Part shown: positions 1-38,347 of the stretch, one piece after another | Numbering within the stretch: the stretch's first letter is position 1 | Layout: the number at the start of each line of letters is the position of its first letter | Virus record (IMG/VR): IMGVR_UViG_3300045988_153982 | Coordinates: 1-38,347 of that record | Length of the DNA stretch: 38,347 nucleotides | From: a virus | Strand: one strand, 5' to 3' | Translations under genes and position numbers: made by a program | The notes under the pieces: model-generated | Database searches by the model: none | The model's input: only the letters and a program-made list of their open reading frames with translations | What the model was told of the DNA's origin: nothing

Positions 1-119
1 AAAGCAAAAGAATTAGTTGAAGAAATAACAAAGTTTAAAGAATTTTATGACATAAAAACTGATGATGTCATAACTATAATTGATATGTATTTTGCTAATT
101 ATTTTAATATAGAATACAT
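1..119. repeat. Terminal direct repeat, exact copy of 38229..38347 (terminal redundancy or circular-assembly overlap)
   Basis: The first 119 nt and the last 119 nt of the window are identical as read. Confidence 0.95.
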
Positions 120-138
120 TGGTAAACCGTTGTTTTAG
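1..138 (+). CDS. 3' portion of the wrap-around hypothetical protein CDS that begins at 38109 (stop TAG at 136..138)
   Basis: The reading frame opened by ATG 38109 is in phase with position 1 via the repeat and runs to TAG at 136. Translation is ...KAKELVEEITKFKEFYDIKTDDVITIIDMYFANYFNIEYIGKPLF. Confidence 0.5.
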   Translation, partial: KAKELVEEITKFKEFYDIKTDDVITIIDMYFANYFNIEYIGKPLF

Positions 139-148
139 GAGGCAAATA

Positions 149-520
149 ATGAAATTAGAAGTTGGACAATTTGCTAGAACTAAATTAGGAACGATAGGAA
201 AAATAGAAAATAATTCCTTTTATATAAAATTGAGATTAAAAAAAGGCAATTATATTATGATTGAAGAAGATGATATAGTTAAAGCCAGTTATAACATAAT
301 TGATATTTTGGAATGTAGAGATATAATAAAATTATTCATGGAAGATGATATAGATGAAGAAGATACTAATATATTTGAACTTATTGCTATTAATTACAAT
401 GATAATGAAATTGGTGTATTTAATTCTGATTTTCAAATAGAATTTTTCCCAATAGAAAATTTAAGAGAGATATTAACACACGAGCAAATGGAACAAATGG
501 CTTATAAGGTGAGAGAGTAA
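149..520 (+). CDS. Hypothetical protein (start trimmed to ATG after AGGAGG)
   Basis: ORF-track 119..520. An AGGAGG RBS at 138..143 precedes ATG 149. The upstream part of the track ORF is the tail of the wrap-around gene. Confidence 0.5.
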   Translation: MKLEVGQFARTKLGTIGKIENNSFYIKLRLKKGNYIMIEEDDIVKASYNIIDILECRDIIKLFMEDDIDEEDTNIFELIAINYNDNEIGVFNSDFQIEFFPIENLREILTHEQMEQMAYKVRE

Positions 521-525
521 TTAAA

Positions 526-747
526 ATGAAATGGTATTTAATACAAAGCAAACCAGATGACTATAATAATAGAAATGTTGCAATAATTTCTTCAAAGAAA
601 CCAATACACAAGTATGTATATAGTGCAAAAGAAATTGATAAACATGAATTTTATATATTTAGCAAATATTTTGATGAAATAATAGAAAATGAAATTGTAA
701 AAGAATATCATATAACATTAGCAGAATATTTAGAGAATTGTTTTTAG
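526..747 (+). CDS. Hypothetical small protein
   Basis: ORF with GAGAG RBS, tightly packed on the + strand. Confidence 0.45.
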   Translation: MKWYLIQSKPDDYNNRNVAIISSKKPIHKYVYSAKEIDKHEFYIFSKYFDEIIENEIVKEYHITLAEYLENCF

Positions 748-765
748 AGATTAAGGAGTGATTAA

Positions 766-1995
766 ATGATAAGTGAAGAATTACAAGAAAAGTTGTTAAG
801 TGTATTTAATAAAAGATTTCAAGATTATAACACAAAAGTATTAGAAGAATTAGGAAATGTTATTAAGCAATTTAAGGATTTAACCCCATCACAGGCTTAC
901 AAGTTAGGTCAGCAACTAAAATACAATACAACTATCAAGGGCTTATTAGATGAGTTATCTAAAATCAGTGGCTTGTCTGTTAAAGACTTGAAAGCAATAC
1001 TAGAAAAGGTTGCAAAAGAGAATATTGGTTTTGCTGATGTGTATTATAAAGCAAGAGGACTTGAAACACCTATTTATAGTGAAAATAAAGCACTTCAGAG
1101 GCTTGTTTCTAGTGTTTATAGTATAAGTGGCACAGAATTTAAAAACATTGCTAAAAGCACAGGTTTTAGGCTTTTAGGAGATAATGGTAAGCCTTTGCTA
1201 CTAGATATTGATGAAACATACAAGTATGTAATAGATAAATGTGTAATTGCTATTAGTCAAGGAAAAGAAACATATCAGCAAAGTATGAGAAGCACTTTAA
1301 AGCAATTATCTTCAAGTGGAGTTCGTAAAATAGAATATGAGAGTGGTTATTCAAGAAGATTAGATACTTCTATTAGGCAAAATATACTTGATAGCATGAG
1401 GCAAGTATCAAATGAAAGCCAACAATTATTTGGCAAAGAATTTGATAGTGATGGTGTAGAAGTATCAGTACATGAAATGCCAGCACCAGACCATGAATTG
1501 GTACAAGGTCGACAATTTAGTAATAAAGAATTTGAAAATTTCCAAAATGATAGAAAAGCAGTTGATTATACTGGTATGGTATTTGAACCCGAATTTAAGG
1601 GGCATGATAGAAGAAGTATAAGTGAATATAACTGCTATCATTACATATTTAGTATAGTTTTAGGTGTATCTAAACCACAATATAGTAATAAGCAATTACA
1701 AGAAATAATTGATAACAAAAACAAAACATTTGAATTTGATGGCAAGACTTATAATATGTATGAAGGCACTCAATTACAAAGAAGAATTGAAACAGCTATT
1801 CGTGAAGCAAAAGATACACAAATACTAGCACGAGCAAGTGAAGATAATGAATTAGTATTACAAAGCCAAACAAGAATTACACAATTAACAACAAAATACA
1901 AGCAATTATGCAATATAAGTGGTCTACCTAACGAGTTATCTACTAGGGCTAGTGTTCCAAATTATAAAAGAATTGCAAAAAACAAATTAATGTGA
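766..1995 (+). CDS. Putative head morphogenesis / minor capsid protein (SPP1 gp7 / Mu F-like)
   Basis: AAGGAG RBS. 409 aa. Sits upstream of scaffold and major capsid. Carries an HEMPAPDHEL...NCYHY region typical of gp7-like minor head proteins. Assignment is partly by position. Confidence 0.5.
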   Translation: MISEELQEKLLSVFNKRFQDYNTKVLEELGNVIKQFKDLTPSQAYKLGQQLKYNTTIKGLLDELSKISGLSVKDLKAILEKVAKENIGFADVYYKARGLETPIYSENKALQRLVSSVYSISGTEFKNIAKSTGFRLLGDNGKPLLLDIDETYKYVIDKCVIAISQGKETYQQSMRSTLKQLSSSGVRKIEYESGYSRRLDTSIRQNILDSMRQVSNESQQLFGKEFDSDGVEVSVHEMPAPDHELVQGRQFSNKEFENFQNDRKAVDYTGMVFEPEFKGHDRRSISEYNCYHYIFSIVLGVSKPQYSNKQLQEIIDNKNKTFEFDGKTYNMYEGTQLQRRIETAIREAKDTQILARASEDNELVLQSQTRITQLTTKYKQLCNISGLPNELSTRASVPNYKRIAKNKLM

Positions 1996-2001
1996 TATAA
2001 T
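1973..2001 (+). promoter_or_regulatory. Sigma-A-like promoter TTGCAA-N17-TGaTATAAT (extended -10)
   Basis: ttgcaa at 1973..1978, 17-nt spacer ending tgtga, tataat at 1996..2001. The TGA stop of the upstream gene forms the TG extension. Same architecture at 29584..29612 and 28761..28789. Confidence 0.5.
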
Positions 2002-2483
2002 TAATGCGGTGGGAAAAGTTTTTTACAATTTATTTACGTGTTACCTTTATAGGTAGCATAGAATAGATATATAACCTGTGTTGTATCTTAAAGTTATTGA
2101 AAGATAAAAACTATTGCAATAGTTATATCTATTCTATGGTGCTTATAAAAAGCACTAAACACTCCATATAGAACTCAGGGGTTTTTGGAGGTTATTATCT
2201 CCACATTATTGGAATGTTGCACCTAACACTATCTTAACAGGTAGTGTACTGATGATATATAAAAAACAAGACAGAGGTTTTTAACATATTAAATTATGGT
2301 TTTATACTCAACCGTCCTAGTAACTCTAGTGAAAAAAACTTATAGAGTATTGGTGAACTTTGACACCTATATCATTAGTGCAGTATCTATTAAAGATACA
2401 ATTGTAATCATAGTAAGATTTTTATTGGGGCTACTCTGGGCGACCTTATGAGTAGATAATAGGCTGTCAACCTAAAATTGAAT

Positions 2484-2507
2484 GGTGGTTCGAGTCCACC
2501 CACTTGC
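2484..2507 (+). other. tRNA-like T-arm element (ggtgg-ttcgagt-ccacc plus 7 nt) with no matching 5' acceptor strand
   Basis: Perfect 5-bp stem and canonical TTCGAGT T-loop seen in the sequence. No complementary gcaagtg within 150 nt upstream, so it is not a full tRNA. Confidence 0.35.
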
Positions 2508-2613
2508 TAAAAACATAATAATTAAGTATAATTTGACACATTAGAAAGGTTATTGTTGTTGATAGTGTATGTGAAGTGTGTTTGGCTAACATACCCCTGA
2601 TGTATTTGAAATT

Positions 2614-2640
2614 AAGCAACCTTAAATGGTTGTTTTTTTG
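2614..2640 (+). terminator. Rho-independent terminator
   Basis: gcaacc-ttaaat-ggttgt hairpin followed by a T7 run. Confidence 0.55.
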
Positions 2641-2669
2641 TGGCTTATTTAATAAAAAATAAATAAAAA

Positions 2670-2726
2670 CAGATACCCTATCTATACCCTATCTATACCG
2701 TAGGTATACATCTGTATCTGTATATA
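2670..2726. repeat. Iteron cluster (GATACCC/TATACCC/GGTATAC cores, tandem taccctatctat x2, tctgta x2). Second copy of the origin repeats found inside the replisome-organizer gene.
   Basis: Shares tctataccctat (12 nt) and atacatctgtatctgtat (18 nt) with 24294..24347. Confidence 0.55.
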
Positions 2727-2815
2727 TATATTATTTATTATTATTTATATTAATTATTATTAAATATATTATTAAAATAAATGTATATAATTTATAAATT
2801 TTAAATATTTTTTTG
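2727..2815. promoter_or_regulatory. Very AT-rich tract flanking the iterons (candidate DNA-unwinding element)
   Basis: About 90 nt of near-pure A/T (tatatatatattatttattattatttatattaattattattaaatat...). Confidence 0.4.
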
Positions 2816-2820
2816 TAATT

Positions 2821-2849
2821 TTGACAAGAATAAAAAGTTGTGGTATACT
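2821..2849 (+). promoter_or_regulatory. Consensus sigma-A promoter TTGACA-N17-TATACT upstream of the scaffold/capsid genes
   Basis: ttgaca at 2821..2826, 17-nt spacer, tatact at 2844..2849. Confidence 0.65.
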
Positions 2850-2910
2850 TTTAACTAGATATTAAATCTAGTTGGAGTAGACCAACGAAAAAAATCTAGG
2901 AGGAGATATT

Positions 2911-3486
2911 ATGAAAGATTATTTAGAAAAATTAGAAATTGGAGAAGAAGGGCTTACAAAAGACCAAATAAAAGGTATTATTGCTGAGGCAAGCAAAATG
3001 ACTACTAATGAAGTTAATAAAATTAAAACTGAATTAGAAAAAGAAATTGCCGAAAAAGATGAAGTAATAAAATCACTTAATGAAGATATAAAAAAATCTC
3101 CAAGTGCTGATGAACTAGAAAATCTAAAATCAAAAGTTGCTGATTATGAAACAAAAGAAAAAGAAAGAAAAAAACAAGAAGATAAAAAAATCTTTGAGGA
3201 AAATCTTAATAAAAATGTTTTAGAGGCAATTGGCGATGCTGAATTTGTTAATGAAAGAACAAAAAATGCAATCATTAATGAAGTAAAAATTGCTTTACAA
3301 GATAAAGCAAATGTTGGCAAATCTGCTAAAGATATTTTTGAAACTATCACAAAAGATAGCACAGACATATTTAAAAATAAAAACGAGTTAAGTGATATGC
3401 CTGATATTCAAGAAAGTAAACCTGCAGAAGGCAAGTCAACAAGCGAGGGTATAAAAATCAACCCTATGTTCAAAACTGATTTTTAG
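2911..3486 (+). CDS. Head scaffolding protein
   Basis: GGAGGAG RBS. 191 aa, highly charged coiled-coil protein directly upstream of the major capsid gene. Confidence 0.6.
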   Translation: MKDYLEKLEIGEEGLTKDQIKGIIAEASKMTTNEVNKIKTELEKEIAEKDEVIKSLNEDIKKSPSADELENLKSKVADYETKEKERKKQEDKKIFEENLNKNVLEAIGDAEFVNERTKNAIINEVKIALQDKANVGKSAKDIFETITKDSTDIFKNKNELSDMPDIQESKPAEGKSTSEGIKINPMFKTDF

Positions 3487-3508
3487 AAAGAAAAGGAGAG
3501 ATTAAATT

Positions 3509-4426
3509 ATGGCTAATACAATTAACCATGCTGCAAAATATAATAGAGAATTAATCGAAACATTTATTGAAAATTCTTATGCAGCACCATTTGTTGCGAC
3601 TAATGTTGATTGGTTAGACGCAAAAAACTTCCATTTTACAATTTTAAAAACTGGAGGTTATAAAAACCATGCTTTAACTGGAGGATGGAACAGACAAGAA
3701 ATAACTGAAACTGACAAAGTTTACACAGTTACTCAAGACAGAGATGTAGAGTTCTTCTTAGATAAAAGAGACGTTGACGAAAGCAACAGAACTGCTACAA
3801 TTGAAAATGTATCAAATACATTTGAAAAAACACAAGCAACACCAGAAAAGGATGCTTACTTCTTTAGTAAAGTTGCAACTGAAGCAACAACTGCTAACAT
3901 GAGTAGTTCAACTGCTATTGCAGATTATACTAGTGCAAATATCTATACTAAGGTAGTTCAATTCATTGGTAAATTAAGAAGATACAGAAATAAAGGTTTA
4001 ATCGTTTATATTGCACCTGAATTAATGGACTTATTAGCATTATCAACTGAATTAACACACCCAATTGAAAGTATGGGATTTGTTGAAGGTGGAAAAGCAA
4101 TTCAAACAAGAATTACAAAAGTAGACAATGTTCCAGTTGTTGAAGTAATTGATGATGACCGTTTCTATTCACAATTTAACTTTACTGACGGATTTGCACC
4201 AGCAAAAGGTGGATTTAAAATCAATATGTTAGGTTGTACTCCAATGACAACTAAAGTTGTACCAAAAATTGAAAGTATTTATTTCTTTGCACCAGGAGAA
4301 CATACTGAAGGCGATGGATACTTATATCAAAACAGAGCACACTATGATACATTCGTATTCCCTAACGGAAAAGATGGCAAAGTTGATAGTGTTTATGTAG
4401 ATTTAGATACAACTGCTGTTGCTTAA
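3509..4426 (+). CDS. Major capsid protein
   Basis: AAGGAGAG RBS. 305 aa. Position after the scaffold gene. Codon usage like a highly expressed structural gene. Confidence 0.65.
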   Translation: MANTINHAAKYNRELIETFIENSYAAPFVATNVDWLDAKNFHFTILKTGGYKNHALTGGWNRQEITETDKVYTVTQDRDVEFFLDKRDVDESNRTATIENVSNTFEKTQATPEKDAYFFSKVATEATTANMSSSTAIADYTSANIYTKVVQFIGKLRRYRNKGLIVYIAPELMDLLALSTELTHPIESMGFVEGGKAIQTRITKVDNVPVVEVIDDDRFYSQFNFTDGFAPAKGGFKINMLGCTPMTTKVVPKIESIYFFAPGEHTEGDGYLYQNRAHYDTFVFPNGKDGKVDSVYVDLDTTAVA

Positions 4427-4438
4427 TGAGGTGGCAAT

Positions 4439-4594
4439 ATGATTTTAGTTAATAAAGATAATATTCAATTAGAAATTGAAGAAATAGAACTAGAAAAGTA
4501 TTTGTCAATGGGTTATGTTAAATACGAACCTAAAAAAGTTGAAGTTAAAATAGAAACTGAAAACAAAAGAAAACCTTTAAAAGAGGAAGAATAA
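4439..4594 (+). CDS. Small charged protein (51 aa) following the capsid gene
   Basis: GAGGTGG RBS 7 nt before ATG. Not in the ORF track (below its size cut-off). Fills the gap between capsid and connector genes. Confidence 0.35.
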   Translation: MILVNKDNIQLEIEEIELEKYLSMGYVKYEPKKVEVKIETENKRKPLKEEE

Positions 4595-4612
4595 CGATAG
4601 GAGGCATTTTAA

Positions 4613-5008
4613 ATGGAGTTTAAAGGACAATATCTAACTTATCAAGAGTATCAACTTCTTGGTGGAACTCTTGAAGAAATGCCTTTTAATTTATTAGAAT
4701 ATAATGCTAGAAAGAAAATTGATGAAAGAACCTTTGGAAGATTAATTGATAAAGGACAAGAATATCAAGAAGTTAAATTGTGTGTTTATAATATGATTAC
4801 AACTTTAAATAGTTATAGTTCATACGACACACAAAATAAGGCTATTTCAAGTGAAAGCGCTGATGGTTATAGTATTTCATACGGAACACCCCAAAAGTCT
4901 ACTACAGAGGCTAAAAATAGTGAATTAGAAGATGTTATAAATAGTTATCTTGCTAATGTTGTTATAGACAATGTTCCTGTGTTATATAGAGGTGCAGATG
5001 TTAGTTAA
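4613..5008 (+). CDS. Head-tail connector / head completion protein (gp6/gp15-like)
   Basis: Position and size (131 aa) in the head-tail joining cluster. AGGAGG RBS. Confidence 0.45.
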   Translation: MEFKGQYLTYQEYQLLGGTLEEMPFNLLEYNARKKIDERTFGRLIDKGQEYQEVKLCVYNMITTLNSYSSYDTQNKAISSESADGYSISYGTPQKSTTEAKNSELEDVINSYLANVVIDNVPVLYRGADVS

Positions 5009-5345
5009 TTCAAGCCTAACAGTCTATCATAAAGTTGAAATAGACCACGATTATAAATGGGTTAGATATTTCTATGAAAATATATGGTGGTTTGGTGGCA
5101 AGGGTGCAAGTTTAAATAAAGGTTATGATAATGCGAACGATGTTCAAATTAGAATACCTTATGACTTAACCCCAGACCTAGACTACAATAATTTTGGAAT
5201 AGGTGATATTTTAGTTCAAGGCAAATATGAGGACATTGTTAGTGAGAATGATTTAAAAGATTTAAACATTCCATATTACAATATTACTTCCTTAAATAAT
5301 AATGTATTTGGCAATAACAAGCATATTCATGTGAGTGGTAAGTAA
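4998..5345 (+). CDS. Head-tail adaptor / head closure protein (start trimmed to internal ATG after GAGGTG)
   Basis: ORF-track 4971..5345. Overlaps the stop of the previous gene. Positional call. Confidence 0.4.
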   Translation: MLVNSSLTVYHKVEIDHDYKWVRYFYENIWWFGGKGASLNKGYDNANDVQIRIPYDLTPDLDYNNFGIGDILVQGKYEDIVSENDLKDLNIPYYNITSLNNNVFGNNKHIHVSGK

Positions 5346-5689
5346 TGCCGGTAAAAATGCAACCTACAAGTGTTATAAAGGCAAATTTAGGTATAGAGCT
5401 GAATGGCAAAGTACAAAAATTTTTTACAAACACTTGTTATAGGTATATGGACAAATATGTTCCTAAAGATAATGGAATATTAAGAGAAAATGTTACTATT
5501 GATAGTAATAGCATAACTTATGAACAAAAATATGCTCACGCTCAATATATAGGTGAAGTAAATGGTAGAACAGTTGTTAATTATACAACACCAGGCACAG
5601 GACCTTATTGGGATAAACGAATGGTAAGTGCTGAAATGCAAGATATTGTCAAAGAAGTACAAGATTATGTAAATAGAGGAGGCAAATAA
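5345..5689 (+). CDS. Head-tail joining / tail completion protein
   Basis: ATGA overlap with the upstream gene. 114 aa. Positional call. Confidence 0.4.
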   Translation: MPVKMQPTSVIKANLGIELNGKVQKFFTNTCYRYMDKYVPKDNGILRENVTIDSNSITYEQKYAHAQYIGEVNGRTVVNYTTPGTGPYWDKRMVSAEMQDIVKEVQDYVNRGGK

Positions 5690-6129
5690 TGATTACTGAT
5701 GTTGAAAACACAAGAATTGCTAAACTTGGCAAATATTTAGAAACTATACTTGAAGAATTAAATAGCAAGTATAAAAAGATAAATGCTGATTTTTTAGAAA
5801 TTGAAGTTAATAATTACTCGCTTGATAAGATACCAACCGCTAGTACTGTTGAAGAAGATATTACTGGCAGTAGAATTTGTCGTGATGTATATTCATTTAG
5901 AGCGCGTAACCCATATTCTAGTGATAGATTAATTAATTTAAAAAACATAGGTTTTTTCGAGGAATTTGAAAGTATTATAAAATCTAATAATGACGAGGAC
6001 GTTTTGCCTGAAATTGATGGAATAGAAAGTATTGTATGTTTAAATTCTGGTACATTCAATTATGCAGATGAAAGTATGAAAACAGCAGTATTTGATATTC
6101 AATTACAAATTACATATGAGGAGGAATAA
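5689..6129 (+). CDS. Tail terminator / tail completion protein
   Basis: ATGA overlap. 146 aa. Positional call. Confidence 0.4.
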   Translation: MITDVENTRIAKLGKYLETILEELNSKYKKINADFLEIEVNNYSLDKIPTASTVEEDITGSRICRDVYSFRARNPYSSDRLINLKNIGFFEEFESIIKSNNDEDVLPEIDGIESIVCLNSGTFNYADESMKTAVFDIQLQITYEEE

Positions 6130-6131
6130 AG

Positions 6132-6335
6132 ATGAAAACAATAAAAGTTGTTAAAAATGGCAATTATAAAGGTAAATATATCTTTAAAAATGACATTATT
6201 GAACCAACAAAAGAAAATTTCGAAATGATAAAAATTTTGAATGAAAAAGGCTTTATTGAACCTCTAAATTTACAAGAAATTAATGAAATCGAAAGATTTA
6301 TTAATAAACCAAAATTTAAAAAAGAGGAGGAATAA
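6132..6335 (+). CDS. Small hypothetical protein in the tail module
   Basis: GAGGAGG RBS. 67 aa. Confidence 0.35.
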   Translation: MKTIKVVKNGNYKGKYIFKNDIIEPTKENFEMIKILNEKGFIEPLNLQEINEIERFINKPKFKKEEE

Positions 6336-6338
6336 TAA

Positions 6339-6839
6339 ATGCCTACATTGGTTAAAAGAAAAGAAATAATGTTGTATCTTGACACTACACCAGGTGAACA
6401 AACTAACAACTGGGGACTATATGGTAAAAAATCAACAACAGCTACTTATAGTTATAATCCAAATTCAACTAGTGAAACTTATATTACCGATGATAATGCA
6501 ACAGTTACTTTAGATAGTTATAATGTTACTATCGATGGTAATATGAAATGTTATTTTGGTGATGCTATTTATGATTATATCAATGGTTTAAGATATAATA
6601 TGGCAACTGGTAGTGACGCACAAACTAAAGCATTATTAATTGACAAGTATGCTAAAGCTGATGCAGATAATACATTTAAGGCACAAGTGTTTGATTGTAC
6701 AATTTCAGTAGAAAGTTATGGTGGAGACGGTGGAGTTACTCCAACAATTACGTTTACAATTGGTTTAAATGGAGACCCTACTCAAGGAAGCGTAACATTT
6801 ACTGGAGAAACACCAACATTTACTGAAAAAATTGGTTAA
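6339..6839 (+). CDS. Major tail protein
   Basis: GAGGAGG RBS. 166 aa, Thr/Ser-rich. Followed by a strong terminator and then the G/T chaperone pair and tape measure, the canonical siphovirus order. Confidence 0.55.
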   Translation: MPTLVKRKEIMLYLDTTPGEQTNNWGLYGKKSTTATYSYNPNSTSETYITDDNATVTLDSYNVTIDGNMKCYFGDAIYDYINGLRYNMATGSDAQTKALLIDKYAKADADNTFKAQVFDCTISVESYGGDGGVTPTITFTIGLNGDPTQGSVTFTGETPTFTEKIG

Positions 6840-6858
6840 TAAATTAAAGCCTTTAAGG

Positions 6859-6886
6859 GTGGGAGGGTAAAACCCTCTCATTTTTA
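6859..6886 (+). terminator. Rho-independent terminator after the major tail gene
   Basis: gggtgggagggt-aaa-accctctca hairpin followed by ttttta. Confidence 0.7.
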
Positions 6887-6905
6887 TATTTTAAGGAGGA
6901 AAATT

Positions 6906-7343
6906 ATGGAAAAATTAAGAGTTGAAAAGGACAATGTTTATAAAATCGAAGTTAATGATAAAGGGGAATGTATTGAATTTGATTTGTTAGATATTGAATT
7001 GCCTATTAAATTAATTAATGCAAGCGAAGAGTTAGAAAAACAAAAAGTCATTCATGAACAAAAAGTTGAAGAGTTAAAAAAAGAAAATCTTGAACCTAAA
7101 GAAAATATGTTGAAACAATATGAAATTGACAAAGAATTTTGCCAAACTATGCGTAATGTTTTAGACAATCTTTTCGGTGAAGGAGCTTCTCAAAAAATAT
7201 TCGGCGATACAAACAGAATTACAATGTTTAATGATTTCTTTACTCAATTAGAACCGCATCTTGATAAAATTATTATTGATGTTGAACAAATAAAAAAGGA
7301 CCTTATAGAAAGATATAATCCTATATTGGAGAATAAAATTTAA
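6906..7343 (+). CDS. Tail assembly chaperone (gpG-like)
   Basis: AAGGAGG RBS. Sits between the major tail and tape measure genes. Confidence 0.5.
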   Translation: MEKLRVEKDNVYKIEVNDKGECIEFDLLDIELPIKLINASEELEKQKVIHEQKVEELKKENLEPKENMLKQYEIDKEFCQTMRNVLDNLFGEGASQKIFGDTNRITMFNDFFTQLEPHLDKIIIDVEQIKKDLIERYNPILENKI

Positions 7344-7903
7344 TGTACCCAGAATATATGGAAATCGATGGCAAAGACTATAAGATAAATACTGATTATA
7401 GAGTGGCATTGGCATGTTTTAGAGCTATCAATGATGATGAAATCAACGATACCGAAAGAAGTCTAGCAATTATTACTTTGTTGCTTGGTGAGGACTTCCC
7501 TTTTGGACTTATGAATTTAGCTATTCCAAAATGTATTAATTACTTACGATGTGGTCATGAAGAAAACACTAGCGAAGAAGATATTGATATGGACTATGAA
7601 CAAGATAAAGGCCGTATCATGGCAAGTTTTAGGTCTTGCTATCAAATGGACATAAATAAAGAAAATATTTGTTGGTGGGAATTTAATGACTTAATTGAGG
7701 GGCTTAAAGAAGATGATGTTTTAAATAGAGTTAGGAACATAAGGCGTGCAAATCCAGATGAAATAAGCAACGAAAAAGATAAACAAGACTTAATTAATGC
7801 ACAAAAAAGATTGGCTATAAAAGTAAAAGAAAAGAAAACATCAGAACAAGAAGAAATTGATAAATTTTGGGATAAAATAATAGGAGGTGAAAGCAATGAA
7901 TAA
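7343..7903 (+). CDS. Tail assembly chaperone (gpT-like), in the -1 frame relative to the upstream chaperone
   Basis: Starts at taATG overlapping the stop of the G-like ORF. Lies -1 frame relative to G. An A4T3 tract sits at the junction. Confidence 0.45.
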   Translation: MYPEYMEIDGKDYKINTDYRVALACFRAINDDEINDTERSLAIITLLLGEDFPFGLMNLAIPKCINYLRCGHEENTSEEDIDMDYEQDKGRIMASFRSCYQMDINKENICWWEFNDLIEGLKEDDVLNRVRNIRRANPDEISNEKDKQDLINAQKRLAIKVKEKKTSEQEEIDKFWDKIIGGESNE

Positions 7904-9893
7904 TTATGATGGAAAAATTGTTATAGGAACTCAAATAGATACAAAACAATTTGACGCTCAAATAAAAAATTTAGAAAACAAATTAAATGATGTAGAAGCT
8001 AGTTTACAAATGGCTAGCGAAGATAAAACTTTATTTTCTACTAGAGAAATTGAAGAAATGGAAGCTGAGGCAGAAAAATTAAGAAATCAAATTGGGCAAC
8101 TTAGAGGAGATTTTAAAAAACAAACAGCCGAAACAGATAAAAGTTTTGATAGAAATATAAACAAAATTAAAAGATTGGGTTTGTCATTATTTGCTATTCG
8201 CTCGTCTTATGCTTTGGTTAGTAGAGCAAGTTCGGCTTATCTTTCACAAGATACTGAATTGGCACAAAAATTACAAAGTGTTTGGGTTGGTTTAGGTACT
8301 TTTTTAGCACCAGCAGTAGAAGGAATAAGCAATGCTTTGTTAAAAGCCTTGGGATATCTTAATGTATTTATAAAAGCATTAACTGGGGTCGATTATATAG
8401 CTAGAGCAAATGCGAAGTCTTTAAAAAAGCAAGCAGACGCACAAAAACAATTAGCAGCTGGTATTGACGAAGTTACTAACTTACAAGAAAGTGCTAGCGG
8501 AGGTAAACCAAGTGGCTTAATTGAAATTCCTGAACTTGATGATAGAATTGTTAAAAAATTACAAAATTTGGCTAGAGCAATAAAAGAAAACGAAGATGCA
8601 TTAAAACTTTTAGGAATTGCTTTTGGTGCTGTTTTAGGATATAAAGCTATAAAAAAAATAATAGATAATATTGGATGGTTAGTAGGTTCAAAAGGATTAG
8701 GAAGCATTCCAAGGTCAATAAGTATAAGTTTAACTTTATTAGGTGTAACTGCCATTATAGCCGAAATAAAATTAATAAAGGGTGAATTAGATACTTTGAA
8801 TGATTTTACAATTTCAGCTCAAAAAAATGCCAAAAAAATTGGAGAAGACCTTTATAAAGATGAGAAAAATATTAATAAATTGTTAAAAGATAGTAATTAT
8901 AGAAGAGCGCTAGGTCTAGAAACTTTGGAAAAAATAGAAACTATTGAAGGTTCAATATTTGGAATAGATAAAAATTATTTAGATAATGTACAGGCTGGCA
9001 TCGAAGTCAATGAAGCAATTTTAAATAATTTAAAAAAACAATATAAAGAAAAAAAATTAACTAAAGAAGAGCAAGAAAAAGTTCTCAAAAATTTTATTGA
9101 CCAATATAATTATAATATTGCAATAATGCAAATATTAAGAAAAAATGGTATAGAAACTGAGAATATAGAAGAAATAACAGGAAACTACGCTGATACAATA
9201 AACAAAATTGCTAGTGAATTAGGAATTTCTGATGATAAATTGAATGAAATGGTAAAAAAATCTAGTGAAAACGAAAAATATACTAAAGGAATGTATGATA
9301 ATATAAAAAATATCAATGACATAAAATTAACAGATAAAGAAGCAATTATTAATTACAAAGCAGAAGTCGATACTTCAAAAATGGAAAAAGATTATAGCAA
9401 TGCGTTTACACGTATTGGTGATAATATCAGCAATCTTTTTACTTTAAATTATTGGAAAAGAATATGGAGATGGGTTCCTGAAGCATTTGGTAATTTTTTA
9501 TCTAGAGCTGGTAAAGGCGGTGGTGGCGGAGGTGGTCGTGGATTTGCTGATGGCGGTATAATACCGACCGTTCCACTTCAAGGCGTTGTTTATAATCCAG
9601 GACCAGGTGTAAACATTGGTGGCGGTAATATTGCAGGTGAAAAAGGTGCAGAAGTTATATTTCCATTACAAAATAGCAAATTTATAGATGATTTTGCTAA
9701 TCAATTGGCTGGAAAATTAGGCGATGGTACTAATACACAATTGTTATTAGAATTAAATAGAAATATAGCAGAATTAGCTGATAGACCTATCGTTTTAAAT
9801 GTTAATGGTAAATCGTTTGCACAAGCTACATATCAAGATTATCGAAACGAACAAAAACGTCAAAATGATAATGCACAAATTATAAGGAGTTGA
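7896..9893 (+). CDS. Tail tape measure protein
   Basis: AGGAGG RBS at 7882..7887. About 666 aa, coiled-coil N-terminus, hydrophobic segments, Gly-rich GGGGGGGRG segment. Canonical position. Confidence 0.8.
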   Translation: MNNYDGKIVIGTQIDTKQFDAQIKNLENKLNDVEASLQMASEDKTLFSTREIEEMEAEAEKLRNQIGQLRGDFKKQTAETDKSFDRNINKIKRLGLSLFAIRSSYALVSRASSAYLSQDTELAQKLQSVWVGLGTFLAPAVEGISNALLKALGYLNVFIKALTGVDYIARANAKSLKKQADAQKQLAAGIDEVTNLQESASGGKPSGLIEIPELDDRIVKKLQNLARAIKENEDALKLLGIAFGAVLGYKAIKKIIDNIGWLVGSKGLGSIPRSISISLTLLGVTAIIAEIKLIKGELDTLNDFTISAQKNAKKIGEDLYKDEKNINKLLKDSNYRRALGLETLEKIETIEGSIFGIDKNYLDNVQAGIEVNEAILNNLKKQYKEKKLTKEEQEKVLKNFIDQYNYNIAIMQILRKNGIETENIEEITGNYADTINKIASELGISDDKLNEMVKKSSENEKYTKGMYDNIKNINDIKLTDKEAIINYKAEVDTSKMEKDYSNAFTRIGDNISNLFTLNYWKRIWRWVPEAFGNFLSRAGKGGGGGGGRGFADGGIIPTVPLQGVVYNPGPGVNIGGGNIAGEKGAEVIFPLQNSKFIDDFANQLAGKLGDGTNTQLLLELNRNIAELADRPIVLNVNGKSFAQATYQDYRNEQKRQNDNAQIIRS

Positions 9894-9898
9894 TTTTT

Positions 9899-10279
9899 AT
9901 GGCATTTTTAGAAGCAAGTTATGATAATAAAAACTGGTTTGCATTACCAACACCAAATAGAGATAACTTTAGCCCAACATATACTCATCTTGAAAAATCT
10001 TATAGAGACGCAAATGGTGGTTTTCATAGGGATATAATAAGAAGAAACTTGGCAAAAGTTGTTGTCGGATGGGCAAGATTAAATGCCACCGAAATGGCGC
10101 TTTTGCAAAAAATATATAATCAAAATTATGTTTATTTAAAGTATACTGATAATTATGGAAATAGAGTTACTAAAAAAATGTACGCTGGGCCACTCGATGG
10201 TAAAACTAGGTATGCTGACAAAAAAACTTATTTGTTATCAGTTAGAACAGATGTACAAATGAATTTTATTGAATATTAG
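9899..10279 (+). CDS. Tail component protein (start trimmed to ATG 9899 after AAGGAG)
   Basis: ORF-track 9890..10279 starts with TTG. ATG 9899 has a proper SD. Confidence 0.45.
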   Translation: MAFLEASYDNKNWFALPTPNRDNFSPTYTHLEKSYRDANGGFHRDIIRRNLAKVVVGWARLNATEMALLQKIYNQNYVYLKYTDNYGNRVTKKMYAGPLDGKTRYADKKTYLLSVRTDVQMNFIEY

Positions 10280-10287
10280 GAGGGAAT

Positions 10288-12135
10288 ATGGCTGTAAATA
10301 ATGAAGAATTTAACAAAGCTATAACTAACACGGAAAGAGAAATTAAAGGGTATGTTGAAATTATATATAATGATACTGATAATAGTAGTTATGCCCCTAG
10401 TTTTCCAACGCAAGCTGAATTTAGTGGTTATTATGAAATAAATGATGGTTATAGAAAAAATAAAAACTATGCAAGTTTAGAAGAAAATTACACGGAACTA
10501 GACGGTAGTTTTCTTCTTCCTAATAAAAAGGTCATCGGGGATAAAGCAGGTTATATTAGCAACAAATTATTTAAAGATATAACAGATACCAAAATAACTT
10601 TAGACATTAATAATCCACTTGTAACAGAAGAAAATAGAATACCGGTTAAAGCTTCAGGAATAACTATTTATTTCTTTAATAATATAGCATATGATTTTGA
10701 ATTGAAAATAATTAATGAAAATGATGAAGAAACTATATTCAATGTAAAAGATAATAGACAAAAAGTTTTTCATCAATTTTTCGAAAATGATATTACTATT
10801 AAAAAAATGGAACTGACTATTTCTTCTATGGAATATCCAAACAGAAGAATAAGAATATCTGAAATTGATTTTGGTATTTCAAATATATATGAAAATGATG
10901 AACTAATATCATTTACTACAAATGAAGAAATAGATATTTTAAAACAGTCTGTTCCAATAAATGATTGTACAATTAATCTTAATAATTATAATCGTGATTT
11001 TGACCCATTAAATCCTCAAGGACTAGTTAAATATCTTACACAAAATTGCATTATAAAACCTTTTTGTGGAGTGCTTGTTGAAAATGCTGGAGCTGAATAT
11101 AAAAGTCTTGGGTATTATTATTTGGATAATTGGAATGCGAATGTAGATGGCAATGTAACTTTAAATGGTAAATCAATGGTTGCAATATTAAATAAACTGG
11201 AATTGAAAAGTGGAAGCACAAGTAAAATTCTAAGTAATAGTTTTAAAAGTGCCTCAGAACTTAATACTGCTTTTAGAGCATTTTATAAATTTAATTTTTC
11301 ATTAGTAACCGCAATTAAATTTTGGTATACTAAAAGTACCAATTTAATGAATAATATAATTGCCGGTTCTACTGGTATTTTTGATAATGAAGGTGGAATG
11401 CTGGGAAGTGAACATATTTTGTTCGTTAATAGAAATAATGTTTTTTCGGAAGGTGATGCATTTAAGCAACCAATTGAACGTTATATGAAAATTACTTTGA
11501 ATGATATGTTAGAAGAACCTAAAGTTGAATTAAGACAAAAAATTTCAAAAATAAATTTTGTTATTGAACAATATAAAAATACAAGTGAACAAATTAAATT
11601 ATTAGATGAAAAAAAATATATTTTAAATAATAGCGAAGAATATGTTTGGTTTAATTATGATAAATTCCAAAGCGAAAATATTAGCCAGACCCCTATGTTT
11701 ACATACACTTCTAGCAATGGTGGTATTGCCGAATTGATTGACAGCAATACAAAAATGTGCTATATAAAATTTAATGGTTCAGTTGGAGAAAAATTTACAT
11801 TAAATTTAACAACATCTGGTGAAATGGTAGCCTATAATAAAAATACTATTTCTTATATTAATGAAAATGCAAATGAAAATGGTCAAGAGATAACTTACGA
11901 CTTTACAGGTTTCCAAAAAACTAGTGATGTAAATTTGAGAAACTTTGCACGAGACATATTAAGATATGACAAAGAGTATAAATTTTCGGGAAATTTTAAT
12001 GGTAACCCATTAATAGACCCTAGAACTGTTGTAACTTTGGAAACAAAGTTTGGAGATAAGATAGTCGTTATAACGAAAATAACAAATACTTTTGATGGTG
12101 GATTATCTAGTTATTTTGAAGGAGTTGAATTATGA
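10288..12135 (+). CDS. Distal tail / baseplate protein (Dit/Tal region)
   Basis: 615 aa directly after the tape measure and small tail gene. GGAGGG RBS. Confidence 0.5.
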   Translation: MAVNNEEFNKAITNTEREIKGYVEIIYNDTDNSSYAPSFPTQAEFSGYYEINDGYRKNKNYASLEENYTELDGSFLLPNKKVIGDKAGYISNKLFKDITDTKITLDINNPLVTEENRIPVKASGITIYFFNNIAYDFELKIINENDEETIFNVKDNRQKVFHQFFENDITIKKMELTISSMEYPNRRIRISEIDFGISNIYENDELISFTTNEEIDILKQSVPINDCTINLNNYNRDFDPLNPQGLVKYLTQNCIIKPFCGVLVENAGAEYKSLGYYYLDNWNANVDGNVTLNGKSMVAILNKLELKSGSTSKILSNSFKSASELNTAFRAFYKFNFSLVTAIKFWYTKSTNLMNNIIAGSTGIFDNEGGMLGSEHILFVNRNNVFSEGDAFKQPIERYMKITLNDMLEEPKVELRQKISKINFVIEQYKNTSEQIKLLDEKKYILNNSEEYVWFNYDKFQSENISQTPMFTYTSSNGGIAELIDSNTKMCYIKFNGSVGEKFTLNLTTSGEMVAYNKNTISYINENANENGQEITYDFTGFQKTSDVNLRNFARDILRYDKEYKFSGNFNGNPLIDPRTVVTLETKFGDKIVVITKITNTFDGGLSSYFEGVEL

Positions 12136-12905
12136 TATATTTAACAAAAGAAATGTTACAACAAATTGAAGATAAAATTGAGGCGTTGCACAAAAAATTT
12201 AGAGAAAAATTTAATACAACCGAAACAACTCTAAGAAATTTACAAGTTGGGGATTATTTTGGAAATCAAAAATTGTATTTTGATTTTGATAATTTTATTT
12301 ATTTTGAAAATGAAGATAAAAATACTAATATAATAGAAACAGATGATAAATATAAAATGTATTATTATTCAAAAACTTTAAGTAAGCCAACAAGATATTA
12401 TATTTATTTAGAAGACGGGGACAATAGAATAAGTGTTTTAGGCGTTATTAGTGATGTTATTGTAAATAGAAATGGTTTTAATACAAATGGCAACTCGAAA
12501 GTAACATCAATAAAAAGTGATGAAGATGCTTTTAAATCTATTAAAGTAAAAGATAATAGATATAAACTATTGGCATATACAAAAAAAACTTGGGTTGACA
12601 ACGAATTTCCTTACATGCAATATATTGATAATATTGAAGAAGGAATAAATGATGTAGCTGAAACATTTTATGCACCAACTGGTTTTGATTATAAGCCGTG
12701 GATTTTAAAAGGAAATATAAGTAATTATAATTCTGCAGAAACAAATGGCTTATCCCAAAAAACAATTTCAGAAGATGACTTTGTTAGGTGGAACAAAAAC
12801 ATAGATTTGTTAGAAAAAGCGTTTGATGATATAATTAATATATGGAATTTGATTAGCTATATAAATTGGAATGAAGAAAGCCAATTTGAATGGGAGGATA
12901 GATAA
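12132..12905 (+). CDS. Baseplate / tail-associated protein
   Basis: ATGA overlap with the upstream tail gene. 257 aa. Confidence 0.4.
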   Translation: MIYLTKEMLQQIEDKIEALHKKFREKFNTTETTLRNLQVGDYFGNQKLYFDFDNFIYFENEDKNTNIIETDDKYKMYYYSKTLSKPTRYYIYLEDGDNRISVLGVISDVIVNRNGFNTNGNSKVTSIKSDEDAFKSIKVKDNRYKLLAYTKKTWVDNEFPYMQYIDNIEEGINDVAETFYAPTGFDYKPWILKGNISNYNSAETNGLSQKTISEDDFVRWNKNIDLLEKAFDDIINIWNLISYINWNEESQFEWEDR

Positions 12906-12906
12906 T

Positions 12907-13953
12907 ATGGCGAAAGTTAATTTTATAAGAAGACACACAGATGTTGAAGTTGATGAAGAACCAATCGTTGATGGCAATTTTATTGTAACAGGCGATGGAA
13001 ATATATATATTGACTATGGATTAGAAAGAATTAAAATTGTTGGTGGAGGTGGTGGTAGTGCCACAGGTGACACGTTGCCAATTGGTAGTATTACCGCTTA
13101 TGGAAAAGAAACAGCACCAGCTAATTGGTTGATTTGTGATGGTAGTGCTGTAAGTAGAACTACATATGCTGATTTATTTGCAGTAATTGGCACAAAATAT
13201 GGCGAAGGCGATGGAAGTACAACATTTAATCTTCCTAATTTAAAAGGGAGAGTTCCTGTTGGATTAGATGGCAGTGATACTGATTTTAAACCAATTGGAA
13301 AAACGGGTGGAGAAAAAACACATACATTAAGTGTTTATGAATTACCGAAAAAAATTCCTGTTAATTACGGTAATATTTCTGGAGGAACAGATGTTGTTAT
13401 TTCTTCATCTGTTGTTGGAACAGGTGGTGTCAAATCTGGTCAAGCAAATATGAATATTAGTGCTACTGGTCAAGCACATAATATCTTACAACCATATGAA
13501 GTTAGTAATTTTATTATAAAAGCCTTTCAAAGTGCTGGGGTTGTTGCTAGTGTAGTTAACACACAAACGGGAAGCGATACAAATGTATATAGTTGTAATT
13601 ATGTTAATAAATTAGTAACTTATTCAACTGAAGAACAGTCAGTAGGAAAGTGGATAAACAACAAACCCATTTATAGAAAGGTTATTACTTTTAAAGGATT
13701 AGCAGAAAAAATGGTCATGACAATTGACTGCAACATTAATAATTGCGACAACATTTGGATAGAAAGCCAGTTTATTGTTTCAGATTCAAAGTATGTATGT
13801 ATATTACCAATGGTGGGTTATAATGTTACTGTTGGAGATTCAGTAACCTATTCATGGTTAATGAATACAACTTTAAATATATATTCAAGTGGTGGTTGGG
13901 GTGATGACTGGACTTTTTACATTATTTTGAATTATACAAAAACAATAGATTAA
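12907..13953 (+). CDS. Tail fibre / receptor-binding protein with phage tail-collar domain
   Basis: GGGAGG RBS. Motif LPIGSITAYG...PANWLICDGSAVSRTTYADLFAVIGTKYGEGDGSTTFNLPNLKGRVPVG matches the tail-collar signature (PxGWLxCDG...Y.xLF..IG..YG.GDG.TTF.LP.L+GR). Confidence 0.75.
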   Translation: MAKVNFIRRHTDVEVDEEPIVDGNFIVTGDGNIYIDYGLERIKIVGGGGGSATGDTLPIGSITAYGKETAPANWLICDGSAVSRTTYADLFAVIGTKYGEGDGSTTFNLPNLKGRVPVGLDGSDTDFKPIGKTGGEKTHTLSVYELPKKIPVNYGNISGGTDVVISSSVVGTGGVKSGQANMNISATGQAHNILQPYEVSNFIIKAFQSAGVVASVVNTQTGSDTNVYSCNYVNKLVTYSTEEQSVGKWINNKPIYRKVITFKGLAEKMVMTIDCNINNCDNIWIESQFIVSDSKYVCILPMVGYNVTVGDSVTYSWLMNTTLNIYSSGGWGDDWTFYIILNYTKTID

Positions 13954-14012
13954 AAATAAAAATTTTACAAAAACACAAAAATGTGTTAAAATTATAAAAA
14001 GGAGATGATATT

Positions 14013-14303
14013 ATGGAAATAACATATATGATTATTTTAACAATAATAACTTATATATTTGGTGCTATCACAAAAGTGTTTGTTGACAATGTGCCAAATA
14101 GATTTATACCACTTCAAAATGTTATAATTGGTATTGTTGCTGGACTTATTTGTTATTTTACTAAGATTGAAAGCAACCTACTTCAAGCACTATGCCTATG
14201 CCTTATGGCAACAATGACTGCTGGCGGTGTTGCTGATTTAAAAAATTTAAAACAAAGTTCAGAATTTATTGAAGAAACTTCTGATAATAAAGGGGCTGAA
14301 TAA
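14013..14303 (+). CDS. Holin
   Basis: AAGGAG RBS. 96 aa with two to three TM helices and a charged C-terminus. Immediately upstream of the endolysin. Confidence 0.65.
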   Translation: MEITYMIILTIITYIFGAITKVFVDNVPNRFIPLQNVIIGIVAGLICYFTKIESNLLQALCLCLMATMTAGGVADLKNLKQSSEFIEETSDNKGAE

Positions 14304-14305
14304 AT

Positions 14306-15106
14306 ATGAGCAATTCAAAATTAGTAGACAAAAATATTCCTGCATATAGCGGAAACTATACAAAAAATCGTTCAAAATATTGCAAAAAAATAACAGAAAT
14401 TTGTATTCATCACACAGCCTTTGTTACTTCTATTGAAACTTTAGGAAGGGTATTTCAAAGGGTTGGCAGAAAAGGTTCAAGCCATTATGGAATTGGAAAC
14501 GATGGCAGAATAGCACAATTTGTAAATGAAAGTGATGTTGCGTGGACAAATTCAAATTGGAATGCAAATTGTCGCTCTGTAACAATTGAAACTTCTAATA
14601 GTTCAACTGGTGGAAATTGGCCTGTGAGTGACAAAGCACTTAACTCATTAATTAAATTAGTGGCTGACATTGCTAAAAGAAATAATTTAGGAACACTTAT
14701 TAAAGGCAAAAATGTCACTTGGCATCGCATGTATTCAAATACAGCATGCCCAGGCGAATATTTACTAAGTAAAATGGATTATATCATTGAACAAGCAAAT
14801 AAAATTAACAAGGGTCAAGTAGTTGAAGAATGGACTGCTGGCACTTATAAAATTTTGGTATCAAAAACATTAAGAAGAAAGACAACTTTAGAACCTAGTA
14901 ATCGTTGCCGTGTCGGAAATTTAGACAAATACACGCAAACATTATTAACATCAAAAAACAAAAATGCAATTGCAAATTTTAAAGTAGGAGTTGAAATTCC
15001 TATACAAGAAATAATAAAATCAGAAGGGCGAGTTTGGGGAAGATATTTCAATACTTATATAGTGTTGTGTAACAAAGATGGCTCTAAACAAGCACAAAAA
15101 AAATAA
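14306..15106 (+). CDS. Endolysin: N-acetylmuramoyl-L-alanine amidase (PGRP/Amidase_2) with C-terminal SH3b-like wall-binding domain
   Basis: Motifs CIHHTA, SHYGIGNDG, VAWTNSNWNANCRSVTIE, WHRMYSNTACPGE fit the zinc-amidase PGRP fold. The C-terminal ~90 aa resemble SH3b. Confidence 0.85.
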   Translation: MSNSKLVDKNIPAYSGNYTKNRSKYCKKITEICIHHTAFVTSIETLGRVFQRVGRKGSSHYGIGNDGRIAQFVNESDVAWTNSNWNANCRSVTIETSNSSTGGNWPVSDKALNSLIKLVADIAKRNNLGTLIKGKNVTWHRMYSNTACPGEYLLSKMDYIIEQANKINKGQVVEEWTAGTYKILVSKTLRRKTTLEPSNRCRVGNLDKYTQTLLTSKNKNAIANFKVGVEIPIQEIIKSEGRVWGRYFNTYIVLCNKDGSKQAQKK

Positions 15107-15366
15107 TGGAAATTACTTTAGCAATTGCAATTATAAGTTGTGTAATTTCTGTTAGTGGTTTTGCACTAAATAGAAAAGACAAGTCAAATAAAGACACGCA
15201 AAATGATAGTTACAAATGGGGAATGATTGACACACAAATTAAGCAAATTTTAAATAAACTTGATAAAATTGATAGTAAACTTGACAATTATGATAAAGAA
15301 ATAGATGAAAGAATAAATACTGCTTTAGAACACCATATAAAAGAATATCATCAAAAAGGAGAATAA
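15106..15366 (+). CDS. Small membrane protein (one TM) after the lysin
   Basis: ATGA overlap with the endolysin. Hydrophobic N-terminus. Confidence 0.4.
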   Translation: MEITLAIAIISCVISVSGFALNRKDKSNKDTQNDSYKWGMIDTQIKQILNKLDKIDSKLDNYDKEIDERINTALEHHIKEYHQKGE

Positions 15367-15368
15367 TA

Positions 15369-15638
15369 ATGGGTTTGAAAGAGGAAATGTTGGAAATGAA
15401 GAAAGAAGTAAAAGAAATTCAAGAAGAAAGTTTAGCAATGTCTTTATTAAAGGATTATAAAATCCAAAATAAAAGGCAATTTATAGTTATTTTAGTTATT
15501 CTGGGAATGTGGTTTGCAACAATTGGGTATTTAGTGTATATTCTTAACGATATTGGCACTGAAACTACCACTACAGAAGAATTAATTGATATTGATGACG
15601 TTGATAATATTGAAAATAGTCATATTCATAATAATTAA
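15369..15638 (+). CDS. Small membrane protein (one TM)
   Basis: GGAGAA RBS. Central hydrophobic helix. Confidence 0.4.
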   Translation: MGLKEEMLEMKKEVKEIQEESLAMSLLKDYKIQNKRQFIVILVILGMWFATIGYLVYILNDIGTETTTTEELIDIDDVDNIENSHIHNN

Positions 15639-15720
15639 TGGGAAGAATTAGAATATATCGAAAAACTACAACAACAAGAAAATATAGAAAATCTAAACAA
15701 AAGAAAAAGAGGAAATAGCT

Positions 15721-15915
15721 ATGTTTGAATTATCAAAGTCTGAATATCTAAAAATATGCGATGAATGTATGCTTAATGAAGAATATTGTAAACTTCTTGA
15801 AATGAAAATAAAAGGCTGTACAAGGCCAAAAATGGCAATGGAACTTAATGTTTCTGAACCAACTCTTGATGTAATGATTAAAAAATTAAAGAAAAAAATT
15901 AAGAAAATTTTATAA
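15721..15915 (+). CDS. Sigma-70 region-4-like HTH protein (putative late transcription regulator)
   Basis: 64 aa. ...RPKMAMELNVSEPTLDVMIKKLKKKI resembles the region-4 HTH of ECF sigma / ArpU-type regulators. GAGGAAATAG RBS. Confidence 0.5.
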   Translation: MFELSKSEYLKICDECMLNEEYCKLLEMKIKGCTRPKMAMELNVSEPTLDVMIKKLKKKIKKIL

Positions 15916-15925
15916 AATACACATA

Positions 15926-15955
15926 GAAAGTCAATAAAAATGGCTTTCTTTTTTA
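15926..15955 (+). terminator. Rho-independent terminator
   Basis: agaaagtca-ataaaaa-tggctttct hairpin (one G-U pair) followed by a T-run. Confidence 0.5.
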
Positions 15956-15971
15956 TTGTATAATTTAATTA

Positions 15972-16382
15972 ATGAAAGGAATGATGTTTATGTTTAATCC
16001 TTATAATAACTACAATGCTTTTAGTAATCCAATTGACAGAATTGATAATCAAATGAAAGAACTTGAAAATCTAAAAAGGAATTATCAAAACTCACAAACA
16101 CAACCTATACAGAACATTATAAATACAAATGGCTCTCAGATTGATTTTGAGGCGCGAATTTTGAATGAAAATGAGAAACCTGATGAAATACTTATACAAA
16201 GAAAAACAGCCTTTATAGACCTTAAAAATGGTGTTCTATCAATTAAGGAATTAAATGGTGATATTAAGTCTTATAAAATTGAACTACCTAAAACACCAGA
16301 ACAATTAAAAATTGAAGAATTGGAAAAACAAAATAAAGAATTACTAAGTAAATTGGAAGAAAAAGAAAGGAAAGGTAAATAA
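15972..16382 (+). CDS. Hypothetical coiled-coil protein
   Basis: ORF with ATGA overlap to the next gene. Preceded by ttgtataat (-10 with TG). Confidence 0.4.
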   Translation: MKGMMFMFNPYNNYNAFSNPIDRIDNQMKELENLKRNYQNSQTQPIQNIINTNGSQIDFEARILNENEKPDEILIQRKTAFIDLKNGVLSIKELNGDIKSYKIELPKTPEQLKIEELEKQNKELLSKLEEKERKGK

Positions 16383-16615
16383 TGAATGCACTTAATTTAA
16401 TAAAACAACTAATGGCAAGTGGTAATCCTAATGCCATGATACAAAATTTAGCAAAGACTAACCCTAAGATAGCACAGGCTATGCCAGTAGTTGAGGAAAT
16501 TATGAAAACTAGTGGTAGCAAACGTGAAGTTATTGAAAAGGCTTGTAAAAAAGCAAATATGGATAGCAAAAAAGTTGAAGAACAATTAAAAAGTATTGGT
16601 ATTAACATTGAATAA
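16382..16615 (+). CDS. Hypothetical protein (77 aa)
   Basis: ATGA-coupled ORF. Confidence 0.4.
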   Translation: MNALNLIKQLMASGNPNAMIQNLAKTNPKIAQAMPVVEEIMKTSGSKREVIEKACKKANMDSKKVEEQLKSIGINIE

Positions 16616-16647
16616 TGTTGATATAGATTATAGAAAGGAGGTTTACT

Positions 16648-17199
16648 ATGAACGGAAATGGAAGCATGGCTTTTGATTGGAGTTGGATAGTCGCTCTTTT
16701 GATAATTGCGGGGATTTTTGGTAATGGCTTCGGTTTTGGCGGTGGAAATGCTGCTGGAGTTAGTGAAGAGTTCTTAGATAATAGACTAATGGCTAGAGAT
16801 ACATTCAATGTAAACACTAACTTATTAGACACTAAATATGCTTTAGGAACTGAAATCCTAAATAACAGATACCAAGCACAACTAGGAGACTGTGGATTAT
16901 CTAAAGAAATAATGCAAAATAGATATGATAATGCACTTCAAACTCAAACTTTATCTTCTCAAATGAATGAATGTTGCTGTGCAACTAAACAGTTAATCAT
17001 TGAAGAAAATCAAAAAACAAGAGATTTAATTCAAAATAACTATATTGAAGGTTTAAGAACTGCATTATCAGACGCAAAAGCAGAAATAAGCAACCGTGAC
17101 CAAACAAGTGCCATTTTAAATACAATGGGACGCTGGCATGGTTATCCAAGTTGTGGATGTGGAATGGGTTGCACAACTTATTCACAAAATTTAATTTAA
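16648..17199 (+). CDS. Membrane-anchored Cys-rich protein (N-terminal TM plus Gly-rich, CCC and CGCGMGC motifs)
   Basis: AAGGAGG RBS. Hydrophobic segment SWIVALLIIAGIFGNGFGFGGG followed by a polar domain carrying ECCCATK and SCGCGMGCTTY. Confidence 0.45.
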   Translation: MNGNGSMAFDWSWIVALLIIAGIFGNGFGFGGGNAAGVSEEFLDNRLMARDTFNVNTNLLDTKYALGTEILNNRYQAQLGDCGLSKEIMQNRYDNALQTQTLSSQMNECCCATKQLIIEENQKTRDLIQNNYIEGLRTALSDAKAEISNRDQTSAILNTMGRWHGYPSCGCGMGCTTYSQNLI

Positions 17200-17217
17200 C
17201 ACTTGTCAGTGTATTAT

Positions 17218-17248
17218 AAAGAGGGACAAGTTCCCTCTTGTTTTTTTA
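17218..17248 (+). terminator. Rho-independent terminator
   Basis: agaggga-caagt-tccctct hairpin followed by a T7 run. Confidence 0.7.
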
Positions 17249-17294
17249 AAAAAAACAAAATAATTGTTATTTTTGATATTATTTTAGCAAAAAT

Positions 17295-17309
17295 TGTGAA
17301 AATATCACA
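17295..17309. promoter_or_regulatory. Palindromic operator-like site TGTGA-N5-TCACA upstream of the BclA-like gene
   Basis: Perfect inverted repeat tgtgaaaatatcaca in the 5' region of the gene starting at 17347. Confidence 0.3.
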
Positions 17310-17346
17310 AAAATACAAATAATTTTATGAGAAAGGAGAATATAAA

Positions 17347-17796
17347 ATGAATGGATGTATGAATTGTTATAGAAAATCAACACTAACTGCGACTGGTTTT
17401 AGTGCAACTATCCCAGCAAATGGAACATTAACTTTTGGTACTACTACTAAAATTACTGGCAATGCTATTGAAATGGGAGAAAATAACACTACTATTAATT
17501 TAAAAAGAGCAGGTCTTTATTTAATAAGTGTTAGTGCAACTGCTACTGGTAGTGCTGATAACGAGTTCGTTTCAATGCAATTAAATAGAAATAACATTGC
17601 TATTACAGATGGTTTTGCTTCATTTAAACCTGCAACTGCCGAAAATAATGCAGAAAGCATGAGTTTTACAACAATTGTTGAAGTAGACAATACAAATAGT
17701 ATAAATGGTAAACCATTTATTCCTATTAGCATAACAAACACAGGACAACAAGCAGACTATACTTTTAGCAGAATAACAGTTGTTAAAATTGCATAA
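17347..17796 (+). CDS. BclA C-terminal-domain-like (C1q/TNF-like jelly-roll) protein without a collagen-like region
   Basis: AAGGAG RBS. AGLYLISVSATATGS resembles BclA-CTD TGFYKITVIANTATAS. The C-terminus ...SRITVVKIA resembles BclA ...SIIIEKVA. Thr-rich beta-strand pattern throughout. Confidence 0.55.
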   Translation: MNGCMNCYRKSTLTATGFSATIPANGTLTFGTTTKITGNAIEMGENNTTINLKRAGLYLISVSATATGSADNEFVSMQLNRNNIAITDGFASFKPATAENNAESMSFTTIVEVDNTNSINGKPFIPISITNTGQQADYTFSRITVVKIA

Positions 17797-18029
17797 TGAA
17801 TAATCAACAAAGCGGTTTATTTAGTGATGAGTTCTTAGATATGATGTCTGTAATCGGCTTTGCAATTAGTATTTATAATTTAATGCTTAACGAACAACAA
17901 TTGTCAAATGATGATGTGGCTAGAGAAGTGCAAATAAATAGAGGCAAACTTGATGAACAAAATGATAAATATTTAGAAACCATCATTGGCCAAAATAATA
18001 AAATTATTAATTTATTAGAAAGGAGATAA
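17796..18029 (+). CDS. Hypothetical protein (77 aa)
   Basis: ATGA-coupled to the upstream gene. Confidence 0.35.
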   Translation: MNNQQSGLFSDEFLDMMSVIGFAISIYNLMLNEQQLSNDDVAREVQINRGKLDEQNDKYLETIIGQNNKIINLLERR

Positions 18030-18030
18030 A

Positions 18031-18477
18031 ATGAAAATTAGAGATTATATTAATAAAATAATTATAAGTGGGAAACAAGATAATATAGAAGAGTTGTCCG
18101 ATATGCTTGATGACCTTGTTTGTGATTTAAAAGAACAAAAGCCTAAACTTTATAAAAAATATAAAGATGAGTTATATGAAATGGCAAACGGTAAAGTTTT
18201 AACGGAAGAAATGGCTTATAATTGGGTAGAAAATATGAAACCAAAAGGAGAACACTGGACTGTCGAAGAAACCACAAATGCTATGAAAGAAATGGGCTAC
18301 AATTTTAATGATATTGATTTTTATGTTGTCGCTAATATGATGTATAATGATTATTATGATTTAGTAAAAGATAATGAAGAATTGGCTTTAAAAATGGCTT
18401 ATATGTGGCTTAATGATGAAGATAGTGTAAAAGATAAATTATATGAATATTATAAACACATACCAAAAGAAGATTAA
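18031..18477 (+). CDS. Hypothetical acidic protein (148 aa)
   Basis: GGAGA RBS. Confidence 0.4.
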   Translation: MKIRDYINKIIISGKQDNIEELSDMLDDLVCDLKEQKPKLYKKYKDELYEMANGKVLTEEMAYNWVENMKPKGEHWTVEETTNAMKEMGYNFNDIDFYVVANMMYNDYYDLVKDNEELALKMAYMWLNDEDSVKDKLYEYYKHIPKED

Positions 18478-18491
18478 TTTCTTCTTTAAAT

Positions 18492-18568
18492 GTACCGTTG
18501 ACGAAGTGGTTTAACGACAATGTCTGCAAAACATTGATACACAGGTTCAAATCCTGTACGGTACTCCA
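18492..18568 (+). tRNA. tRNA-Cys (anticodon GCA at 18526..18528) with encoded 3' CCA
   Basis: Perfect 7-bp acceptor stem gtaccgt/acggtac. T-arm acagg-ttcaaat-cctgt. Anticodon stem caatgt/acattg with 7-nt loop cTGCAaa (U33 and A37 present). Discriminator t then cca. The D-arm pairing is weak. Confidence 0.65.
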
Positions 18569-18571
18569 TTA

Positions 18572-18600
18572 TTGAATTTTAATAGTATTTATGCTATAAT
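18572..18600 (+). promoter_or_regulatory. Promoter TTGAAT-N17-TGcTATAAT upstream of the HNH gene
   Basis: ttgaat at 18572..18577, tgctataat at 18592..18600. Confidence 0.45.
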
Positions 18601-18656
18601 TATAAATGGAGATAGCCCTAATCTATCTCCAAATCATTTATTAGGGAGATGATATT

Positions 18657-19157
18657 ATGATAAATTTAGGGAAATTTTCTGATTCAAACACAAGTAAAGA
18701 GGTTATATTGGAAAAATTAGAAAATGGTTGTGTAAAATGTATATCACATTGTACTGATAAAGATGGATATGTAAGAATAAGTTACAATGGAAAACATGAA
18801 AGACTTTTTAGAGTTCTTTATATGCAAAAATTTGGTAATATTCCTAAAGGAATGGTAATAAGGCACTTATGCAATAATTCTTGGTGTTGTAATATAGAAC
18901 ATTTAAAAATAGGCACTCATAAAGAAAATTATGAAGATATGGTAAAATGTGGAAGAAGTCAATTAGGAAAACCAAATTTATCTGCTCGTGGAGAAAAAAA
19001 CAATTTTCACAAATTAACTAACAAGGAAGTTGAAGAGATATATTTAAGTTCTTTAAGCCAAAAAAAATTATCCAAATTATATAAAGTAAGTAGAACAAAT
19101 ATTTCCCATATTAAAAATAAACAGCAATGGGAATGGTTGACTGATACGTTAGATTAA
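18657..19157 (+). CDS. HNH homing-type endonuclease (HNH_3 with C-terminal DNA-binding region)
   Basis: GGGAG RBS. Motif ...GYVRISYNGKHERLFRVLYMQKFG...IRHLCNNSWCCNIEHLKIGTHKEN. Confidence 0.8.
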   Translation: MINLGKFSDSNTSKEVILEKLENGCVKCISHCTDKDGYVRISYNGKHERLFRVLYMQKFGNIPKGMVIRHLCNNSWCCNIEHLKIGTHKENYEDMVKCGRSQLGKPNLSARGEKNNFHKLTNKEVEEIYLSSLSQKKLSKLYKVSRTNISHIKNKQQWEWLTDTLD

Positions 19158-19302
19158 TTAAATCTCACTACCCTGTCCAAATTTGACAATGATATTAAAA
19201 AATGATATATTATTTATAGCTAGTGTCACCCTAGCAAATTAAAAACCAATTTACCCCTTTCAAAATACAAATGTTTTTTTCATTTTATTATCTGGTTTTT
19301 AG

Positions 19303-19331
19303 ACAAATTTTAATAAATTTGTTTTTTTTTG
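19303..19331 (+). terminator. Rho-independent terminator closing the late/accessory transcription unit
   Basis: acaaattt-taat-aaatttgt hairpin followed by a T9 run. Confidence 0.6.
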
Positions 19332-19393
19332 CCTTAAAATAATAATATATAACAAAAATATAATAAAAATATAAAAAAAATATAAAAAAAGTA

Positions 19394-19422
19394 TTGACAT
19401 TATATTAAAAATGTGTTAATAT
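19394..19422 (+). promoter_or_regulatory. Early promoter TTGACA-N17-TAATAT
   Basis: ttgaca at 19394..19399, taatat at 19417..19422, in a 290-nt AT-rich intergenic region with short A-rich direct repeats. Confidence 0.65.
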
Positions 19423-19452
19423 ATATACATACAAACAGAAAGAAGGAAAAAA

Positions 19453-19629
19453 ATGAAAGAATTAAAAAGAATAATAGAAAGTGAAGAAGCAATGCAAATA
19501 TTAAATGAATTAGCAGAATTAAACAAATCAATAAATGCGAAATGCTATACTATCTATGAAGAACAAATTAAGCAAAAAGAATTAAAAGAAAAAATGAAAA
19601 TAATAAAAGAAATAATGAAAGGAAATTAA
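19453..19629 (+). CDS. Small helical early protein (58 aa)
   Basis: GAAGGAAAAAAATG RBS. Below the ORF-track cut-off. First gene after the early promoter. Confidence 0.4.
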   Translation: MKELKRIIESEEAMQILNELAELNKSINAKCYTIYEEQIKQKELKEKMKIIKEIMKGN

Positions 19630-19630
19630 T

Positions 19631-20008
19631 ATGAAAAAAGATTTTAACGATTTTAGATTTAAAGGACTTGAATATAGAAAAGCAAGCAATAAATATTACA
19701 CAATGAATAGAATAAATGAAGAAGAAAATAAAATAGTTATTAAAGTTGACGATGTTCATTTATTACCAACGAGATTTGGATATGCTTTTATTCTAGATAG
19801 AACACATGTAGTATTTTTAAAAGAATGGCAAGTAAATAGAAATTTTTATGGTAATGAAGTATTACTTGATAAAAATTATTTTCAAGCTAAAGAGTGGGGA
19901 GAACATGAAAATTTTCCAGAATATGATTGCGAATTAAGTTTTGAATATTATAAAAATATAGCACAAGAACAACAAAAATCTGAAAATGTTGTTAGATGGC
20001 TTAGATAA
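19631..20008 (+). CDS. Hypothetical early protein (125 aa)
   Basis: ORF with AAAGGAAAT RBS. Confidence 0.45.
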   Translation: MKKDFNDFRFKGLEYRKASNKYYTMNRINEEENKIVIKVDDVHLLPTRFGYAFILDRTHVVFLKEWQVNRNFYGNEVLLDKNYFQAKEWGEHENFPEYDCELSFEYYKNIAQEQQKSENVVRWLR

Positions 20009-20024
20009 GAAAAGGAGAAAAAAT

Positions 20025-20273
20025 ATGAAATACTTTAGTAAAAATTTTAGTAAAGAAGAATTTAGGGAATTATTTGATTTAAATAATTTAGATGGATTAT
20101 ATTATATAGTGGAAAATATTACTTTAGATAATTATTTATTAGATTTATTAATTGCATGTATTAGATTAAATATGGCATTAGAAACGTGTGAAAATTCAAG
20201 TAAAGGTATTATTGAACAACTTTATGAAAAAACAAAAATTTTGCTGTTACTTGAGTTAGATTTAATAGATTAA
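20025..20273 (+). CDS. Hypothetical early protein (start trimmed to ATG after AAGGAGAAAAAAT)
   Basis: ORF-track 19986..20273. The SD-ATG is at 20025. Confidence 0.4.
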   Translation: MKYFSKNFSKEEFRELFDLNNLDGLYYIVENITLDNYLLDLLIACIRLNMALETCENSSKGIIEQLYEKTKILLLLELDLID

Positions 20274-20288
20274 AAGGAGGTGATTAAA

Positions 20289-20480
20289 ATGAAATTAAGA
20301 AAATGGGTTAAGGTTGTTTTGACAATGTTGTTACTAACATTAAGTTTAATCATTTACATGAAACTTGATTATTGGGGTTTTTTAGCCCGTTCTAGCAACT
20401 TTTATGTACTAGTTAGTATAATTGGTTGGTTTTGGTTAATTGTTGGGCAAATGGTTATTTATGCAAGAATTTGGAGGTAG
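20289..20480 (+). CDS. Small membrane protein (two TM)
   Basis: AAGGAGGTG RBS. Two hydrophobic helices. Confidence 0.4.
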   Translation: MKLRKWVKVVLTMLLLTLSLIIYMKLDYWGFLARSSNFYVLVSIIGWFWLIVGQMVIYARIWR

Positions 20481-20481
20481 T

Positions 20482-20694
20482 ATGAAAATATTTGATGTTG
20501 TTAAATTAAATAAAAAAGTAAACACTTTGGAAAATCAAGTTGAAACTTTAGAAAATTCAATTAAAGATGAATTATACAAAGAATTTATGAAAAAATTAGG
20601 CGAAACAACCGAAAATGATAGGTTAAAAAAAGAAAATAAAAAACTTAGAGCTAAAATAAAAGATTTAAAAGAAATAATAAAAGGAGAGGATTAA
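20482..20694 (+). CDS. Small coiled-coil protein
   Basis: GGAGGTAGT RBS. Heptad-like sequence. Confidence 0.4.
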   Translation: MKIFDVVKLNKKVNTLENQVETLENSIKDELYKEFMKKLGETTENDRLKKENKKLRAKIKDLKEIIKGED

Positions 20695-20695
20695 A

Positions 20696-20935
20696 ATGTA
20701 TTTAGAAATTAATGAAAAACTTATTGAAAAAGTAAAAAAAATTACAGGATTTGATTATAAATCAAAAGCAGAGCTAGTTACTTATGATGATATTGTTTCT
20801 ATGATTGAAGATTTAACTTGTGAATATGAAGTTTTACAAGAAAAATATGAAGACTTAGAAAGAGACTTAGAAGACAATTATATTCATAGACCAATGAGTG
20901 ACTACACTGGCGATGCTGATGATGATAGATTTTAG
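20696..20935 (+). CDS. Hypothetical acidic protein (79 aa)
   Basis: GGAGAGGA RBS. Confidence 0.4.
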   Translation: MYLEINEKLIEKVKKITGFDYKSKAELVTYDDIVSMIEDLTCEYEVLQEKYEDLERDLEDNYIHRPMSDYTGDADDDRF

Positions 20936-20952
20936 AAAAGGTTTGAAATATT

Positions 20953-21183
20953 ATGGACAAATGGGATTTTAAAGACTATGTGCCAACAAAAAAAGAAAAG
21001 AAAATTGATAGAGAAGAATTTTTAGCACAATTTGTTCAATGCCCAGAATGTGGGTACAGAAATAAAAAAGTTTTTTTAGAAAGAATAGGGGCTTGCAAAT
21101 GTTGTGGAAAGATTTTAGACCCAAAAGCACATATGAAATATGTTATAAACAAAAAGAAAAAAAATTATAATAAAAAGTATTAA
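20953..21183 (+). CDS. Zn-ribbon protein (CPECG...CKCCG)
   Basis: Two CxxC pairs form a zinc-ribbon signature. Confidence 0.45.
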   Translation: MDKWDFKDYVPTKKEKKIDREEFLAQFVQCPECGYRNKKVFLERIGACKCCGKILDPKAHMKYVINKKKKNYNKKY

Positions 21184-21190
21184 AATAATA

Positions 21191-21219
21191 TTGAAATAAT
21201 ACATAAAAAGTAGTATAAT
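21191..21219 (+). promoter_or_regulatory. Promoter TTGAAA-N17-TATAAT
   Basis: ttgaaa at 21191..21196, 17-nt spacer, tataat at 21214..21219. Confidence 0.6.
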
Positions 21220-21242
21220 TATATATAAGAAAAGGAGGTAAA

Positions 21243-21365
21243 ATGATATTGATACATGTTAAAATTGATGAAAGCTTAAAAAAACAACTTGAAGAAGAAG
21301 CAAAAGCCAAAGGGCTTTCATTAAACGCTTACATTAGAATGCTTTTAATTGAAAGGAAAAAGTAA
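21243..21365 (+). CDS. Ribbon-helix-helix (CopG/Arc-like) small DNA-binding protein, 40 aa
   Basis: AAGGAGG RBS. MILIHVKIDESLKKQLEEEAKAKGLSLNAYIRMLLIERKK has beta-strand / helix / helix RHH architecture. Below the ORF-track cut-off. Confidence 0.5.
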   Translation: MILIHVKIDESLKKQLEEEAKAKGLSLNAYIRMLLIERKK

Positions 21366-21366
21366 A

Positions 21367-22794
21367 ATGACTTTAGAAGAAGTTAAGCAAGAATTAAGAG
21401 TATTTGATAAGTTTAAATTTTTTGAAGATGACCATCATTATGAATGTAATAGTAAAAGAGTTGGAATTAGTGTTACGAGATTAATTGAAGAATATAGTAA
21501 TCCATTTGACCAACAAGCAATTGCTGAAAAAGTGGCAATAAGAGATAATAAAAGTGTTAGTGAAGTTCTTGAAGAATGGGAATATAAAAACAAATTTGCT
21601 TGTGTGAAAGGTAGTACTTGCCACGAATATGCACAAAGTATCTGGAGTGGCGAAGAATATAATGAATTATTATTTGATGGCAGTATTGAATATTTAACTG
21701 CAGTAAATAAAATTCAAAGTCAAGCAATGAATTTTTGGAAAGATTTTAAAGATAAATTCATTCATATTCAAGATGAACAACTTGTTGGCAGCGAAGAATA
21801 TGATATTTGTTCGGCAGTAGACCATTTATTCCTTGATAAAGAAGGTAATGTTTGGTTAATAGACTACAAAACAAATAGTATTCTTAAAGGTTACAATGAT
21901 GATGAAAAAAATCGAAGATATACTAAAAAAATGCTTATTCCATTGCAAAATTTAAAAGATGATGCACTTCATCACTATTATTTACAATTAAGTATTTATA
22001 AATATTTAATTGAAAAATATACGAATATAAAAATTTATAAAACAATGATTGTCTATATGAGTGAAAATATTAAAAAATATGAACTTATTGAAACAACATA
22101 TTTAATGAAAGAAGTAGAATTAATATTAGAAAATAGGAGGGAAAGAAAAATGGGAAAATGTATTCCAATATTAATTATCGGGCATTCTGGGAGTGGTAAG
22201 AGTGCTAGCTTGAGAAATTTAAGCAAAGATGATTATTCTTTAGTAAATCCACTTGCAAAAAGATTACCTTTTAAAGGAGGACAAGCAGGGCTTGAAAGTT
22301 GTGATTATGAATTAATCAAAAAATTTATTCAAGAAACGCCAAAAAATATTATAGTAATAGATGATAGTAATTATTTGCTTACTATTGAAATGATGAAAAA
22401 AGCAAAAGAAACAGGTTATGGCAAGTTTACAGATATTGCTTTAAATTATTGGAAATTAATTGAATTTATTAAAAATCTTGATGGAGATAAAAGAGTTTAT
22501 TTAATGAGCCATGAAGAAATTGATGAATTTGGAAATGTTGGGGTTAAGACAGTTGGCAAAATGTTATCAAATCAATGTTGCGTTGAAGGACTTTACACAA
22601 TAGTCTTAAGAGCTATTAATGAAAATGGCAAGTTCCAATTTAGAACTAAAACGGCAGGCAATGATATTGTAAAATCACCTATGGGAATGTTTGAAGATGA
22701 ATTGATTGATAATGATTTAAAATTAGTAGATGATACTATTTGTGAATATTATGAAATAAAAAAAGAAAAAAAGAAAGGTGAAGAAAATAAATAA
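21367..22794 (+). CDS. Fusion protein: N-terminal RecB-family PD-(D/E)xK nuclease plus C-terminal P-loop ATPase (AAA_24/Sak4-like RecA-fold)
   Basis: Nuclease motifs: VDHLF (D), LIDYKT (D/ExK), QLSIY (QxxxY). ATPase motifs: GHSGSGKS Walker A, IIVIDDSNY Walker B. An in-frame AGGAGG-N9-ATG at 22135..22152 allows separate initiation of the ATPase part. Confidence 0.65.
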   Translation: MTLEEVKQELRVFDKFKFFEDDHHYECNSKRVGISVTRLIEEYSNPFDQQAIAEKVAIRDNKSVSEVLEEWEYKNKFACVKGSTCHEYAQSIWSGEEYNELLFDGSIEYLTAVNKIQSQAMNFWKDFKDKFIHIQDEQLVGSEEYDICSAVDHLFLDKEGNVWLIDYKTNSILKGYNDDEKNRRYTKKMLIPLQNLKDDALHHYYLQLSIYKYLIEKYTNIKIYKTMIVYMSENIKKYELIETTYLMKEVELILENRRERKMGKCIPILIIGHSGSGKSASLRNLSKDDYSLVNPLAKRLPFKGGQAGLESCDYELIKKFIQETPKNIIVIDDSNYLLTIEMMKKAKETGYGKFTDIALNYWKLIEFIKNLDGDKRVYLMSHEEIDEFGNVGVKTVGKMLSNQCCVEGLYTIVLRAINENGKFQFRTKTAGNDIVKSPMGMFEDELIDNDLKLVDDTICEYYEIKKEKKKGEENK

Positions 22795-22997
22795 TGATAA
22801 GATTAAAAACAAAATTTGATGTAAGAAAAGATGAAACACCCGTAAAATTAATGGCAATAAATTCTTGCGCATATGAACATATAGTCGCAATTGCGTATTT
22901 AGTTAAAAGTATAAAAGATAATGATGAAACAATAACTAAAAAAGAATTAATAAAAAATGTAGAAGATTTAATGAAAATAATAGAAGGAGAAAAATAA
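22794..22997 (+). CDS. Hypothetical protein (67 aa)
   Basis: ATGA-coupled. Confidence 0.35.
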   Translation: MIRLKTKFDVRKDETPVKLMAINSCAYEHIVAIAYLVKSIKDNDETITKKELIKNVEDLMKIIEGEK

Positions 22998-22998
22998 T

Positions 22999-23604
22999 AT
23001 GATAAAAAAACCAAGTAATTATGATAAAGTAGAAGTAATGGAGTTTGATTTTACACCTATTGAACTAGGTGGCCACAAATTAGTGATAAAAAAGGCGGAA
23101 GAATATACAAGTGAGCAAAGTGGAAAATTAAGTTTAAAAGTTTACGTAGATACAGCTTCAGATGATAAACAACCAGAATATTTTGCAGAACAATATAGAA
23201 ATGATACAAGACCTGACAGAAGATGGAGCAATTCAGCTATAAAATATATTTCTTTAGGAGAAGAAGAAAATCAAGTTAGAATGCTTAAAGGGTTTATAAC
23301 CGCATATGAAAATTCAAATAATTGTGAGTTTGATTGGTCAAAAGACTGGGCGCAACTTACAAATAAAAAAATCGGTGGAGTATTTGGTATGGAAGAATAT
23401 GAAGATGCTGAAGGCAAATTAAGAACTAATAATAAATTAAGAGATTTTAGAAGTTTAGATAAAGTAGATAATATTAAAATTCCTAAAGTAAAATTATTGG
23501 ATGGAAGTTATGTTGAATATGATGAATATGTAAAAAATAACGCAAATACAAGTCAAGAAAAAAACGATGAAATAGTGATTGATGCACTTGAATTGCCATT
23601 CTAA
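22999..23604 (+). CDS. DUF669-family protein (SSB-like partner of Sak4-type recombinases)
   Basis: N-terminal EFDFTPIELGGHKLVIKKAEEYTSEQSGKLSLKVYV resembles the DUF669 signature. GGAGAA RBS. Confidence 0.5.
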   Translation: MIKKPSNYDKVEVMEFDFTPIELGGHKLVIKKAEEYTSEQSGKLSLKVYVDTASDDKQPEYFAEQYRNDTRPDRRWSNSAIKYISLGEEENQVRMLKGFITAYENSNNCEFDWSKDWAQLTNKKIGGVFGMEEYEDAEGKLRTNNKLRDFRSLDKVDNIKIPKVKLLDGSYVEYDEYVKNNANTSQEKNDEIVIDALELPF

Positions 23605-23616
23605 TTTTACAAAATA

Positions 23617-23646
23617 AAGAAGATGTAAAATTCTTCTTTTTTTATA
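23617..23646 (+). terminator. Rho-independent terminator
   Basis: agaaga-tgtaaaat-tcttct hairpin followed by a T7 run. Confidence 0.6.
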
Positions 23647-23654
23647 TATTTATA

Positions 23655-23684
23655 TTGACAAAATATTAATGATTATGTTAAAAT
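23655..23684 (+). promoter_or_regulatory. Promoter TTGACA-N18-TGtTAAAAT (weak -10)
   Basis: ttgaca at 23655..23660. Extended -10-like tgttaaaat. Confidence 0.4.
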
Positions 23685-23710
23685 TAAATTACAATGAAAG
23701 GAGGTAAAAA

Positions 23711-23908
23711 GTGTACATAGCAATTACAGAAAAATTTACAACAATAAAACAAATAGCAATAGCGAGAATTGTTGGCATTACTGAACAGACAATGTGCCGA
23801 ATAGTAAACAAAAAGCAAGGTTGTTCTAAAAGAACTGCTTATTGTATAGTCAAAGCGATACATCCAGAGGCTGAAATTGAAGAATATTTTATAAGAAAGG
23901 AGAAATAA
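23711..23908 (+). CDS. Small HTH DNA-binding protein (GTG start)
   Basis: AGGAGG RBS 6 nt before GTG. IKQIAIARIVGITEQTMCRIVNKK is an HTH. Confidence 0.5.
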   Translation: MYIAITEKFTTIKQIAIARIVGITEQTMCRIVNKKQGCSKRTAYCIVKAIHPEAEIEEYFIRKEK

Positions 23909-23911
23909 AAT

Positions 23912-24613
23912 ATGGCGATTTATAGAAATGTATCATTATCTTTTTGGGAAGATATAAAAATTGTTGATGATTTTACTCCTGAAGATAAATATTTTTATTT
24001 ATATTTATTGACTAATCCACATACTAATTTATTAGGTTGTTATCAAATATCTTTTAAGCAAATGACTAATGAAACTGGTTATAACAAAGATACAATTGAA
24101 AAATTAATTGATAGAATGGTGTCAAAACACAAAGTTATTGAATTTGATTTTGAAACAAATGAAGTTTTTATTAAAAAGTGGTACAAATATAATTGGACAA
24201 GAAGTGATAAATTACTAAAAAATGTTGAAAAATTAATTCAATATATAAAAAGTGATATTTTTAAAGAAAATATGTTAAAATTGGTAGAAAAATATAGGGT
24301 ATCAATAGGGTATCTATACCCTATGGATACATCTGTATCTGTATCTGATTTAAATAATATTAATATTAATAATAATAATAATAAAGAATTAATATATAAA
24401 TTATTTAAAGAATATATTAAATTAAGAGAAGAAAATAAATATAATATATCTGAAAGCATAGTAAATAGATTAACAAAAAAATTAAATGAATATGGCAAAA
24501 CTGATGAAGATAAAATTGAAATAATTAGTCAAGCCATAAATGGCAAATGGAAAGATTTTTATGAATTAAAAAAAGAAGAAAAAAAAGAAGGAGTAATTTA
24601 TGAGACAATATGA
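23912..24613 (+). CDS. Phage replisome organizer (DnaD-like N-terminal domain) with internal origin repeats
   Basis: N-terminal SLSFWEDIKIVDDFTPEDKYFYLYLLTNPHTNLLGCYQIS matches the replisome-organizer N-domain pattern. Iterons and the AT-rich tract lie inside the CDS. Followed by the DnaB-like helicase. Confidence 0.7.
   Translation: MAIYRNVSLSFWEDIKIVDDFTPEDKYFYLYLLTNPHTNLLGCYQISFKQMTNETGYNKDTIEKLIDRMVSKHKVIEFDFETNEVFIKKWYKYNWTRSDKLLKNVEKLIQYIKSDIFKENMLKLVEKYRVSIGYLYPMDTSVSVSDLNNININNNNNKELIYKLFKEYIKLREENKYNISESIVNRLTKKLNEYGKTDEDKIEIISQAINGKWKDFYELKKEEKKEGVIYETI
24294..24347. repeat. Iteron cluster inside the replisome-organizer gene (GGGTATC x2, TATACCC, GGATAC, tctgta x3), putative primary origin
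   Basis: Direct and inverted 7-8-nt cores. Followed by the (AAT)n / AT-rich tract 24350..24420 encoding poly-Asn/Ile. Shares 12- and 18-nt blocks with 2670..2726. Confidence 0.6.
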
Positions 24614-25811
24614 TTTGGAATTAAATATAATCGGTTGTATTTTTTATAAACCAGAACTTATAAACGAATTATTTATTGATATGAGTTGTTTTAAAAATAG
24701 TTATAATAAGCAAGTTATACTACTATTAAAAAAAGTTTGGGAAAATGAAAAAAAATTGGATATTACAATTTTATTGAACTACATCAAAGATTTTAAAGCC
24801 AGAGATAGATTTATGAACTATTATACAGAAACAATAGACTTAATAATATCTCCAACAAATTTTTATGAATACCAACAAAAATTAATCGACCAACATAAAG
24901 ATGATTTAATCAAAGCAGAAATTAATAAATATGCGAAAAACCAAATTGAAATTGATGAATTGGTTGAAAACATAAATAAAATTTCAAACGAAGTTATGGT
25001 TATAAAACAAAATAATAAAAAAACCCCAGAAGAAATGATTTATATGATTAGAAATCGTGAAAAGATAATACAATTTGATAGATTTAGATTTTTGAATGAA
25101 AGACTAAGAATTAAAAAAAGAACAATAAACGTTATTGGGGCTAGACCAAGTGAAGGAAAGTCAGCACTTGCATTAAATTTGTTTTGTGACTTGGCAAAAA
25201 AATATAAAAGTATTTATTTCAATATGGAAATGACAGAAGAAGAAGTTTACGAAAGAATGCTTGGAATTGAAAGCAATATTCCAATTTCTGATATTAATAA
25301 GCCACAATCAGAATTTCAAGATGAAAAAATAATGGAAGCAGCAAATAGAGTTTATAATTTTAAATATGAAGTTATAAACGGAAGTAAGACAGTGCAATCA
25401 ATTAAAAACAAAATTATTAAAGAACAAAGAGAAGAACATTTAATAGTTTTTATTGACTACACAGGCTATATTGTTGGAAAGCAAGGGCAAAATGATAGAG
25501 AAAGAATTGGTGAGGCAGTAAGAGAACTTAACAACATTACCAAAGATTATGATTGCACAATATTTTTAATTGCACAAATAAATAGAAATGGTAGTGACAC
25601 ACCAACAATGCAAGATTTAAAAGATAGTGGTGAAATAGAGCAAACGGCAGATACAATTATTCTTATACATGATGAAAACAAACAAAATAATGTTGATGTT
25701 AAAGAAATTGGCTTACTAGTTCCAAAATGCCGTGGTGGTAAAAGAAATGTTAGAATACCTGTTGTGTTCGATAAACCAAAACAAAGATTTTATGAAAGTG
25801 AGGGCAAATAA
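24600..25811 (+). CDS. Replicative DnaB-like helicase
   Basis: AAGGAG RBS. RecA-fold motifs GARPSEGKSALALN (Walker A), FIDYTGYI, LIAQINRNG fit the DnaB C-terminal domain. Confidence 0.85.
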   Translation: MRQYDLELNIIGCIFYKPELINELFIDMSCFKNSYNKQVILLLKKVWENEKKLDITILLNYIKDFKARDRFMNYYTETIDLIISPTNFYEYQQKLIDQHKDDLIKAEINKYAKNQIEIDELVENINKISNEVMVIKQNNKKTPEEMIYMIRNREKIIQFDRFRFLNERLRIKKRTINVIGARPSEGKSALALNLFCDLAKKYKSIYFNMEMTEEEVYERMLGIESNIPISDINKPQSEFQDEKIMEAANRVYNFKYEVINGSKTVQSIKNKIIKEQREEHLIVFIDYTGYIVGKQGQNDRERIGEAVRELNNITKDYDCTIFLIAQINRNGSDTPTMQDLKDSGEIEQTADTIILIHDENKQNNVDVKEIGLLVPKCRGGKRNVRIPVVFDKPKQRFYESEGK

Positions 25812-25951
25812 TGTATTACATAAACATTACCGATTTAGAAACAGGTAAAAATTGGAAAGAAGAATTTGATAGTTATTATATTTTTAGAAAAAGGGTAATA
25901 AAGCTAGAACATAGCAAAAAATTATTTGTTACAAGCAGAAGTAATTTATAA
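25811..25951 (+). CDS. Small hypothetical protein (46 aa)
   Basis: ATGA-coupled to the helicase stop. Below the track cut-off. Confidence 0.3.
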   Translation: MYYINITDLETGKNWKEEFDSYYIFRKRVIKLEHSKKLFVTSRSNL

Positions 25952-26050
25952 TATGCCGTAAAACACAAAAATAATGGCGATAGACAAATAAAAATATCAA
26001 AATAGTATAATTATTCGCAAATAATAAAAAACTGCTCTACAGAGCTAAAA

Positions 26051-26383
26051 ATGGTGTTTAAGAAAGGATTTGATAAAACGAAAAAGTTTATGATGAGTGA
26101 AGAAGCATTCAGCGAATTAATTAATAGGTTTGAATATGTAGGAAATTTAACGGAATGTGGAAAAGAAAATATAAAATATCATGTTCAAATATTGCAACAA
26201 AAAAATAAAAAATTAGAACAAGCATTAAGTGAAATTGAAGAATATATAGAAGAGCATAAAGTTAAACATTATAAATTGATTAATATGCCTGATGGAATTG
26301 ATATTATTTTATTAGAAAATGAAATAGATAGCTTATTAGAAATAATACAAAAAGCAAGAGGAGATGTTAAGAATGAAATTTAA
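26051..26383 (+). CDS. Hypothetical coiled-coil protein
   Basis: Start uncertain (alternative ATG at 26090). Confidence 0.4.
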   Translation: MVFKKGFDKTKKFMMSEEAFSELINRFEYVGNLTECGKENIKYHVQILQQKNKKLEQALSEIEEYIEEHKVKHYKLINMPDGIDIILLENEIDSLLEIIQKARGDVKNEI

Positions 26384-26840
26384 AGTAATGGAATATGGGA
26401 AAGAAGGAAGAACAGAACTTTTATGTAAAGATAAATATAAAAATTATAACTATTATGTTTTAAATTTAGGAACACATCCAACAGCATACATTGAAATACC
26501 TAAAGAAAACAAATTATATAGAAAGAGTTATGATGAAATTTATAAAATTGGTTGCGATATAGATGTACATGGTGGTGATTATTGTGGTTATGAAGAAAAT
26601 ATGCCTGAAAGTATTAGGGTTTACGGCAAAAAATGGACTACTGAAGAAATAATAGAAGAATGTAAAAATGCTATTGGCCAAATAATTGACTTTGAAAGTA
26701 AAGAAATCCTTGAAGAGCCAAAGAAGATAGAAAAAATAGATTTTCGAACTTTAAATACTCAAAAAGAAAAGAATAGAGCTATGAAAGACACAATTAATGA
26801 ACTAATAGATGAAATTGACAATTTAAAGGGGAACAAATGA
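26373..26840 (+). CDS. Hypothetical protein (start trimmed)
   Basis: ORF-track 26364..26840. AGAGGAG precedes the ATG cluster. Confidence 0.4.
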   Translation: MKFKVMEYGKEGRTELLCKDKYKNYNYYVLNLGTHPTAYIEIPKENKLYRKSYDEIYKIGCDIDVHGGDYCGYEENMPESIRVYGKKWTTEEIIEECKNAIGQIIDFESKEILEEPKKIEKIDFRTLNTQKEKNRAMKDTINELIDEIDNLKGNK

Positions 26841-27070
26841 AACAACAAATAAATAATAATAGTGGTATTGATAATGCAAAGTTTAAATTTTCTTATTTAG
26901 GAAAATATATTGAAACTAATTTAGGAAATAAAGGAATTATTGTTGAAGAATATTTGTGTTATCCTGAACCTTGCGAATGGGTATTAGATAATGGCTATAT
27001 TTTAAATGAAACATTGATGTACGAAGGAAATGAAAAATTTGTTGTAATTAAAAATTTAAAGGAGAAGTAG
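26837..27070 (+). CDS. Hypothetical protein (77 aa)
   Basis: ATGA-coupled. Confidence 0.35.
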   Translation: MKQQINNNSGIDNAKFKFSYLGKYIETNLGNKGIIVEEYLCYPEPCEWVLDNGYILNETLMYEGNEKFVVIKNLKEK

Positions 27071-27071
27071 T

Positions 27072-27479
27072 ATGAAATATTATTATGAATATAAAGAAAA
27101 AAATGGTTGTAAAGTTGGTGGAATAATGAATAGAGAAATAAAATTTAGAGGAAAAACTTATAATGGAAAATGGATATATGGATATTGTTATAAAGTTAAA
27201 AGTCTATTTGACCAACAATTTAATTGGTTTATAAGAAACGATTATCAAACTGATGATATGATTATTCCTGAAACACTAGGACAATACACAGGTTTAAAGG
27301 ATAAAAATGGTGTAGAGATTTATGAAGGTGATTTGATTTTAATTGGAGAAAAAAGAAGAAAAGTAGAAGTTATATTTAAAGATGGAAATTTTGGATATTT
27401 ATATAATGGTGTTTGTGTACCATTTCAAAATCAAAATCCAGAAGTAATAGAAAATGTGTGGGATAAAAATGATTGTTAA
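27072..27479 (+). CDS. YopX-family protein
   Basis: NREIKFRGK...YTGLKDKNGVEIYEGDLI...IENVWDKND match YopX hallmarks. The true start may be the internal ATG at about 27126. Confidence 0.7.
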   Translation: MKYYYEYKEKNGCKVGGIMNREIKFRGKTYNGKWIYGYCYKVKSLFDQQFNWFIRNDYQTDDMIIPETLGQYTGLKDKNGVEIYEGDLILIGEKRRKVEVIFKDGNFGYLYNGVCVPFQNQNPEVIENVWDKNDC

Positions 27480-27960
27480 ATTTCAAAAGAAAATTGAATT
27501 TATAAATGATTGTAACTGTATTGTTGATTACGAAGAACTAGAAAAAGCAATGTTATGGTATCAAGATAAACCAACATCAAGATTAAAACATATTTATATG
27601 TTTGGTAATTATCCAGCAGTTACGATTTTTAAAGAAAAAATACATATTCATAGATTATTAATGATGTATTGGAATGGTATAAGAAAACTAGATAAAAATA
27701 CATATGTTCATCATATAGATGAAAATAAATTAAATGCCTCAAAAGATAATTTAATGTTTATTAATGCCTCATTACATCAAAGCAAACATAATAAAGGTAA
27801 AACAATATCTGACTATCAAAAAGAAAAAATAAGAATGTCTAATCATTTAAGAAAAGGGATTAAAAAACATATAAAAAATAAAAGAACAACTTTACTTAAT
27901 AGGGATGAGTTGGGAGGGTTTGTTAAAACTGAAAATATTTATGAAAATGAGGTTGATTAA
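27469..27960 (+). CDS. HNH endonuclease (HNH_3)
   Basis: YVHHIDENKLNASKDNLMFINASLHQSKHN motif. ORF-track start is 27454. Confidence 0.65.
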   Translation: MIVKFQKKIEFINDCNCIVDYEELEKAMLWYQDKPTSRLKHIYMFGNYPAVTIFKEKIHIHRLLMMYWNGIRKLDKNTYVHHIDENKLNASKDNLMFINASLHQSKHNKGKTISDYQKEKIRMSNHLRKGIKKHIKNKRTTLLNRDELGGFVKTENIYENEVD

Positions 27961-28225
27961 ATGAAATTTAAAATGAATGATAGAGAATGGTATATTGAAG
28001 AAGTAGATGTAAAAACTATAAGAGAAGATTATTTTAAGGGAGTAGATTAAATGAAATGGGCAGCAAAACGTTTTAACAAACATTTATTAATATATAATTT
28101 CTGTTATTTTAAAGATTATTCAATTGGAATATTAGTAGGTAAGACTGATTTAGGTTTTACAATTCAATTTGATTTAATCTTAGTAGGAATAACAATAATA
28201 ATTTAAAATAAAAGGAGTTGATTAA

Positions 28226-28783
28226 ATGATTTTATTAGAAGATACAAGAAATCAAATAAACAAGCATAAAAATGTCCATAAATATTGCAAAGAAAATGAC
28301 ATTGAAATCATCAGAAACAAATTAATAGTAGGCGATTATATGTCGCCTAATGTTAGCCATATTTCAATAGACACAAAATTTGGGCTTCAGGAAATTATGA
28401 AAAACATTACAGAAAAAAGGTTTAGGAACGAATTATTATTAAGTAAAAAGTTAGGAATAAAACTTATTGTTCTTATAGAAAATTCTTCTGATATTAATTC
28501 TATTGATGAAATACCTTTGAAATGGAAAAATCAAAGGCTTGAGTTTTACAAATTTCAATTAAAAAAGCAATTAGGACTTTTTGGGGAATTTAACGAGTGG
28601 CATTTATACCGTGAGGCAAAAGACAAAGGCTTAAAACCGCGAAAACCCCCAATAAGCCCTGAGCAACTTAGAAAAGCATTACACACCATTGAAGATAACA
28701 AAGAAGATTATGATGTATCTTTTAAATTCTGTTCTAAAACCGAAACAGGGCAAAAGATACTTGAAATTTTATCTCAAAAATGA
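28226..28783 (+). CDS. Hypothetical protein, possible PD-(D/E)xK/ERCC4-like nuclease fold
   Basis: LIVGDY...ISIDTK loosely resembles GDY...ERK nuclease motifs. Weak evidence. AAGGAG RBS. Confidence 0.4.
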   Translation: MILLEDTRNQINKHKNVHKYCKENDIEIIRNKLIVGDYMSPNVSHISIDTKFGLQEIMKNITEKRFRNELLLSKKLGIKLIVLIENSSDINSIDEIPLKWKNQRLEFYKFQLKKQLGLFGEFNEWHLYREAKDKGLKPRKPPISPEQLRKALHTIEDNKEDYDVSFKFCSKTETGQKILEILSQK

Positions 28784-28789
28784 TATAAT
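28761..28789 (+). promoter_or_regulatory. Promoter TTGAAA-N17-TGaTATAAT (TGA stop of the upstream gene embedded)
   Basis: ttgaaa at 28761..28766, tgatataat at 28781..28789. Confidence 0.5.
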
Positions 28790-28806
28790 CTAACTAGGTG
28801 GTAGCT

Positions 28807-28950
28807 ATGGGTTGGCTTGAAACATTTTTAAATATTTTATTATCAATAGGAGCGTTATTAATCGGTGGGTTAATATGCTCCTTTTTAGTTATTTTATCAG
28901 CACACAAAGATGAAATTTGGGAGGCAATATATGAAATGTTTGACAAATGA
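28807..28950 (+). CDS. Small membrane protein (47 aa, one TM)
   Basis: GGTGG RBS. Hydrophobic LLSIGALLIGGLICSFLVIL segment. Overlaps the start of the next gene in another frame. Confidence 0.3.
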   Translation: MGWLETFLNILLSIGALLIGGLICSFLVILSAHKDEIWEAIYEMFDK

Positions 28951-29365
28951 AATGATACATGATTTTAGAATAATAAAATTGGGATATGATTTTATGGGAT
29001 ATGCAGTAAAAAGAAAAAACGAACTATCTTATCATCATTTAATTATACCAAAAAGAGAGTGCAAAGAGCAAGGCTTAGGTCAAGGCTTGTATTATTGGAA
29101 CGGGGCTATATTAGTTCAAAAAACATCACATGATTATTTGCACAACATCGAACGGGCAGACCCTGAGATATTTTATTTAATTACTTCTGAAATGATAGAT
29201 GAGAATTTAAAAGGTTATTTGGACACGCAAAATTTGTTAGCAATTGATGACTTACTCACATATTTTGAACGTGAGCATTGTTCTGACCGAACAAACAAAG
29301 GCGTGCCTATAATAAAAGAACAATATACGAGGAGGCTAGTAAGAAATGGAAAATTTGGAAGATGA
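28931..29365 (+). CDS. HNH endonuclease adjacent to the terminase (HK97 gp74-like arrangement)
   Basis: SYHHLIIPKRE...WNGAILVQKTSHDYLHN fits an HNH core. GGGAGG RBS. Confidence 0.55.
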   Translation: MKCLTNEMIHDFRIIKLGYDFMGYAVKRKNELSYHHLIIPKRECKEQGLGQGLYYWNGAILVQKTSHDYLHNIERADPEIFYLITSEMIDENLKGYLDTQNLLAIDDLLTYFEREHCSDRTNKGVPIIKEQYTRRLVRNGKFGR

Positions 29366-29606
29366 AATAATGCATTTGTGCGAATACTACGATTTTATAA
29401 AAACCGACATGTGTTTTTATACTTTCAAAGATTTTGTAGGCAACGCAGAATACATAAAAAGCATATTTGACACATCGACAAAATATGAAAAACAATTGTA
29501 TAAACTTTATGTATATGCAAACACACACATGAATTTGCCACGCAAAAATCTAATATGGGATTATCTCAACGGTTACAAGAATTTTGCAAATTTATTATAT
29601 TTGTGA
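29346..29606 (+). CDS. Hypothetical protein (86 aa) upstream of terminase
   Basis: ORF. Function unknown. Confidence 0.4.
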   Translation: MENLEDEIMHLCEYYDFIKTDMCFYTFKDFVGNAEYIKSIFDTSTKYEKQLYKLYVYANTHMNLPRKNLIWDYLNGYKNFANLLYL

Positions 29607-29612
29607 TATAAT
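29584..29612 (+). promoter_or_regulatory. Promoter TTGCAA-N17-TGaTATAAT (same class as 1973..2001)
   Basis: ttgcaa at 29584..29589, spacer ending tgtga, tataat at 29607..29612. The TGA stop of the upstream ORF is embedded. Confidence 0.5.
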
Positions 29613-29641
29613 TTTGTAGAAATTTAAAGCGAGGTGGTGAT

Positions 29642-31198
29642 GTGGCTAACATAGACAATCTAGTGTCTTTAGCAGATAGAACACAACAAGAACGCAACGA
29701 AATAGCCAGAAAGGGTGCAATTGCTAGTAATAAAGTACAAAAAGAGAAGAAAACAATGCGAAAAGAGTTAGAACTTTTATTAGAAGCCGAAGCAAAAAAT
29801 GGCAAGACCTATCAAGAGAACATAACACTTGCACTAATGGGTAAGGCAATAAAAGGCGACACAAAAGCTTATGAAATTATCAGGGATACAGCAGGACAAA
29901 ACCCCGATAAGATTAAAGATGAAGTTGAAAAAGTAGAACAGATAATTCAAATACCAGCAAAAGACATCGCAAAGTGTTTTGTTGATATAAACAGAAGTAT
30001 AGACGATAGAGAATATAGAGAATATTTTTTAGAGGGCGGCCGTGGTAGCACAAAGTCATCTTTCATAAGTGAAAAGGTAATAGAGTTATTAGAAAACAAC
30101 CCTAAAATGTGTTGTGTTGTATTAAGAAAAGTAAAAGACACTTTAAAAGATAGTGTGTTTGCACAATTAGAGTGGGCTATTGATACTTTGGCTGAAACAT
30201 ATCCAACTATAAAGAAAGATTATAAATTAACTAAAATCCCTATGGAAATAACAAAACTAAGCACAGGGCAAAAGATATTCTTTAGAGGTGCTGATGATTA
30301 TGGTAAAATTAAGTCATTAAAAACGCCAAAGGATATGTATGTAGGTATAACTTGGTATGAAGAGTTCGACCAGTTTGCTGGTATGTTAGAAGTTCGTAAA
30401 ATAAATCAGTCATTAATTCGTGGTGGCGATGATTATATACAATTTTATTCATACAATACACCACCTAGCAAACAACACTTTGTCAACATTGAAAAGAGAA
30501 TACCTAAGCCATCAAGGCTTGTTAATTTAAGTGATTATAGAGATGTTCCTAAAAAGTGGCTAGGGCAAGCATTTATTGATGAAGCTGAGTTCTTAAAAGA
30601 AATAAATGAAAAAGCATATGAAAATGAATATTTAGGAATAGAAACAGGAATTGGCGGAAATGTATTTGAAAACCTTGAAATAAGAGAAATAACTAACGAA
30701 GAGATAGAAACATATGATTATATTTATATGGGGCTTGACTTCGGATGGTACCCAGACCCTTTGGCTTGGACTAAAATGTGTTATAATCCAGCACAAGGAG
30801 CATTATATATCTTTGATGAGTTTTTAGTAAACAAAATGAGTAATGCTGATGTTTGGGATTATTTAGTTGAGAACAAAGGCGTTACTACTGATGACATGAT
30901 AATTGCAGATAGCGCTGAGCCAAAGTCAATAGGCGATTTTAAAAGTTATGGTGCATTAATAAAAGGTGCTGAAAAAGGACCTGAAAGTGTCAAGTATTCT
31001 ATGAAGTGGTTATCTAGTTTAGCAAAGATAGTTATAGACCCTGTGAGATGCCCTAAAACAATGCAAGAATTTAGCAATTATGAATATGAACAAGACAAAG
31101 ATGGTAATTGGATAAGTGGTTATCCAGATGAAAACAACCATACAATAGATAGTGTAAGATATGCTCTTAACAAGATTTGGAAAAAGAAAGGAGAATAA
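29642..31198 (+). CDS. Terminase large subunit (PBSX/XtmB-like) with about 125-aa N-terminal extension, GTG start
   Basis: FLEGGRGSTKSS Walker A. C-terminal nuclease region with IADSAEP and YPDENNHTIDSVRY. GAGGTGG RBS 4 nt before GTG. Confidence 0.85.
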   Translation: MANIDNLVSLADRTQQERNEIARKGAIASNKVQKEKKTMRKELELLLEAEAKNGKTYQENITLALMGKAIKGDTKAYEIIRDTAGQNPDKIKDEVEKVEQIIQIPAKDIAKCFVDINRSIDDREYREYFLEGGRGSTKSSFISEKVIELLENNPKMCCVVLRKVKDTLKDSVFAQLEWAIDTLAETYPTIKKDYKLTKIPMEITKLSTGQKIFFRGADDYGKIKSLKTPKDMYVGITWYEEFDQFAGMLEVRKINQSLIRGGDDYIQFYSYNTPPSKQHFVNIEKRIPKPSRLVNLSDYRDVPKKWLGQAFIDEAEFLKEINEKAYENEYLGIETGIGGNVFENLEIREITNEEIETYDYIYMGLDFGWYPDPLAWTKMCYNPAQGALYIFDEFLVNKMSNADVWDYLVENKGVTTDDMIIADSAEPKSIGDFKSYGALIKGAEKGPESVKYSMKWLSSLAKIVIDPVRCPKTMQEFSNYEYEQDKDGNWISGYPDENNHTIDSVRYALNKIWKKKGE

Positions 31199-31200
31199 TT

Positions 31201-31707
31201 ATGGAAATAGTATATAAGAAAGTAAATGATTTAATACCATATGAAAACAACCCTAGAATTAATGATGAAGCAGTTGAATATGTTAAAAATTCAATAAAAG
31301 AATTTGGATTTAAAGTACCTATTGTAATTGATAAAAATAATGTAATTGTAGCAGGGCATACTAGACTAAAAGCAAGTTTAGAATTAGGTTATAAAGAGGT
31401 GCCTTGTATAATTGCTGATGATTTATCAGAAGAACAAGTAAAAGCATTTAGATTAGCAGATAATAAAATTAGTGAAAAATCACAATGGGATTTTAGCAAA
31501 TTAGATGAAGAATTAGATAGCATTTTAGATATTGATATGAGCATGTTTGATTTTATTGAAAATGAAATAGACTGGGATAATGTTGATGATTTAACTGAAG
31601 AAACATACGATAAACCTGAACATAATATGCTAGAATGCCCTAATTGTCATCATATTGATAGAGATATACATTTTAAAAAAGTGAATGGAGTAGAAGATGA
31701 AAATTAA
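31201..31707 (+). CDS. ParB/Srx-fold N-terminal-domain protein (DpdB-like candidate)
   Basis: AAGGAG RBS. ...VPIVIDKNNVIVAGHTRLKASLELGYKEVPCIIAD resembles the ParB box II (GERRxRA) region. Confidence 0.6.
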   Translation: MEIVYKKVNDLIPYENNPRINDEAVEYVKNSIKEFGFKVPIVIDKNNVIVAGHTRLKASLELGYKEVPCIIADDLSEEQVKAFRLADNKISEKSQWDFSKLDEELDSILDIDMSMFDFIENEIDWDNVDDLTEETYDKPEHNMLECPNCHHIDRDIHFKKVNGVEDEN

Positions 31708-31719
31708 AACTTCATTCAA

Positions 31720-32490
31720 ATGAAGATATTTTTAAGTGCAATAGAAAACGCTCAAGCAAGTGGCAAAGGCGGTAAACCTGTGGCGCAAATAATGATTGAA
31801 AAAGGAATAAAATTGCAATATAATTTAATGTCATATTTTTATATAAAAAACAAAACAACATTAGCAGAAATGATAAGAGATAATTCTGAATGTATATTGA
31901 TAGACAGTGGTGCTCATAGTTTTCAAAAAGGAAAGAAAGTAGATTGGGTTGATTATACAAAAAAATATGCGCAATTTATAAAAGAATTTGATAAGCCAAA
32001 TGTTATAGGTTACTTTGAAATGGATGTAGATAATATTATTGGGTATGACAAAGTATTAGAATTAAGAAAAATTCTTGAAAGTGTATCAAGCAAAATTATA
32101 CCAGTATGGCACAAAAATAGAGGGATAGAAGAATTTAAAAAGATGTGCCATGATTATCAAAATAAAGTAATTGCAATAACAGGTTTTAAAAATGAAGATA
32201 TAAAAGATGAGCAATATTTAATGTTTTTAAAGTATGCCAAAAAGTATAATTGCAAAGTGCATTGCTTAGGAATGACAAGAAAAAAAGTATTGGATAAAGT
32301 ACCGTTTGATTATGTGGATAGTAGTAGTTGGGTACAATCAACAGTATTTGGTAGAATAGATGGAAAAGGCAAGGTAACGAAAAATTTTAGTAAAACAAAT
32401 AGAGAAATGGTGTTTATACAAAATTATTTAGAAGCTAAAAAAATGCAAGAATATTACTATCAAAAATGGAAAAAAATATGCAAAGATTAA
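31720..32490 (+). CDS. tRNA-guanine-transglycosylase-like protein (DpdA-family candidate, 7-deazaguanine DNA transglycosylase)
   Basis: ILIDSGAHSFQKG parallels TGT [IL]LTDSGG[YF]Q. HCLGMTRKKVLDKVPFDYVDSSSW parallels TGT LMGVG.P...MFDCV.PTR / archaeal FDSAxY. No Zn-binding C-terminal domain. Weak RBS, and the start codon lies in a cttcat-tcaa-atgaag hairpin. Confidence 0.65.
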   Translation: MKIFLSAIENAQASGKGGKPVAQIMIEKGIKLQYNLMSYFYIKNKTTLAEMIRDNSECILIDSGAHSFQKGKKVDWVDYTKKYAQFIKEFDKPNVIGYFEMDVDNIIGYDKVLELRKILESVSSKIIPVWHKNRGIEEFKKMCHDYQNKVIAITGFKNEDIKDEQYLMFLKYAKKYNCKVHCLGMTRKKVLDKVPFDYVDSSSWVQSTVFGRIDGKGKVTKNFSKTNREMVFIQNYLEAKKMQEYYYQKWKKICKD

Positions 32491-32535
32491 GTAGTTAACC
32501 AAAACCTACTTTAAAAAAATTAAGGAGATGATAAA

Positions 32536-33195
32536 ATGAATATTTTATTAGGGATAATAGGAATAGTTTTATGTTTTGGAATAGAAGTGTTAATTGAAAA
32601 AATATTTAAAAAAGAAGGATTATATGCATGGATAAGTGTGACATTAGTTACAGCAAATATATTAGTTGCTAAAAATATTGATATATTAGGTTTGCAAGCA
32701 ACATTAGGAAACATATTGTTTGCAAGTACATTTTTAGCGACAGACATATTAAGTGAAAAATATGGTACTAAAGAAAGCAAAAAAGCAGTGAATATTGGTA
32801 TTGTATCAGTTATCTTATTCACAGTAGCAACACAGTTTAGTTTATTATTTAAATCAAATGAAATTGACTTAGTAAATGACAGTTTGAAAAATTTATTTTC
32901 TTTAAATTTGAGAATAAGTGTTTCTAGCATATTAATGTGTTATTTAAGTAATATGATAGATATAGTTTTATTTGAGAAAATCAAGAAGAAGATACCTAAC
33001 AAGTTATGGTTAAGAAATAACATAGCGACAATAACAAGCAATTGTTTAGAAAATTATTTATTTACAATATTTGCATTCATAGGTATTTATGATTTAGGAA
33101 CAATATTCTCTATTGCTACAACTACAACAATATTAGAAATTATAATAGCAATATGTGATACACCATTCTTATATTTAAGCAAAAAATTAAAATAA
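32536..33195 (+). CDS. YhhQ/VUT-family (DUF165) queuosine-precursor transporter-like membrane protein
   Basis: AAGGAG RBS. Six predicted TM helices. NILFASTFLATDILSEKYG matches E. coli YhhQ FPFIFLATDLTVRIFG. SNCLENYLFTIFAF matches GNVSDTLAFFFIAF. Confidence 0.7.
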   Translation: MNILLGIIGIVLCFGIEVLIEKIFKKEGLYAWISVTLVTANILVAKNIDILGLQATLGNILFASTFLATDILSEKYGTKESKKAVNIGIVSVILFTVATQFSLLFKSNEIDLVNDSLKNLFSLNLRISVSSILMCYLSNMIDIVLFEKIKKKIPNKLWLRNNIATITSNCLENYLFTIFAFIGIYDLGTIFSIATTTTILEIIIAICDTPFLYLSKKLK

Positions 33196-33242
33196 AAACA
33201 AATTAAAAAATATTATAGATATGAAAAAAGGAGAGTGATAGT

Positions 33243-34643
33243 ATGCTACAAAATATATTTTTGTGGATTATGGAACATATCTTTAAAATTAAAACACAGA
33301 CTACACCAGATGTGGTTAGTCAAAACAATGATTATCAAAGGGAATACGAGCGAATAGACCAAATTAACTTTACTTCAATATTTGCTAACAAAATATCTAA
33401 TTATGTGGCAAACGATAGCAATATTGATGTTACTGGAACGAGTGAAAGAGCAAAGTATTTCAATGAAATTGCACAAAGTATGAAAAGGAAATTAAAAAAG
33501 ATTTCGTCAACAATTTTAGGAGTTGGAGGTATTGCAATAGTTCCTTATGTTAAAAAAGGAAAAATATATTACAATATTGTTCCACAAAATAGGGTTTTAA
33601 TTGATGAAAAGACTGGTGACTTAATCACTGGGGCGACTATTCTTGCAGAAAGCAAGGTTGTAAGTGATTTAGTTAGCCAAAAAATTTATTACAGGTGGAC
33701 TAATTATCAAATAAGAAATAACAACTTGATTATTCAACAAAAGTTTACTGATGAAAATGGAAATGAGTTAAAAGATACACCTGAATTTTGGGCTGGAGTT
33801 CAAACGATATTAAGCATTAGCAATGTTGACAGAGTTCCGTTTGCTTTTGTAATAAGCCCTATAAATAATAGAAAACCAAGTGATGACTACGGAGTGCCTA
33901 TCACTTATGGTTGTGACGAAACAATAACAGAAATAAAAGAGTGCTTAAAGCAAATAGTTAGAGAATTTAAAGTAAAAGAAACATTCATTGGCGTTGACTA
34001 CTCAATGTTTAAAAAAGACAAAAATGGACATTGGGAATTGCCGGAGGATGGACTTTACAAAAAGTTCAATAGTGATAAAGATGACTTTTGGGAAGTATTT
34101 AGCCCAGAAATAAGACAAAGTTCTTATTATGAAAGATTAAGGGAATTGTATTCAAGACTTGAAAAAGAAATTGGAACAAGTGCAGGAATACTAACTGAAA
34201 TAGAAACAGCGAATGCGACTGCAACTGCTATTAAAAGGGCATTGTATGATACTTTAACAATAGTAGATGATTTAAGAGATAACCTAGAACAAGGCTTTGA
34301 TGATTTCTTTAAGGCCTGCGATGTTCTAACAAATGCTTATAATGTTGTTCCAAGCGGTACTTTTGAATTATCTTACGATTGGGATTTATCTTTACTTGAA
34401 GAACCGCAAGAAACATATAACCAATATGTACAAGGTTTAAGTCAAGGCGTTGTTAAGAAAGAAGAACTAAGGCAATTCATATTTAGCGATGAAACACTAG
34501 AAGAAAGCAAAAAGGCTATTGAAGAGATAGAAGAAGAAACACCTAGTGTTGATAAGTTGCTTGATGATGAAGAAGATAATGCTGATAATAACAAAGATAA
34601 GCAGGATGATAAGAAAAACAAAGAAAATGAAGAGAAAGAGTAA
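33243..34643 (+). CDS. Portal protein (SPP1 gp6-like)
   Basis: AAGGAGAG RBS. 466 aa with a strongly acidic C-terminus. Located after the terminase region. Confidence 0.6.
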   Translation: MLQNIFLWIMEHIFKIKTQTTPDVVSQNNDYQREYERIDQINFTSIFANKISNYVANDSNIDVTGTSERAKYFNEIAQSMKRKLKKISSTILGVGGIAIVPYVKKGKIYYNIVPQNRVLIDEKTGDLITGATILAESKVVSDLVSQKIYYRWTNYQIRNNNLIIQQKFTDENGNELKDTPEFWAGVQTILSISNVDRVPFAFVISPINNRKPSDDYGVPITYGCDETITEIKECLKQIVREFKVKETFIGVDYSMFKKDKNGHWELPEDGLYKKFNSDKDDFWEVFSPEIRQSSYYERLRELYSRLEKEIGTSAGILTEIETANATATAIKRALYDTLTIVDDLRDNLEQGFDDFFKACDVLTNAYNVVPSGTFELSYDWDLSLLEEPQETYNQYVQGLSQGVVKKEELRQFIFSDETLEESKKAIEEIEEETPSVDKLLDDEEDNADNNKDKQDDKKNKENEEKE

Positions 34644-34658
34644 AATCTTTCTTTTTTT
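34634..34658 (+). terminator. Rho-independent terminator overlapping the portal stop
   Basis: gaaag-agtaaaat-ctttc hairpin followed by a T7 run. Confidence 0.5.
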
Positions 34659-34688
34659 GCTATAAATTTAAAAAATGTTAATTTAGTA

Positions 34689-34717
34689 TTGACAAAGTAA
34701 ATATAATATAGTATAAT
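34689..34717 (+). promoter_or_regulatory. Consensus promoter TTGACA-N17-TATAAT driving the SSB/small-protein block
   Basis: ttgaca at 34689..34694, 17-nt spacer, tataat at 34712..34717. Confidence 0.7.
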
Positions 34718-34748
34718 TAAAGTATAAATTGAAAAGGAGAGATGAAAG

Positions 34749-35099
34749 ATGTTAAATCAATTAACATTAGTTGGTCGTTTAGTTTCAGACCTTCAAATAA
34801 ATGAAACTGAAAATGGAAGAAAGGTTTGCACTATTATATTAGCAGTATCACGAAGTTATAAAAATGAACAAGGTATTTATGAAACTGATTTTATACCAGT
34901 TACGCTATGGACCAGCATTGCTGGAAATACAATAAATTATTTTAAAAAAGGTAATTTAGTAGGAGTTAGAGGAAAATTAGAAAGTTCAATAACTACTGAT
35001 GATAACCATACAATAGAAGAGAATAAAAGATTAAAGTTAAGAGTTGTTGCAGAAAAAGTAACTTTCTTGTCTAATAAATCTAATAAAGAAGAAGAATAA
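34749..35099 (+). CDS. ssb: Single-stranded DNA-binding protein (OB-fold) lacking the canonical DDDIPF tail
   Basis: MLNQLTLVGRLVSDLQ...DFIPVTLWTSIAGNTINYFKKGNLVGVRGKLES aligns with B. subtilis SSB MLNRVVLVGRLTKDPEL...[33 protein letters not shown]. Ends ...NKSNKEEE. Confidence 0.85.
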   Translation: MLNQLTLVGRLVSDLQINETENGRKVCTIILAVSRSYKNEQGIYETDFIPVTLWTSIAGNTINYFKKGNLVGVRGKLESSITTDDNHTIEENKRLKLRVVAEKVTFLSNKSNKEEE

Positions 35100-35182
35100 A
35101 ATCTTTTTCTCAATGTAGCCATTGACTGTTGCAAGCCAGTATTAAAAATGTAGAGCATAGAAAATATGAAAAGGAGAATAAA

Positions 35183-35335
35183 ATGAAAGAAAACAAAACA
35201 AGAAAAACACATACATTTGATAAGAAAGTGTATGCTGAATTTCAAAAATATGCTAGTAGTATAGGCAGAAGTGTATCTTCATTAATAGAACAATTTATGA
35301 GAGAAACACTTAAAGAAATGAAAAAGGAGAAATAA
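35183..35335 (+). CDS. Putative RHH/Arc-like small DNA-binding protein (start trimmed to ATG after AAGGAG)
   Basis: ORF-track 35129..35335. KTHTFDKKVYAEFQKYASSIGRSVSSLIEQFMRE has strand-helix-helix architecture. Confidence 0.45.
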   Translation: MKENKTRKTHTFDKKVYAEFQKYASSIGRSVSSLIEQFMRETLKEMKKEK

Positions 35336-35340
35336 GAATA

Positions 35341-35657
35341 ATGGATAAAGAAAATATATTATATTATCAATCCAACATAAAAACATCAAGAAATGAAGAT
35401 AGTGTATATGCTATGAAGTATGCTAGTCAGCAAATGTTAATAGATAAATTAGAACAAAACTGCAAAAAGCAAAAAAAGTTATTGATAAGTTGGAATTAGA
35501 GAATAAACAACTAAAAGATAAACTATCTAAAATAGAAACATTAATAATAAACCATAATTGTGATACTGGTGATATTTATTATAAGTATAATAGCAAATTT
35601 TTAAAAAGTGAATTAAAACAAAGAATATTAGAGATAGTATATGAGGTGTCAGAATGA
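35341..35657 (+). pseudogene. Coiled-coil protein gene interrupted by a 1-nt frameshift in an A7 homopolymer (35471..35477)
   Basis: Frame 0 from ATG 35341 stops at 35497. The -1 frame continues from the A-run as VIDKLELENKQLKDKLSKIETLIINHNCDTGDIYYKYNSKFLKSELKQRILEIVYEVSE and ends with ATGA coupling to the next gene. Each piece is below the ORF-track cut-off. Confidence 0.4.
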
Positions 35658-35995
35658 GTAAAATTTGTGGATATAGTTGTGAACATAATAAAAGTGGTGT
35701 TTGTCAAATATCAGTATGTAGTAAAAAATCAAATATGAAAGATAAAACGGAAACAGAGTTATTTAGAGAAACTTGGTATGAGATAAGTCAAATACGACAA
35801 TTACAACAAGAAAATAAACAATTAAAAGATAATTGGAATAAGTTAAAAGAATATATAAAAGAAACTAAGTTAAAGGAATTTGAAAAATCATATGGTAAAA
35901 GATATGGAAAAACATTTACACAAGCAGAAATAATTGTGTGTAATATGATTTTAAATAAAATGCTAGAAATAGAAGGAAGTGATAGTGATGAATGA
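35654..35995 (+). CDS. Zn-ribbon plus coiled-coil protein
   Basis: N-terminal CGYSCEHNKSGVCQISVC cysteine cluster followed by heptad repeats. Confidence 0.45.
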   Translation: MSKICGYSCEHNKSGVCQISVCSKKSNMKDKTETELFRETWYEISQIRQLQQENKQLKDNWNKLKEYIKETKLKEFEKSYGKRYGKTFTQAEIIVCNMILNKMLEIEGSDSDE

Positions 35996-36182
35996 AGATT
36001 TAATAACAATGACTGTTAATCAAAAAACAAATGCTATAGATTTATATAATTTTATACAAAGATGTCTTCCGTTTGATACAGTAATAGAATTATACAAATT
36101 AATTCAATACAAATTAATTAATTTAGATGATGAACCTTATAATTATTGTAATTTGGCGAAGAAAGTAGAGAGTGATGAGTAA
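35979..36182 (+). CDS. Hypothetical protein (67 aa)
   Basis: ORF. Start uncertain (alternative ATG at 35988). Confidence 0.35.
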   Translation: MIVMNEDLITMTVNQKTNAIDLYNFIQRCLPFDTVIELYKLIQYKLINLDDEPYNYCNLAKKVESDE

Positions 36183-36431
36183 ATGACAGCTAAAGAAATG
36201 TTTGAAAATTTAGGTTTTTATTATGAAGAAAGAGCATATGGCTTTAGTTATGATGCTTATGATAGTGAAAGCGGTTGGCTAAGGTTTGTTGCCTTTGATA
36301 TTAAAAATAAAACTGTTGAAATACATAGAGTTAATATTTATTGGAATTATGAAACTAAATATACAAAACATACTCGTTTAGACAAAGCAATAAATAAACA
36401 AATAGAAGAATTAAGGTGGAATAAATGCTAA
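36183..36431 (+). CDS. Hypothetical protein (82 aa)
   Basis: TAAATG coupling. Confidence 0.4.
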   Translation: MTAKEMFENLGFYYEERAYGFSYDAYDSESGWLRFVAFDIKNKTVEIHRVNIYWNYETKYTKHTRLDKAINKQIEELRWNKC

Positions 36432-36715
36432 CATTACCGATTAAGAAAAAATGGTTTGACATGATAAAGTCAGGCGAAAAGAAAGAAGAATATAGAGAAA
36501 TTAAACCTTATTATGATAGCAGATTTTTGAAATCAATAGAAGATAAAAGACCTCATACAAATATTATATTATTTAGAAATGGTTATGGTAAAAATAAGCC
36601 TACTTTAAAATGTGAAGTGATTATTTCAAAAGGTTATGGCAAAGAAGAATGGGGAGCAGAGCCTAACAAAATGTATTATGTATTAAGAATATTAGATATG
36701 GAGGAGATTAAATAA
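36425..36715 (+). CDS. ASCH-domain protein (PUA-like)
   Basis: LPIKKKWFDMIKSGEKKEEYREIKPY fits the ASCH N-terminal signature (...I..G.K..E.R). Confidence 0.55.
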   Translation: MLTLPIKKKWFDMIKSGEKKEEYREIKPYYDSRFLKSIEDKRPHTNIILFRNGYGKNKPTLKCEVIISKGYGKEEWGAEPNKMYYVLRILDMEEIK

Positions 36716-37351
36716 ATGAGTATAGAAGAATTAGCATTTAAAGATAGGAAAATTTTAGCAAATTTAAACGCAATAGATTTATTAGATATAATAGAGTTTT
36801 TACAAGAAGATAGAAATCAATGGATTAATCAGTTTACTAAAACTCATAATGAAGGTGTTGAAATTCAAAAAGAAAATCAAGAATTAAAAGAAGCATTAGA
36901 AGCAAAATCATATTGTAAATATGCTAATAAATGTGATGAATTTGATGATTGCTCTAAAGAAGAGTATGAAATTATGGCAATTGAAAATATAAAATTAAGT
37001 ATTGAAAATCAAGAATTAAAATCGCAATTATCTGGCACTACCCATTGTTTTGATGAAGAAGAACATAGAGTATTAAAGAAACAACTTGAAGAAATAAACA
37101 AATTTGTATGTAAATGTGGTTTTGCGAATATAGAACAAGTTATGCTTAATTATTGTGGCTTGTTAACTCAACAAAAAGAGTTTATAAAGTATTTAGAAAA
37201 TGAAATTAAAGAAATAGAAAAAACAATTGAATTATTGAGTGATACAGGAAGTTGCAGAATACCAAATTTGCAATATAAAAAACATATTTTAGAAGAGACT
37301 TTACAAAAATATAAAGAAATAACTCAGACAAAAAATAATAATTCTGTCTGA
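36716..37351 (+). CDS. Coiled-coil protein with Cys motifs (CKYANKCDEFDDC, CKCGF)
   Basis: ATGA coupling. 211 aa. Confidence 0.45.
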   Translation: MSIEELAFKDRKILANLNAIDLLDIIEFLQEDRNQWINQFTKTHNEGVEIQKENQELKEALEAKSYCKYANKCDEFDDCSKEEYEIMAIENIKLSIENQELKSQLSGTTHCFDEEEHRVLKKQLEEINKFVCKCGFANIEQVMLNYCGLLTQQKEFIKYLENEIKEIEKTIELLSDTGSCRIPNLQYKKHILEETLQKYKEITQTKNNNSV

Positions 37352-37372
37352 GTCAAAAGAAAGAGTGACAAA

Positions 37373-37813
37373 ATGGCGGATACGAATAAAAGAGTAAAAA
37401 CTATAAATTATACTTGTAATGGAAATTGTTCTGGATGTGGAAATTGCTGTGGAGATATTTTACATCTATCTAAAAATGAAATAAAGAGAATAGCTAAGTA
37501 TGTAAAACAAAATAAAATTAAAGCTACGCCAAGAAATATTCTAGTAGCTTATGATAATACTTGCCCATTTAGAGATAATGCAAACAAAAAATGCAAAATC
37601 TATGAAGTAAGACCAGATATTTGTCGAGTATTCAAGTGTGATAAAACCCCAGAAGAAGTGTATAGAAACAGAGAATTTAATAATGGGAAAAAACTACCAA
37701 GAAGTATGCGAAATTTATTTTACAATGATAGTTCAGGTGCAAAATGGTTATTTGAGAACTTTGGTAGATTAATTTATGATAAAAATGATAAAGCAATAGG
37801 AGTATCAGAATGA
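37373..37813 (+). CDS. YkgJ-family (PF03692, CxxCxxCC) putative Zn/Fe-S protein
   Basis: NGNCSGCGNCCGD plus CPF...CKIYEVRPDICRVFKC fit the YkgJ/UPF0153 cysteine pattern. Confidence 0.65.
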   Translation: MADTNKRVKTINYTCNGNCSGCGNCCGDILHLSKNEIKRIAKYVKQNKIKATPRNILVAYDNTCPFRDNANKKCKIYEVRPDICRVFKCDKTPEEVYRNREFNNGKKLPRSMRNLFYNDSSGAKWLFENFGRLIYDKNDKAIGVSE

Positions 37814-38109
37814 AACTAATTAAAAATTGGCAAGAATTATCAAAAGTACTAGCAAATGGTAAATACAAAATTATAGTGTGTGATTGTTGTGGTTGGATAG
37901 TTCCAATTTGTGATGTACCTGATGAAGATAATTTTACTTGTAATTGTCCTGAAATGACTACAAAAGAATATTTTGAAAAACATATATACTTATCAACTCA
38001 TACTTTTTATGGTAAACGTTACAAACATTCTACTGAATTATTACAAAAATATGGTTTTGATATAGAAATAGATAATTGGGATAAAGAAATAATAGGAGAT
38101 GATAAATAA
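37810..38109 (+). CDS. Cys-rich small protein (CDCCGW...CD...CNCPE)
   Basis: ATGA coupling. Possible zinc-binding. Confidence 0.4.
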   Translation: MKLIKNWQELSKVLANGKYKIIVCDCCGWIVPICDVPDEDNFTCNCPEMTTKEYFEKHIYLSTHTFYGKRYKHSTELLQKYGFDIEIDNWDKEIIGDDK

Positions 38110-38347
38110 TGATAAAAGTAACATTTGAAAAAGATTATAGCAAAGATTTTAATATTAAATTTTATGGATTAATACAACTTAATATTGTTTATGATAATGG
38201 AAAAGTAGTATCAATCAAAGAAAAAAAGAAAGCAAAAGAATTAGTTGAAGAAATAACAAAGTTTAAAGAATTTTATGACATAAAAACTGATGATGTCATA
38301 ACTATAATTGATATGTATTTTGCTAATTATTTTAATATAGAATACAT
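38109..38347 (+). CDS. Hypothetical protein CDS running off the window end. Completes at 138 via the terminal repeat (about 86 aa in total).
   Basis: ATGA overlap with the upstream stop. Frame is continuous into the repeat and on to TAG at 136..138. Confidence 0.5.
   Translation, partial: MIKVTFEKDYSKDFNIKFYGLIQLNIVYDNGKVVSIKEKKKAKELVEEITKFKEFYDIKTDDVITIIDMYFANYFNIEY
38229..38347. repeat. Second copy of the terminal direct repeat (equals 1..119)
   Basis: Identical sequence to the window start. Confidence 0.95.

What the first reader, a model, noticed from the sequence alone, without database searches (positions are those of the whole stretch)
1973..2640. About 630-nt ORF-free, hairpin-dense transcription unit (promoter to terminator) with a tRNA-like T-arm: candidate large structured ncRNA (ROOL/GOLLD-like class)
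In a genome where genes are otherwise ATGA-coupled or separated by a few nt, 1996..2910 (over 900 nt) has no ORF above about 25 codons. It begins with an extended -10 promoter (TTGCAA-N17-TGATATAAT) and ends with an intrinsic terminator at 2614..2640. In between are numerous stable hairpins (17-bp stem 2057..2141; gtgcttataaaaagcac; ggaggttattatctcc; acactat...tagtgt; ctactc...gagtag) and a canonical tRNA T-arm (ggtgg-TTCGAGT-ccacc, 2484..2500) without an acceptor partner. Large ornate RNAs of the ROOL and GOLLD classes are known to reside in phages and prophages of low-GC Firmicutes, typically near or fused to tRNA-like elements. This locus, in the middle of the head-gene module, has that character. 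I cannot confirm the class from memory of its consensus.
Basis: partly seen in the sequence, partly recalled or inferred. Interest (0 to 1): 0.7.

Follow-up and report, generated by a model that had tools for sequence, protein, structure and literature searches.

The report
Tandem bistable hairpin RNA modules in phage
The ORF-free stretch is real, but it is not a ROOL or GOLLD RNA: it holds two copies of an unannotated hairpin RNA module of about 100-180 nt that many uncultured gut and rumen phages carry in tandem next to tRNA genes, just ahead of their capsid-scaffold or terminase genes, with function still untested.

Summary
The promoter (1973-2001), terminator (2614-2640), hairpins and T-arm are all present, and the + strand folds far better than shuffles (z -7.6). 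No Rfam 15 family matches, so it is not ROOL, GOLLD, HEARO, OLE, raiA or tmRNA.

The unit is a composite: promoter, leader, module U1 (2036-2159), linker, module U2 (2224-2403), a lineage-specific 186-nt insertion with a decayed tRNA 3' half (2428-2613), then the terminator.

The module recurs as 161 copies (129 distinct) in 83 loci, 80 of them IMG/VR phage contig stretches and two Bacilli MAGs. It forms arrays of up to four, nearly always co-oriented with genes. Arrays sit before scaffold or terminase genes, and 25 of 27 tRNA genes in those loci lie within 525 nt of a copy.

Covariation supports two exclusive folds: three hairpins (P1, P2, P3), or one helix of at least 22 bp with a conserved G.G mismatch.

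Close relatives swap, add or lose units, or carry an HNH gene in place of U1, so this is not one conserved 630-nt RNA.

My best guess is a cis-acting processing or stability cassette of late transcripts. This is inferred, not shown. Antitermination, a trans-acting RNA and a selfish palindromic repeat remain open.

The parts
1973..2001 (+). Promoter TTGCAA-N17-TG-TATAAT. It overlaps the stop codon of the minor-capsid gene (766-1995).
   Evidence: Found. The same promoter precedes the RNA cassette in L001, L002, L003, L005, L012 and L076. A twin promoter lies before the terminase large-subunit gene at 29584-29612.
2003..2035 (+). Leader of about 33 nt between the promoter and the first module
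   Evidence: 89-92% identical to L005 and L076
2036..2159 (+). Module U1 (type 1). P1 hairpin 2038-2059; P2 stem 2060-2071/2124-2135 with a branched apex 2072-2123; P3 hairpin 2137-2157. Alternative fold: 2046-2059 pairs with 2136-2149 and extends P2.
   Evidence: Scores 82.0 bits (E 1e-11) with model R1 and 70.3 bits with R2. Predicted energies are -37.5 kcal/mol for the three-hairpin form and -39.9 for the long-helix form.
2160..2223 (+). Linker with the small hairpin GGAGGTTATTATCTCC (2189-2204)
   Evidence: No homologue in any fetched locus.
2224..2403 (+). Module U2 (type 2). P1 2226-2247; P2 2248-2259/2368-2379; apex of about 108 nt with four small hairpins; P3 2383-2399.
   Evidence: Scores 85.1 bits (E 3e-17) with R2, which was built without window sequences. 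Window 2229-2400 is 95% identical to L098 and 84% to L039, with unrelated flanks. Six compensatory pairs appear among three sequences.
2404..2427 (+). Conserved tail after U2 (GTAATCATAGTAAGATTTTT...)
   Evidence: Shared with L001 and L003, where it runs straight into the terminator
2428..2613 (+). Lineage-specific 186-nt insertion. It holds a tRNA 3'-half remnant (2430-2508; anticodon-arm-like 2462-2476, T-arm 2484-2500) and a promoter-like site (2504-2532).
   Evidence: Absent from L001, L002 and L003 at the same junction. The tRNA model scores 18 bits against a gathering score of 29, and ARAGORN finds nothing. No match in any fetched locus or in IMG/VR.
2614..2640 (+). Intrinsic terminator AAGCAACCTTAAATGGTTGTTTTTTT
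   Evidence: Found. The same terminator ends the arrays in L001, L003, L005 and L098. In L016 and L062 it stands directly before the ribosome-binding site of the terminase-small-like gene.
2821..2849 (+). Context: second promoter TTGACA-N17-TG-TATACT, serving the scaffold (2911-3486) and major capsid (3509-4426) genes
   Evidence: The layout promoter, unit(s), terminator, promoter, gene recurs in L003, L012 and L060.

Best explanation
SHOWN. The locus is a transcription-unit-like cassette carrying two copies (U1, U2) of a conserved modular RNA element that is absent from Rfam 15.

- Each module has four pairing segments around a long stem P2 with a free-to-vary apex. Segments 1:2 form hairpin P1 and 3:4 form hairpin P3. 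Alternatively 2:3 pair and extend P2 into a helix of at least 22 bp with a conserved G.G mismatch.
- The modules are read on the gene-sense strand. They occur in tandem arrays, travel between unrelated phages as cassettes, and sit with tRNA genes. The arrays lie in front of head-scaffold genes or at the start of the packaging (terminase) operon.
- Some apexes are complete tRNA-like cloverleaves whose acceptor stem is the top of P2.

INFERRED (most likely mechanism). The module is a cis-acting 'punctuation' cassette of late transcripts.

- The long-helix form would be a substrate for the host double-strand RNase (RNase III). In tRNA-bearing versions RNase P and RNase Z would also act.
- Cleavage would excise P2 with its apex and separate upstream from downstream RNA.
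- The severed ends would then refold into P1, a 3' cap on the upstream RNA, and P3, a 5' cap on the downstream RNA that protects against 5'-exonuclease in Bacilli.
- This would uncouple the highly expressed scaffold and capsid message, or the first packaging genes, from what lies upstream.

In this window the cassette also has its own promoter and terminator. It would therefore additionally yield free small RNAs, like a small tRNA operon whose tRNA has decayed.
For: Family and structure:
- R1 and R2 find exactly two modules in the 38-kb window.
- There are 161 forward-strand units, 129 distinct, in 83 loci (the window, 80 IMG/VR stretches and two MAG contigs), forming 78 distinct arrays of up to four units by model R1; R2 adds further type-2 units to some.
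- The 2:3 helix is 98.1% canonical against 91.9% in shuffles (0 of 1000 reach it). It has 68 double-change cells against 9.5 expected. Register shifts drop pairing to 19-49%. The G.G mismatch is present in 118 of 124 units.
- P1 is 86.7% canonical against 81.4%, with 58 double-change cells against 18 expected. P3 is perfect in 84 of 124 units against 6.9% for shuffled tails, with GGUGC/GCACU, GGUAC/GUACC and GAGGC/GCCUC swaps.
- Segments 1 and 4 do not pair in register (61% canonical, with conserved C.C and A.C mismatches).
- The two folds are close in energy: the median difference is -3.9 kcal/mol out of roughly -30 to -40.

RNA strand:
- G.U pairs outnumber A.C by 269 to 8 in the 2:3 helix.
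- The forward strand scores 30-40 bits above the reverse.
- 155 of 161 units are co-oriented with the flanking ORFs.

Placement:
- Downstream genes are scaffold proteins of four PHROG families, or terminase subunits. Upstream genes are minor-capsid or portal proteins, or late transcription regulators.
- Some units fill portal-stop to ribosome-binding-site gaps with no room for a promoter or terminator: L027 4743-4846, L073 6517-6599, L100 6308-6396.
- In L076 the same promoter, leader, U1 and U2 run straight into the ribosome-binding site of the gene that opens the cluster holding a probable large terminase, although no protein is shared with the window.

tRNA link:
- 25 of 27 tRNA genes in these loci lie within 525 nt of a unit, on the same strand.
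- tRNA-model hits of 46.8 and 42.4 bits lie inside units in L016 and L047.

The apex varies in sequence and in length (about 17-170 nt) while the base stays conserved. That fits a processing stalk.
Against: - There is no transcript, cleavage or stability data of any kind. RNase III, P and Z involvement is inferred from geometry alone.
- In this window a good terminator and a second strong promoter separate the array from the scaffold gene. The cassette therefore need not act on the scaffold mRNA here.
- The base of the module is conserved in sequence, not only in pairing. Generic RNase III recognition would not require that. It hints at a specific protein partner or at recent horizontal spread.
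- Tandem repetition is not obviously needed for processing.
- The apex of U2 is itself under structural constraint, with three hairpins kept by compensatory changes. A mere processing stalk does not predict that.
- The units are related to each other, so the shuffle statistics overstate independence.
Confidence: 0.4

Rival explanations
1. Leader for terminator read-through (processive antitermination or attenuation). The nascent modules, alone like HK022 put RNA or with a phage protein like lambda nut/N, would make RNA polymerase resistant to the terminator that follows the array and to later terminators of the long late operon. Without the signal only the short ~630-nt RNA would be made, as with lambda PR'-6S-tR'.
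For: - The layout promoter, units, terminator, gene recurs. In L016 and L062 the array ends in the same terminator as in the window, and the ribosome-binding site of the terminase-small-like gene follows within about 40 nt with no promoter in between.
- Terminators follow arrays in about 24 of 78 cases, for example L034, L078, L024 and L060.
- The array promoters look like strong housekeeping promoters, so control after initiation would make sense.
- The 1:2 / 2:3 / 3:4 topology is that of classical attenuators.
Against: - P3 (3:4) is not followed by a U run, and the terminator is a separate hairpin 25-60 nt or more downstream.
- About two thirds of arrays have no terminator before the next gene.
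- The window and L003, L012 and L060 have a second promoter after the terminator, which makes read-through unnecessary.
- No candidate antiterminator protein was identified.
Confidence: 0.2
2. Selfish or recombinogenic palindromic DNA repeat, similar to REP/REPIN/BIME, BOX or MITE elements. It would spread or be shuffled at the DNA or single-stranded-DNA level and be merely tolerated in the few roomy intergenic gaps of the late region. Any RNA effect would be secondary.
For: - The whole unit is a long imperfect inverted repeat whose ends are small palindromes containing GTAG.
- It is multi-copy and tandem, with a variable core.
- It moves as a discrete block: window 2229-2400 is 95% identical to L098 and 84% to L039, and identity stops at the unit ends.
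- The L016/L062 breakpoint lies inside the P1 loop.
- A hairpin is inserted inside the P3 loop in L028 relative to L056.
- An HNH endonuclease gene sits in the array in L002 and L003.
- All phage genes lie on one strand, so an orientation bias could reflect replication rather than transcription.
Against: - The P2-based pattern hits only 2 of 185,579 species genomes, once each, so it is not a host-genome repeat.
- No transposase was seen beside the arrays.
- No target-site duplication was seen.
- The outer arms do not pair in register (61%), unlike terminal inverted repeats.
- G.U pairs outnumber A.C by 269 to 8.
- The U2 apex hairpins are kept by compensatory changes.
- The same two functional positions recur in front of non-homologous scaffold or terminase genes.
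Confidence: 0.2
3. Trans-acting stable RNA or RNAs co-expressed with phage tRNAs. Candidates are a decoy or sponge for a host RNA-targeting or tRNA-targeting defence, a protein-binding scaffold, or an RNA-only assembly of the kind now known for ROOL and GOLLD.
For: - Autonomous promoter-to-terminator units occur in the window, L001, L005, L012 and L060.
- Units are tightly linked to tRNA genes and some carry tRNA-like apexes. This is the same context as reported for ROOL and GOLLD (PMC5737381).
- Neighbouring cargo in relatives is conflict-related: a toxin domain Ntox50 fused to the minor-capsid protein in L003, and HAD_SAK_2 of RNA-repair proteins in L002.
- The U2 apex is structurally constrained.
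- A palindromic apical hairpin CUAUUGCAAUAG recurs in several units and could mediate loop-loop contacts.
Against: - Many copies are bare intercistronic elements, or are fused to the ribosome-binding site of the next gene.
- Apexes are mostly unconserved.
- No antisense target exists in the phage genome beyond chance 11-13-mers.
- No partner protein is known.
Confidence: 0.15
4. ROOL, GOLLD or another catalogued large ornate RNA.
For: Only context supports it: a phage, low-GC Bacilli, rumen and gut metagenomes, a nearby tRNA-like element, and a length of about 630 nt.
Against: - No Rfam match in the window at gathering score, nor at E up to 10 over 1900-2950.
- None in L001, L005 or 14 further module-bearing loci, about 160 kb in all.
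- The region is modular and is not conserved as a whole among close relatives.
Confidence: 0.02

Closest known systems
ROOL and GOLLD RNAs (Rfam RF03087, RF01998; accession numbers from my memory)
   Same: Both are ORF-free structured RNA loci of phages and prophages of low-GC Firmicutes and of rumen and gut metagenomes, often next to tRNA genes (PMC5737381). Here 25 of 27 tRNA genes lie within 525 nt of a unit.
   Different: [quoted passage not shown] ROOL and GOLLD form homo-oligomeric complexes (PMC12286853).
- This locus is a tandem of units of about 100-180 nt with a variable apex, and unit number and content differ among close relatives.
- No covariance-model match.
RNase III processing sites that punctuate phage polycistronic mRNAs and leave stabilising hairpins (T7 R-sites, Bacillus phage SP82 sites; from my own knowledge)
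   Same: Both are long imperfect helices with a conserved internal mismatch, placed between genes of one transcript and co-oriented with it. The apex is free to vary, and local hairpins could cap the products.
   Different: No cleavage data exist here. The module base is conserved in sequence across unrelated phages. It has a built-in alternative fold, it is tandemly repeated, and it is tied to tRNA genes.
tRNA 'punctuation' and small stable RNAs made from phage tRNA operons (mitochondrial tRNA punctuation; T4 species 1 and 2 RNAs; P1/P7 C4 and P4 CI RNAs matured by RNase P; from my own knowledge)
   Same: Units are co-transcribed with tRNA genes. Some units carry a cloverleaf that passes the Rfam tRNA threshold, with its acceptor stem formed by P2.
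   Different: Most units have no tRNA-like apex. The conserved part is the leader-trailer helix and its flanking hairpins, not the tRNA-like body.
REP/BIME/REPIN and pneumococcal BOX elements (from my own knowledge)
   Same: Both are modular palindromic intergenic repeats in tandem clusters with a variable middle. They are transcribed with neighbouring genes and can move or recombine as blocks.
   Different: - These units are phage-borne only, with 2 hits in 185,579 genomes.
- No cognate transposase was seen.
- The outer arms are not complementary in register.
- Orientation and position preferences are strong.
Lambda PR'-6S RNA-tR' and HK022 put leaders (from my own knowledge)
   Same: The layout is the same: a constitutive-looking promoter, a structured leader, an intrinsic terminator, then late structural genes.
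   Different: There is no sequence or structural similarity. Many copies lack a downstream terminator. No antiterminator protein has been identified.
Bacterial Y RNAs (YrlA; from my own knowledge)
   Same: The architecture of some units (L016, L047) matches: a long basal stem topped by a tRNA-like domain.
   Different: No Rfam match was found. No rsr (Ro) gene was examined. Most units lack the tRNA-like domain.

Membership tests
ROOL (Rfam) | Match to the family covariance model. [quoted passage not shown] | tested here: not met
   No hit at gathering score in the window. No hit at E up to 10 over 1900-2950 with permissive filters. None in related loci.
ROOL / GOLLD | Context: phage or prophage, near tRNA genes | tested here: met
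   The window is a phage with head, tail and terminase genes. A tRNA remnant lies at 2430-2508. Units are linked to tRNA genes across loci. This feature is contextual and does not define membership on its own.
GOLLD, HEARO, OLE, raiA (Rfam) | Match to the family covariance model | tested here: not met
tmRNA | tRNA-like domain plus tag reading frame, as detected by ARAGORN or Rfam | tested here: not met
   ARAGORN finds only tRNA-Cys at 18492-18568. Rfam finds none.
tRNA gene (2430-2508) | Cloverleaf with acceptor stem, scoring at or above the Rfam gathering score of 29 bits | tested here: not met
   It scores 18.0 bits (E 1) and the acceptor and D regions do not pair. ARAGORN finds nothing. 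It is a decayed 3' half with an anticodon-arm-like hairpin and a canonical T-arm.
New module family defined here (models R1, R2) | P1 hairpin (GCUAYC-loop-GGUAGC), P2 stem with a variable apex, and P3 hairpin (GGUGC-loop-GCACU), on the gene-sense strand | tested here: met
   U1 scores 82.0 bits with R1. U2 scores 85.1 bits with R2, which was built without window sequences.
New module family defined here | Alternative 2:3 helix with a conserved G.G mismatch, supported by covariation | tested here: met
   In the window, U1 pairs 2046-2059 with 2136-2149. U2 keeps the helix through UGU:ACA-type swaps.
REP/REPIN/MITE-like mobile repeat | Many copies dispersed in the host chromosome | tested here: not met
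   Two single-copy hits in 185,579 species genomes, both Bacilli MAG contigs. Only one type-1 pattern was scanned.
REP/REPIN/MITE-like mobile repeat | Terminal inverted repeats complementary to their ends, and target-site duplications | tested here: inconclusive
   The outer arms pair in register in only 61% of cells. No duplication is visible at four U2 junctions. However, the blocks do move with sharp borders.
RNase III processing site | Cleavage by RNase III in vivo or in vitro | not testable with these tools
   Only the geometry could be checked: a helix of at least 22 bp with one conserved mismatch.
Y RNA (YrlA) | Match to the Rfam model, and a neighbouring rsr gene | tested here: not met
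   No Rfam hit. Presence of rsr was not examined.

The most novel reading that the evidence does not exclude
The modules are a new class of phage RNA made together with phage tRNAs. They would be excised from a precursor by the host's tRNA-processing and double-strand RNases. The released hairpins, some of them tRNA mimics, would then act in trans. For example, they could serve as decoys against tRNA-targeting or RNA-targeting host defences, or as self-assembling RNA particles. That would put them in the same biological niche as the still unexplained ROOL and GOLLD RNAs.
Probability: 0.15. Interest if true: 0.8.

Novelty: new variant of a known kind. Interest (0 to 1): 0.6.

Why it matters
If the element is functional, it is an unannotated, widespread RNA building block of phages that infect uncultured low-GC Bacilli of gut and rumen. 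It has a clear two-state design and a strict address: with tRNA genes, in front of the scaffold-capsid genes or the terminase genes.

- It would show how these phages set the very different expression levels of neighbouring head genes. It would also offer a compact, portable RNA processing, insulation or stability part for Gram-positive engineering.
- Its tie to tRNA genes, and the occasional tRNA cloverleaf inside the module, gives a second and much simpler system in which to ask why phage tRNA clusters carry large structured RNAs. That question remains open for ROOL and GOLLD.
- For annotation, it explains recurrent ORF-free gaps of 0.1-0.9 kb in such phage genomes. It also shows that these gaps are hot spots of cassette exchange.

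Tried and rejected
- Known RNA families. Rfam found nothing but tRNA, at gathering score (window and 12 loci) and at E up to 10 (window 1900-2950, L001, L005) or up to 2 (six loci).
- Cultured phages. blastn of 1900-2950 against 50,697 GenBank phage records gave no match.
- Hidden protein gene. The 51-codon ORF 2296-2451 is not conserved. The 168-aa ORF of L002 and L003 is an HNH endonuclease that replaces U1 and has no counterpart in the window.
- tRNA or tmRNA gene. Not detected.
- Antisense regulator of the phage's own genes. Only chance-level 11-13-nt matches were found.
- Origin of the 2428-2613 insertion. No homologue in 101 loci or in IMG/VR by exact 24-mer.
- Simple long terminal inverted repeat. 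Rejected because segments 1 and 4 do not pair in register.
- CRISPR-like array, type III toxin-antitoxin repeats, retron, integron attC, 6S-like RNA and phi29-type packaging RNA. I considered these from memory and dropped them. The units are not short direct repeats. No reverse transcriptase, integrase or Cas gene was noticed in the flanking ORFs I examined. There are no ORF cassettes between units. There is no central bubble. The phage has a normal terminase.
- Literature. Four full-text searches found no description of this motif. A 2023 catalogue of 10,006 candidate viral structured RNAs (PMC10690425) may include it, but its tables are not held.
- The metagenome scan was not used, because IMG/VR gave enough copies.
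Full report
SETTING. The window is a phage genome of about 38 kb and about 28% G+C, with essentially all genes on the + strand. The finding lies in the gap 1996-2910. Upstream is a gene for a minor capsid protein of the SPP1 gp7 type (766-1995; Pfam PF06152, E 3e-54). Downstream are the head scaffolding gene (2911-3486) and the major head gene (3509-4426). The terminase large-subunit gene is at 29642-31198 and the portal gene at 33243-34643.

OBSERVATION. The listed features are present.
- The extended -10 promoter is at 1973-2001 and the terminator at 2614-2640. The region holds 3 terminator-like sites against 0.3 expected.
- The long stem, the small hairpins and the T-arm at 2484-2500 are all there.
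- The + strand of 2003-2645 folds to -165.2 kcal/mol against -134.2 +/- 4.1 for shuffles (z -7.6). The - strand reaches only z -3.7.
- The claim of no ORF above 25 codons is inexact, since ORFs of 51 and 50 codons exist. The 51-codon ORF is cut short or broken, and its start codon lost, in homologous copies.

NOT A CATALOGUED RNA. Rfam 15 finds only the tRNA-Cys at 18492 in the window at gathering score. Over 1900-2950 at E up to 10 it gives only noise and a sub-threshold tRNA match (18 bits, gathering score 29) at 2430-2508. ARAGORN finds no tmRNA. Scans of L001 and L005 at E up to 10, of six further module-bearing loci at E up to 2, and of 139 kb in twelve loci at gathering score gave nothing but tRNAs. 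GenBank phage records have no similar DNA. [quoted passage not shown] That membership test is not met.

WHAT CLOSE RELATIVES SHOW. Five IMG/VR contigs encode a minor-capsid protein 77-94% identical to the window's. Four of them (L004 ends too soon) keep the same promoter, and the same or nearly the same terminator, around a variable interior.
- L001 and L005 have about 630-800 nt without ORFs, but with three units.
- L002 and L003 have a 168-aa NUMOD4 + HNH endonuclease gene in place of the first unit.
- Window 2428-2613, which holds the T-arm, is an insertion absent from L001, L002 and L003. It has no homologue in any fetched locus or in IMG/VR.
The 630 nt are therefore not one conserved RNA.

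THE MODULE. Reading these loci revealed a repeated unit.
- P1 is a hairpin, GCUAYC-UUUAUA-GGUAGC.
- P2 is a stem, for example AGAGUAGAUAU...AUAUCUAUUCU, with a variable apex.
- P3 is a hairpin, GGUGC-UUAUAAA-GCACU.

A pattern fixing only 20 bases of it found 52 IMG/VR stretches. About 42 of them also show the unspecified P1 and P2 pairings. A second pattern, fixed on P2, found 44 stretches. In 185,579 species genomes it found only two hits, both MAGs labelled as uncultured Bacilli.

Covariance model R1 finds 161 forward-strand units, 129 distinct, in 78 distinct arrays of up to four. Forward scores are 30-40 bits above reverse scores. Model R2 was built from 13 diverged 'type 2' units, none from the window. 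It scores window 2224-2403 at 85.1 bits and 2036-2159 at 70.3 bits, and nothing else in the window. The finding therefore breaks down as follows:
- leader 2003-2035
- U1 2036-2159
- linker 2160-2223
- U2 2224-2403
- tail 2404-2427
- insertion 2428-2613
- terminator 2614-2640

TWO FOLDS. RNAalifold proposed that the 3' half of P1 pairs with the 5' half of P3 and so prolongs P2. I tested this on 124 units.
- This 2:3 helix is 98.1% canonical, against 91.9% for shuffles (0 of 1000 reach it). It has 68 double-change cells against 9.5 expected, with CAU:AUG, UGU:ACA, CAC:GUG and UUU:AAA swaps.
- Pairing falls to 19-49% when the register is slid. A G.G mismatch is conserved in 118 of 124 units.
- P1 also beats shuffles (86.7% against 81.4%; 58 against 18 double changes). 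P3 is perfect in 84 of 124 units against 6.9% for shuffled tails, with several compensatory types.
- Segments 1 and 4 do not pair in register (61%, with conserved C.C and A.C mismatches). The unit is therefore not a plain inverted repeat. It has a 1:2 / 2:3 / 3:4 topology.
- Predicted energies of the two forms are close. The median difference is -3.9 kcal/mol. Window U1 gives -37.5 against -39.9.
- G.U outnumbers A.C by 269 to 8 in the 2:3 helix, which places the pairing on the gene-sense strand.

The units are related to each other, so these statistics overstate independence. The variety of swap types and the slid-register control argue that the signal is real.

U2 AS A CASSETTE. Window 2229-2400 is 95% identical to L098 and 84% to L039, while the flanks are unrelated. 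Among these three sequences six pairs changed on both sides. Four of the six lie in three of the apex's four small hairpins. In L076 the same promoter, leader, U1 and U2 stand directly before the ribosome-binding site of the gene that opens a cluster with a probable large terminase. That phage shares no detectable protein with the window. L016 and L062 are 99.9% identical up to a breakpoint inside a P1 loop. Beyond it L062 has a tRNA-Gln gene, where L016 has a unit with a tRNA-like apex.

WHERE THE ARRAYS SIT.
- 155 of 161 units are co-oriented with the flanking long ORFs.
- Clustering and PHROG annotation of neighbours shows two addresses.
  - One is between a portal or minor-capsid gene and a head scaffolding gene, with four different scaffold families.
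  - The other is between a late transcription regulator (phrog_36-like) and the terminase genes.
- Some units fill the whole gap from portal stop codon to ribosome-binding site (L027, L073, L100). In others the ribosome-binding site replaces the 3' half of P3 (L037, L085, L096).
- Elsewhere the layout is promoter, unit(s), terminator, promoter, gene (window, L003, L012, L060). In L016 and L062 it is array, terminator, ribosome-binding site with no promoter in between.
- By my simple scan, about 24 of 78 arrays are followed by a terminator.

tRNA LINK. Of 27 tRNA genes found by ARAGORN in unit-bearing loci, 25 lie within 525 nt of a unit and on the same strand. Examples are five tRNAs, then a unit, then the scaffold gene in L045, and units, then tRNA-Arg, then the terminase large-subunit gene in L023, L034 and L100. 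The loci are centred on units, so some bias exists, but chance would give roughly 10-15%. In L016 and L047 the apex plus the top 7 bp of P2 passes the Rfam tRNA threshold, at 46.8 and 42.4 bits. The window's T-arm belongs to a decayed tRNA 3' half next to U2, which fits this pattern.

INTERPRETATION. It is shown that this is a new, widespread, strand-specific, two-state RNA module. Its function is inferred.

I favour a cis-acting processing and stability cassette.
- The long-helix form has the geometry of an RNase III substrate, and the tRNA-bearing versions that of RNase P and Z substrates.
- Excision of P2 would leave P1 at the 3' end of the upstream RNA and P3 at the 5' end of the downstream RNA.
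- This would explain why both folds are conserved, why the apex is free to vary, why the units sit where expression levels must change, and why they accompany tRNAs.

Weak points.
- There are no RNA data.
- The window has its own terminator and a second promoter.
- The module base is conserved in sequence.
- The U2 apex is structurally constrained.

Rivals are a read-through (antitermination) leader, a selfish or recombinogenic palindromic repeat, and a trans-acting RNA of the tRNA operon. Their evidence is listed in the rival entries.

NOVELTY. I found no description of this motif in Rfam 15 or in four literature searches. A 2023 catalogue of candidate viral structured RNAs may contain it without characterisation (PMC10690425). 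In kind it resembles known intergenic structured repeats and processing signals. Its two-state design, its tRNA linkage and its fixed address are its own.

Noticed in passing
L003 4001-5665; L001 4001-5737; L005 3085-4812; window 766-1995: The minor-capsid (gp7-like) protein of close relatives is 554-578 aa. In L003 its extra C-terminal part is a Pfam Ntox50 toxin domain, followed by a small ORF that could be an immunity gene. The window's copy stops at 409 aa, right where the RNA promoter begins.
   Followed up: partly
L002 5701-6180: A 159-aa protein with the HAD_SAK_2 domain ('Swiss Army Knife' RNA repair proteins) sits between the minor-capsid gene and the RNA cassette.
   Followed up: no
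L003 5916-6422; L002 6414-6920: A 168-aa NUMOD4 + HNH endonuclease gene replaces the first RNA unit. Its stop codon lies in the P1 loop of the next unit. Its ribosome-binding site appears to be sequestered by an upstream hairpin (GAAGAGGTG...CACCTCCTTC / CCGTAAT...ATTACGGGAGGTG).
   Followed up: partly
window 2650-2820: Just after the terminator there are two 11-nt direct repeats (ACCCTATCTAT) inside an inverted repeat (CAGATAC...GTATCTG), then about 120 nt of nearly pure A+T. Positions 2724-2767 are 100% identical to the end of L001. The function is unknown; it might be a binding site or an origin-like region.
   Followed up: partly
window 29584-29612: A second promoter of the same type (TTGCAA-N17-TGTGATATAAT) lies directly before the terminase large-subunit gene. 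This suggests a shared promoter class for the packaging genes and the RNA cassette.
   Followed up: no
window 32536-33195: A Vut_1 family (putative vitamin or queuosine-precursor uptake transporter) gene lies between the terminase and portal genes. It is an unusual cargo gene inside the packaging module.
   Followed up: no
L016 9015-9138 (-); L047 3744-3861 (+): tRNA-like sequences above the Rfam tRNA threshold are nested in the apex of modules. One has a 67-nt insert in the anticodon region and the other a 46-nt variable arm. ARAGORN does not call them.
   Followed up: partly
window 2109-2122; also L020, L065, L017, L043 apexes: A palindromic apical hairpin (CUAUUGCAAUAG or a close variant) recurs just before the 3' strand of P2 in otherwise unrelated apexes. 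It could allow loop-loop dimerisation.
   Followed up: no
L016 and L055 (minus strand), L028 (plus strand), immediately 3' of the units (L016 unit 2708-2807, L055 4402-4514, L028 3625-3717); L028 compared with L056: Many scaffold-side units are followed by an extra hairpin with a GAAA loop and the run UUUAUUAUG. In L028 a 33-nt hairpin of this type lies inside the P3 loop, and it is absent from the near-identical L056.
   Followed up: partly
window 18492-18631: The only intact tRNA gene (Cys, GCA) lies 16 kb away from the modules. It is followed by a promoter-like site and a 9-bp hairpin (TGGAGATAGCCCTAATCTATCTCCA).
   Followed up: no
L006 5420-5560: A more distant relative (53% identical minor-capsid protein) keeps the promoter at the gene's end. 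However, it has only a short hairpin and a terminator there, followed by a second promoter and small genes. The RNA modules are therefore optional at this site.
   Followed up: no

What the first reader, a model, noticed from the sequence alone, without database searches (positions are those of the whole stretch)
2670..2849. Second, distal copy of the origin iterons plus DUE in the noncoding region (oriL/oriR-like duplication)
The same sequence blocks as the intragenic origin (tctataccctat; atacatctgtatctgtat) recur 16.7 kb away (about 21.6 kb in the other direction on the circle) at 2670..2726. They are again followed by a roughly 90-nt pure-A/T tract and then a consensus TTGACA-N17-TATACT promoter for the scaffold/capsid genes. 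Two dispersed binding-site clusters for one initiator are a hallmark of SPP1 (oriL and oriR). The second copy may be a true second origin, or an initiator-dependent regulator of the late structural promoter.
Basis: seen in the sequence. Interest (0 to 1): 0.6.

Follow-up and report, generated by a model that had tools for sequence, protein, structure and literature searches.

The report
Second initiator-matched replication origin copy
This uncultured phage has a second, non-coding copy of the protein-binding repeats of its replication origin beside the most easily melted DNA in the genome, as in Bacillus phage SPP1, and in related phages the copy always matches that phage's own initiator protein.

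Summary
The 9-mer ATACCCTAT occurs five times in the 38.2-kb circle, only at 2673/2684 (site A) and 24294/24305/24316 (site B). Site B lies inside the replisome-organizer gene, just upstream of a DnaB-type helicase gene. The 18-mer ATACATCTGTATCTGTAT occurs only at these two sites. The best ungapped match is 41/51, against 28.2±1.0 in shuffled genomes. The two least stable duplex stretches in the genome directly follow sites A and B.

Three assembled genomes carry both sites (the window and two IMG/VR contigs). Two related phages have a different initiator and different repeats (CATATG plus GAAAAT). At the same place, on the same AT tract, their distal copy carries those repeats instead. Across about 230 viral contigs the repeat type tracks the initiator's N-terminal domain type without exception.

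Site A is therefore a selected, initiator-matched origin module. It is analogous to SPP1 oriR and sits in the same position, between the minor-head and scaffold genes. The initiator's DNA-binding domain is unrelated to that of SPP1 G38P.

I cannot tell whether site A fires as an origin or acts as an initiator-bound fork barrier. Control of the late promoter is unlikely. I rate it a new member of a known kind.

The parts
2614..2642 (+). Intrinsic terminator ending the upstream ORF-less transcription unit. It shields site A from read-through transcription.
   Evidence: stem 2614-2635 followed by a T run. Conserved in all relatives.
2673..2703 (+). Site A iterons: ATACCCTAT at 2673 and 2684 (exact) and a degenerate ATACCGTAG at 2695, spaced 11 bp apart.
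   Evidence: Identical in 4 independent assemblies.
2706..2723 (+). Site A hexamer-repeat element ATACATCTGTATCTGTAT, an exact copy of 24327-24344.
   Evidence: exactly 2 occurrences in the genome. It is kept in non-coding sequence, so the constraint acts on the DNA (inference).
2721..2820 (.). AT tract, the putative DNA unwinding element of site A. It is the least stable duplex stretch in the whole genome.
   Evidence: rank 1 at window sizes of 40, 60, 100 and 150 bp (z = 4.0 to 4.7). The same tract follows the type-2 iterons in contigs 150927 and 130501. It is absent wherever the iterons are absent.
2821..2849 (+). Sigma-70-type promoter with an extended -10 (TTGACA, 17-nt spacer, TGgTATACT), reading into the scaffold and capsid genes.
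   Evidence: 11 of 12 positions. This is a consensus match only. Contigs 110108 and 000244 have a different promoter here.
2911..4426 (+). Scaffold gene (2911-3486) and major head protein gene (3509-4426), downstream of site A.
   Evidence: PF06810, 7.9e-09; phrog_422, 4e-70.
766..1995 (+). Minor head protein gene upstream of the non-coding region. It occupies the position of SPP1 gene 7.
   Evidence: PF06152, 2.7e-54; phrog_581.
23912..24613 (+). Replisome-organizer (initiator) gene, 233 aa. N-terminal domain is aa 1-122 and C-terminal domain aa 152-224. Site B lies in the linker between them.
   Evidence: phrog_6251 at 1.5e-41 and phrog_1701 at 1.9e-33 (N-terminal part), phrog_678 (C-terminal part). 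Translation.
24294..24347 (+). Site B, the intragenic origin. Iterons at 24294 (-), 24305 (-) and 24316 (+), followed by ATACATCTGTATCTGTATCTG.
24348..24447 (.). AT-rich region after site B, encoding NNININNNNNKELIYKLF. It is the second least stable duplex stretch in the genome.
   Evidence: rank 2 at all window sizes (z = 3.7 to 4.3).
24600..25811 (+). DnaB-type replicative helicase gene, overlapping the end of the initiator gene. No separate loader ORF lies between them.
   Evidence: PF03796, 2.3e-38; phrog_19, 9e-61.
21349..23604 (+). Exonuclease-Sak4-like annealase fusion (21349-22794) and SSB (22999-23604). These are recombination functions that could restart a stalled fork.
   Evidence: phrog_298 plus phrog_2872; phrog_18107 and phrog_378.
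28226..28783 (+). ERCC4-type structure-specific nuclease, a candidate for processing forks or junctions.
   Evidence: phrog_3490, 1.9e-26.

Best explanation
Site A (2673-2820) is a second origin-type module matched to the phage's own initiator. It has three 11-bp-phased iterons, a hexamer-repeat element and a DNA unwinding element.

Inferred mechanism. The 233-aa replisome organizer (23912-24613) binds through its N-terminal domain both to the iterons inside its own gene (site B) and to the same iterons at site A. At site B it melts the adjacent AT-rich stretch and recruits the DnaB-type helicase encoded immediately downstream, which starts theta replication.

Role of site A. It sits behind a terminator in the head-gene cluster and plays the role proposed for SPP1 oriR. 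It is either a second place where the initiator can open DNA and load helicase, or a tightly bound nucleoprotein block. Such a block would stall the fork coming from site B. The phage's exonuclease/Sak4 annealase, SSB and ERCC4-type nuclease could then convert the stalled fork into recombination-dependent concatemer synthesis for packaging. Because site A keeps a complete and conserved unwinding element, I favour a site that can open DNA over a bare roadblock.

Shown here: the sequence anatomy, the duplex stability, the conservation, and the co-variation of iteron type with initiator type.
Inferred: protein binding, DNA melting, and any effect on replication mode.
For: 1. Specific duplication. 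All 5 exact 9-mers and both exact 18-mers in the genome lie in sites A and B. The best match is 41/51 against a null of 28.2±1.0.

2. Unwinding elements. The two least stable duplex stretches in the genome directly follow sites A and B, at every window size tested.

3. Site B has a classic intragenic-origin context. It lies in the linker of a replisome-organizer gene next to a DnaB helicase gene.

4. Conservation. The site A core and about 55 nt of AT tract are identical in the window, contigs 110108 and 000244, and an 8.2-kb fragment. Meanwhile the flanks diverge: scaffold 73% aa identical or replaced by a different gene, different promoter, unalignable upstream sequence. Contigs 110108 and 000244 also carry site B, about 20-21 kb away.

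5. Co-variation.
- Contig 150927 has a helicase 97% identical to the window's, but a different initiator. That initiator's gene contains three CATATG boxes at 11-bp spacing followed by GAAAAT repeats.
- Its distal site lies in the same terminator-to-promoter slot, on the same AT tract, and carries CATATG boxes plus GAAAAT repeats instead of ATACCCTAT and GTATCT.
- Contig 130501 repeats this arrangement.
- The two motif sets are mutually exclusive between the genome types.

6. The iteron type tracks the N-terminal domain type across IMG/VR.
- Type-1 N-domain: tblastn hits in 53 of 114 loci with ATACCCTAT iterons and in 0 of 120 loci with CATATG iterons.
- Type-2 N-domain: hits in 0 of 114 and 107 of 120 loci.

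7. The iterons and the AT tract come and go as one unit. Contigs 102451 and 122510 have the terminator followed directly by the promoter.

8. Precedent. SPP1 G38P binds oriL and oriR in vitro with similar affinity, and oriR lies in the segment between the minor-head and scaffold genes (PMC5737612, PMC6316719, PMC3485210).
Against: - There is no experimental binding or replication data for this phage, and its host is uncultured.
- The fork-barrier role of SPP1 oriR is itself only a proposed model.
- Two close relatives sharing the head module (contigs 102451 and 122510) lack any distal site, so it is not needed by every phage with this head module. I could not recover their replication modules.
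- Cultured phages with a related N-terminal domain (Geobacillus virus E2 and phiCD505) have only the intragenic cluster.
- GC skew gives no origin signal, because all genes lie on one strand.
- Recurrent gene conversion from site B into an AT-rich recombination hotspot could produce matched copies without any function.
Confidence: 0.72

Rival explanations
1. Negative copy-control or handcuffing locus. The extra iterons would titrate the initiator, or pair with the origin iterons through initiator-mediated looping, to limit or time initiation. This is how P1 incA and other plasmid iteron control loci work. Site A would never fire as an origin.
For: The same iterons occur at two distant sites and match the initiator type. 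The title of the original SPP1 study says G38P forms specialised nucleoprotein complexes with both regions (own knowledge of Missich et al. 1997; not read here).
Against: Control loci need iterons only. Site A also keeps the hexamer repeat and the least stable AT tract in the genome, and iterons and tract are gained and lost together. A phage with no lysogeny genes among the ORFs I scanned has little obvious need to restrain replication.
Confidence: 0.1
2. Initiator-dependent regulator of the scaffold/capsid promoter. Initiator bound at site A would activate or repress the promoter at 2821-2849, tying late gene expression to replication.
For: Site A lies directly upstream of a near-consensus sigma-70 promoter for the structural genes. 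A consensus promoter in front of late genes would seem to need some form of timing control (inference).
Against: The iterons end about 100 bp upstream of the -35 hexamer. Contigs 110108 and 000244 have an identical site A but a different promoter, and in 110108 a small extra ORF follows it. Contig 122510 has the same type of promoter as 110108 directly after the terminator, with no iterons and no AT tract. Site B has the same iteron architecture with no promoter downstream.
Confidence: 0.08
3. Selectively neutral by-product of recombination. The AT-rich slot in the head-gene cluster would be a hotspot that repeatedly receives ectopic gene-conversion copies of the intragenic origin, and these copies would do nothing.
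For: Only the iteron-plus-hexamer segment (about 55-68 nt) is copied, and its edges lie in A/T-rich microhomology. These phages encode Sak4-type annealases, which can recombine short and diverged sequences (PMC5499656). Some close relatives lack the copy.
Against: Site A is base-for-base identical in four assemblies whose flanks have diverged. Matched copies exist for two unrelated initiator types in the same slot and orientation, with intact 11-bp phasing. A neutral copy would be expected to decay or to mismatch after a module swap.
Confidence: 0.08
4. Chance similarity of low-complexity TA/TG-rich sequence.
For: The genome is 27% G+C, and the 18-mer is a near-microsatellite. It also matches unrelated IMG/VR contigs, inside a gene conserved among unrelated contigs.
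Against: The match is 41/51 against a null maximum of 31. The 9-mers occur only in the two clusters. Both sites are conserved together in relatives, and the iterons co-vary with the initiator.
Confidence: 0.01

Closest known systems
Bacillus phage SPP1 oriL / oriR, bound by the replisome organizer G38P
   Same: - One iteron cluster with an AT-rich unwinding element lies inside the initiator gene.
- A second, directly oriented cluster with an AT-rich region lies in a non-coding segment.
- That segment interrupts the head genes, after a terminator, between the minor head protein gene and the scaffold gene (PMC6316719).
- A DnaB-type helicase gene lies downstream of the initiator gene.
- Phage exonuclease, annealase, SSB and a junction or fork nuclease are all encoded.
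   Different: - The initiator N-terminal domains are unrelated. BLASTP finds no similarity, and the two proteins share phrog_1701 only through different parts of the protein.
- The iteron sequences are unrelated (ATACCCTAT versus GACAC(G/A)GAAAA-type boxes).
- There is no separate G39P-like loader ORF.
- In SPP1, three moron genes separate oriR from the scaffold gene. Here the site lies about 90 bp upstream of the scaffold gene, and a roughly 640-nt ORF-less transcription unit precedes it.
Lambda-type intragenic origins (ori-lambda in gene O, and origins inside rep genes of lactococcal, streptococcal and staphylococcal phages)
   Same: Site B has phased iterons and an AT-rich region embedded in the linker between the DNA-binding and helicase-recruiting domains of the initiator. 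The C-terminal part matches phrog_678, 'replication initiation O-like'.
   Different: As far as I know, these systems are described with a single origin. This phage adds a distal non-coding copy.
Satellite phage P4 ori and crr (own knowledge, not checked here)
   Same: Two separated cis elements carry the same initiator-binding repeats.
   Different: P4 alpha protein is a primase-helicase-initiator fusion. crr is required in cis for ori function and has no unwinding element of its own. There is no sequence or protein relationship to this phage.
Plasmid iteron control loci such as P1 incA (own knowledge, not checked here)
   Same: Extra copies of the origin iterons lie outside the origin and bind the same initiator.
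   Different: Those loci lack an unwinding element and act as negative regulators in stably maintained replicons. Site A has the strongest candidate unwinding element in the genome.

Membership tests
SPP1-type dual origin (oriL/oriR) | Iteron cluster plus adjacent AT-rich unwinding element inside the initiator gene | tested here: met
   Site B at 24294-24447 lies in the linker of gene 23912-24613.
SPP1-type dual origin (oriL/oriR) | Second cluster of the same repeats plus an AT-rich region in a distant non-coding segment, in direct orientation | tested here: met
   Site A at 2673-2820, 21.6 or 16.6 kb away on the circle.
SPP1-type dual origin (oriL/oriR) | Distal site lies in the head-gene cluster between the minor head protein and scaffold genes, bracketed by a terminator and a promoter | tested here: met
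   Window order: minor head gene 766-1995, terminator 2614, site A, promoter 2821, scaffold gene 2911. SPP1 order: gene 7, terminator, oriR at about 4876-4950, genes 8-10, gene 11 (PMC6316719).
SPP1-type dual origin (oriL/oriR) | Both sites bound by the same replisome organizer | not testable with these tools
   Indirect support only. Distal iterons co-vary with initiator type in 5 genomes. Iteron type tracks N-terminal domain type across about 230 loci.
SPP1-type dual origin (oriL/oriR) | Initiator homologous to G38P | tested here: not met
   BLASTP E = 3.9. The best PHROG families differ, and the shared phrog_1701 is matched through different regions of the two proteins. This is an analogue, not a family member by descent of the DNA-binding domain.
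SPP1-type dual origin (oriL/oriR) | Separate helicase loader (G39P) between the initiator and the DnaB-type helicase | tested here: not met
   The initiator ORF (ending at 24613) overlaps the helicase start (24600), and no ORF lies between them. The helicase itself is present.
Iteron-type replication origin | At least three initiator-binding repeats in helical phase next to the least stable duplex region | tested here: met
   An 11-bp register at 2673/2684/2695/2706 and at 24294/24305/24316/24327. The two sites rank 1 and 2 for duplex instability.
Iteron-type replication origin | Supports initiator-dependent initiation of DNA synthesis | not testable with these tools
   Needs a plasmid-origin assay, 2D gels or marker-frequency analysis.
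Host DnaA-dependent origin | Cluster of DnaA boxes (TTATCCACA) at the site | tested here: not met
   15 one-mismatch hits genome-wide against 15.5 expected, none in site A and none exact.
Plasmid-type iteron control locus (incA-like) | Extra iterons without their own unwinding element | tested here: not met
   Site A is joined to the least stable 100 bp in the genome, and this tract is lost together with the iterons in relatives.

The most novel reading that the evidence does not exclude
The distal origin may be a modular and widespread feature of Firmicutes-type siphophages, not a peculiarity of SPP1. In this reading, a fixed 'landing pad' in the head-gene cluster (a terminator followed by an AT-rich unwinding element) receives a copy of about 60 bp, iterons plus hexamer repeats, from whichever initiator gene the genome currently carries. 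After a replication-module swap, selection would re-create a matched second site.

This would mean the second site is needed for the theta-to-concatemer switch, or for coupling replication to head-gene expression and packaging. A corollary concerns the 6-nt repeats that follow the iterons in hundreds of phage initiator genes. They would be a DNA-level origin element, functionally comparable to the DnaA-trios of bacterial oriC, and not just the coding sequence of a low-complexity protein linker.
Probability: 0.3. Interest if true: 0.6.

Novelty: new member of a known kind. Interest (0 to 1): 0.45.

Why it matters
In the papers I could search, SPP1 is the only phage described with two sites bound by one replisome organizer, and the role of its oriR is still a model. 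This case shows the same layout with an unrelated DNA-binding domain, and in relatives with a second unrelated initiator type. The distal copy is always matched to the resident initiator and always sits in the same slot between the minor-head and scaffold genes. This comparative evidence suggests that such second sites are under selection.

It also offers natural 'swap' variants for testing what oriR-like sites do: act as a second origin, act as a fork barrier that triggers concatemer synthesis, or something else. Finally, because the hexamer repeats survive in non-coding copies, they are flagged as part of the origin itself.

Tried and rejected
- **Nucleotide search of known phages.** blastn of 1900-3600 against INPHARED phages found no match.
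- **RNA searches of the site and its surroundings.** Rfam gave only a sub-threshold mir-1277 match, an artefact of the AT-rich palindromic sequence. The only family reaching its Rfam threshold in the window is tRNA-Cys at 18492, and related loci gave nothing. ARAGORN does not call the T-arm-like element at about 2430-2510 a tRNA or tmRNA.
- **DnaA boxes.** They occur at chance level and none lies at site A.
- **GC skew.** It is uniformly positive and uninformative, because all genes are on one strand.
- **Literature search for the iteron.** Searching for ATACCCTAT or ATAGGGTAT returned only unrelated primer sequences among the listed papers.
- **Solved structures.** Neither initiator type has a meaningful relative by sequence.
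- **Exact 18-mer in IMG/VR.** Most of the 57 hits lie inside a gene conserved among unrelated contigs and are irrelevant. Only 14 loci, from 9 contigs, belong to this phage group.
- **Replication modules of the relatives lacking a distal site (contigs 102451 and 122510).** I could not recover them. So I cannot say whether site A is dispensable for a phage with a type-1 initiator.
- **Contig ends near site A.** The 8.2-kb fragment starts 10 nt before the first iteron. I considered a genome end or pac site, but one contig end is not evidence, and I did not pursue it.

Full report
**What is in the sequence**

The window is a circular phage contig. Bases 1-119 repeat at 38229-38347, so the genome is 38,228 bp. 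It is about 27% G+C, and all the genes identified lie on the + strand.

The finding lies in a 915-bp stretch without a conserved ORF (1996-2910). This stretch separates a minor head protein gene (766-1995; PF06152) from the scaffold gene (2911-3486; PF06810) and the major head protein gene (3509-4426; phrog_422).

Site A reads cagATACCCTATctATACCCTATctATACCGTAGgtATACATCTGTATCTGTAT at 2670-2723. After it come 100 bp of 98% A+T (2721-2820), made of pure A/T runs of 62 and 31 nt. Then comes a promoter-like site: TTGACA, a 17-nt spacer, and TGgTATACT (2821-2849, 11 of 12 positions). An intrinsic terminator (2614-2642) lies just upstream of site A.

Site B reads ATAGGGTATcaATAGGGTATctATACCCTATggATACATCTGTATCTGTATctg at 24294-24347. 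It lies inside ORF 23912-24613.

**More than chance**

- The exact 9-mer ATACCCTAT occurs five times in the genome, on either strand, and all five are in site A or B.
- The exact 18-mer occurs twice, once at each site.
- The best ungapped match of the 51-nt B core anywhere else is 41/51, at 2673. In 200 Markov-shuffled genomes the mean is 28.2 ± 1.0 and the maximum 31.
- The 9-mers keep one 11-bp register at both sites. The first two are inverted in B (GGG core) relative to A (CCC core).

**Both sites look like origins**

ORF 23912-24613 is a replisome organizer. Its aa 1-122 match the N-terminal part of phrog_6251 ('replisome organizer DnaA-like', 1.5e-41) and of phrog_1701. Its aa 152-224 match the C-terminal part of phrog_678 ('replication initiation O-like'). 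The iterons and the AT-rich stretch encode the linker YRVSIGYLYPMDTSVSVSDLNNININNNNNKE.

A DnaB-type helicase gene (24600-25811; PF03796, 2.3e-38) overlaps the end of this ORF. Upstream lie an exonuclease-Sak4 annealase fusion and an SSB. An ERCC4-type nuclease gene lies at 28226-28783.

A nearest-neighbour stability scan of the whole circle ranks 2721-2820 first and 24348-24447 second as the least stable duplex. This holds at windows of 40, 60, 100 and 150 bp. DnaA boxes are at chance level.

**Relatives with both sites**

Two IMG/VR genomes have an initiator about 80% identical to the window's: contig 3300045988_110108 (37.9 kb) and contig 3300032007_000244 (34.5 kb). Both carry both sites, about 20-21 kb apart. 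An 8.2-kb fragment carries site A upstream of a scaffold gene 97% identical to the window's.

The site A core and about 55 nt of AT tract are identical in all four assemblies. The flanks are not:
- The scaffold protein is 73% identical in 110108 and is a different gene in 000244.
- The promoter after the tract differs in both (TTGATT...TGATATAAT).
- Contig 110108 has an extra zinc-finger-like ORF.
- The sequence further upstream is unalignable.

**The decisive comparison**

I collected phages that share the minor head gene and inspected the gap between the terminator and the promoter.
- Contigs 102451 and 122510 have no iterons and no AT tract. The promoter follows the terminator directly.
- Contig 150927 (minor head protein 94% identical) has the same AT tract as the window. 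It is preceded not by ATACCCTAT but by gATATGtaaaaCATATGaataaCATATGGAAAATGAAAAT.

A search with the helicase recovered the replication module of 150927. Its helicase is 97% identical to the window's, but the initiator is a different protein (231 aa, with a weak, sub-threshold DUF1376 match). That initiator gene contains aACATATGtttttCATATGttaaaCATATGGAAAATGAAAATGAAAAT.

So the distal site of 150927 copies the intragenic origin of its own initiator. Contig 130501 shows the same pairing, again upstream of the scaffold gene. The alignment shows a shared terminator and a shared AT tract flanking an exchanged iteron cassette. The two motif sets are mutually exclusive between the genome types.

**The iterons belong to the N-terminal domain**

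Both iteron types are widespread in IMG/VR.

| N-terminal domain queried (tblastn) | Loci with ATACCCTAT iterons (n = 114) | Loci with CATATG iterons (n = 120) |
|---|---|---|
| Type 1 (window) | 53, of which 51 within 1.2 kb of the iterons | 0 |
| Type 2 (contig 150927) | 0 | 107, all within 1.2 kb of the iterons |

This supports the inference that each initiator recognises the repeats in its own gene, and therefore also the matched distal copy.

**Comparison with SPP1**

In X97918, oriL lies in gene 38 at about 35950-36020. oriR lies at about 4876-4950, after the terminator of gene 7 (minor head protein, PF04233) and before genes 8-10 and the scaffold gene 11.

The literature states the following:
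- G38P binds both sites in vitro with similar affinity (PMC5737612).
- Both sites consist of direct repeats plus an AT-rich unwinding element, and oriR sits in a segment that interrupts the virion-assembly genes (PMC6316719).
- G38P bound at oriR is proposed to stall the fork and trigger the switch from theta to sigma replication, with help from phage recombination proteins (PMC3485210).

The window matches this layout, including the position of the distal site. However, its initiator shows no BLASTP similarity to G38P, the iterons are unrelated, and there is no separate loader gene. It works like SPP1 without being a member of the G38P family.

**Mechanism and its limits**

I consider it well supported that site A is a selected binding site for the resident initiator, coupled to an unwinding element. 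The iterons and the AT tract are gained and lost as a unit. The tract is kept when the iterons are exchanged. Together these argue that site A can open DNA and is more than a bare roadblock or a promoter UP element.

I cannot decide between a second origin and a fork barrier. Promoter regulation is disfavoured for three reasons: the distance to the -35 hexamer, the different promoters behind identical copies of site A, and the presence of the same type of promoter without iterons in contig 122510. Neutral gene conversion is disfavoured by the base-perfect conservation and by matched copies for two unrelated initiator types.

**How general is it**

Most contigs carrying these iterons appeared only once in the truncated scans. 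Geobacillus virus E2 and C. difficile phage phiCD505, which have related N-terminal domains, have only the intragenic cluster.

The two-site layout was seen in five assembled genomes (the window plus four IMG/VR contigs) sharing the region between the minor-head and scaffold genes. A similar non-coding site (terminator, iterons, ATACATCTGATACTGAT, then about 130 bp of AT-rich DNA) also sits in an unrelated, more G+C-rich 53-kb contig (L105).

Relatives with a type-1 initiator and a slightly different site B occur inside long bacterial contigs, one of them a MAG of an uncultured Bacilli bacterium. The hosts are therefore probably low-GC Bacilli.

**Verdict**

This is a new member of a known kind, the SPP1-like dual origin. 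The new element is comparative evidence that the distal copy is kept matched to the initiator.

Noticed in passing
window 1973-2645: A conserved promoter (TTGCAA, 17-nt spacer, TGnTATAAT, 1973-2001) and a terminator (2614-2642) bracket about 640 nt with no conserved ORF. The region is built of long hairpin modules. Their bases are conserved (TTTATAGGTAGCA...TGGTGCTTATAAA...GTACTGATGATATATAAA...TATATCATTAGTGCAGTATC) and their tops vary. The number and order of modules differ between relatives, and two relatives (L197, L198) have an HNH endonuclease ORF inserted. The MFE z-score is -7.6, and there is no Rfam hit. This is a candidate large structured phage RNA of unknown function.
   Followed up: partly
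window 2425-2597; also L042, L177-L180: A block of about 175 nt is nearly invariant and contains a tRNA-like T-arm (GGTGGTTCGAGTCCACC) and an anticodon-loop-like CTGTCAA hairpin. Neither ARAGORN nor Rfam calls it a tRNA. In four other IMG/VR phages it lies directly after an upstream ORF, ahead of a long non-coding leader of a downstream gene, with no iterons nearby. The sequences vary too little to give covariation.
   Followed up: partly
IMG/VR loci L062-L175 and L224-L343: Phage initiator genes show a general three-part origin grammar: 11-bp-phased iterons, then a tandem repeat of about 6 nt (GTATCT, GAAAAT, GAAAAA, GATAAA, CTGATT and others), then AT-rich DNA. The 6-nt repeats are kept in the non-coding distal copies. 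This suggests they act at the DNA level and do not merely encode a low-complexity linker.
   Followed up: partly
L105 11440-11660 (IMGVR_UViG_3300045988_144952): A more G+C-rich 53-kb phage contig carries an isolated AT-rich island. It consists of a terminator, ATAGGGTAT/ATACCCTAT iterons, ATACGGTAGGTATACATCTGATACTGAT, about 130 bp of AT-rich DNA and a TTGACA promoter-like hexamer. This is a non-coding origin cassette very like site A in an unrelated genome.
   Followed up: partly
window 2855-2899: Two small hairpins lie in the 5' UTR just before the scaffold RBS (CTAGAT-ATTAA-ATCTAG and GTTGG-AGTAGA-CCAAC). The first shows a compensatory U-A to C-G change in L003. They may be an mRNA processing or translation-control element.
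   Followed up: no
window 21349-22794 and 28226-28783: The phage encodes a single ORF that fuses an exonuclease (phrog_298) to a Sak4-like annealing protein (phrog_2872). It also encodes an ERCC4-type nuclease (phrog_3490). Together with the SSB these form a recombination toolkit.
   Followed up: partly
window 31720-32490: A homologue of queuine tRNA-ribosyltransferase (Tgt/DpdA-like; phrog_887, 4e-39) sits between the terminase and portal genes. It might modify the phage DNA or tRNA with 7-deazaguanine.
   Followed up: no
window 19352-19402, 21171-21221, 34669-34719: Three copies of a roughly 51-nt promoter-like repeat (TTGACA...TATAAT with a shared AT-rich upstream part) probably mark the early and middle transcription units (family D2).
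   Followed up: no
window 18492-18568; 18657-19157; 27454-27960: A tRNA-Cys (GCA) gene lies at 18492-18568, and two HNH endonuclease ORFs lie at 18657-19157 and 27454-27960. None of the ORFs I scanned is an integrase or a repressor, while relatives with a similar site B sit in long bacterial contigs.
   Followed up: no
L004 1045-1173; L200 about 5700-5830: In some relatives a small Cys-rich ORF (MKEYRCMCGKLLFKGKFKGIISIMCRHCKKLIEFHNLENQDK, zinc-ribbon-like by eye) lies between the distal site or promoter and the scaffold gene.
   Followed up: no

What the first reader, a model, noticed from the sequence alone, without database searches (positions are those of the whole stretch)
31201..33195. 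Compact ParB-like / TGT-like (DpdA) / YhhQ-like cassette between terminase and portal: candidate 7-deazaguanine DNA modification fed by precursor import
Three consecutive + strand genes interrupt the otherwise canonical terminase-to-portal junction. (1) A 168-aa ParB/Srx-fold protein. (2) A 256-aa protein with the tRNA-guanine transglycosylase active-site motifs (ILIDSGAHSFQ; HCLGMTRKK...FDYVDSSSW) but no Zn-binding C-domain, as in DNA-acting DpdA enzymes. (3) A six-TM protein with the YhhQ/VUT signatures (FLATDILSEKYG; NxLENYLFTIFAF) of preQ0/preQ1 importers. In the bacterial Dpd system, the TGT-like DpdA works with the ParB-like ATPase DpdB to insert preQ0 into DNA. Phage DpdA homologues are usually accompanied by preQ0 biosynthesis genes (folE, queD, queE, queC), none of which is present here. 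The importer gene suggests the phage scavenges the base from the host or medium and hypermodifies its own DNA (anti-restriction) with a minimal three-gene set. Placement among the packaging genes would time modification with packaging. The DpdA start has no SD and sits inside a perfect hairpin (cttcat-tcaa-atgaag, 31712..31727), hinting at translational control.
Basis: partly seen in the sequence, partly recalled or inferred. Interest (0 to 1): 0.8.

Follow-up and report, generated by a model that had tools for sequence, protein, structure and literature searches.

The report
Phage DNA-modification cassette fed by import
A gut phage carries three linked genes (a small ParB-like protein, a DpdA-type DNA base-swapping enzyme and a queuosine-precursor importer) that most likely let it replace guanines in its own DNA with a scavenged 7-deazaguanine base; this is an import-fed version of a known phage anti-restriction system.

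Summary

The window is a complete 38.2-kb phage genome with no preQ0 synthesis gene.

In 216 related viral loci, a ParB-like gene sits directly upstream of dpdA in 187 of 193 informative cases, usually with overlapping stop and start codons. In 212 of 214 informative loci a 7-deazaguanine supply gene lies within about 5 kb: YhhQ, QueT or QueC/D/E plus FolE. Mycobacteriophage Rosebush has the ParB–DpdA–QueCDE–FolE–TerL form, and 28% of its guanines are dPreQ0.

The core interpretation therefore holds, as an import-fed variant of a known system. Three details do not:
- The ParB protein is not a DpdB orthologue.
- The start-codon hairpin is insignificant and not conserved; translational coupling explains the missing Shine-Dalgarno sequence.
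- DpdA-only phages are common, so synthesis genes do not "usually" accompany dpdA.

The imported base and actual DNA modification remain untested.

The parts
31201..31707 (+). ParB-like accessory protein (168 aa): a ParB/Srx N-terminal domain with NPR, GHTR (GxxR) and DN motifs, then an acidic linker and a C-terminal CPNCHH knuckle.
   Evidence: Pfam ParB_N 1.4e-8, above cut-off. phrog_620 8.8e-56; also matches the N-terminal part of ParB-methyltransferase fusions (phrog_498 8.5e-44; PADLOC MTase_II 3.2e-27). Best solved relative by sequence is the B. subtilis Spo0J CTPase domain 6sdk, 2.6e-5. N17, G52 and N88 are invariant, and R55 about 90% conserved, among partners of dpdA. Found directly upstream of dpdA in 187 of 193 related loci.
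31705..31722 (+). Junction between the ParB stop (TAA 31705-31707) and the DpdA start (ATG 31720). There is no Shine-Dalgarno sequence; translation is probably coupled to ParB.
   Evidence: Sequence. In relatives the commonest junction is a 4-nt or 1-nt stop/start overlap. The 6-bp hairpin at 31710-31725 is not significant and not conserved.
31720..32490 (+). DpdA-type DNA-guanine transglycosylase (256 aa). A TIM barrel with invariant D62 (DSGA), D102 (ELDID) and D200 (VDSSSW), and no Zn site.
32536..33195 (+). QPTR/YhhQ-family queuosine-precursor transporter (219 aa, multi-pass membrane protein) with its own AAGGAG Shine-Dalgarno sequence.
   Evidence: Vut_1 3.7e-35. TIGR00697 scores 150.6 bits against a cut-off of 50.95 and covers the full profile. 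Hydropathy scan. Shine-Dalgarno sequence. Within about 5 kb of dpdA, relatives carry YhhQ, QueT or QueC/D/E plus FolE.

Best explanation
The cassette is a salvage-fed 7-deazaguanine DNA modification module of a Clostridia-infecting gut phage.

Proposed sequence of events:
1. The three genes appear to be transcribed together with the terminase and portal genes.
2. The QPTR/YhhQ transporter inserts in the host membrane and imports a free 7-deazaguanine base. This is preQ0 or preQ1, less likely queuine.
3. The DpdA-type transglycosylase exchanges guanines in replicated phage DNA for that base. The mechanism would be the TGT-type double displacement, with D200 as nucleophile and D62 as general acid/base.
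4. The small ParB-like protein is translationally coupled to DpdA and acts as its DNA-directed accessory. It may be nucleotide-dependent and functionally analogous to DpdB, but it is not orthologous to DpdB.
5. The modified DNA resists host restriction enzymes.

Shown here: the family assignments, the fold, the conserved catalytic residues, the conserved gene linkage, the alternative supply genes in relatives, and the absence of synthesis genes.

Inferred, not shown: DNA (rather than tRNA or protein) as substrate, the identity of the base, the role of ParB, and protection from restriction.
For: - Homology to phage DpdAs that are genetically or chemically tied to dPreQ0 in DNA. CAjan: BLASTP 4e-13, hhalign 99.5%. 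Rosebush gp2: hhalign 97.5%. The wet-lab data are in PMC6884629.
- Three invariant acidic positions in the order and spacing of DpdA D95/D130/D256.
- The transporter passes the curated 'queuosine precursor transporter' model.
- Census of 216 viral loci in three DpdA clades: ParB directly upstream in 47/50, 76/78 and 64/65. A supply gene is present within about 5 kb in 212 of 214 informative loci (YhhQ only 85, QueT 10, QueC/D/E/FolE 117, of which 18 also carry YhhQ).
- Rosebush has the same ParB–DpdA–QueC–QueD–QueE–FolE–TerL synteny, and 28% of its G is dPreQ0.
- Orion has DpdA only, and neither phage nor host makes preQ0. Its DNA is unmodified. This explains why a supply gene is needed.
- Gut Bacillota mostly lack QueDECF and live on salvaged precursors (PMC11130926). 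Relatives of the window fall in Clostridia MAGs.
- No terminator lies between TerL and the portal gene.
Against: - No chemistry was done, so DNA modification is inferred.
- The protein misses Pfam TGT, NCBIfam and PDB sequence searches. Foldseek against the PDB returned only generic TIM barrels.
- Deleting yhhQ in CAjan had no effect on modification, although CAjan makes its own preQ0.
- QPTR substrate specificity cannot be read from sequence. The protein is far below the E. coli-type equivalog cut-off (49 against 252 bits).
- Phage DpdAs of the 9g/CAjan type have no adjacent ParB gene, so a ParB requirement is unproven.
- Host assignment rests on MAG binning of phage-sized contigs.
Confidence: 0.65

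Rival explanations
1. The module acts on tRNA. The phage imports preQ1 or queuine and the TGT-like enzyme raises queuosine levels in host tRNA, tuning decoding of the NAU/NAC codons of an A+T-rich genome.
For: - Phages that carry Que genes without DpdA have been proposed to boost host Q (PMC6884629).
- Gut Bacillota depend on salvaged Q precursors.
- The genome is 27.6% G+C.
Against: - Sequence homology is to phage DpdAs whose deletion abolishes DNA modification, not to bacterial TGT. There is no PF01702 hit.
- The best structural match is DNA-acting DpdA.
- The protein lacks the Zn subdomain of the tRNA-acting TGTs.
- Its obligate neighbour is a ParBc domain, a domain otherwise attached to DNA-modifying enzymes.
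Confidence: 0.08
2. DpdA and YhhQ form the modification system, but the ParB-like gene is an unrelated neighbour. It would be a generic phage ParB-like nuclease or packaging accessory that tends to sit next to terminase genes.
For: - phrog_620 ParB-like proteins are widespread in phages without DpdA.
- The cassette is always near TerL.
- phiFN37 carries three ParB-like genes in one region.
- CAjan has no ParB gene next to its dpdA.
Against: - ParB is directly upstream of dpdA in 187 of 193 loci across three clades that have diverged to about 35% DpdA identity, mostly with overlapping stop/start codons.
- It stays with dpdA whether the cassette lies upstream or downstream of TerL.
- The same pairing occurs in Rosebush, phiFN37 and Roos, which infect three different host phyla.
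- Distances between ParB partners correlate with DpdA distances (Mantel r = 0.58), though without a control gene.
Confidence: 0.12
3. The TGT-like enzyme conjugates a 7-deazaguanine base to a protein rather than to DNA, as Cap10 does to the CD-NTase in CBASS.
Against: - No QueC-like Cap9 or CD-NTase gene is present in the genome.
- Direct sequence homology is to phage DpdAs.
- The synteny matches Rosebush, whose DNA carries dPreQ0.
Confidence: 0.03
4. The cassette is a carried-along or decaying module with no effect on this phage's DNA, as in phage Orion (DpdA present, DNA unmodified).
For: - Orion DNA is unmodified, and phage 7-11 has only 0.02% of its G modified.
- C. difficile phage CDKM15 keeps only a 78-aa DpdA remnant next to an intact YhhQ.
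Against: - All three ORFs are intact, with conserved catalytic and motif residues.
- The protein family is large and well conserved: 1632 clusters at 50% identity.
- Almost every relative keeps a supply gene.
Confidence: 0.07

Closest known systems
Mycobacterium phage Rosebush gp1-gp7 (ParB-like, DpdA, QueC, QueD, QueE, FolE, TerL); its DNA carries dPreQ0 at 28% of G (PMC6884629)
   Same: - A ParB-like gene overlaps the start of a Zn-less phage DpdA.
- A 7-deazaguanine supply module follows, next to the large terminase.
- The DpdA is homologous at profile level (97.5%).
- The ParB is recognised by the same HMM (3.6e-14).
   Different: - Rosebush makes preQ0 itself with four enzymes; the window has only an importer.
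- The proteins are very divergent: pairwise BLASTP E is about 0.01.
- Rosebush gp2 is 385 aa and gp1 is 263 aa.
- In Rosebush the cassette is upstream of TerL, not between TerL and the portal gene.
Escherichia phage CAjan 7-deazaguanine cluster (DpdA, FolE, QueD, YhhQ, QueC, QueE) (PMC7544227)
   Same: - It encodes both a DpdA (24% identical; E 4e-13) and a YhhQ-family transporter.
- Its DpdA lacks the Zn motif.
- Deleting dpdA abolishes dPreQ0.
   Different: - CAjan has the full preQ0 pathway, so its yhhQ is dispensable.
- There is no adjacent ParB gene.
- Its YhhQ (159 aa) shows no detectable pairwise similarity to the window's.
Bacterial Dpd system: DpdA with DpdB, Salmonella Montevideo (PMC10164549)
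   Same: - A TGT-fold DNA transglycosylase is paired with a ParB-superfamily protein.
- The three active-site aspartates are conserved.
   Different: - Bacterial DpdA is 413 aa with four insertions and a CXCX2CX22H Zn site.
- DpdB is a DGQQR-motif ATPase with a C-terminal helical domain, forming a dimer of about 80-95 kDa.
- The window's partner is a 168-aa canonical ParB N-domain with a GHTR motif.
- The Dpd system also contains DpdC and restriction genes.
Fusobacterium phage phiFN37 (OR492271) and Faecalibacterium phage Roos (PP479939): cultured phages with the same cassette
   Same: - phiFN37: ParB, DpdA, DUF6884, YhhQ.
- Roos: orf76 ParB, orf77, orf78 DpdA, orf79 YhhQ.
- No Que genes lie in the retrieved flanks.
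   Different: - DpdA identity is only about 30% (phiFN37).
- One extra gene sits inside each cassette.
- In phiFN37 the cassette is about 7 kb from TerL.
- The Roos genes are annotated 'hypothetical'.
- No publication analysing either cassette was found.
ParBc-domain fusions and neighbours of phage DNA-modifying enzymes (methyltransferases; CmoX) (PMC12783734)
   Same: The window's ParB matches the N-terminal domain of ParB-methyltransferase fusions (phrog_498 8.5e-44; PADLOC MTase_II 3.2e-27). In both settings a ParBc domain accompanies a post-replicative DNA-modifying enzyme.
   Different: Here it is a separate polypeptide paired with a transglycosylase rather than a methyltransferase. Its function is unknown in both settings.

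Membership tests
Phage DpdA (DNA-guanine transglycosylase, 9g/CAjan/Rosebush type) | Detectable homology to experimentally validated phage DpdA | tested here: met
   CAjan: BLASTP 4e-13 over 191 aa, hhalign 99.5% (E 1.8e-22). Rosebush gp2: hhalign 97.5% (E 8e-12). phrog_887: 4.3e-39.
Phage DpdA (DNA-guanine transglycosylase, 9g/CAjan/Rosebush type) | TGT-type TIM-barrel fold | tested here: met
Phage DpdA (DNA-guanine transglycosylase, 9g/CAjan/Rosebush type) | Three invariant active-site aspartates (general acid/base, base recognition, nucleophile) | tested here: met
   D62, D102 and D200 are invariant in 46 diverse homologues, in the order and spacing of bacterial DpdA D95/D130/D256. The residue equivalence is inferred from motifs (DSGAF, ELD, VDSSSW), not from a superposition.
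Phage DpdA (DNA-guanine transglycosylase, 9g/CAjan/Rosebush type) | Genomic linkage to 7-deazaguanine synthesis or salvage genes | tested here: met
   212 of 214 informative related loci carry YhhQ, QueT or QueC/D/E/FolE within about 5 kb of dpdA.
Phage DpdA (DNA-guanine transglycosylase, 9g/CAjan/Rosebush type) | Exchanges guanine in DNA for a 7-deazaguanine base | not testable with these tools
   Needs LC-MS/MS of virion DNA or an in vitro exchange assay.
TGT / bacterial DpdA (Pfam PF01702 and curated models) | Match to the curated TGT or DpdA profile | tested here: not met
   No PF01702 hit, no NCBIfam hit and no PADLOC hit. No PDB sequence hit, even with a 46-sequence profile.
TGT / bacterial DpdA (Pfam PF01702 and curated models) | Structural Zn site CXCX2CX22H | tested here: not met
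   Cysteines are at 58, 143, 178, 182 and 254. There is no C.C..C motif and no conserved Cys column. Bacterial DpdA keeps the site. CAjan and Rosebush DpdAs also lack it.
DpdB (ParB-fold ATPase partner of bacterial DpdA) | ParB/Srx-fold N-terminal domain encoded next to dpdA | tested here: met
   ParB_N is above cut-off. The gene is directly upstream of dpdA in 187 of 193 related loci.
DpdB (ParB-fold ATPase partner of bacterial DpdA) | DGQQR (DGQHR-type) motif and DndB/SspE-like C-terminal helical domain; monomer of about 40-47 kDa | tested here: not met
   The protein is 168 aa. Its motif is GHTR, aligning to GERR of Spo0J. All significant NCBIfam matches are to ParB-type models. DpdB features are taken from PMC10164549.
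DpdB (ParB-fold ATPase partner of bacterial DpdA) | NTP hydrolysis required for DpdA activity | not testable with these tools
   The NPR, GxxR and DN positions are conserved, which is compatible with nucleotide binding.
QPTR / YhhQ (COG1738) queuosine-precursor transporters | Full-length match to curated family models | tested here: met
   TIGR00697: 150.6 bits against a cut-off of 50.95, profile positions 2-197 of 201. Vut_1: 122 bits against 27.2.
QPTR / YhhQ (COG1738) queuosine-precursor transporters | E. coli-type preQ0/preQ1 equivalog (NF008406) | tested here: not met
   49.2 bits against a cut-off of 252. Substrate specificity differs within the family (PMC11130926).
QPTR / YhhQ (COG1738) queuosine-precursor transporters | Transports preQ0, preQ1 or queuine | not testable with these tools
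   Needs complementation of an E. coli queD QPTR double mutant.
Chromosome/plasmid partition ParB | N-terminal domain plus HTH parS-binding domain and C-terminal dimerisation domain; partner ParA | tested here: not met
   Only the N-domain is present. TIGR00180 scores 43.4 bits against a cut-off of 58.45. No ParA gene was seen in the genome.

The most novel reading that the evidence does not exclude
The modification state of this phage's DNA is set entirely by 7-deazaguanine bases scavenged from the gut community (preQ0, preQ1 or even queuine). Import through a phage-encoded QPTR/YhhQ or QueT would be essential, and the small ParBc protein would be an obligatory nucleotide-dependent loader for a whole clade of Zn-less DpdAs. 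That would make ParBc a general accessory of phage DNA-modifying enzymes. It would also tie phage resistance to restriction to cross-feeding of a micronutrient. In the boldest version queuine itself is inserted, giving dQ, a base not detected in any phage DNA analysed in PMC6884629.
Probability: 0.3. Interest if true: 0.7.

Novelty: new variant of a known kind. Interest (0 to 1): 0.45.

Why it matters
Phage 7-deazaguanine DNA modification blocks restriction enzymes. So far it has been demonstrated for phages that make the base themselves, or at trace level in DpdA-only phages.

This cassette, and the roughly 95 related loci with an importer but no synthesis genes, suggest that many gut phages outsource the base to the microbiome's queuosine-precursor pool. 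That idea was raised in 2019 but has not been tested.

The analysis also identifies a nearly invariant ParBc partner for a very large DpdA clade (1632 clusters at 50% identity). This gives a concrete handle on an open question: what ParBc domains do next to phage DNA-modifying enzymes.

Two cultured phages, Roos and phiFN37, carry the cassette, so the experiments are feasible.

Tried and rejected
- Megablast of the 5-kb region against GenBank phages found nothing.
- PDB sequence searches with the DpdA-like protein, with a 46-sequence profile and with CAjan DpdA found no TGT or DpdA.
The ParB fold therefore rests on sequence profiles only.
- I looked for ParB–DpdA fusions as Rosetta-stone evidence. 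The only case is one truncated ORF (L045). A 424-aa BFVD protein annotated 'ParB/Sulfiredoxin' aligns weakly to the DpdA model (rank 37) but could not be retrieved.
- Apparent DpdA–QueT and DpdA–YhhQ fused ORFs (P0128, P0198) may be gene-call artefacts.
- The hairpin idea was rejected.
- The Mantel correlations were not given weight because no control gene was run.
- The 2024 MMBR review on 7-deazaguanines is not in the library. I cannot exclude that it already discusses ParB partners or import-only phages.
Full report
**1. The observation**

- 31201-31707: 168 aa, starting at the ATG that follows an AAAGGAG Shine-Dalgarno sequence. This ORF overlaps the terminase stop codon.
- 31720-32490: 256 aa.
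- 32536-33195: 219 aa, with an AAGGAG Shine-Dalgarno sequence.

They lie between the large terminase (29642-31198; Terminase_3 plus Terminase_3C) and the portal gene (33243-34643; phrog_533). No terminator-like site lies between TerL and the portal gene. Promoter-like sites are no more frequent than in shuffled sequence.

The window carries a 119-bp terminal direct repeat. It is therefore a complete, circularly assembled genome of about 38.2 kb, with 27.6% G+C and all genes on one strand.

**2. Family assignments**

*Protein 1 (ParB-like).* It passes Pfam ParB_N (35.1 bits against 26.3) and hits phrog_620 at 8.8e-56. It matches equally well the N-terminal domain of ParB-methyltransferase fusions (phrog_498 8.5e-44; PADLOC MTase_II 3.2e-27). 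Its best solved relative by sequence is the CTP-binding N-domain of B. subtilis Spo0J. In that alignment GHTR lines up with GERR.

*Protein 3 (transporter).* It passes Vut_1 and the NCBIfam equivalog 'queuosine precursor transporter' (150.6 bits against 50.95) over the full model length. It does not pass the E. coli-type preQ0/preQ1 model (49 bits against 252).

*Protein 2 (DpdA-like).* This was the uncertain one. It has no Pfam TGT, NCBIfam, PADLOC or PDB sequence hit, even with a 46-sequence profile. Several other lines of evidence place it:
- It hits phrog_887 'queuine tRNA-ribosyltransferase' at 4e-39.
- It aligns to the DpdA of phage CAjan (BLASTP 4e-13; hhalign 99.5%) and of mycobacteriophage Rosebush (hhalign 97.5%).
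- Deleting CAjan dpdA abolishes dPreQ0, and Rosebush DNA carries dPreQ0 at 28% of G (PMC6884629).
- An AlphaFold model built on 46 diverse homologues is confident (pLDDT 95.7, pTM 0.92).
- Foldseek against the PDB did not make this distinction. Foldseek against BFVD returned phage 'queuine tRNA-ribosyltransferases', including Vibrio phage nt-1.
- D62 (DSGA), D102 (ELDID) and D200 (VDSSSW) are invariant in the family. They follow the order of the bacterial DpdA general acid/base D95, base-recognising D130 and nucleophile D256 (PMC10164549). This equivalence is inferred from motifs.
- There is no CXCX2C Zn motif. That sets the protein apart from bacterial DpdA and the TGTs but matches the CAjan and Rosebush DpdAs.

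The family is large: 1632 cluster representatives at 50% identity with E of 1e-3 or better.

**3. Genomic context in relatives**

This is the strongest evidence. I fetched 58 viral loci with DpdA at 46-83% identity to the window, and 160 more around two distant subclades.

*ParB.* A ParB-like gene lies directly upstream of dpdA in 47/50, 76/78 and 64/65 loci that have enough upstream sequence. The commonest junction is a 4-nt or 1-nt stop/start overlap.

*Supply genes within about 5 kb.* In the window's own clade:
- YhhQ in 43 loci.
- QueT, the other known queuosine-precursor transporter family (Pfam QueT 1e-26 to 1e-39), in 10 loci.
- A full QueF–QueC–QueD–QueE–FolE set in one locus (L044).
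- Nothing in one locus.

In the second clade all 79 informative loci carry QueC/D/E/FolE, and 18 of them also carry YhhQ. In the third clade 37 carry the pathway and 42 carry YhhQ. Overall, 212 of 214 informative loci pair this DpdA with a source of a 7-deazaguanine base.

*Cultured phages.*
- Rosebush has exactly the ParB–DpdA–QueC–QueD–QueE–FolE–TerL arrangement.
- Fusobacterium phage phiFN37 has ParB–DpdA–DUF6884–YhhQ.
- Faecalibacterium phage Roos has ParB–x–DpdA–YhhQ, all annotated as hypothetical.

*Position.* The cassette keeps its internal order while its location changes. TerL is downstream of it in 84 loci and upstream only in the window's four closest relatives.

**4. Absence of synthesis genes**

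The genome is complete. No ORF scores above noise with QueC, QueD, QueE, FolE, QueF or QueT HMMs (all below 9 bits). Pfam and PHROGs scans of all 66 non-nested + strand ORFs of at least 55 aa found none of these families and no methyltransferase.

**5. Most likely mechanism**

The transporter imports a free 7-deazaguanine base. DpdA exchanges it for guanine in replicated phage DNA by the TGT-type double-displacement mechanism. The co-translated ParB-like protein assists on DNA. Two observations from the literature make a phage-borne supply gene sensible:
- Phage Orion has DpdA only, and neither the phage nor its host makes preQ0. Its DNA is unmodified.
- Gut Bacillota largely lack QueDECF and depend on salvage (PMC11130926).

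Relatives of the window are binned with Clostridia MAGs (Acutalibacteraceae, Lachnospiraceae, Anaerobutyricum). This is weak host evidence.

The identity of the base is open. QPTR members differ in substrate (preQ0/preQ1 in E. coli, queuine in Chlamydia). The one close relative with a synthesis set includes QueF, which makes preQ1.

**6. The ParB partner**

It is not a DpdB orthologue. DpdB has a DGQQR motif and an SspE-like helical C-domain and forms a dimer of about 80-95 kDa. The window's protein is a 168-aa canonical ParB N-domain. N17 (NPR), G52 with R55 (GxxR) and N88 (DN) are conserved across 158 distinct partners, and a C-terminal CPxC knuckle is present in most.

The analogy to DpdB is reasonable: a ParB-fold NTPase that bacterial DpdA needs. 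It has been suggested before for mycobacteriophage CRB2 (PMC6392294). ParBc domains also accompany other phage DNA-modifying enzymes, with unknown function (PMC12783734). Whether this DpdA clade needs ParB is untested. CAjan has no ParB gene adjacent to dpdA.

**7. Claims that fail**

- The hairpin at the DpdA start is at 31710-31725. It folds no better than shuffled sequence (z = -0.75) and is absent from relatives. The missing Shine-Dalgarno sequence is better explained by translational coupling to ParB.
- 'Usually accompanied by synthesis genes' is not what PMC6884629 reports. DpdA-only phages were the largest group.
- The position between terminase and portal is a rare rearrangement of a cassette that normally precedes TerL.

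**8. Novelty**

Already known:
- Phage DpdA systems, phage-encoded YhhQ and the idea of precursor uptake (PMC6884629).
- yhhQ within dpd clusters (PMC5699537).
- ParB next to DpdA in mycobacteriophages.

I found no paper that analyses an import-only cassette, the YhhQ/QueT/de novo alternation or the near-universal ParB partner. The 2024 MMBR review could not be read.

I rate the finding as a new variant of a known kind, of moderate interest.

Noticed in passing
window 1-119 and 38229-38347: The first and last 119 bases are an exact direct repeat. The window is therefore a complete, circularly assembled phage genome of about 38,228 bp.
   Followed up: partly
window 34689-34717: A perfect sigma-70 consensus (TTGACA, 17-nt spacer, TATAAT; 12 of 12 positions) lies just after the portal gene and before an SSB gene (34749-35099). 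A block of about 3.4 kb of small genes (34749-38109) separates the portal gene from the minor head protein at the start of the window. The same split occurs in relative L003.
   Followed up: no
window 29642-29960 (TerL residues 1-107): The large terminase has an N-terminal extension of about 107 aa that matches a separate PHROG of unknown function (phrog_2412, 2.9e-15). No separate small-terminase gene was recognised. The extension may be a fused TerS-like region.
   Followed up: no
L044 5774-9537: One close relative (DpdA about 55% identical) has QueF–QueC–x–QueD–QueE–FolE in place of YhhQ. Its FolE is fused to an N-terminal region with a weak phosphoribosyltransferase match. QueF implies preQ1 rather than preQ0.
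   Followed up: partly
L023/L029 5785-6204; L050 5731-6198; L055/L056 5839-6324; also L041, L045, L054: Ten loci of the window's clade carry a QueT-family transporter (Pfam QueT 1e-26 to 1e-39) in the position where the window has YhhQ.
   Followed up: yes
L001 8805-9239, and 13 other loci (e.g. L161, L177, L200, L087): A DUF6884 (PF21818, YaaA-like) gene recurs immediately after dpdA in 14 loci, with either YhhQ or the QueC/D/E set. It is a candidate optional fourth component.
   Followed up: partly
L024 3367-4899; L039 4581-6086: In two loci a short-chain dehydrogenase and a protein of about 279 aa with no family match are inserted between dpdA and yhhQ. They might further tailor the base.
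   Followed up: no
L073 4947-6505, and about 10 similar loci of clade B: Two dpdA paralogues in tandem follow a single ParB gene and precede the QueC/D/E/FolE set.
   Followed up: no
L236 (Clostridium phage CDKM15) 4717-5588: Only a 78-aa C-terminal DpdA remnant, containing the VDSSSW motif, survives next to an intact YhhQ gene. No ParB gene lies upstream. This looks like a decaying cassette.
   Followed up: partly
L237 (Faecalibacterium phage Roos) 3031-5627: orf76 (ParB, 9e-32), orf78 (DpdA, 4e-26) and orf79 (YhhQ, 1e-60) form the same cassette in a cultured gut phage. All are annotated 'hypothetical protein'.
   Followed up: partly
L002 (Bacillus phage BCD7) 5878-8151: The BCD7 DpdA is 757 aa. 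The DpdA barrel is N-terminal, and the C-terminal extension of about 500 aa has no Pfam match. The gene sits next to FolE, QueC, QueE and QueD, without an adjacent ParB gene.
   Followed up: no
L045 4803-5654; P0128, P0192, P0198: Several odd fused ORFs turned up. One joins ParB residues 1 to about 67 to DpdA. Others are DpdA–QueT and DpdA–partial-YhhQ products, with a shared out-of-frame-looking linker in P0192 and P0198. They may be deletions, frameshifts or gene-call artefacts.
   Followed up: no
window 21349-22794: A single 481-aa ORF combines an exonuclease-like N-terminal part (phrog_298) with a Sak4-like ssDNA-annealing C-terminal part (phrog_2872). The two are apparently fused into one recombination protein.
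   Followed up: no

What the first reader, a model, noticed from the sequence alone, without database searches (positions are those of the whole stretch)
34689..38347. Promoter-driven block of about 12 small genes (SSB without acidic tail, RHH, Zn-ribbons, ASCH, YkgJ-family, Cys-rich proteins) between portal and head-morphogenesis genes: candidate host-takeover / anti-defence island
In SPP1-like phages the portal gene is directly followed by the gp7-like gene. Here a terminator and a perfect TTGACA-N17-TATAAT promoter follow the portal, and about 4.3 kb (continuing through the window end into 1..747) of tightly coupled small ORFs intervene. The SSB (34749..35099) has a clear OB-fold but ends ...NKSNKEEE without the DDDIPF client-interaction tail. 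At least five products carry Cys clusters (35654, 36716, 37373 YkgJ CxxCGxCC, 37810 CDCCGW), and one is an ASCH (PUA-like, RNA-binding) protein. A separately transcribed block of small, metal-binding or nucleic-acid-binding proteins is the typical context for anti-restriction, anti-CRISPR or other immune-evasion genes.
Basis: inference. Interest (0 to 1): 0.6.

Follow-up and report, generated by a model that had tools for sequence, protein, structure and literature searches.

The report
Swappable accessory-gene cassette in phage head module
An uncultured human-gut phage carries, wedged between two head-assembly genes, a 4.2-kb exchangeable cassette of small genes with its own promoter and a small repressor-type regulator; this layout is typical of phage counter-defence loci, but nothing here shows that these particular genes block host immunity.

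Summary
The window is a complete circular 38,228-bp phage genome. Between the portal gene (33243..34643) and the gp7-like minor head gene (766..1995) lie a weak hairpin with a U-tract, the genome's only perfect TTGACA-N17-TATAAT site, and 13-14 tightly packed small ORFs.

Comparison with about ten related contigs shows a hypervariable slot. It is empty in more distant relatives and in C. difficile phage phiCD38-2. In siblings with 92-96% identical portals it holds 4 to 16 different genes. The hairpin, the promoter and an Arc/CopG-type RHH gene recur as the fixed left end, even behind an unrelated portal (L017). Some cargo patches are 97-98% identical while the flanks are 84-93%.

In one structurally unrelated phage (L015), four of the cargo genes sit in the same order in the ordinary early region.

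- **Supported calls:** tail-less SSB, RHH, ASCH-like fold, CxxCxxCC protein.
- **Unsupported call:** zinc ribbons.

No cargo protein matched an anti-defence, takeover or defence family in Pfam, PHROGs or PADLOC. A sibling slot does carry an orphan adenine methyltransferase.

**Verdict:** a mobile, self-promoted, probably RHH-regulated accessory operon. An anti-defence role is plausible but unproven. It is a new member of a known kind.

The parts
33243..34643 (+). Portal gene, the conserved left flank of the slot
   Evidence: phrog_533, E 1.2e-50. Siblings are 92-96% identical in protein and 89-93% in DNA.
34629..34660 (+). Hairpin plus U-tract (GAAGAGAAAGA-GUAAAA-UCUUUCUUUUU UU). It is a weak intrinsic-terminator-like element and the conserved left junction of the cassette.
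   Evidence: Fold energy -10.7 kcal/mol, z -2.5. The core GAGAAAGAGTAAAATCTTTCTTTTT is identical in W, L002, L009, L007, L001 and L018, and also lies behind an unrelated portal in L017.
34689..34717 (+). Sigma-A-type promoter-like site, TTGACA-N17-TATAAT
   Evidence: The only 12/12 site in the genome. Hexamers are kept in L002, L009, L007 and L018 (TTGACG in the last two). Different promoter-like sites occupy the same position in L001 (TTGCAT-17-TATAAT) and L017 (TTGACT-17-TATAAT).
34749..35099 (+). g01: short SSB (116 aa), OB-fold, no C-terminal IPF-type tip
   Evidence: PF00436, E 4.5e-23. phrog_44, E 9.8e-27. Best solved relatives are Firmicutes SsbA/SsbB. 398 homologues, nearly all of the listed ones 98-128 aa.
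35183..35335 (+). g02: Arc/CopG-type ribbon-helix-helix protein (50 aa; the ORF also opens at TTG 35129). Candidate autoregulator of the cassette.
   Evidence: phrog_3180 Arc-like repressor, E 1.2e-9. Pfam RHH_5 scores 22 bits, below its 26-bit cut-off. It is 50 aa in L007, L009, L018 and L020. It is the most widely kept gene of the slot.
35341..35657 (+). g03/g04: one 105-aa gene split into 52-aa and 55-aa ORFs by a 1-nt shorter poly-A tract (35471..35477)
   Evidence: Intact in L020, A8 versus A7. The C-terminal half is 89-98% identical in L002 and L015. No family hit.
35654..35995 (+). g05: 113 aa, N-terminal Cys cluster plus coiled-coil segment (QQENKQLKDNWNKLKEY)
   Evidence: No significant family. 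Partial homologues in L007, L018 and L017 have a variable N-terminus.
35988..36182 (+). g06: 64 aa, acidic, unknown
   Evidence: No family hit. The gene caller also gives 64 aa in L020/L021.
36183..36431 (+). g07: 82 aa, unknown
   Evidence: 96% identical in L007; the DNA is 98% identical there, more than the flanks.
36425..36715 (+). g08: 96 aa, ASCH-like (PUA-like fold) protein
   Evidence: phrog_625, E 3.6e-19. More than 4,400 homologues with invariant G17-x-K19-x-x-E22-x-R24. Model pLDDT 87; the best solved match is the ASCH protein 3iuw (prob 1.0, E 0.018, TM 0.5-0.59). Pfam ASCH is below its cut-off.
36716..37351 (+). g09: 211 aa, acidic coiled-coil protein, 8 Cys that are mostly not conserved
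   Evidence: No family hit. Partial homologues in L001, L007, L018 and L015.
37320..37355 (.). Strong 14-bp hairpin at the g09/g10 junction. On the + strand it has no U-tract.
   Evidence: The scan found it as a minus-strand terminator-like site. Not followed up.
37373..37813 (+). g10: 146 aa CxxCxxCC (YkgJ/UPF0153-type) metal-cluster protein
   Evidence: PF03692, E 8.1e-12, 46 bits against a 23-bit cut-off. phrog_32498, E 1.5e-25. 90% identical in the early region of the unrelated phage L015.
37810..38109 (+). g11: 99 aa, Cys-rich (CDCCGW...C...CNC), unknown
   Evidence: No family hit. 79% identical in the L018 slot.
38109..38347 (+). g12: 85 aa, unknown. It runs across the circle junction and ends at 138 in window coordinates (120..138 after the 119-nt overlap).
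   Evidence: No family hit.
149..520 (+). g13: 123 aa, acidic (pI 4.5), two SH3-like barrels. After the RHH gene it is the most widely shared cargo gene.
   Evidence: About 1,400 homologues, none with a Pfam domain among the 120 listed. Model pLDDT 86.7; best match is the 53BP1 tandem Tudor domains, TM about 0.45. Homologues in L001, L007, L010, L017, L018 and L015.
526..747 (+). g14: 73 aa, unknown, the last cargo gene
   Evidence: 97% identical in L017, whose minor head protein is only 23% identical.
766..1995 (+). Minor head protein (SPP1 gp7-like), the conserved right flank. It starts 18 nt after g14 with no terminator between.
   Evidence: PF06152, E 2.7e-54. 84-88% DNA identity in siblings.

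Best explanation
The region is a horizontally exchangeable accessory operon sitting in a recombination hot spot between the portal and minor-head-protein genes of an uncultured low-G+C gut Firmicutes siphophage.

**Layout**
- The fixed left end is a weak hairpin/U-tract, then a host sigma-A-type promoter, and near it a 50-aa Arc/CopG-type ribbon-helix-helix gene.
- Downstream follows a variable array of small, translationally coupled genes. Here these are a tail-less SSB as lead gene, an ASCH-like protein, a CxxCxxCC metal-cluster protein, a tandem SH3-like acidic protein and eight proteins without any recognisable family.

**Shown**
- The slot, its variability, and the conservation and mobility of the hairpin-promoter-RHH end.
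- The domain calls.
- Some of the same cargo genes lie in the ordinary early region of another phage.

**Inferred**
- Host RNA polymerase fires the promoter as soon as the DNA enters the cell.
- The cargo are early-type, dispensable host-interaction or DNA-metabolism helpers, some of which may counter host defences.
- Cargo is swapped between phages by recombination at the conserved left junction and at short, similar gene-junction sequences.
For: **The slot is an insertion**
- Portal directly abuts or overlaps the gp7-like gene in L011, L015 and phiCD38-2.

**It is hypervariable**
- Siblings with 92-96% identical portals carry 4, 8, at least 11, 14 or 16 different ORFs.
- Flanks are 84-93% identical in DNA. 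Only patches of the slot align, and some are 97-98% identical.

**The left end is a conserved unit**
- The hairpin is identical in all siblings except L010 (L001, L002, L007, L009, L018), and a promoter-like site follows it in each; the window's own promoter sequence is kept in L002, L009, L007 and L018.
- In L017 it reappears behind a portal with no BLAST similarity, together with an RHH gene (74% identical), g13 (73%) and g14 (97%).
- L001 has a divergent RHH (41%) and a different promoter carrying an 11/12 palindrome over the -10 element.

**Other support**
- RHH call: phrog_3180, E 1.2e-9.
- Early-type nature of the cargo: g04, g09, g10 and g13 homologues (89, 60, 90 and 71% identical) lie in the same order between Sak4/SSB and the terminase genes in L015. 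SSB relatives lie beside ERF recombinases.
- Regulatory precedents: Aca14 (PMC13551039) and the p576 Reg RHH (PMC8708921).
- Sibling slots hold an orphan adenine methyltransferase and homing endonucleases.
Against: - No transcript data exist, so promoter activity, timing and RHH repression are all inferred.
- A 12/12 promoter match arises by chance in about 15% of shuffles.
- No operator shared by all RHH-bearing relatives could be defined in this AT-rich DNA.
- In the window the RHH gene is the second gene, 83 nt behind the SSB gene, not next to the promoter.
- L010 has cargo but no hairpin, promoter or RHH gene, so the regulatory end is not obligatory.
- The operon is not closed at its 3' end and would read into the minor head gene.
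- Similar promoters precede late modules.
Confidence: 0.6

Rival explanations
1. This is a dedicated anti-defence island. Most cargo proteins would be inhibitors of host immune systems (restriction, CRISPR, abortive infection). They would be expressed in an immediate burst and controlled by an Aca-like RHH repressor.
For: - Promoter plus RHH plus variable small genes is the acr-aca/Aca14 and p576 establishment layout (PMC13551039, PMC8708921).
- Turnover among near-identical phages is extreme.
- The L018 slot carries an orphan EcoRI-type adenine methyltransferase (PF13651, E 5.4e-14).
- The neighbouring TerL|portal slot carries DNA-modification cargo: DpdA-like plus YhhQ here, a ParB-methyltransferase fusion in L002.
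- Two cargo proteins are strongly acidic, g09 at -13 and g13 at -12 net charge.
Against: - No block protein matches an anti-CRISPR, anti-restriction or other takeover family in Pfam or PHROGs.
- The main text of the EVADES survey of 268 anti-defence proteins does not mention ASCH, SSB, Tudor or zinc.
- g08, g13 and the SSB belong to large, well-conserved families of about 4,400, 1,400 and 400 members. In the families examined, members lie in ordinary early regions. That fits general phage physiology better than fast-evolving inhibitors.
Confidence: 0.25
2. This is a displaced piece of the ordinary early replication/recombination region. The SSB and its followers would be DNA-metabolism helpers that a rearrangement moved into the head module. 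Variability would simply reflect the usual mosaicism of dispensable early genes, with no link to immunity.
For: - In L015 the same genes in the same order follow Sak4 (AAA_24) and an SSB and precede the terminase genes.
- The 62-66% identical SSBs in L004 and L006 sit directly upstream of, or one gene from, ERF recombinases.
- The window has its own exonuclease-Sak4 fusion and a second SSB-type protein ending ...ELPF at 21349..23604, so the block SSB could be an auxiliary partner.
Against: - The slot position recurs behind unrelated portals (L017), with the same hairpin, a promoter at the same place and an RHH gene. That argues for a dedicated insertion module rather than a one-off rearrangement.
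- Apart from the SSB, no cargo protein has a replication or recombination domain.
Confidence: 0.2
3. The cargo is largely selfish or neutral. A recombination and homing-endonuclease hot spot would accumulate hitch-hiking small ORFs and gene fragments of little benefit to the phage.
For: - Sibling slots contain an HNH-type gene (L001) and a NUMOD3 homing endonuclease (L018).
- Cargo proteins are mosaics sharing fragments and junction sequences.
- One gene is frameshifted here and, judging from the called genes, in at least one other sample.
Against: - Most ORFs keep intact reading frames, ribosome-binding sites and start/stop coupling.
- g08 has 28 invariant columns across 49 sequences that are 65-83% identical to it.
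- The identical block recurs in several independent gut metagenomes. Both points indicate purifying selection.
Confidence: 0.1
4. The cargo is phage-encoded defence or superinfection exclusion against competing phages, as in the P2/P4 hot spots.
For: Phage hot spots often carry defence systems (10.1101/2024.10.15.618418).
Against: - The ten block proteins scanned, which left out the SSB, the RHH protein, g06 and g12, gave no PADLOC hit apart from one marginal match (CARF, E 0.0027, 15 bits).
- No integrase or repressor module was recognised among the ORFs inspected or scanned, and all genes are on one strand, so long-term residence in a host is unlikely.
- The proteins are much smaller than typical defence effectors.
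Confidence: 0.05

Closest known systems
acr-aca operons, in particular those with the RHH regulator Aca14 (PMC13551039). From my own knowledge, not tested here: the anti-CRISPR loci of Mu-like Pseudomonas phages such as JBD30 lie inside the head-morphogenesis region.
   Same: - A strong constitutive-type promoter.
- A small DNA-binding regulator encoded in the operon.
- Small, variable cargo genes.
- Insertion among conserved structural genes.
- Exchange between related phages.
   Different: - No known Acr or other anti-defence gene is present.
- The RHH gene lies near the 5' end rather than last.
- The operon is far longer, 13-14 genes against 1-4.
- No inverted-repeat operator over the -10 element could be shown for the main RHH type.
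- Sequence relatedness to Aca14 could not be tested because no sequence was available.
Establishment regulon of Bacillus plasmid p576 and the pLS20 clade II plasmids, controlled by the RHH repressor Reg (PMC8708921)
   Same: - A Firmicutes mobile element.
- Strong sigma-A promoters repressed by an RHH autoregulator.
- Highly variable sets of small genes of mostly unknown function.
- Every plasmid there has an anti-restriction or methylase gene, as the L018 slot does.
   Different: - That system is in plasmids, not phages, and forms a multi-operon regulon.
- ArdC is conserved there and absent here.
- Operators flanking the promoters were shown experimentally there and not here.
Phage diversity hot spots and morons between conserved core genes, for example the P2 old/tin and Z/fun hot spots (iLund4u survey, 10.1101/2024.10.15.618418)
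   Same: Conserved flanking core genes, cargo that differs between close relatives, and an own promoter.
   Different: P2 hot spots mainly carry defence systems of a temperate phage. Here the element looks lytic and the cargo is small early-type genes.
Short, tail-less SSBs of Firmicutes such as B. subtilis SsbB (3vdy), and phage SSBs paired with ERF or Sak4 recombinases
   Same: A single OB-fold of about 100-116 aa with no C-terminal protein-interaction tip. The best solved matches are Firmicutes SsbA/SsbB-type proteins, E 1e-15 to 2e-18.
   Different: Here the gene is detached from any recombinase and leads a cassette inside the head module. The phage also has a second SSB-type protein with an ...ELPF end in its replication module.

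Membership tests
Bacterial-type SSB (PF00436) | OB-fold domain matching the SSB profile above the curated cut-off | tested here: met
   81.7 bits against a cut-off of 26, E 4.5e-23, covering residues 2-107. Solved SsbA/SsbB relatives at E about 1e-18.
Bacterial-type SSB (PF00436) | Acidic C-terminal tip ending in I/L-P-F, which recruits partner proteins (canonical replicative SSBs) | tested here: not met
   The protein ends ...FLSNKSNKEEE. Nearly all of the listed homologues are 98-128 aa. It resembles the SsbB-type subclass rather than a replicative SSB.
ASCH domain (PF04266, PUA-like superfamily) | Profile match above Pfam's gathering score | tested here: not met
   15.5 bits against 21.2, E 0.029, residues 6-31 only. 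None of the 120 listed homologues has a precomputed Pfam domain.
ASCH domain (PF04266, PUA-like superfamily) | Signature motif GxKxxExR (ASCH superfamily description of Iyer et al. 2006; the motif is recalled from my own knowledge) | tested here: met
   G17-E-K19-K-E-E22-Y-R24. The G, K, E and R positions are invariant in 49 aligned homologues.
ASCH domain (PF04266, PUA-like superfamily) | PUA-like beta-barrel fold resembling solved ASCH proteins | tested here: inconclusive
   Model pLDDT 87.1. The top solved match is 3iuw, an ASCH protein of E. faecalis (prob 1.0, but E 0.018, TM 0.47-0.59). YTH, Lon-N and McrB-N folds follow.
CxxCxxCC / YkgJ (UPF0153, PF03692) | Profile match above the cut-off and the CxxCxxCC motif | tested here: met
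   46.1 bits against 23, E 8.1e-12, residues 18-90. The motif C19-SG-C22-GN-C25C26 is in the sequence.
Arc/CopG ribbon-helix-helix regulators | Sequence match to RHH families | tested here: inconclusive
   PHROG Arc-like repressor, E 1.2e-9. Pfam RHH_5 scores 22 bits, below its 26-bit cut-off, and DUF6364 scores 23.9 against 27.3.
Arc/CopG ribbon-helix-helix regulators | Binds repeated operator half-sites at its own promoter (autoregulation) | tested here: inconclusive
   The window has an imperfect palindrome, TATAGTATAATTA/TAATTAAAGTATA, over the -10 element. L001, with a divergent RHH, has an 11/12 palindrome between -35 and -10. No motif is shared by all RHH-bearing relatives, and the AT-rich background is noisy.
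acr-aca type anti-defence operon | Contains at least one gene of a known anti-CRISPR or anti-defence family | tested here: not met
   No such hit for any of the 14 ORFs in Pfam or PHROGs. AntiDefenseFinder and dbAPIS were not available.
acr-aca type anti-defence operon | Own strong promoter plus a co-encoded small DNA-binding regulator | tested here: met
   A 12/12 promoter conserved in relatives, and an RHH gene in most slots. Function is not tested.
acr-aca type anti-defence operon | The regulator belongs to a described Aca family, for example Aca14 | not testable with these tools
   The Aca14 sequence (WP_005725436.1) is not held in the paper text or supplements available here.
Phage diversity hot spot (variable cargo between conserved core genes) | Conserved flanks, cargo differing among close relatives, and an empty site in some relatives | tested here: met
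   Details are in the full report.

The most novel reading that the evidence does not exclude
The hairpin-promoter-RHH unit is a portable 'landing pad'. It would let gut Firmicutes phages plug interchangeable counter-defence genes into the head module and express them in an immediate, self-limiting burst. Several cargo families would then be previously unrecognised immune-evasion proteins: the tail-less SSB as an ssDNA shield or a decoy for SSB-sensing systems, the ubiquitous ASCH-like phrog_625 protein, the CxxCxxCC protein, and the acidic tandem-SH3 protein.
Probability: 0.25. Interest if true: 0.65.

Novelty: new member of a known kind. Interest (0 to 1): 0.4.

Why it matters
- **A testable regulatory unit.** The work defines a compact unit (hairpin, sigma-A promoter, 50-aa RHH gene) and a precise insertion site for accessory genes. 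It lies in a group of uncultured human-gut phages whose nearest cultured relative shares only about 27% portal identity.
- **A bait for gene discovery.** If the RHH protein acts like Aca14 or p576 Reg, the unit could be used for guilt-by-association searches for counter-defence genes in low-G+C Firmicutes phages, where few are known.
- **Candidates for functional tests.** Two very large uncharacterised phage protein families stand out: phrog_625 (ASCH-like, about 4,400 homologues) and the g13 family (about 1,400).
- **As it stands.** This is a well-documented example of a known phenomenon, not a new kind of system.

Tried and rejected
- **Nucleotide search of cultured phages.** blastn of the block against 50,697 phage records gave only an 86-nt match to a Polaribacter phage 'RNA-binding protein' gene. 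This was not informative.
- **Solved structures by sequence.** Searches with g08 (single sequence and 49-sequence profile) and g10 gave nothing.
- **PADLOC.** No defence-system match.
- **Fold searches of g13.** Only a generic tandem Tudor/KOW-like resemblance (TM about 0.45) and no informative viral match.
- **Operator search.** Repeat finding and 12-mer scanning around the promoter were swamped by AT-rich background.
- **Aca14 sequence.** Not available, so it could not be compared.
- **Rfam.** The whole genome gave only tRNA-Cys.
- **Assembly chimera.** Rejected, because the same block with the same flanks recurs in independent metagenome assemblies.
- **Functional link to the DpdA/YhhQ module upstream.** Considered for the ASCH-like and CxxCxxCC proteins. 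No co-occurrence evidence either way: L002 lacks all three, and the DpdA status of L015 is unknown.

Full report
**1. What the window is**

The first and last 119 nt are identical, so the window is a closed circular assembly of 38,228 bp with 27.6% G+C. The record is a k119 metagenome contig. All long ORFs lie on the + strand.

Gene order around the finding is as follows:
- large terminase, 29642..31198;
- a ParB_N protein, 31177..31707;
- a DpdA-like transglycosylase, 31720..32490 (phrog_887, E 4e-39);
- a Vut_1/YhhQ-type transporter, 32536..33195;
- the portal, 33243..34643 (phrog_533, E 1e-50);
- the block in question;
- the SPP1 gp7-like minor head protein, 766..1995 (PF06152, E 3e-54);
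- a 915-nt ORF-free stretch;
- the scaffold and capsid genes.

The nearest cultured phage is C. difficile phage phiCD38-2, with only 27% portal identity. The same phage was assembled from several human-gut metagenomes.

**2. Checking the observation**

The block contains 13-14 ORFs between 34749 and 747, which is 4.2 kb on the circle.
- *Packing.* Genes overlap or are at most 21 nt apart, apart from one 83-nt gap after the SSB gene. Every ORF except 35490 has a GGAG-type ribosome-binding site.
- *Split gene.* ORFs 35341 and 35490 are one 105-aa gene. The window has A7 where the sibling L020 has A8.
- *Promoter.* TTGACA-N17-TATAAT at 34689..34717 is the only perfect site in the genome. By itself it is modestly improbable: 0.18 expected, and 15 of 100 shuffles have at least one.
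The G+C-demanding scan did not call it.

Domain calls:

| Claim | Result |
|---|---|
| SSB | Firm: PF00436, E 4.5e-23. No acidic IPF tip |
| CxxCxxCC | Firm: PF03692, E 8e-12 |
| RHH | Supported by PHROGs (Arc-like, E 1e-9), below cut-off in Pfam |
| ASCH | Below cut-off in Pfam. GxKxxExR motif invariant in 49 homologues. A confident model (pLDDT 87) best matches the ASCH protein 3iuw, then other PUA-like folds |
| Zn-ribbons | Not supported. No family matches, and the Cys of 36716..37351 are mostly absent from homologues |

**3. Comparative evidence, the decisive part**

I retrieved related loci with the portal protein and by looking up contigs that encode cargo homologues.

The slot is empty or nearly so in more distant relatives:
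- In L011 (portal 52% identical), in L015, and in phiCD38-2, the gp7-like gene directly abuts or overlaps the portal gene.
- L014 has a single 82-aa ORF there.

Among phages whose portals are 92-96% identical to the window's, the slot contents differ:

| Locus | ORFs in slot | Notable content |
|---|---|---|
| Window | 14 | This report |
| L002 | 8 | DUF4406, the same SSB and RHH, then different genes |
| L001 | 4 | A divergent RHH, homologues of g09 and g13, an HNH-type gene |
| L007 | at least 11 | Contig ends inside the slot |
| L009 | at least 4 | Contig ends inside the slot |
| L010 | 4 | No hairpin, promoter or RHH gene |
| L018 | 16 | EcoRI-type adenine methyltransferase, NUMOD3 endonuclease |

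At DNA level the flanks are 84-93% identical. Only patches of the slot align, and several are more similar than the flanks:
- 98.3% for SSB plus RHH against L002;
- 98.1% for g07 against L007;
- 97.3% for g14 against L017.

This indicates recent exchange of individual cassettes.

**4. The fixed left end**

The core hairpin sequence GAGAAAGAGTAAAATCTTTCTTTTT is identical in the window, L001, L002, L007, L009 and L018. A sigma-A-type promoter follows it in each:
- TTGACA or TTGACG, then N17, then TATAAT, in four of the relatives;
- TTGCAT-17-TATAAT in L001.

In L017 the terminase and portal show no BLAST similarity to the window's, and the minor head protein is only 23% identical. Yet the same hairpin and a TTGACT-17-TATAAT site sit behind a 41-aa ORF downstream of the portal. 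They are followed by an RHH gene (74% identical), g13 (73%) and g14 (97%). Hairpin, promoter and RHH gene therefore travel with the cassette rather than with the portal.

The RHH gene is the most widely kept gene of the slot. It is absent from L010 (and from L014, which has a single ORF).

L001 pairs a divergent RHH (41% identical) with a different promoter that contains an 11/12 palindrome overlapping the -10 element. That fits regulator-operator co-variation, but it is a single case in AT-rich DNA. I could not define an operator common to the main RHH type.

**5. What the cargo looks like elsewhere**

L015 comes from a Hadza gut metagenome and has structural genes unrelated to the window's. 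It carries homologues of g04 (89%), g09 (60%), g10 (90%) and g13 (71%) in the same order. They lie in the ordinary early region, between a Sak4-type ATPase with an SSB and the small terminase gene.

The two closest SSB relatives examined for genomic context (62-66% identical) sit directly upstream of, or one gene from, ERF recombinases in temperate phage-sized contigs.

The window also has a regular recombination and replication module:
- an exonuclease-Sak4 fusion, 21349..22794;
- an SSB-type protein ending ...DALELPF, 22999..23604 (phrog_378);
- a DnaD-like protein;
- a DnaB helicase.

The block SSB is therefore a second, tail-less SSB. The cargo is best described as early-type accessory genes.

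Family sizes are large: about 4,400 homologues for g08, 1,400 for g13 and 400 for the SSB. g13 models confidently as two SH3-like barrels, but with only generic Tudor/KOW resemblance.

**6. Bearing on the anti-defence interpretation**

*In favour*
- The layout matches anti-CRISPR operons with Aca repressors, including the RHH-type Aca14 (PMC13551039). It also matches the RHH-controlled establishment genes of plasmid p576 (PMC8708921).
- Turnover is extreme.
- A sibling slot carries an orphan adenine methyltransferase.
- The adjacent terminase|portal slot is a second hot spot with DNA-modification cargo. It holds DpdA-like plus YhhQ here, a ParB-methyltransferase fusion plus an HNH-type gene in L002, and nothing in L001 and L009. 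DpdA and YhhQ are discussed in PMC6884629.

*Against*
- No block protein matched an anti-defence or takeover family in Pfam or PHROGs, nor a PADLOC defence model.
- The large families are well conserved and, where context was examined, sit in ordinary early regions.
- Near-consensus sigma-A promoters, mostly with a TG-extended -10, also precede the scaffold/capsid operon (2821), the lysis genes (13964), the terminase gene (29583) and several early units. The promoter therefore does not by itself indicate early timing.
- The block runs into the minor head gene after 18 nt with no terminator, so it is not a closed unit.

**7. Conclusion**

The finding is real. It is best explained as a mobile, self-promoted and probably RHH-regulated accessory operon in a recombination hot spot of the head module. 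A counter-defence role for some cargo is plausible, at roughly one chance in four for the block as a whole, but nothing shows it.

It is a new instance of a known kind of feature. Its value lies in the portable regulatory unit and in the large uncharacterised families it points to.

Noticed in passing
window 31177..33195: A second variable slot lies between the large terminase and portal genes. Here it holds a ParB_N protein, a DpdA-like transglycosylase (phrog_887, E 4e-39) and a Vut_1/YhhQ-type transporter (PF02592, E 4e-35). That suggests 7-deazaguanine DNA modification using a salvaged precursor. In L002 the slot holds a ParB-methyltransferase fusion plus an HNH-type gene. In L001 and L009 terminase and portal are adjacent (background in PMC6884629).
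   Followed up: partly
window 1996..2910: A 915-nt ORF-free region lies between the minor head gene and the scaffold gene. Two conserved, mutually complementary boxes (about 2238..2258 and 2370..2392) close a long helix around a variable insert (-44.3 kcal/mol, z -4.4). The boxes recur in L019 and, in part, in L010 (box B also in L017), and in the unrelated phage L015 next to two tRNAs. A degenerate tRNA-like element at 2430..2508 (Rfam tRNA 18 bits, E about 1) is 88.6% conserved in L014. No Rfam family matches.
   Followed up: partly
window 35471..35477: A poly-A tract is one base shorter (A7) than in the sibling L020 (A8). This splits a 105-aa gene into 52-aa and 55-aa ORFs. Judging from the called genes (a 52-aa ORF followed by an uncalled gap), the split form also occurs in an independent sample (L022). 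It may therefore be a real polymorphism or a slippage site rather than an assembly error.
   Followed up: partly
window 1..119 and 38229..38347: The two ends are identical (119 nt), the signature of a circular k119 assembly. The true genome is 38,228 bp, and ORF 38109.. continues to 138.
   Followed up: yes
window 21349..23604: The replication module has an exonuclease-Sak4 fusion (phrog_298 plus phrog_2872, E 2e-72). It also has a 201-aa SSB-type protein (phrog_378, E 2e-5) that ends ...DALELPF, a tip like the partner-binding end of canonical SSBs. The phage thus has two unrelated SSB-type proteins, and only this one has a tail.
   Followed up: partly
window 35640..36190, 37795..37815 and related loci: Cargo genes share short junction sequences: GAGGTGTCAGAATGA, GGAGTATCAGAATGA and GAAGTGATAGTGATGA. 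These give C-termini such as ...VSE...SDSDE and ...ESDE. The genes also share recurring coiled-coil segments (ENKQLKD...). Different proteins share fragments. These look like recombination linkers for cassette shuffling.
   Followed up: partly
L002 11398..11760: In this sibling a DUF4406 gene (PF14359, E 2e-9) is inserted into the 3' end of the portal gene. The last 20 or so nt of the original portal end, plus the hairpin, are preserved downstream of the insert. This marks the junction as an insertion point.
   Followed up: partly
window 2821, 13964, 18572, 19183, 19394, 21191, 23655, 28761, 29583: Near-consensus sigma-A-type promoter-like sites (10-11 of 12 matches, nearly all with a TG-extended -10) sit in almost every intergenic gap, including those ahead of late modules. 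The phage may rely on host sigma-A throughout infection.
   Followed up: partly
window 37320..37355: A 14-bp hairpin lies at the end of g09. The scan called it a terminator only on the minus strand, which has no genes. On the + strand it lacks a U-tract.
   Followed up: no
window 18492..18568: A tRNA-Cys (GCA) gene lies between the lysis/tail region and an HNH endonuclease gene.
   Followed up: no
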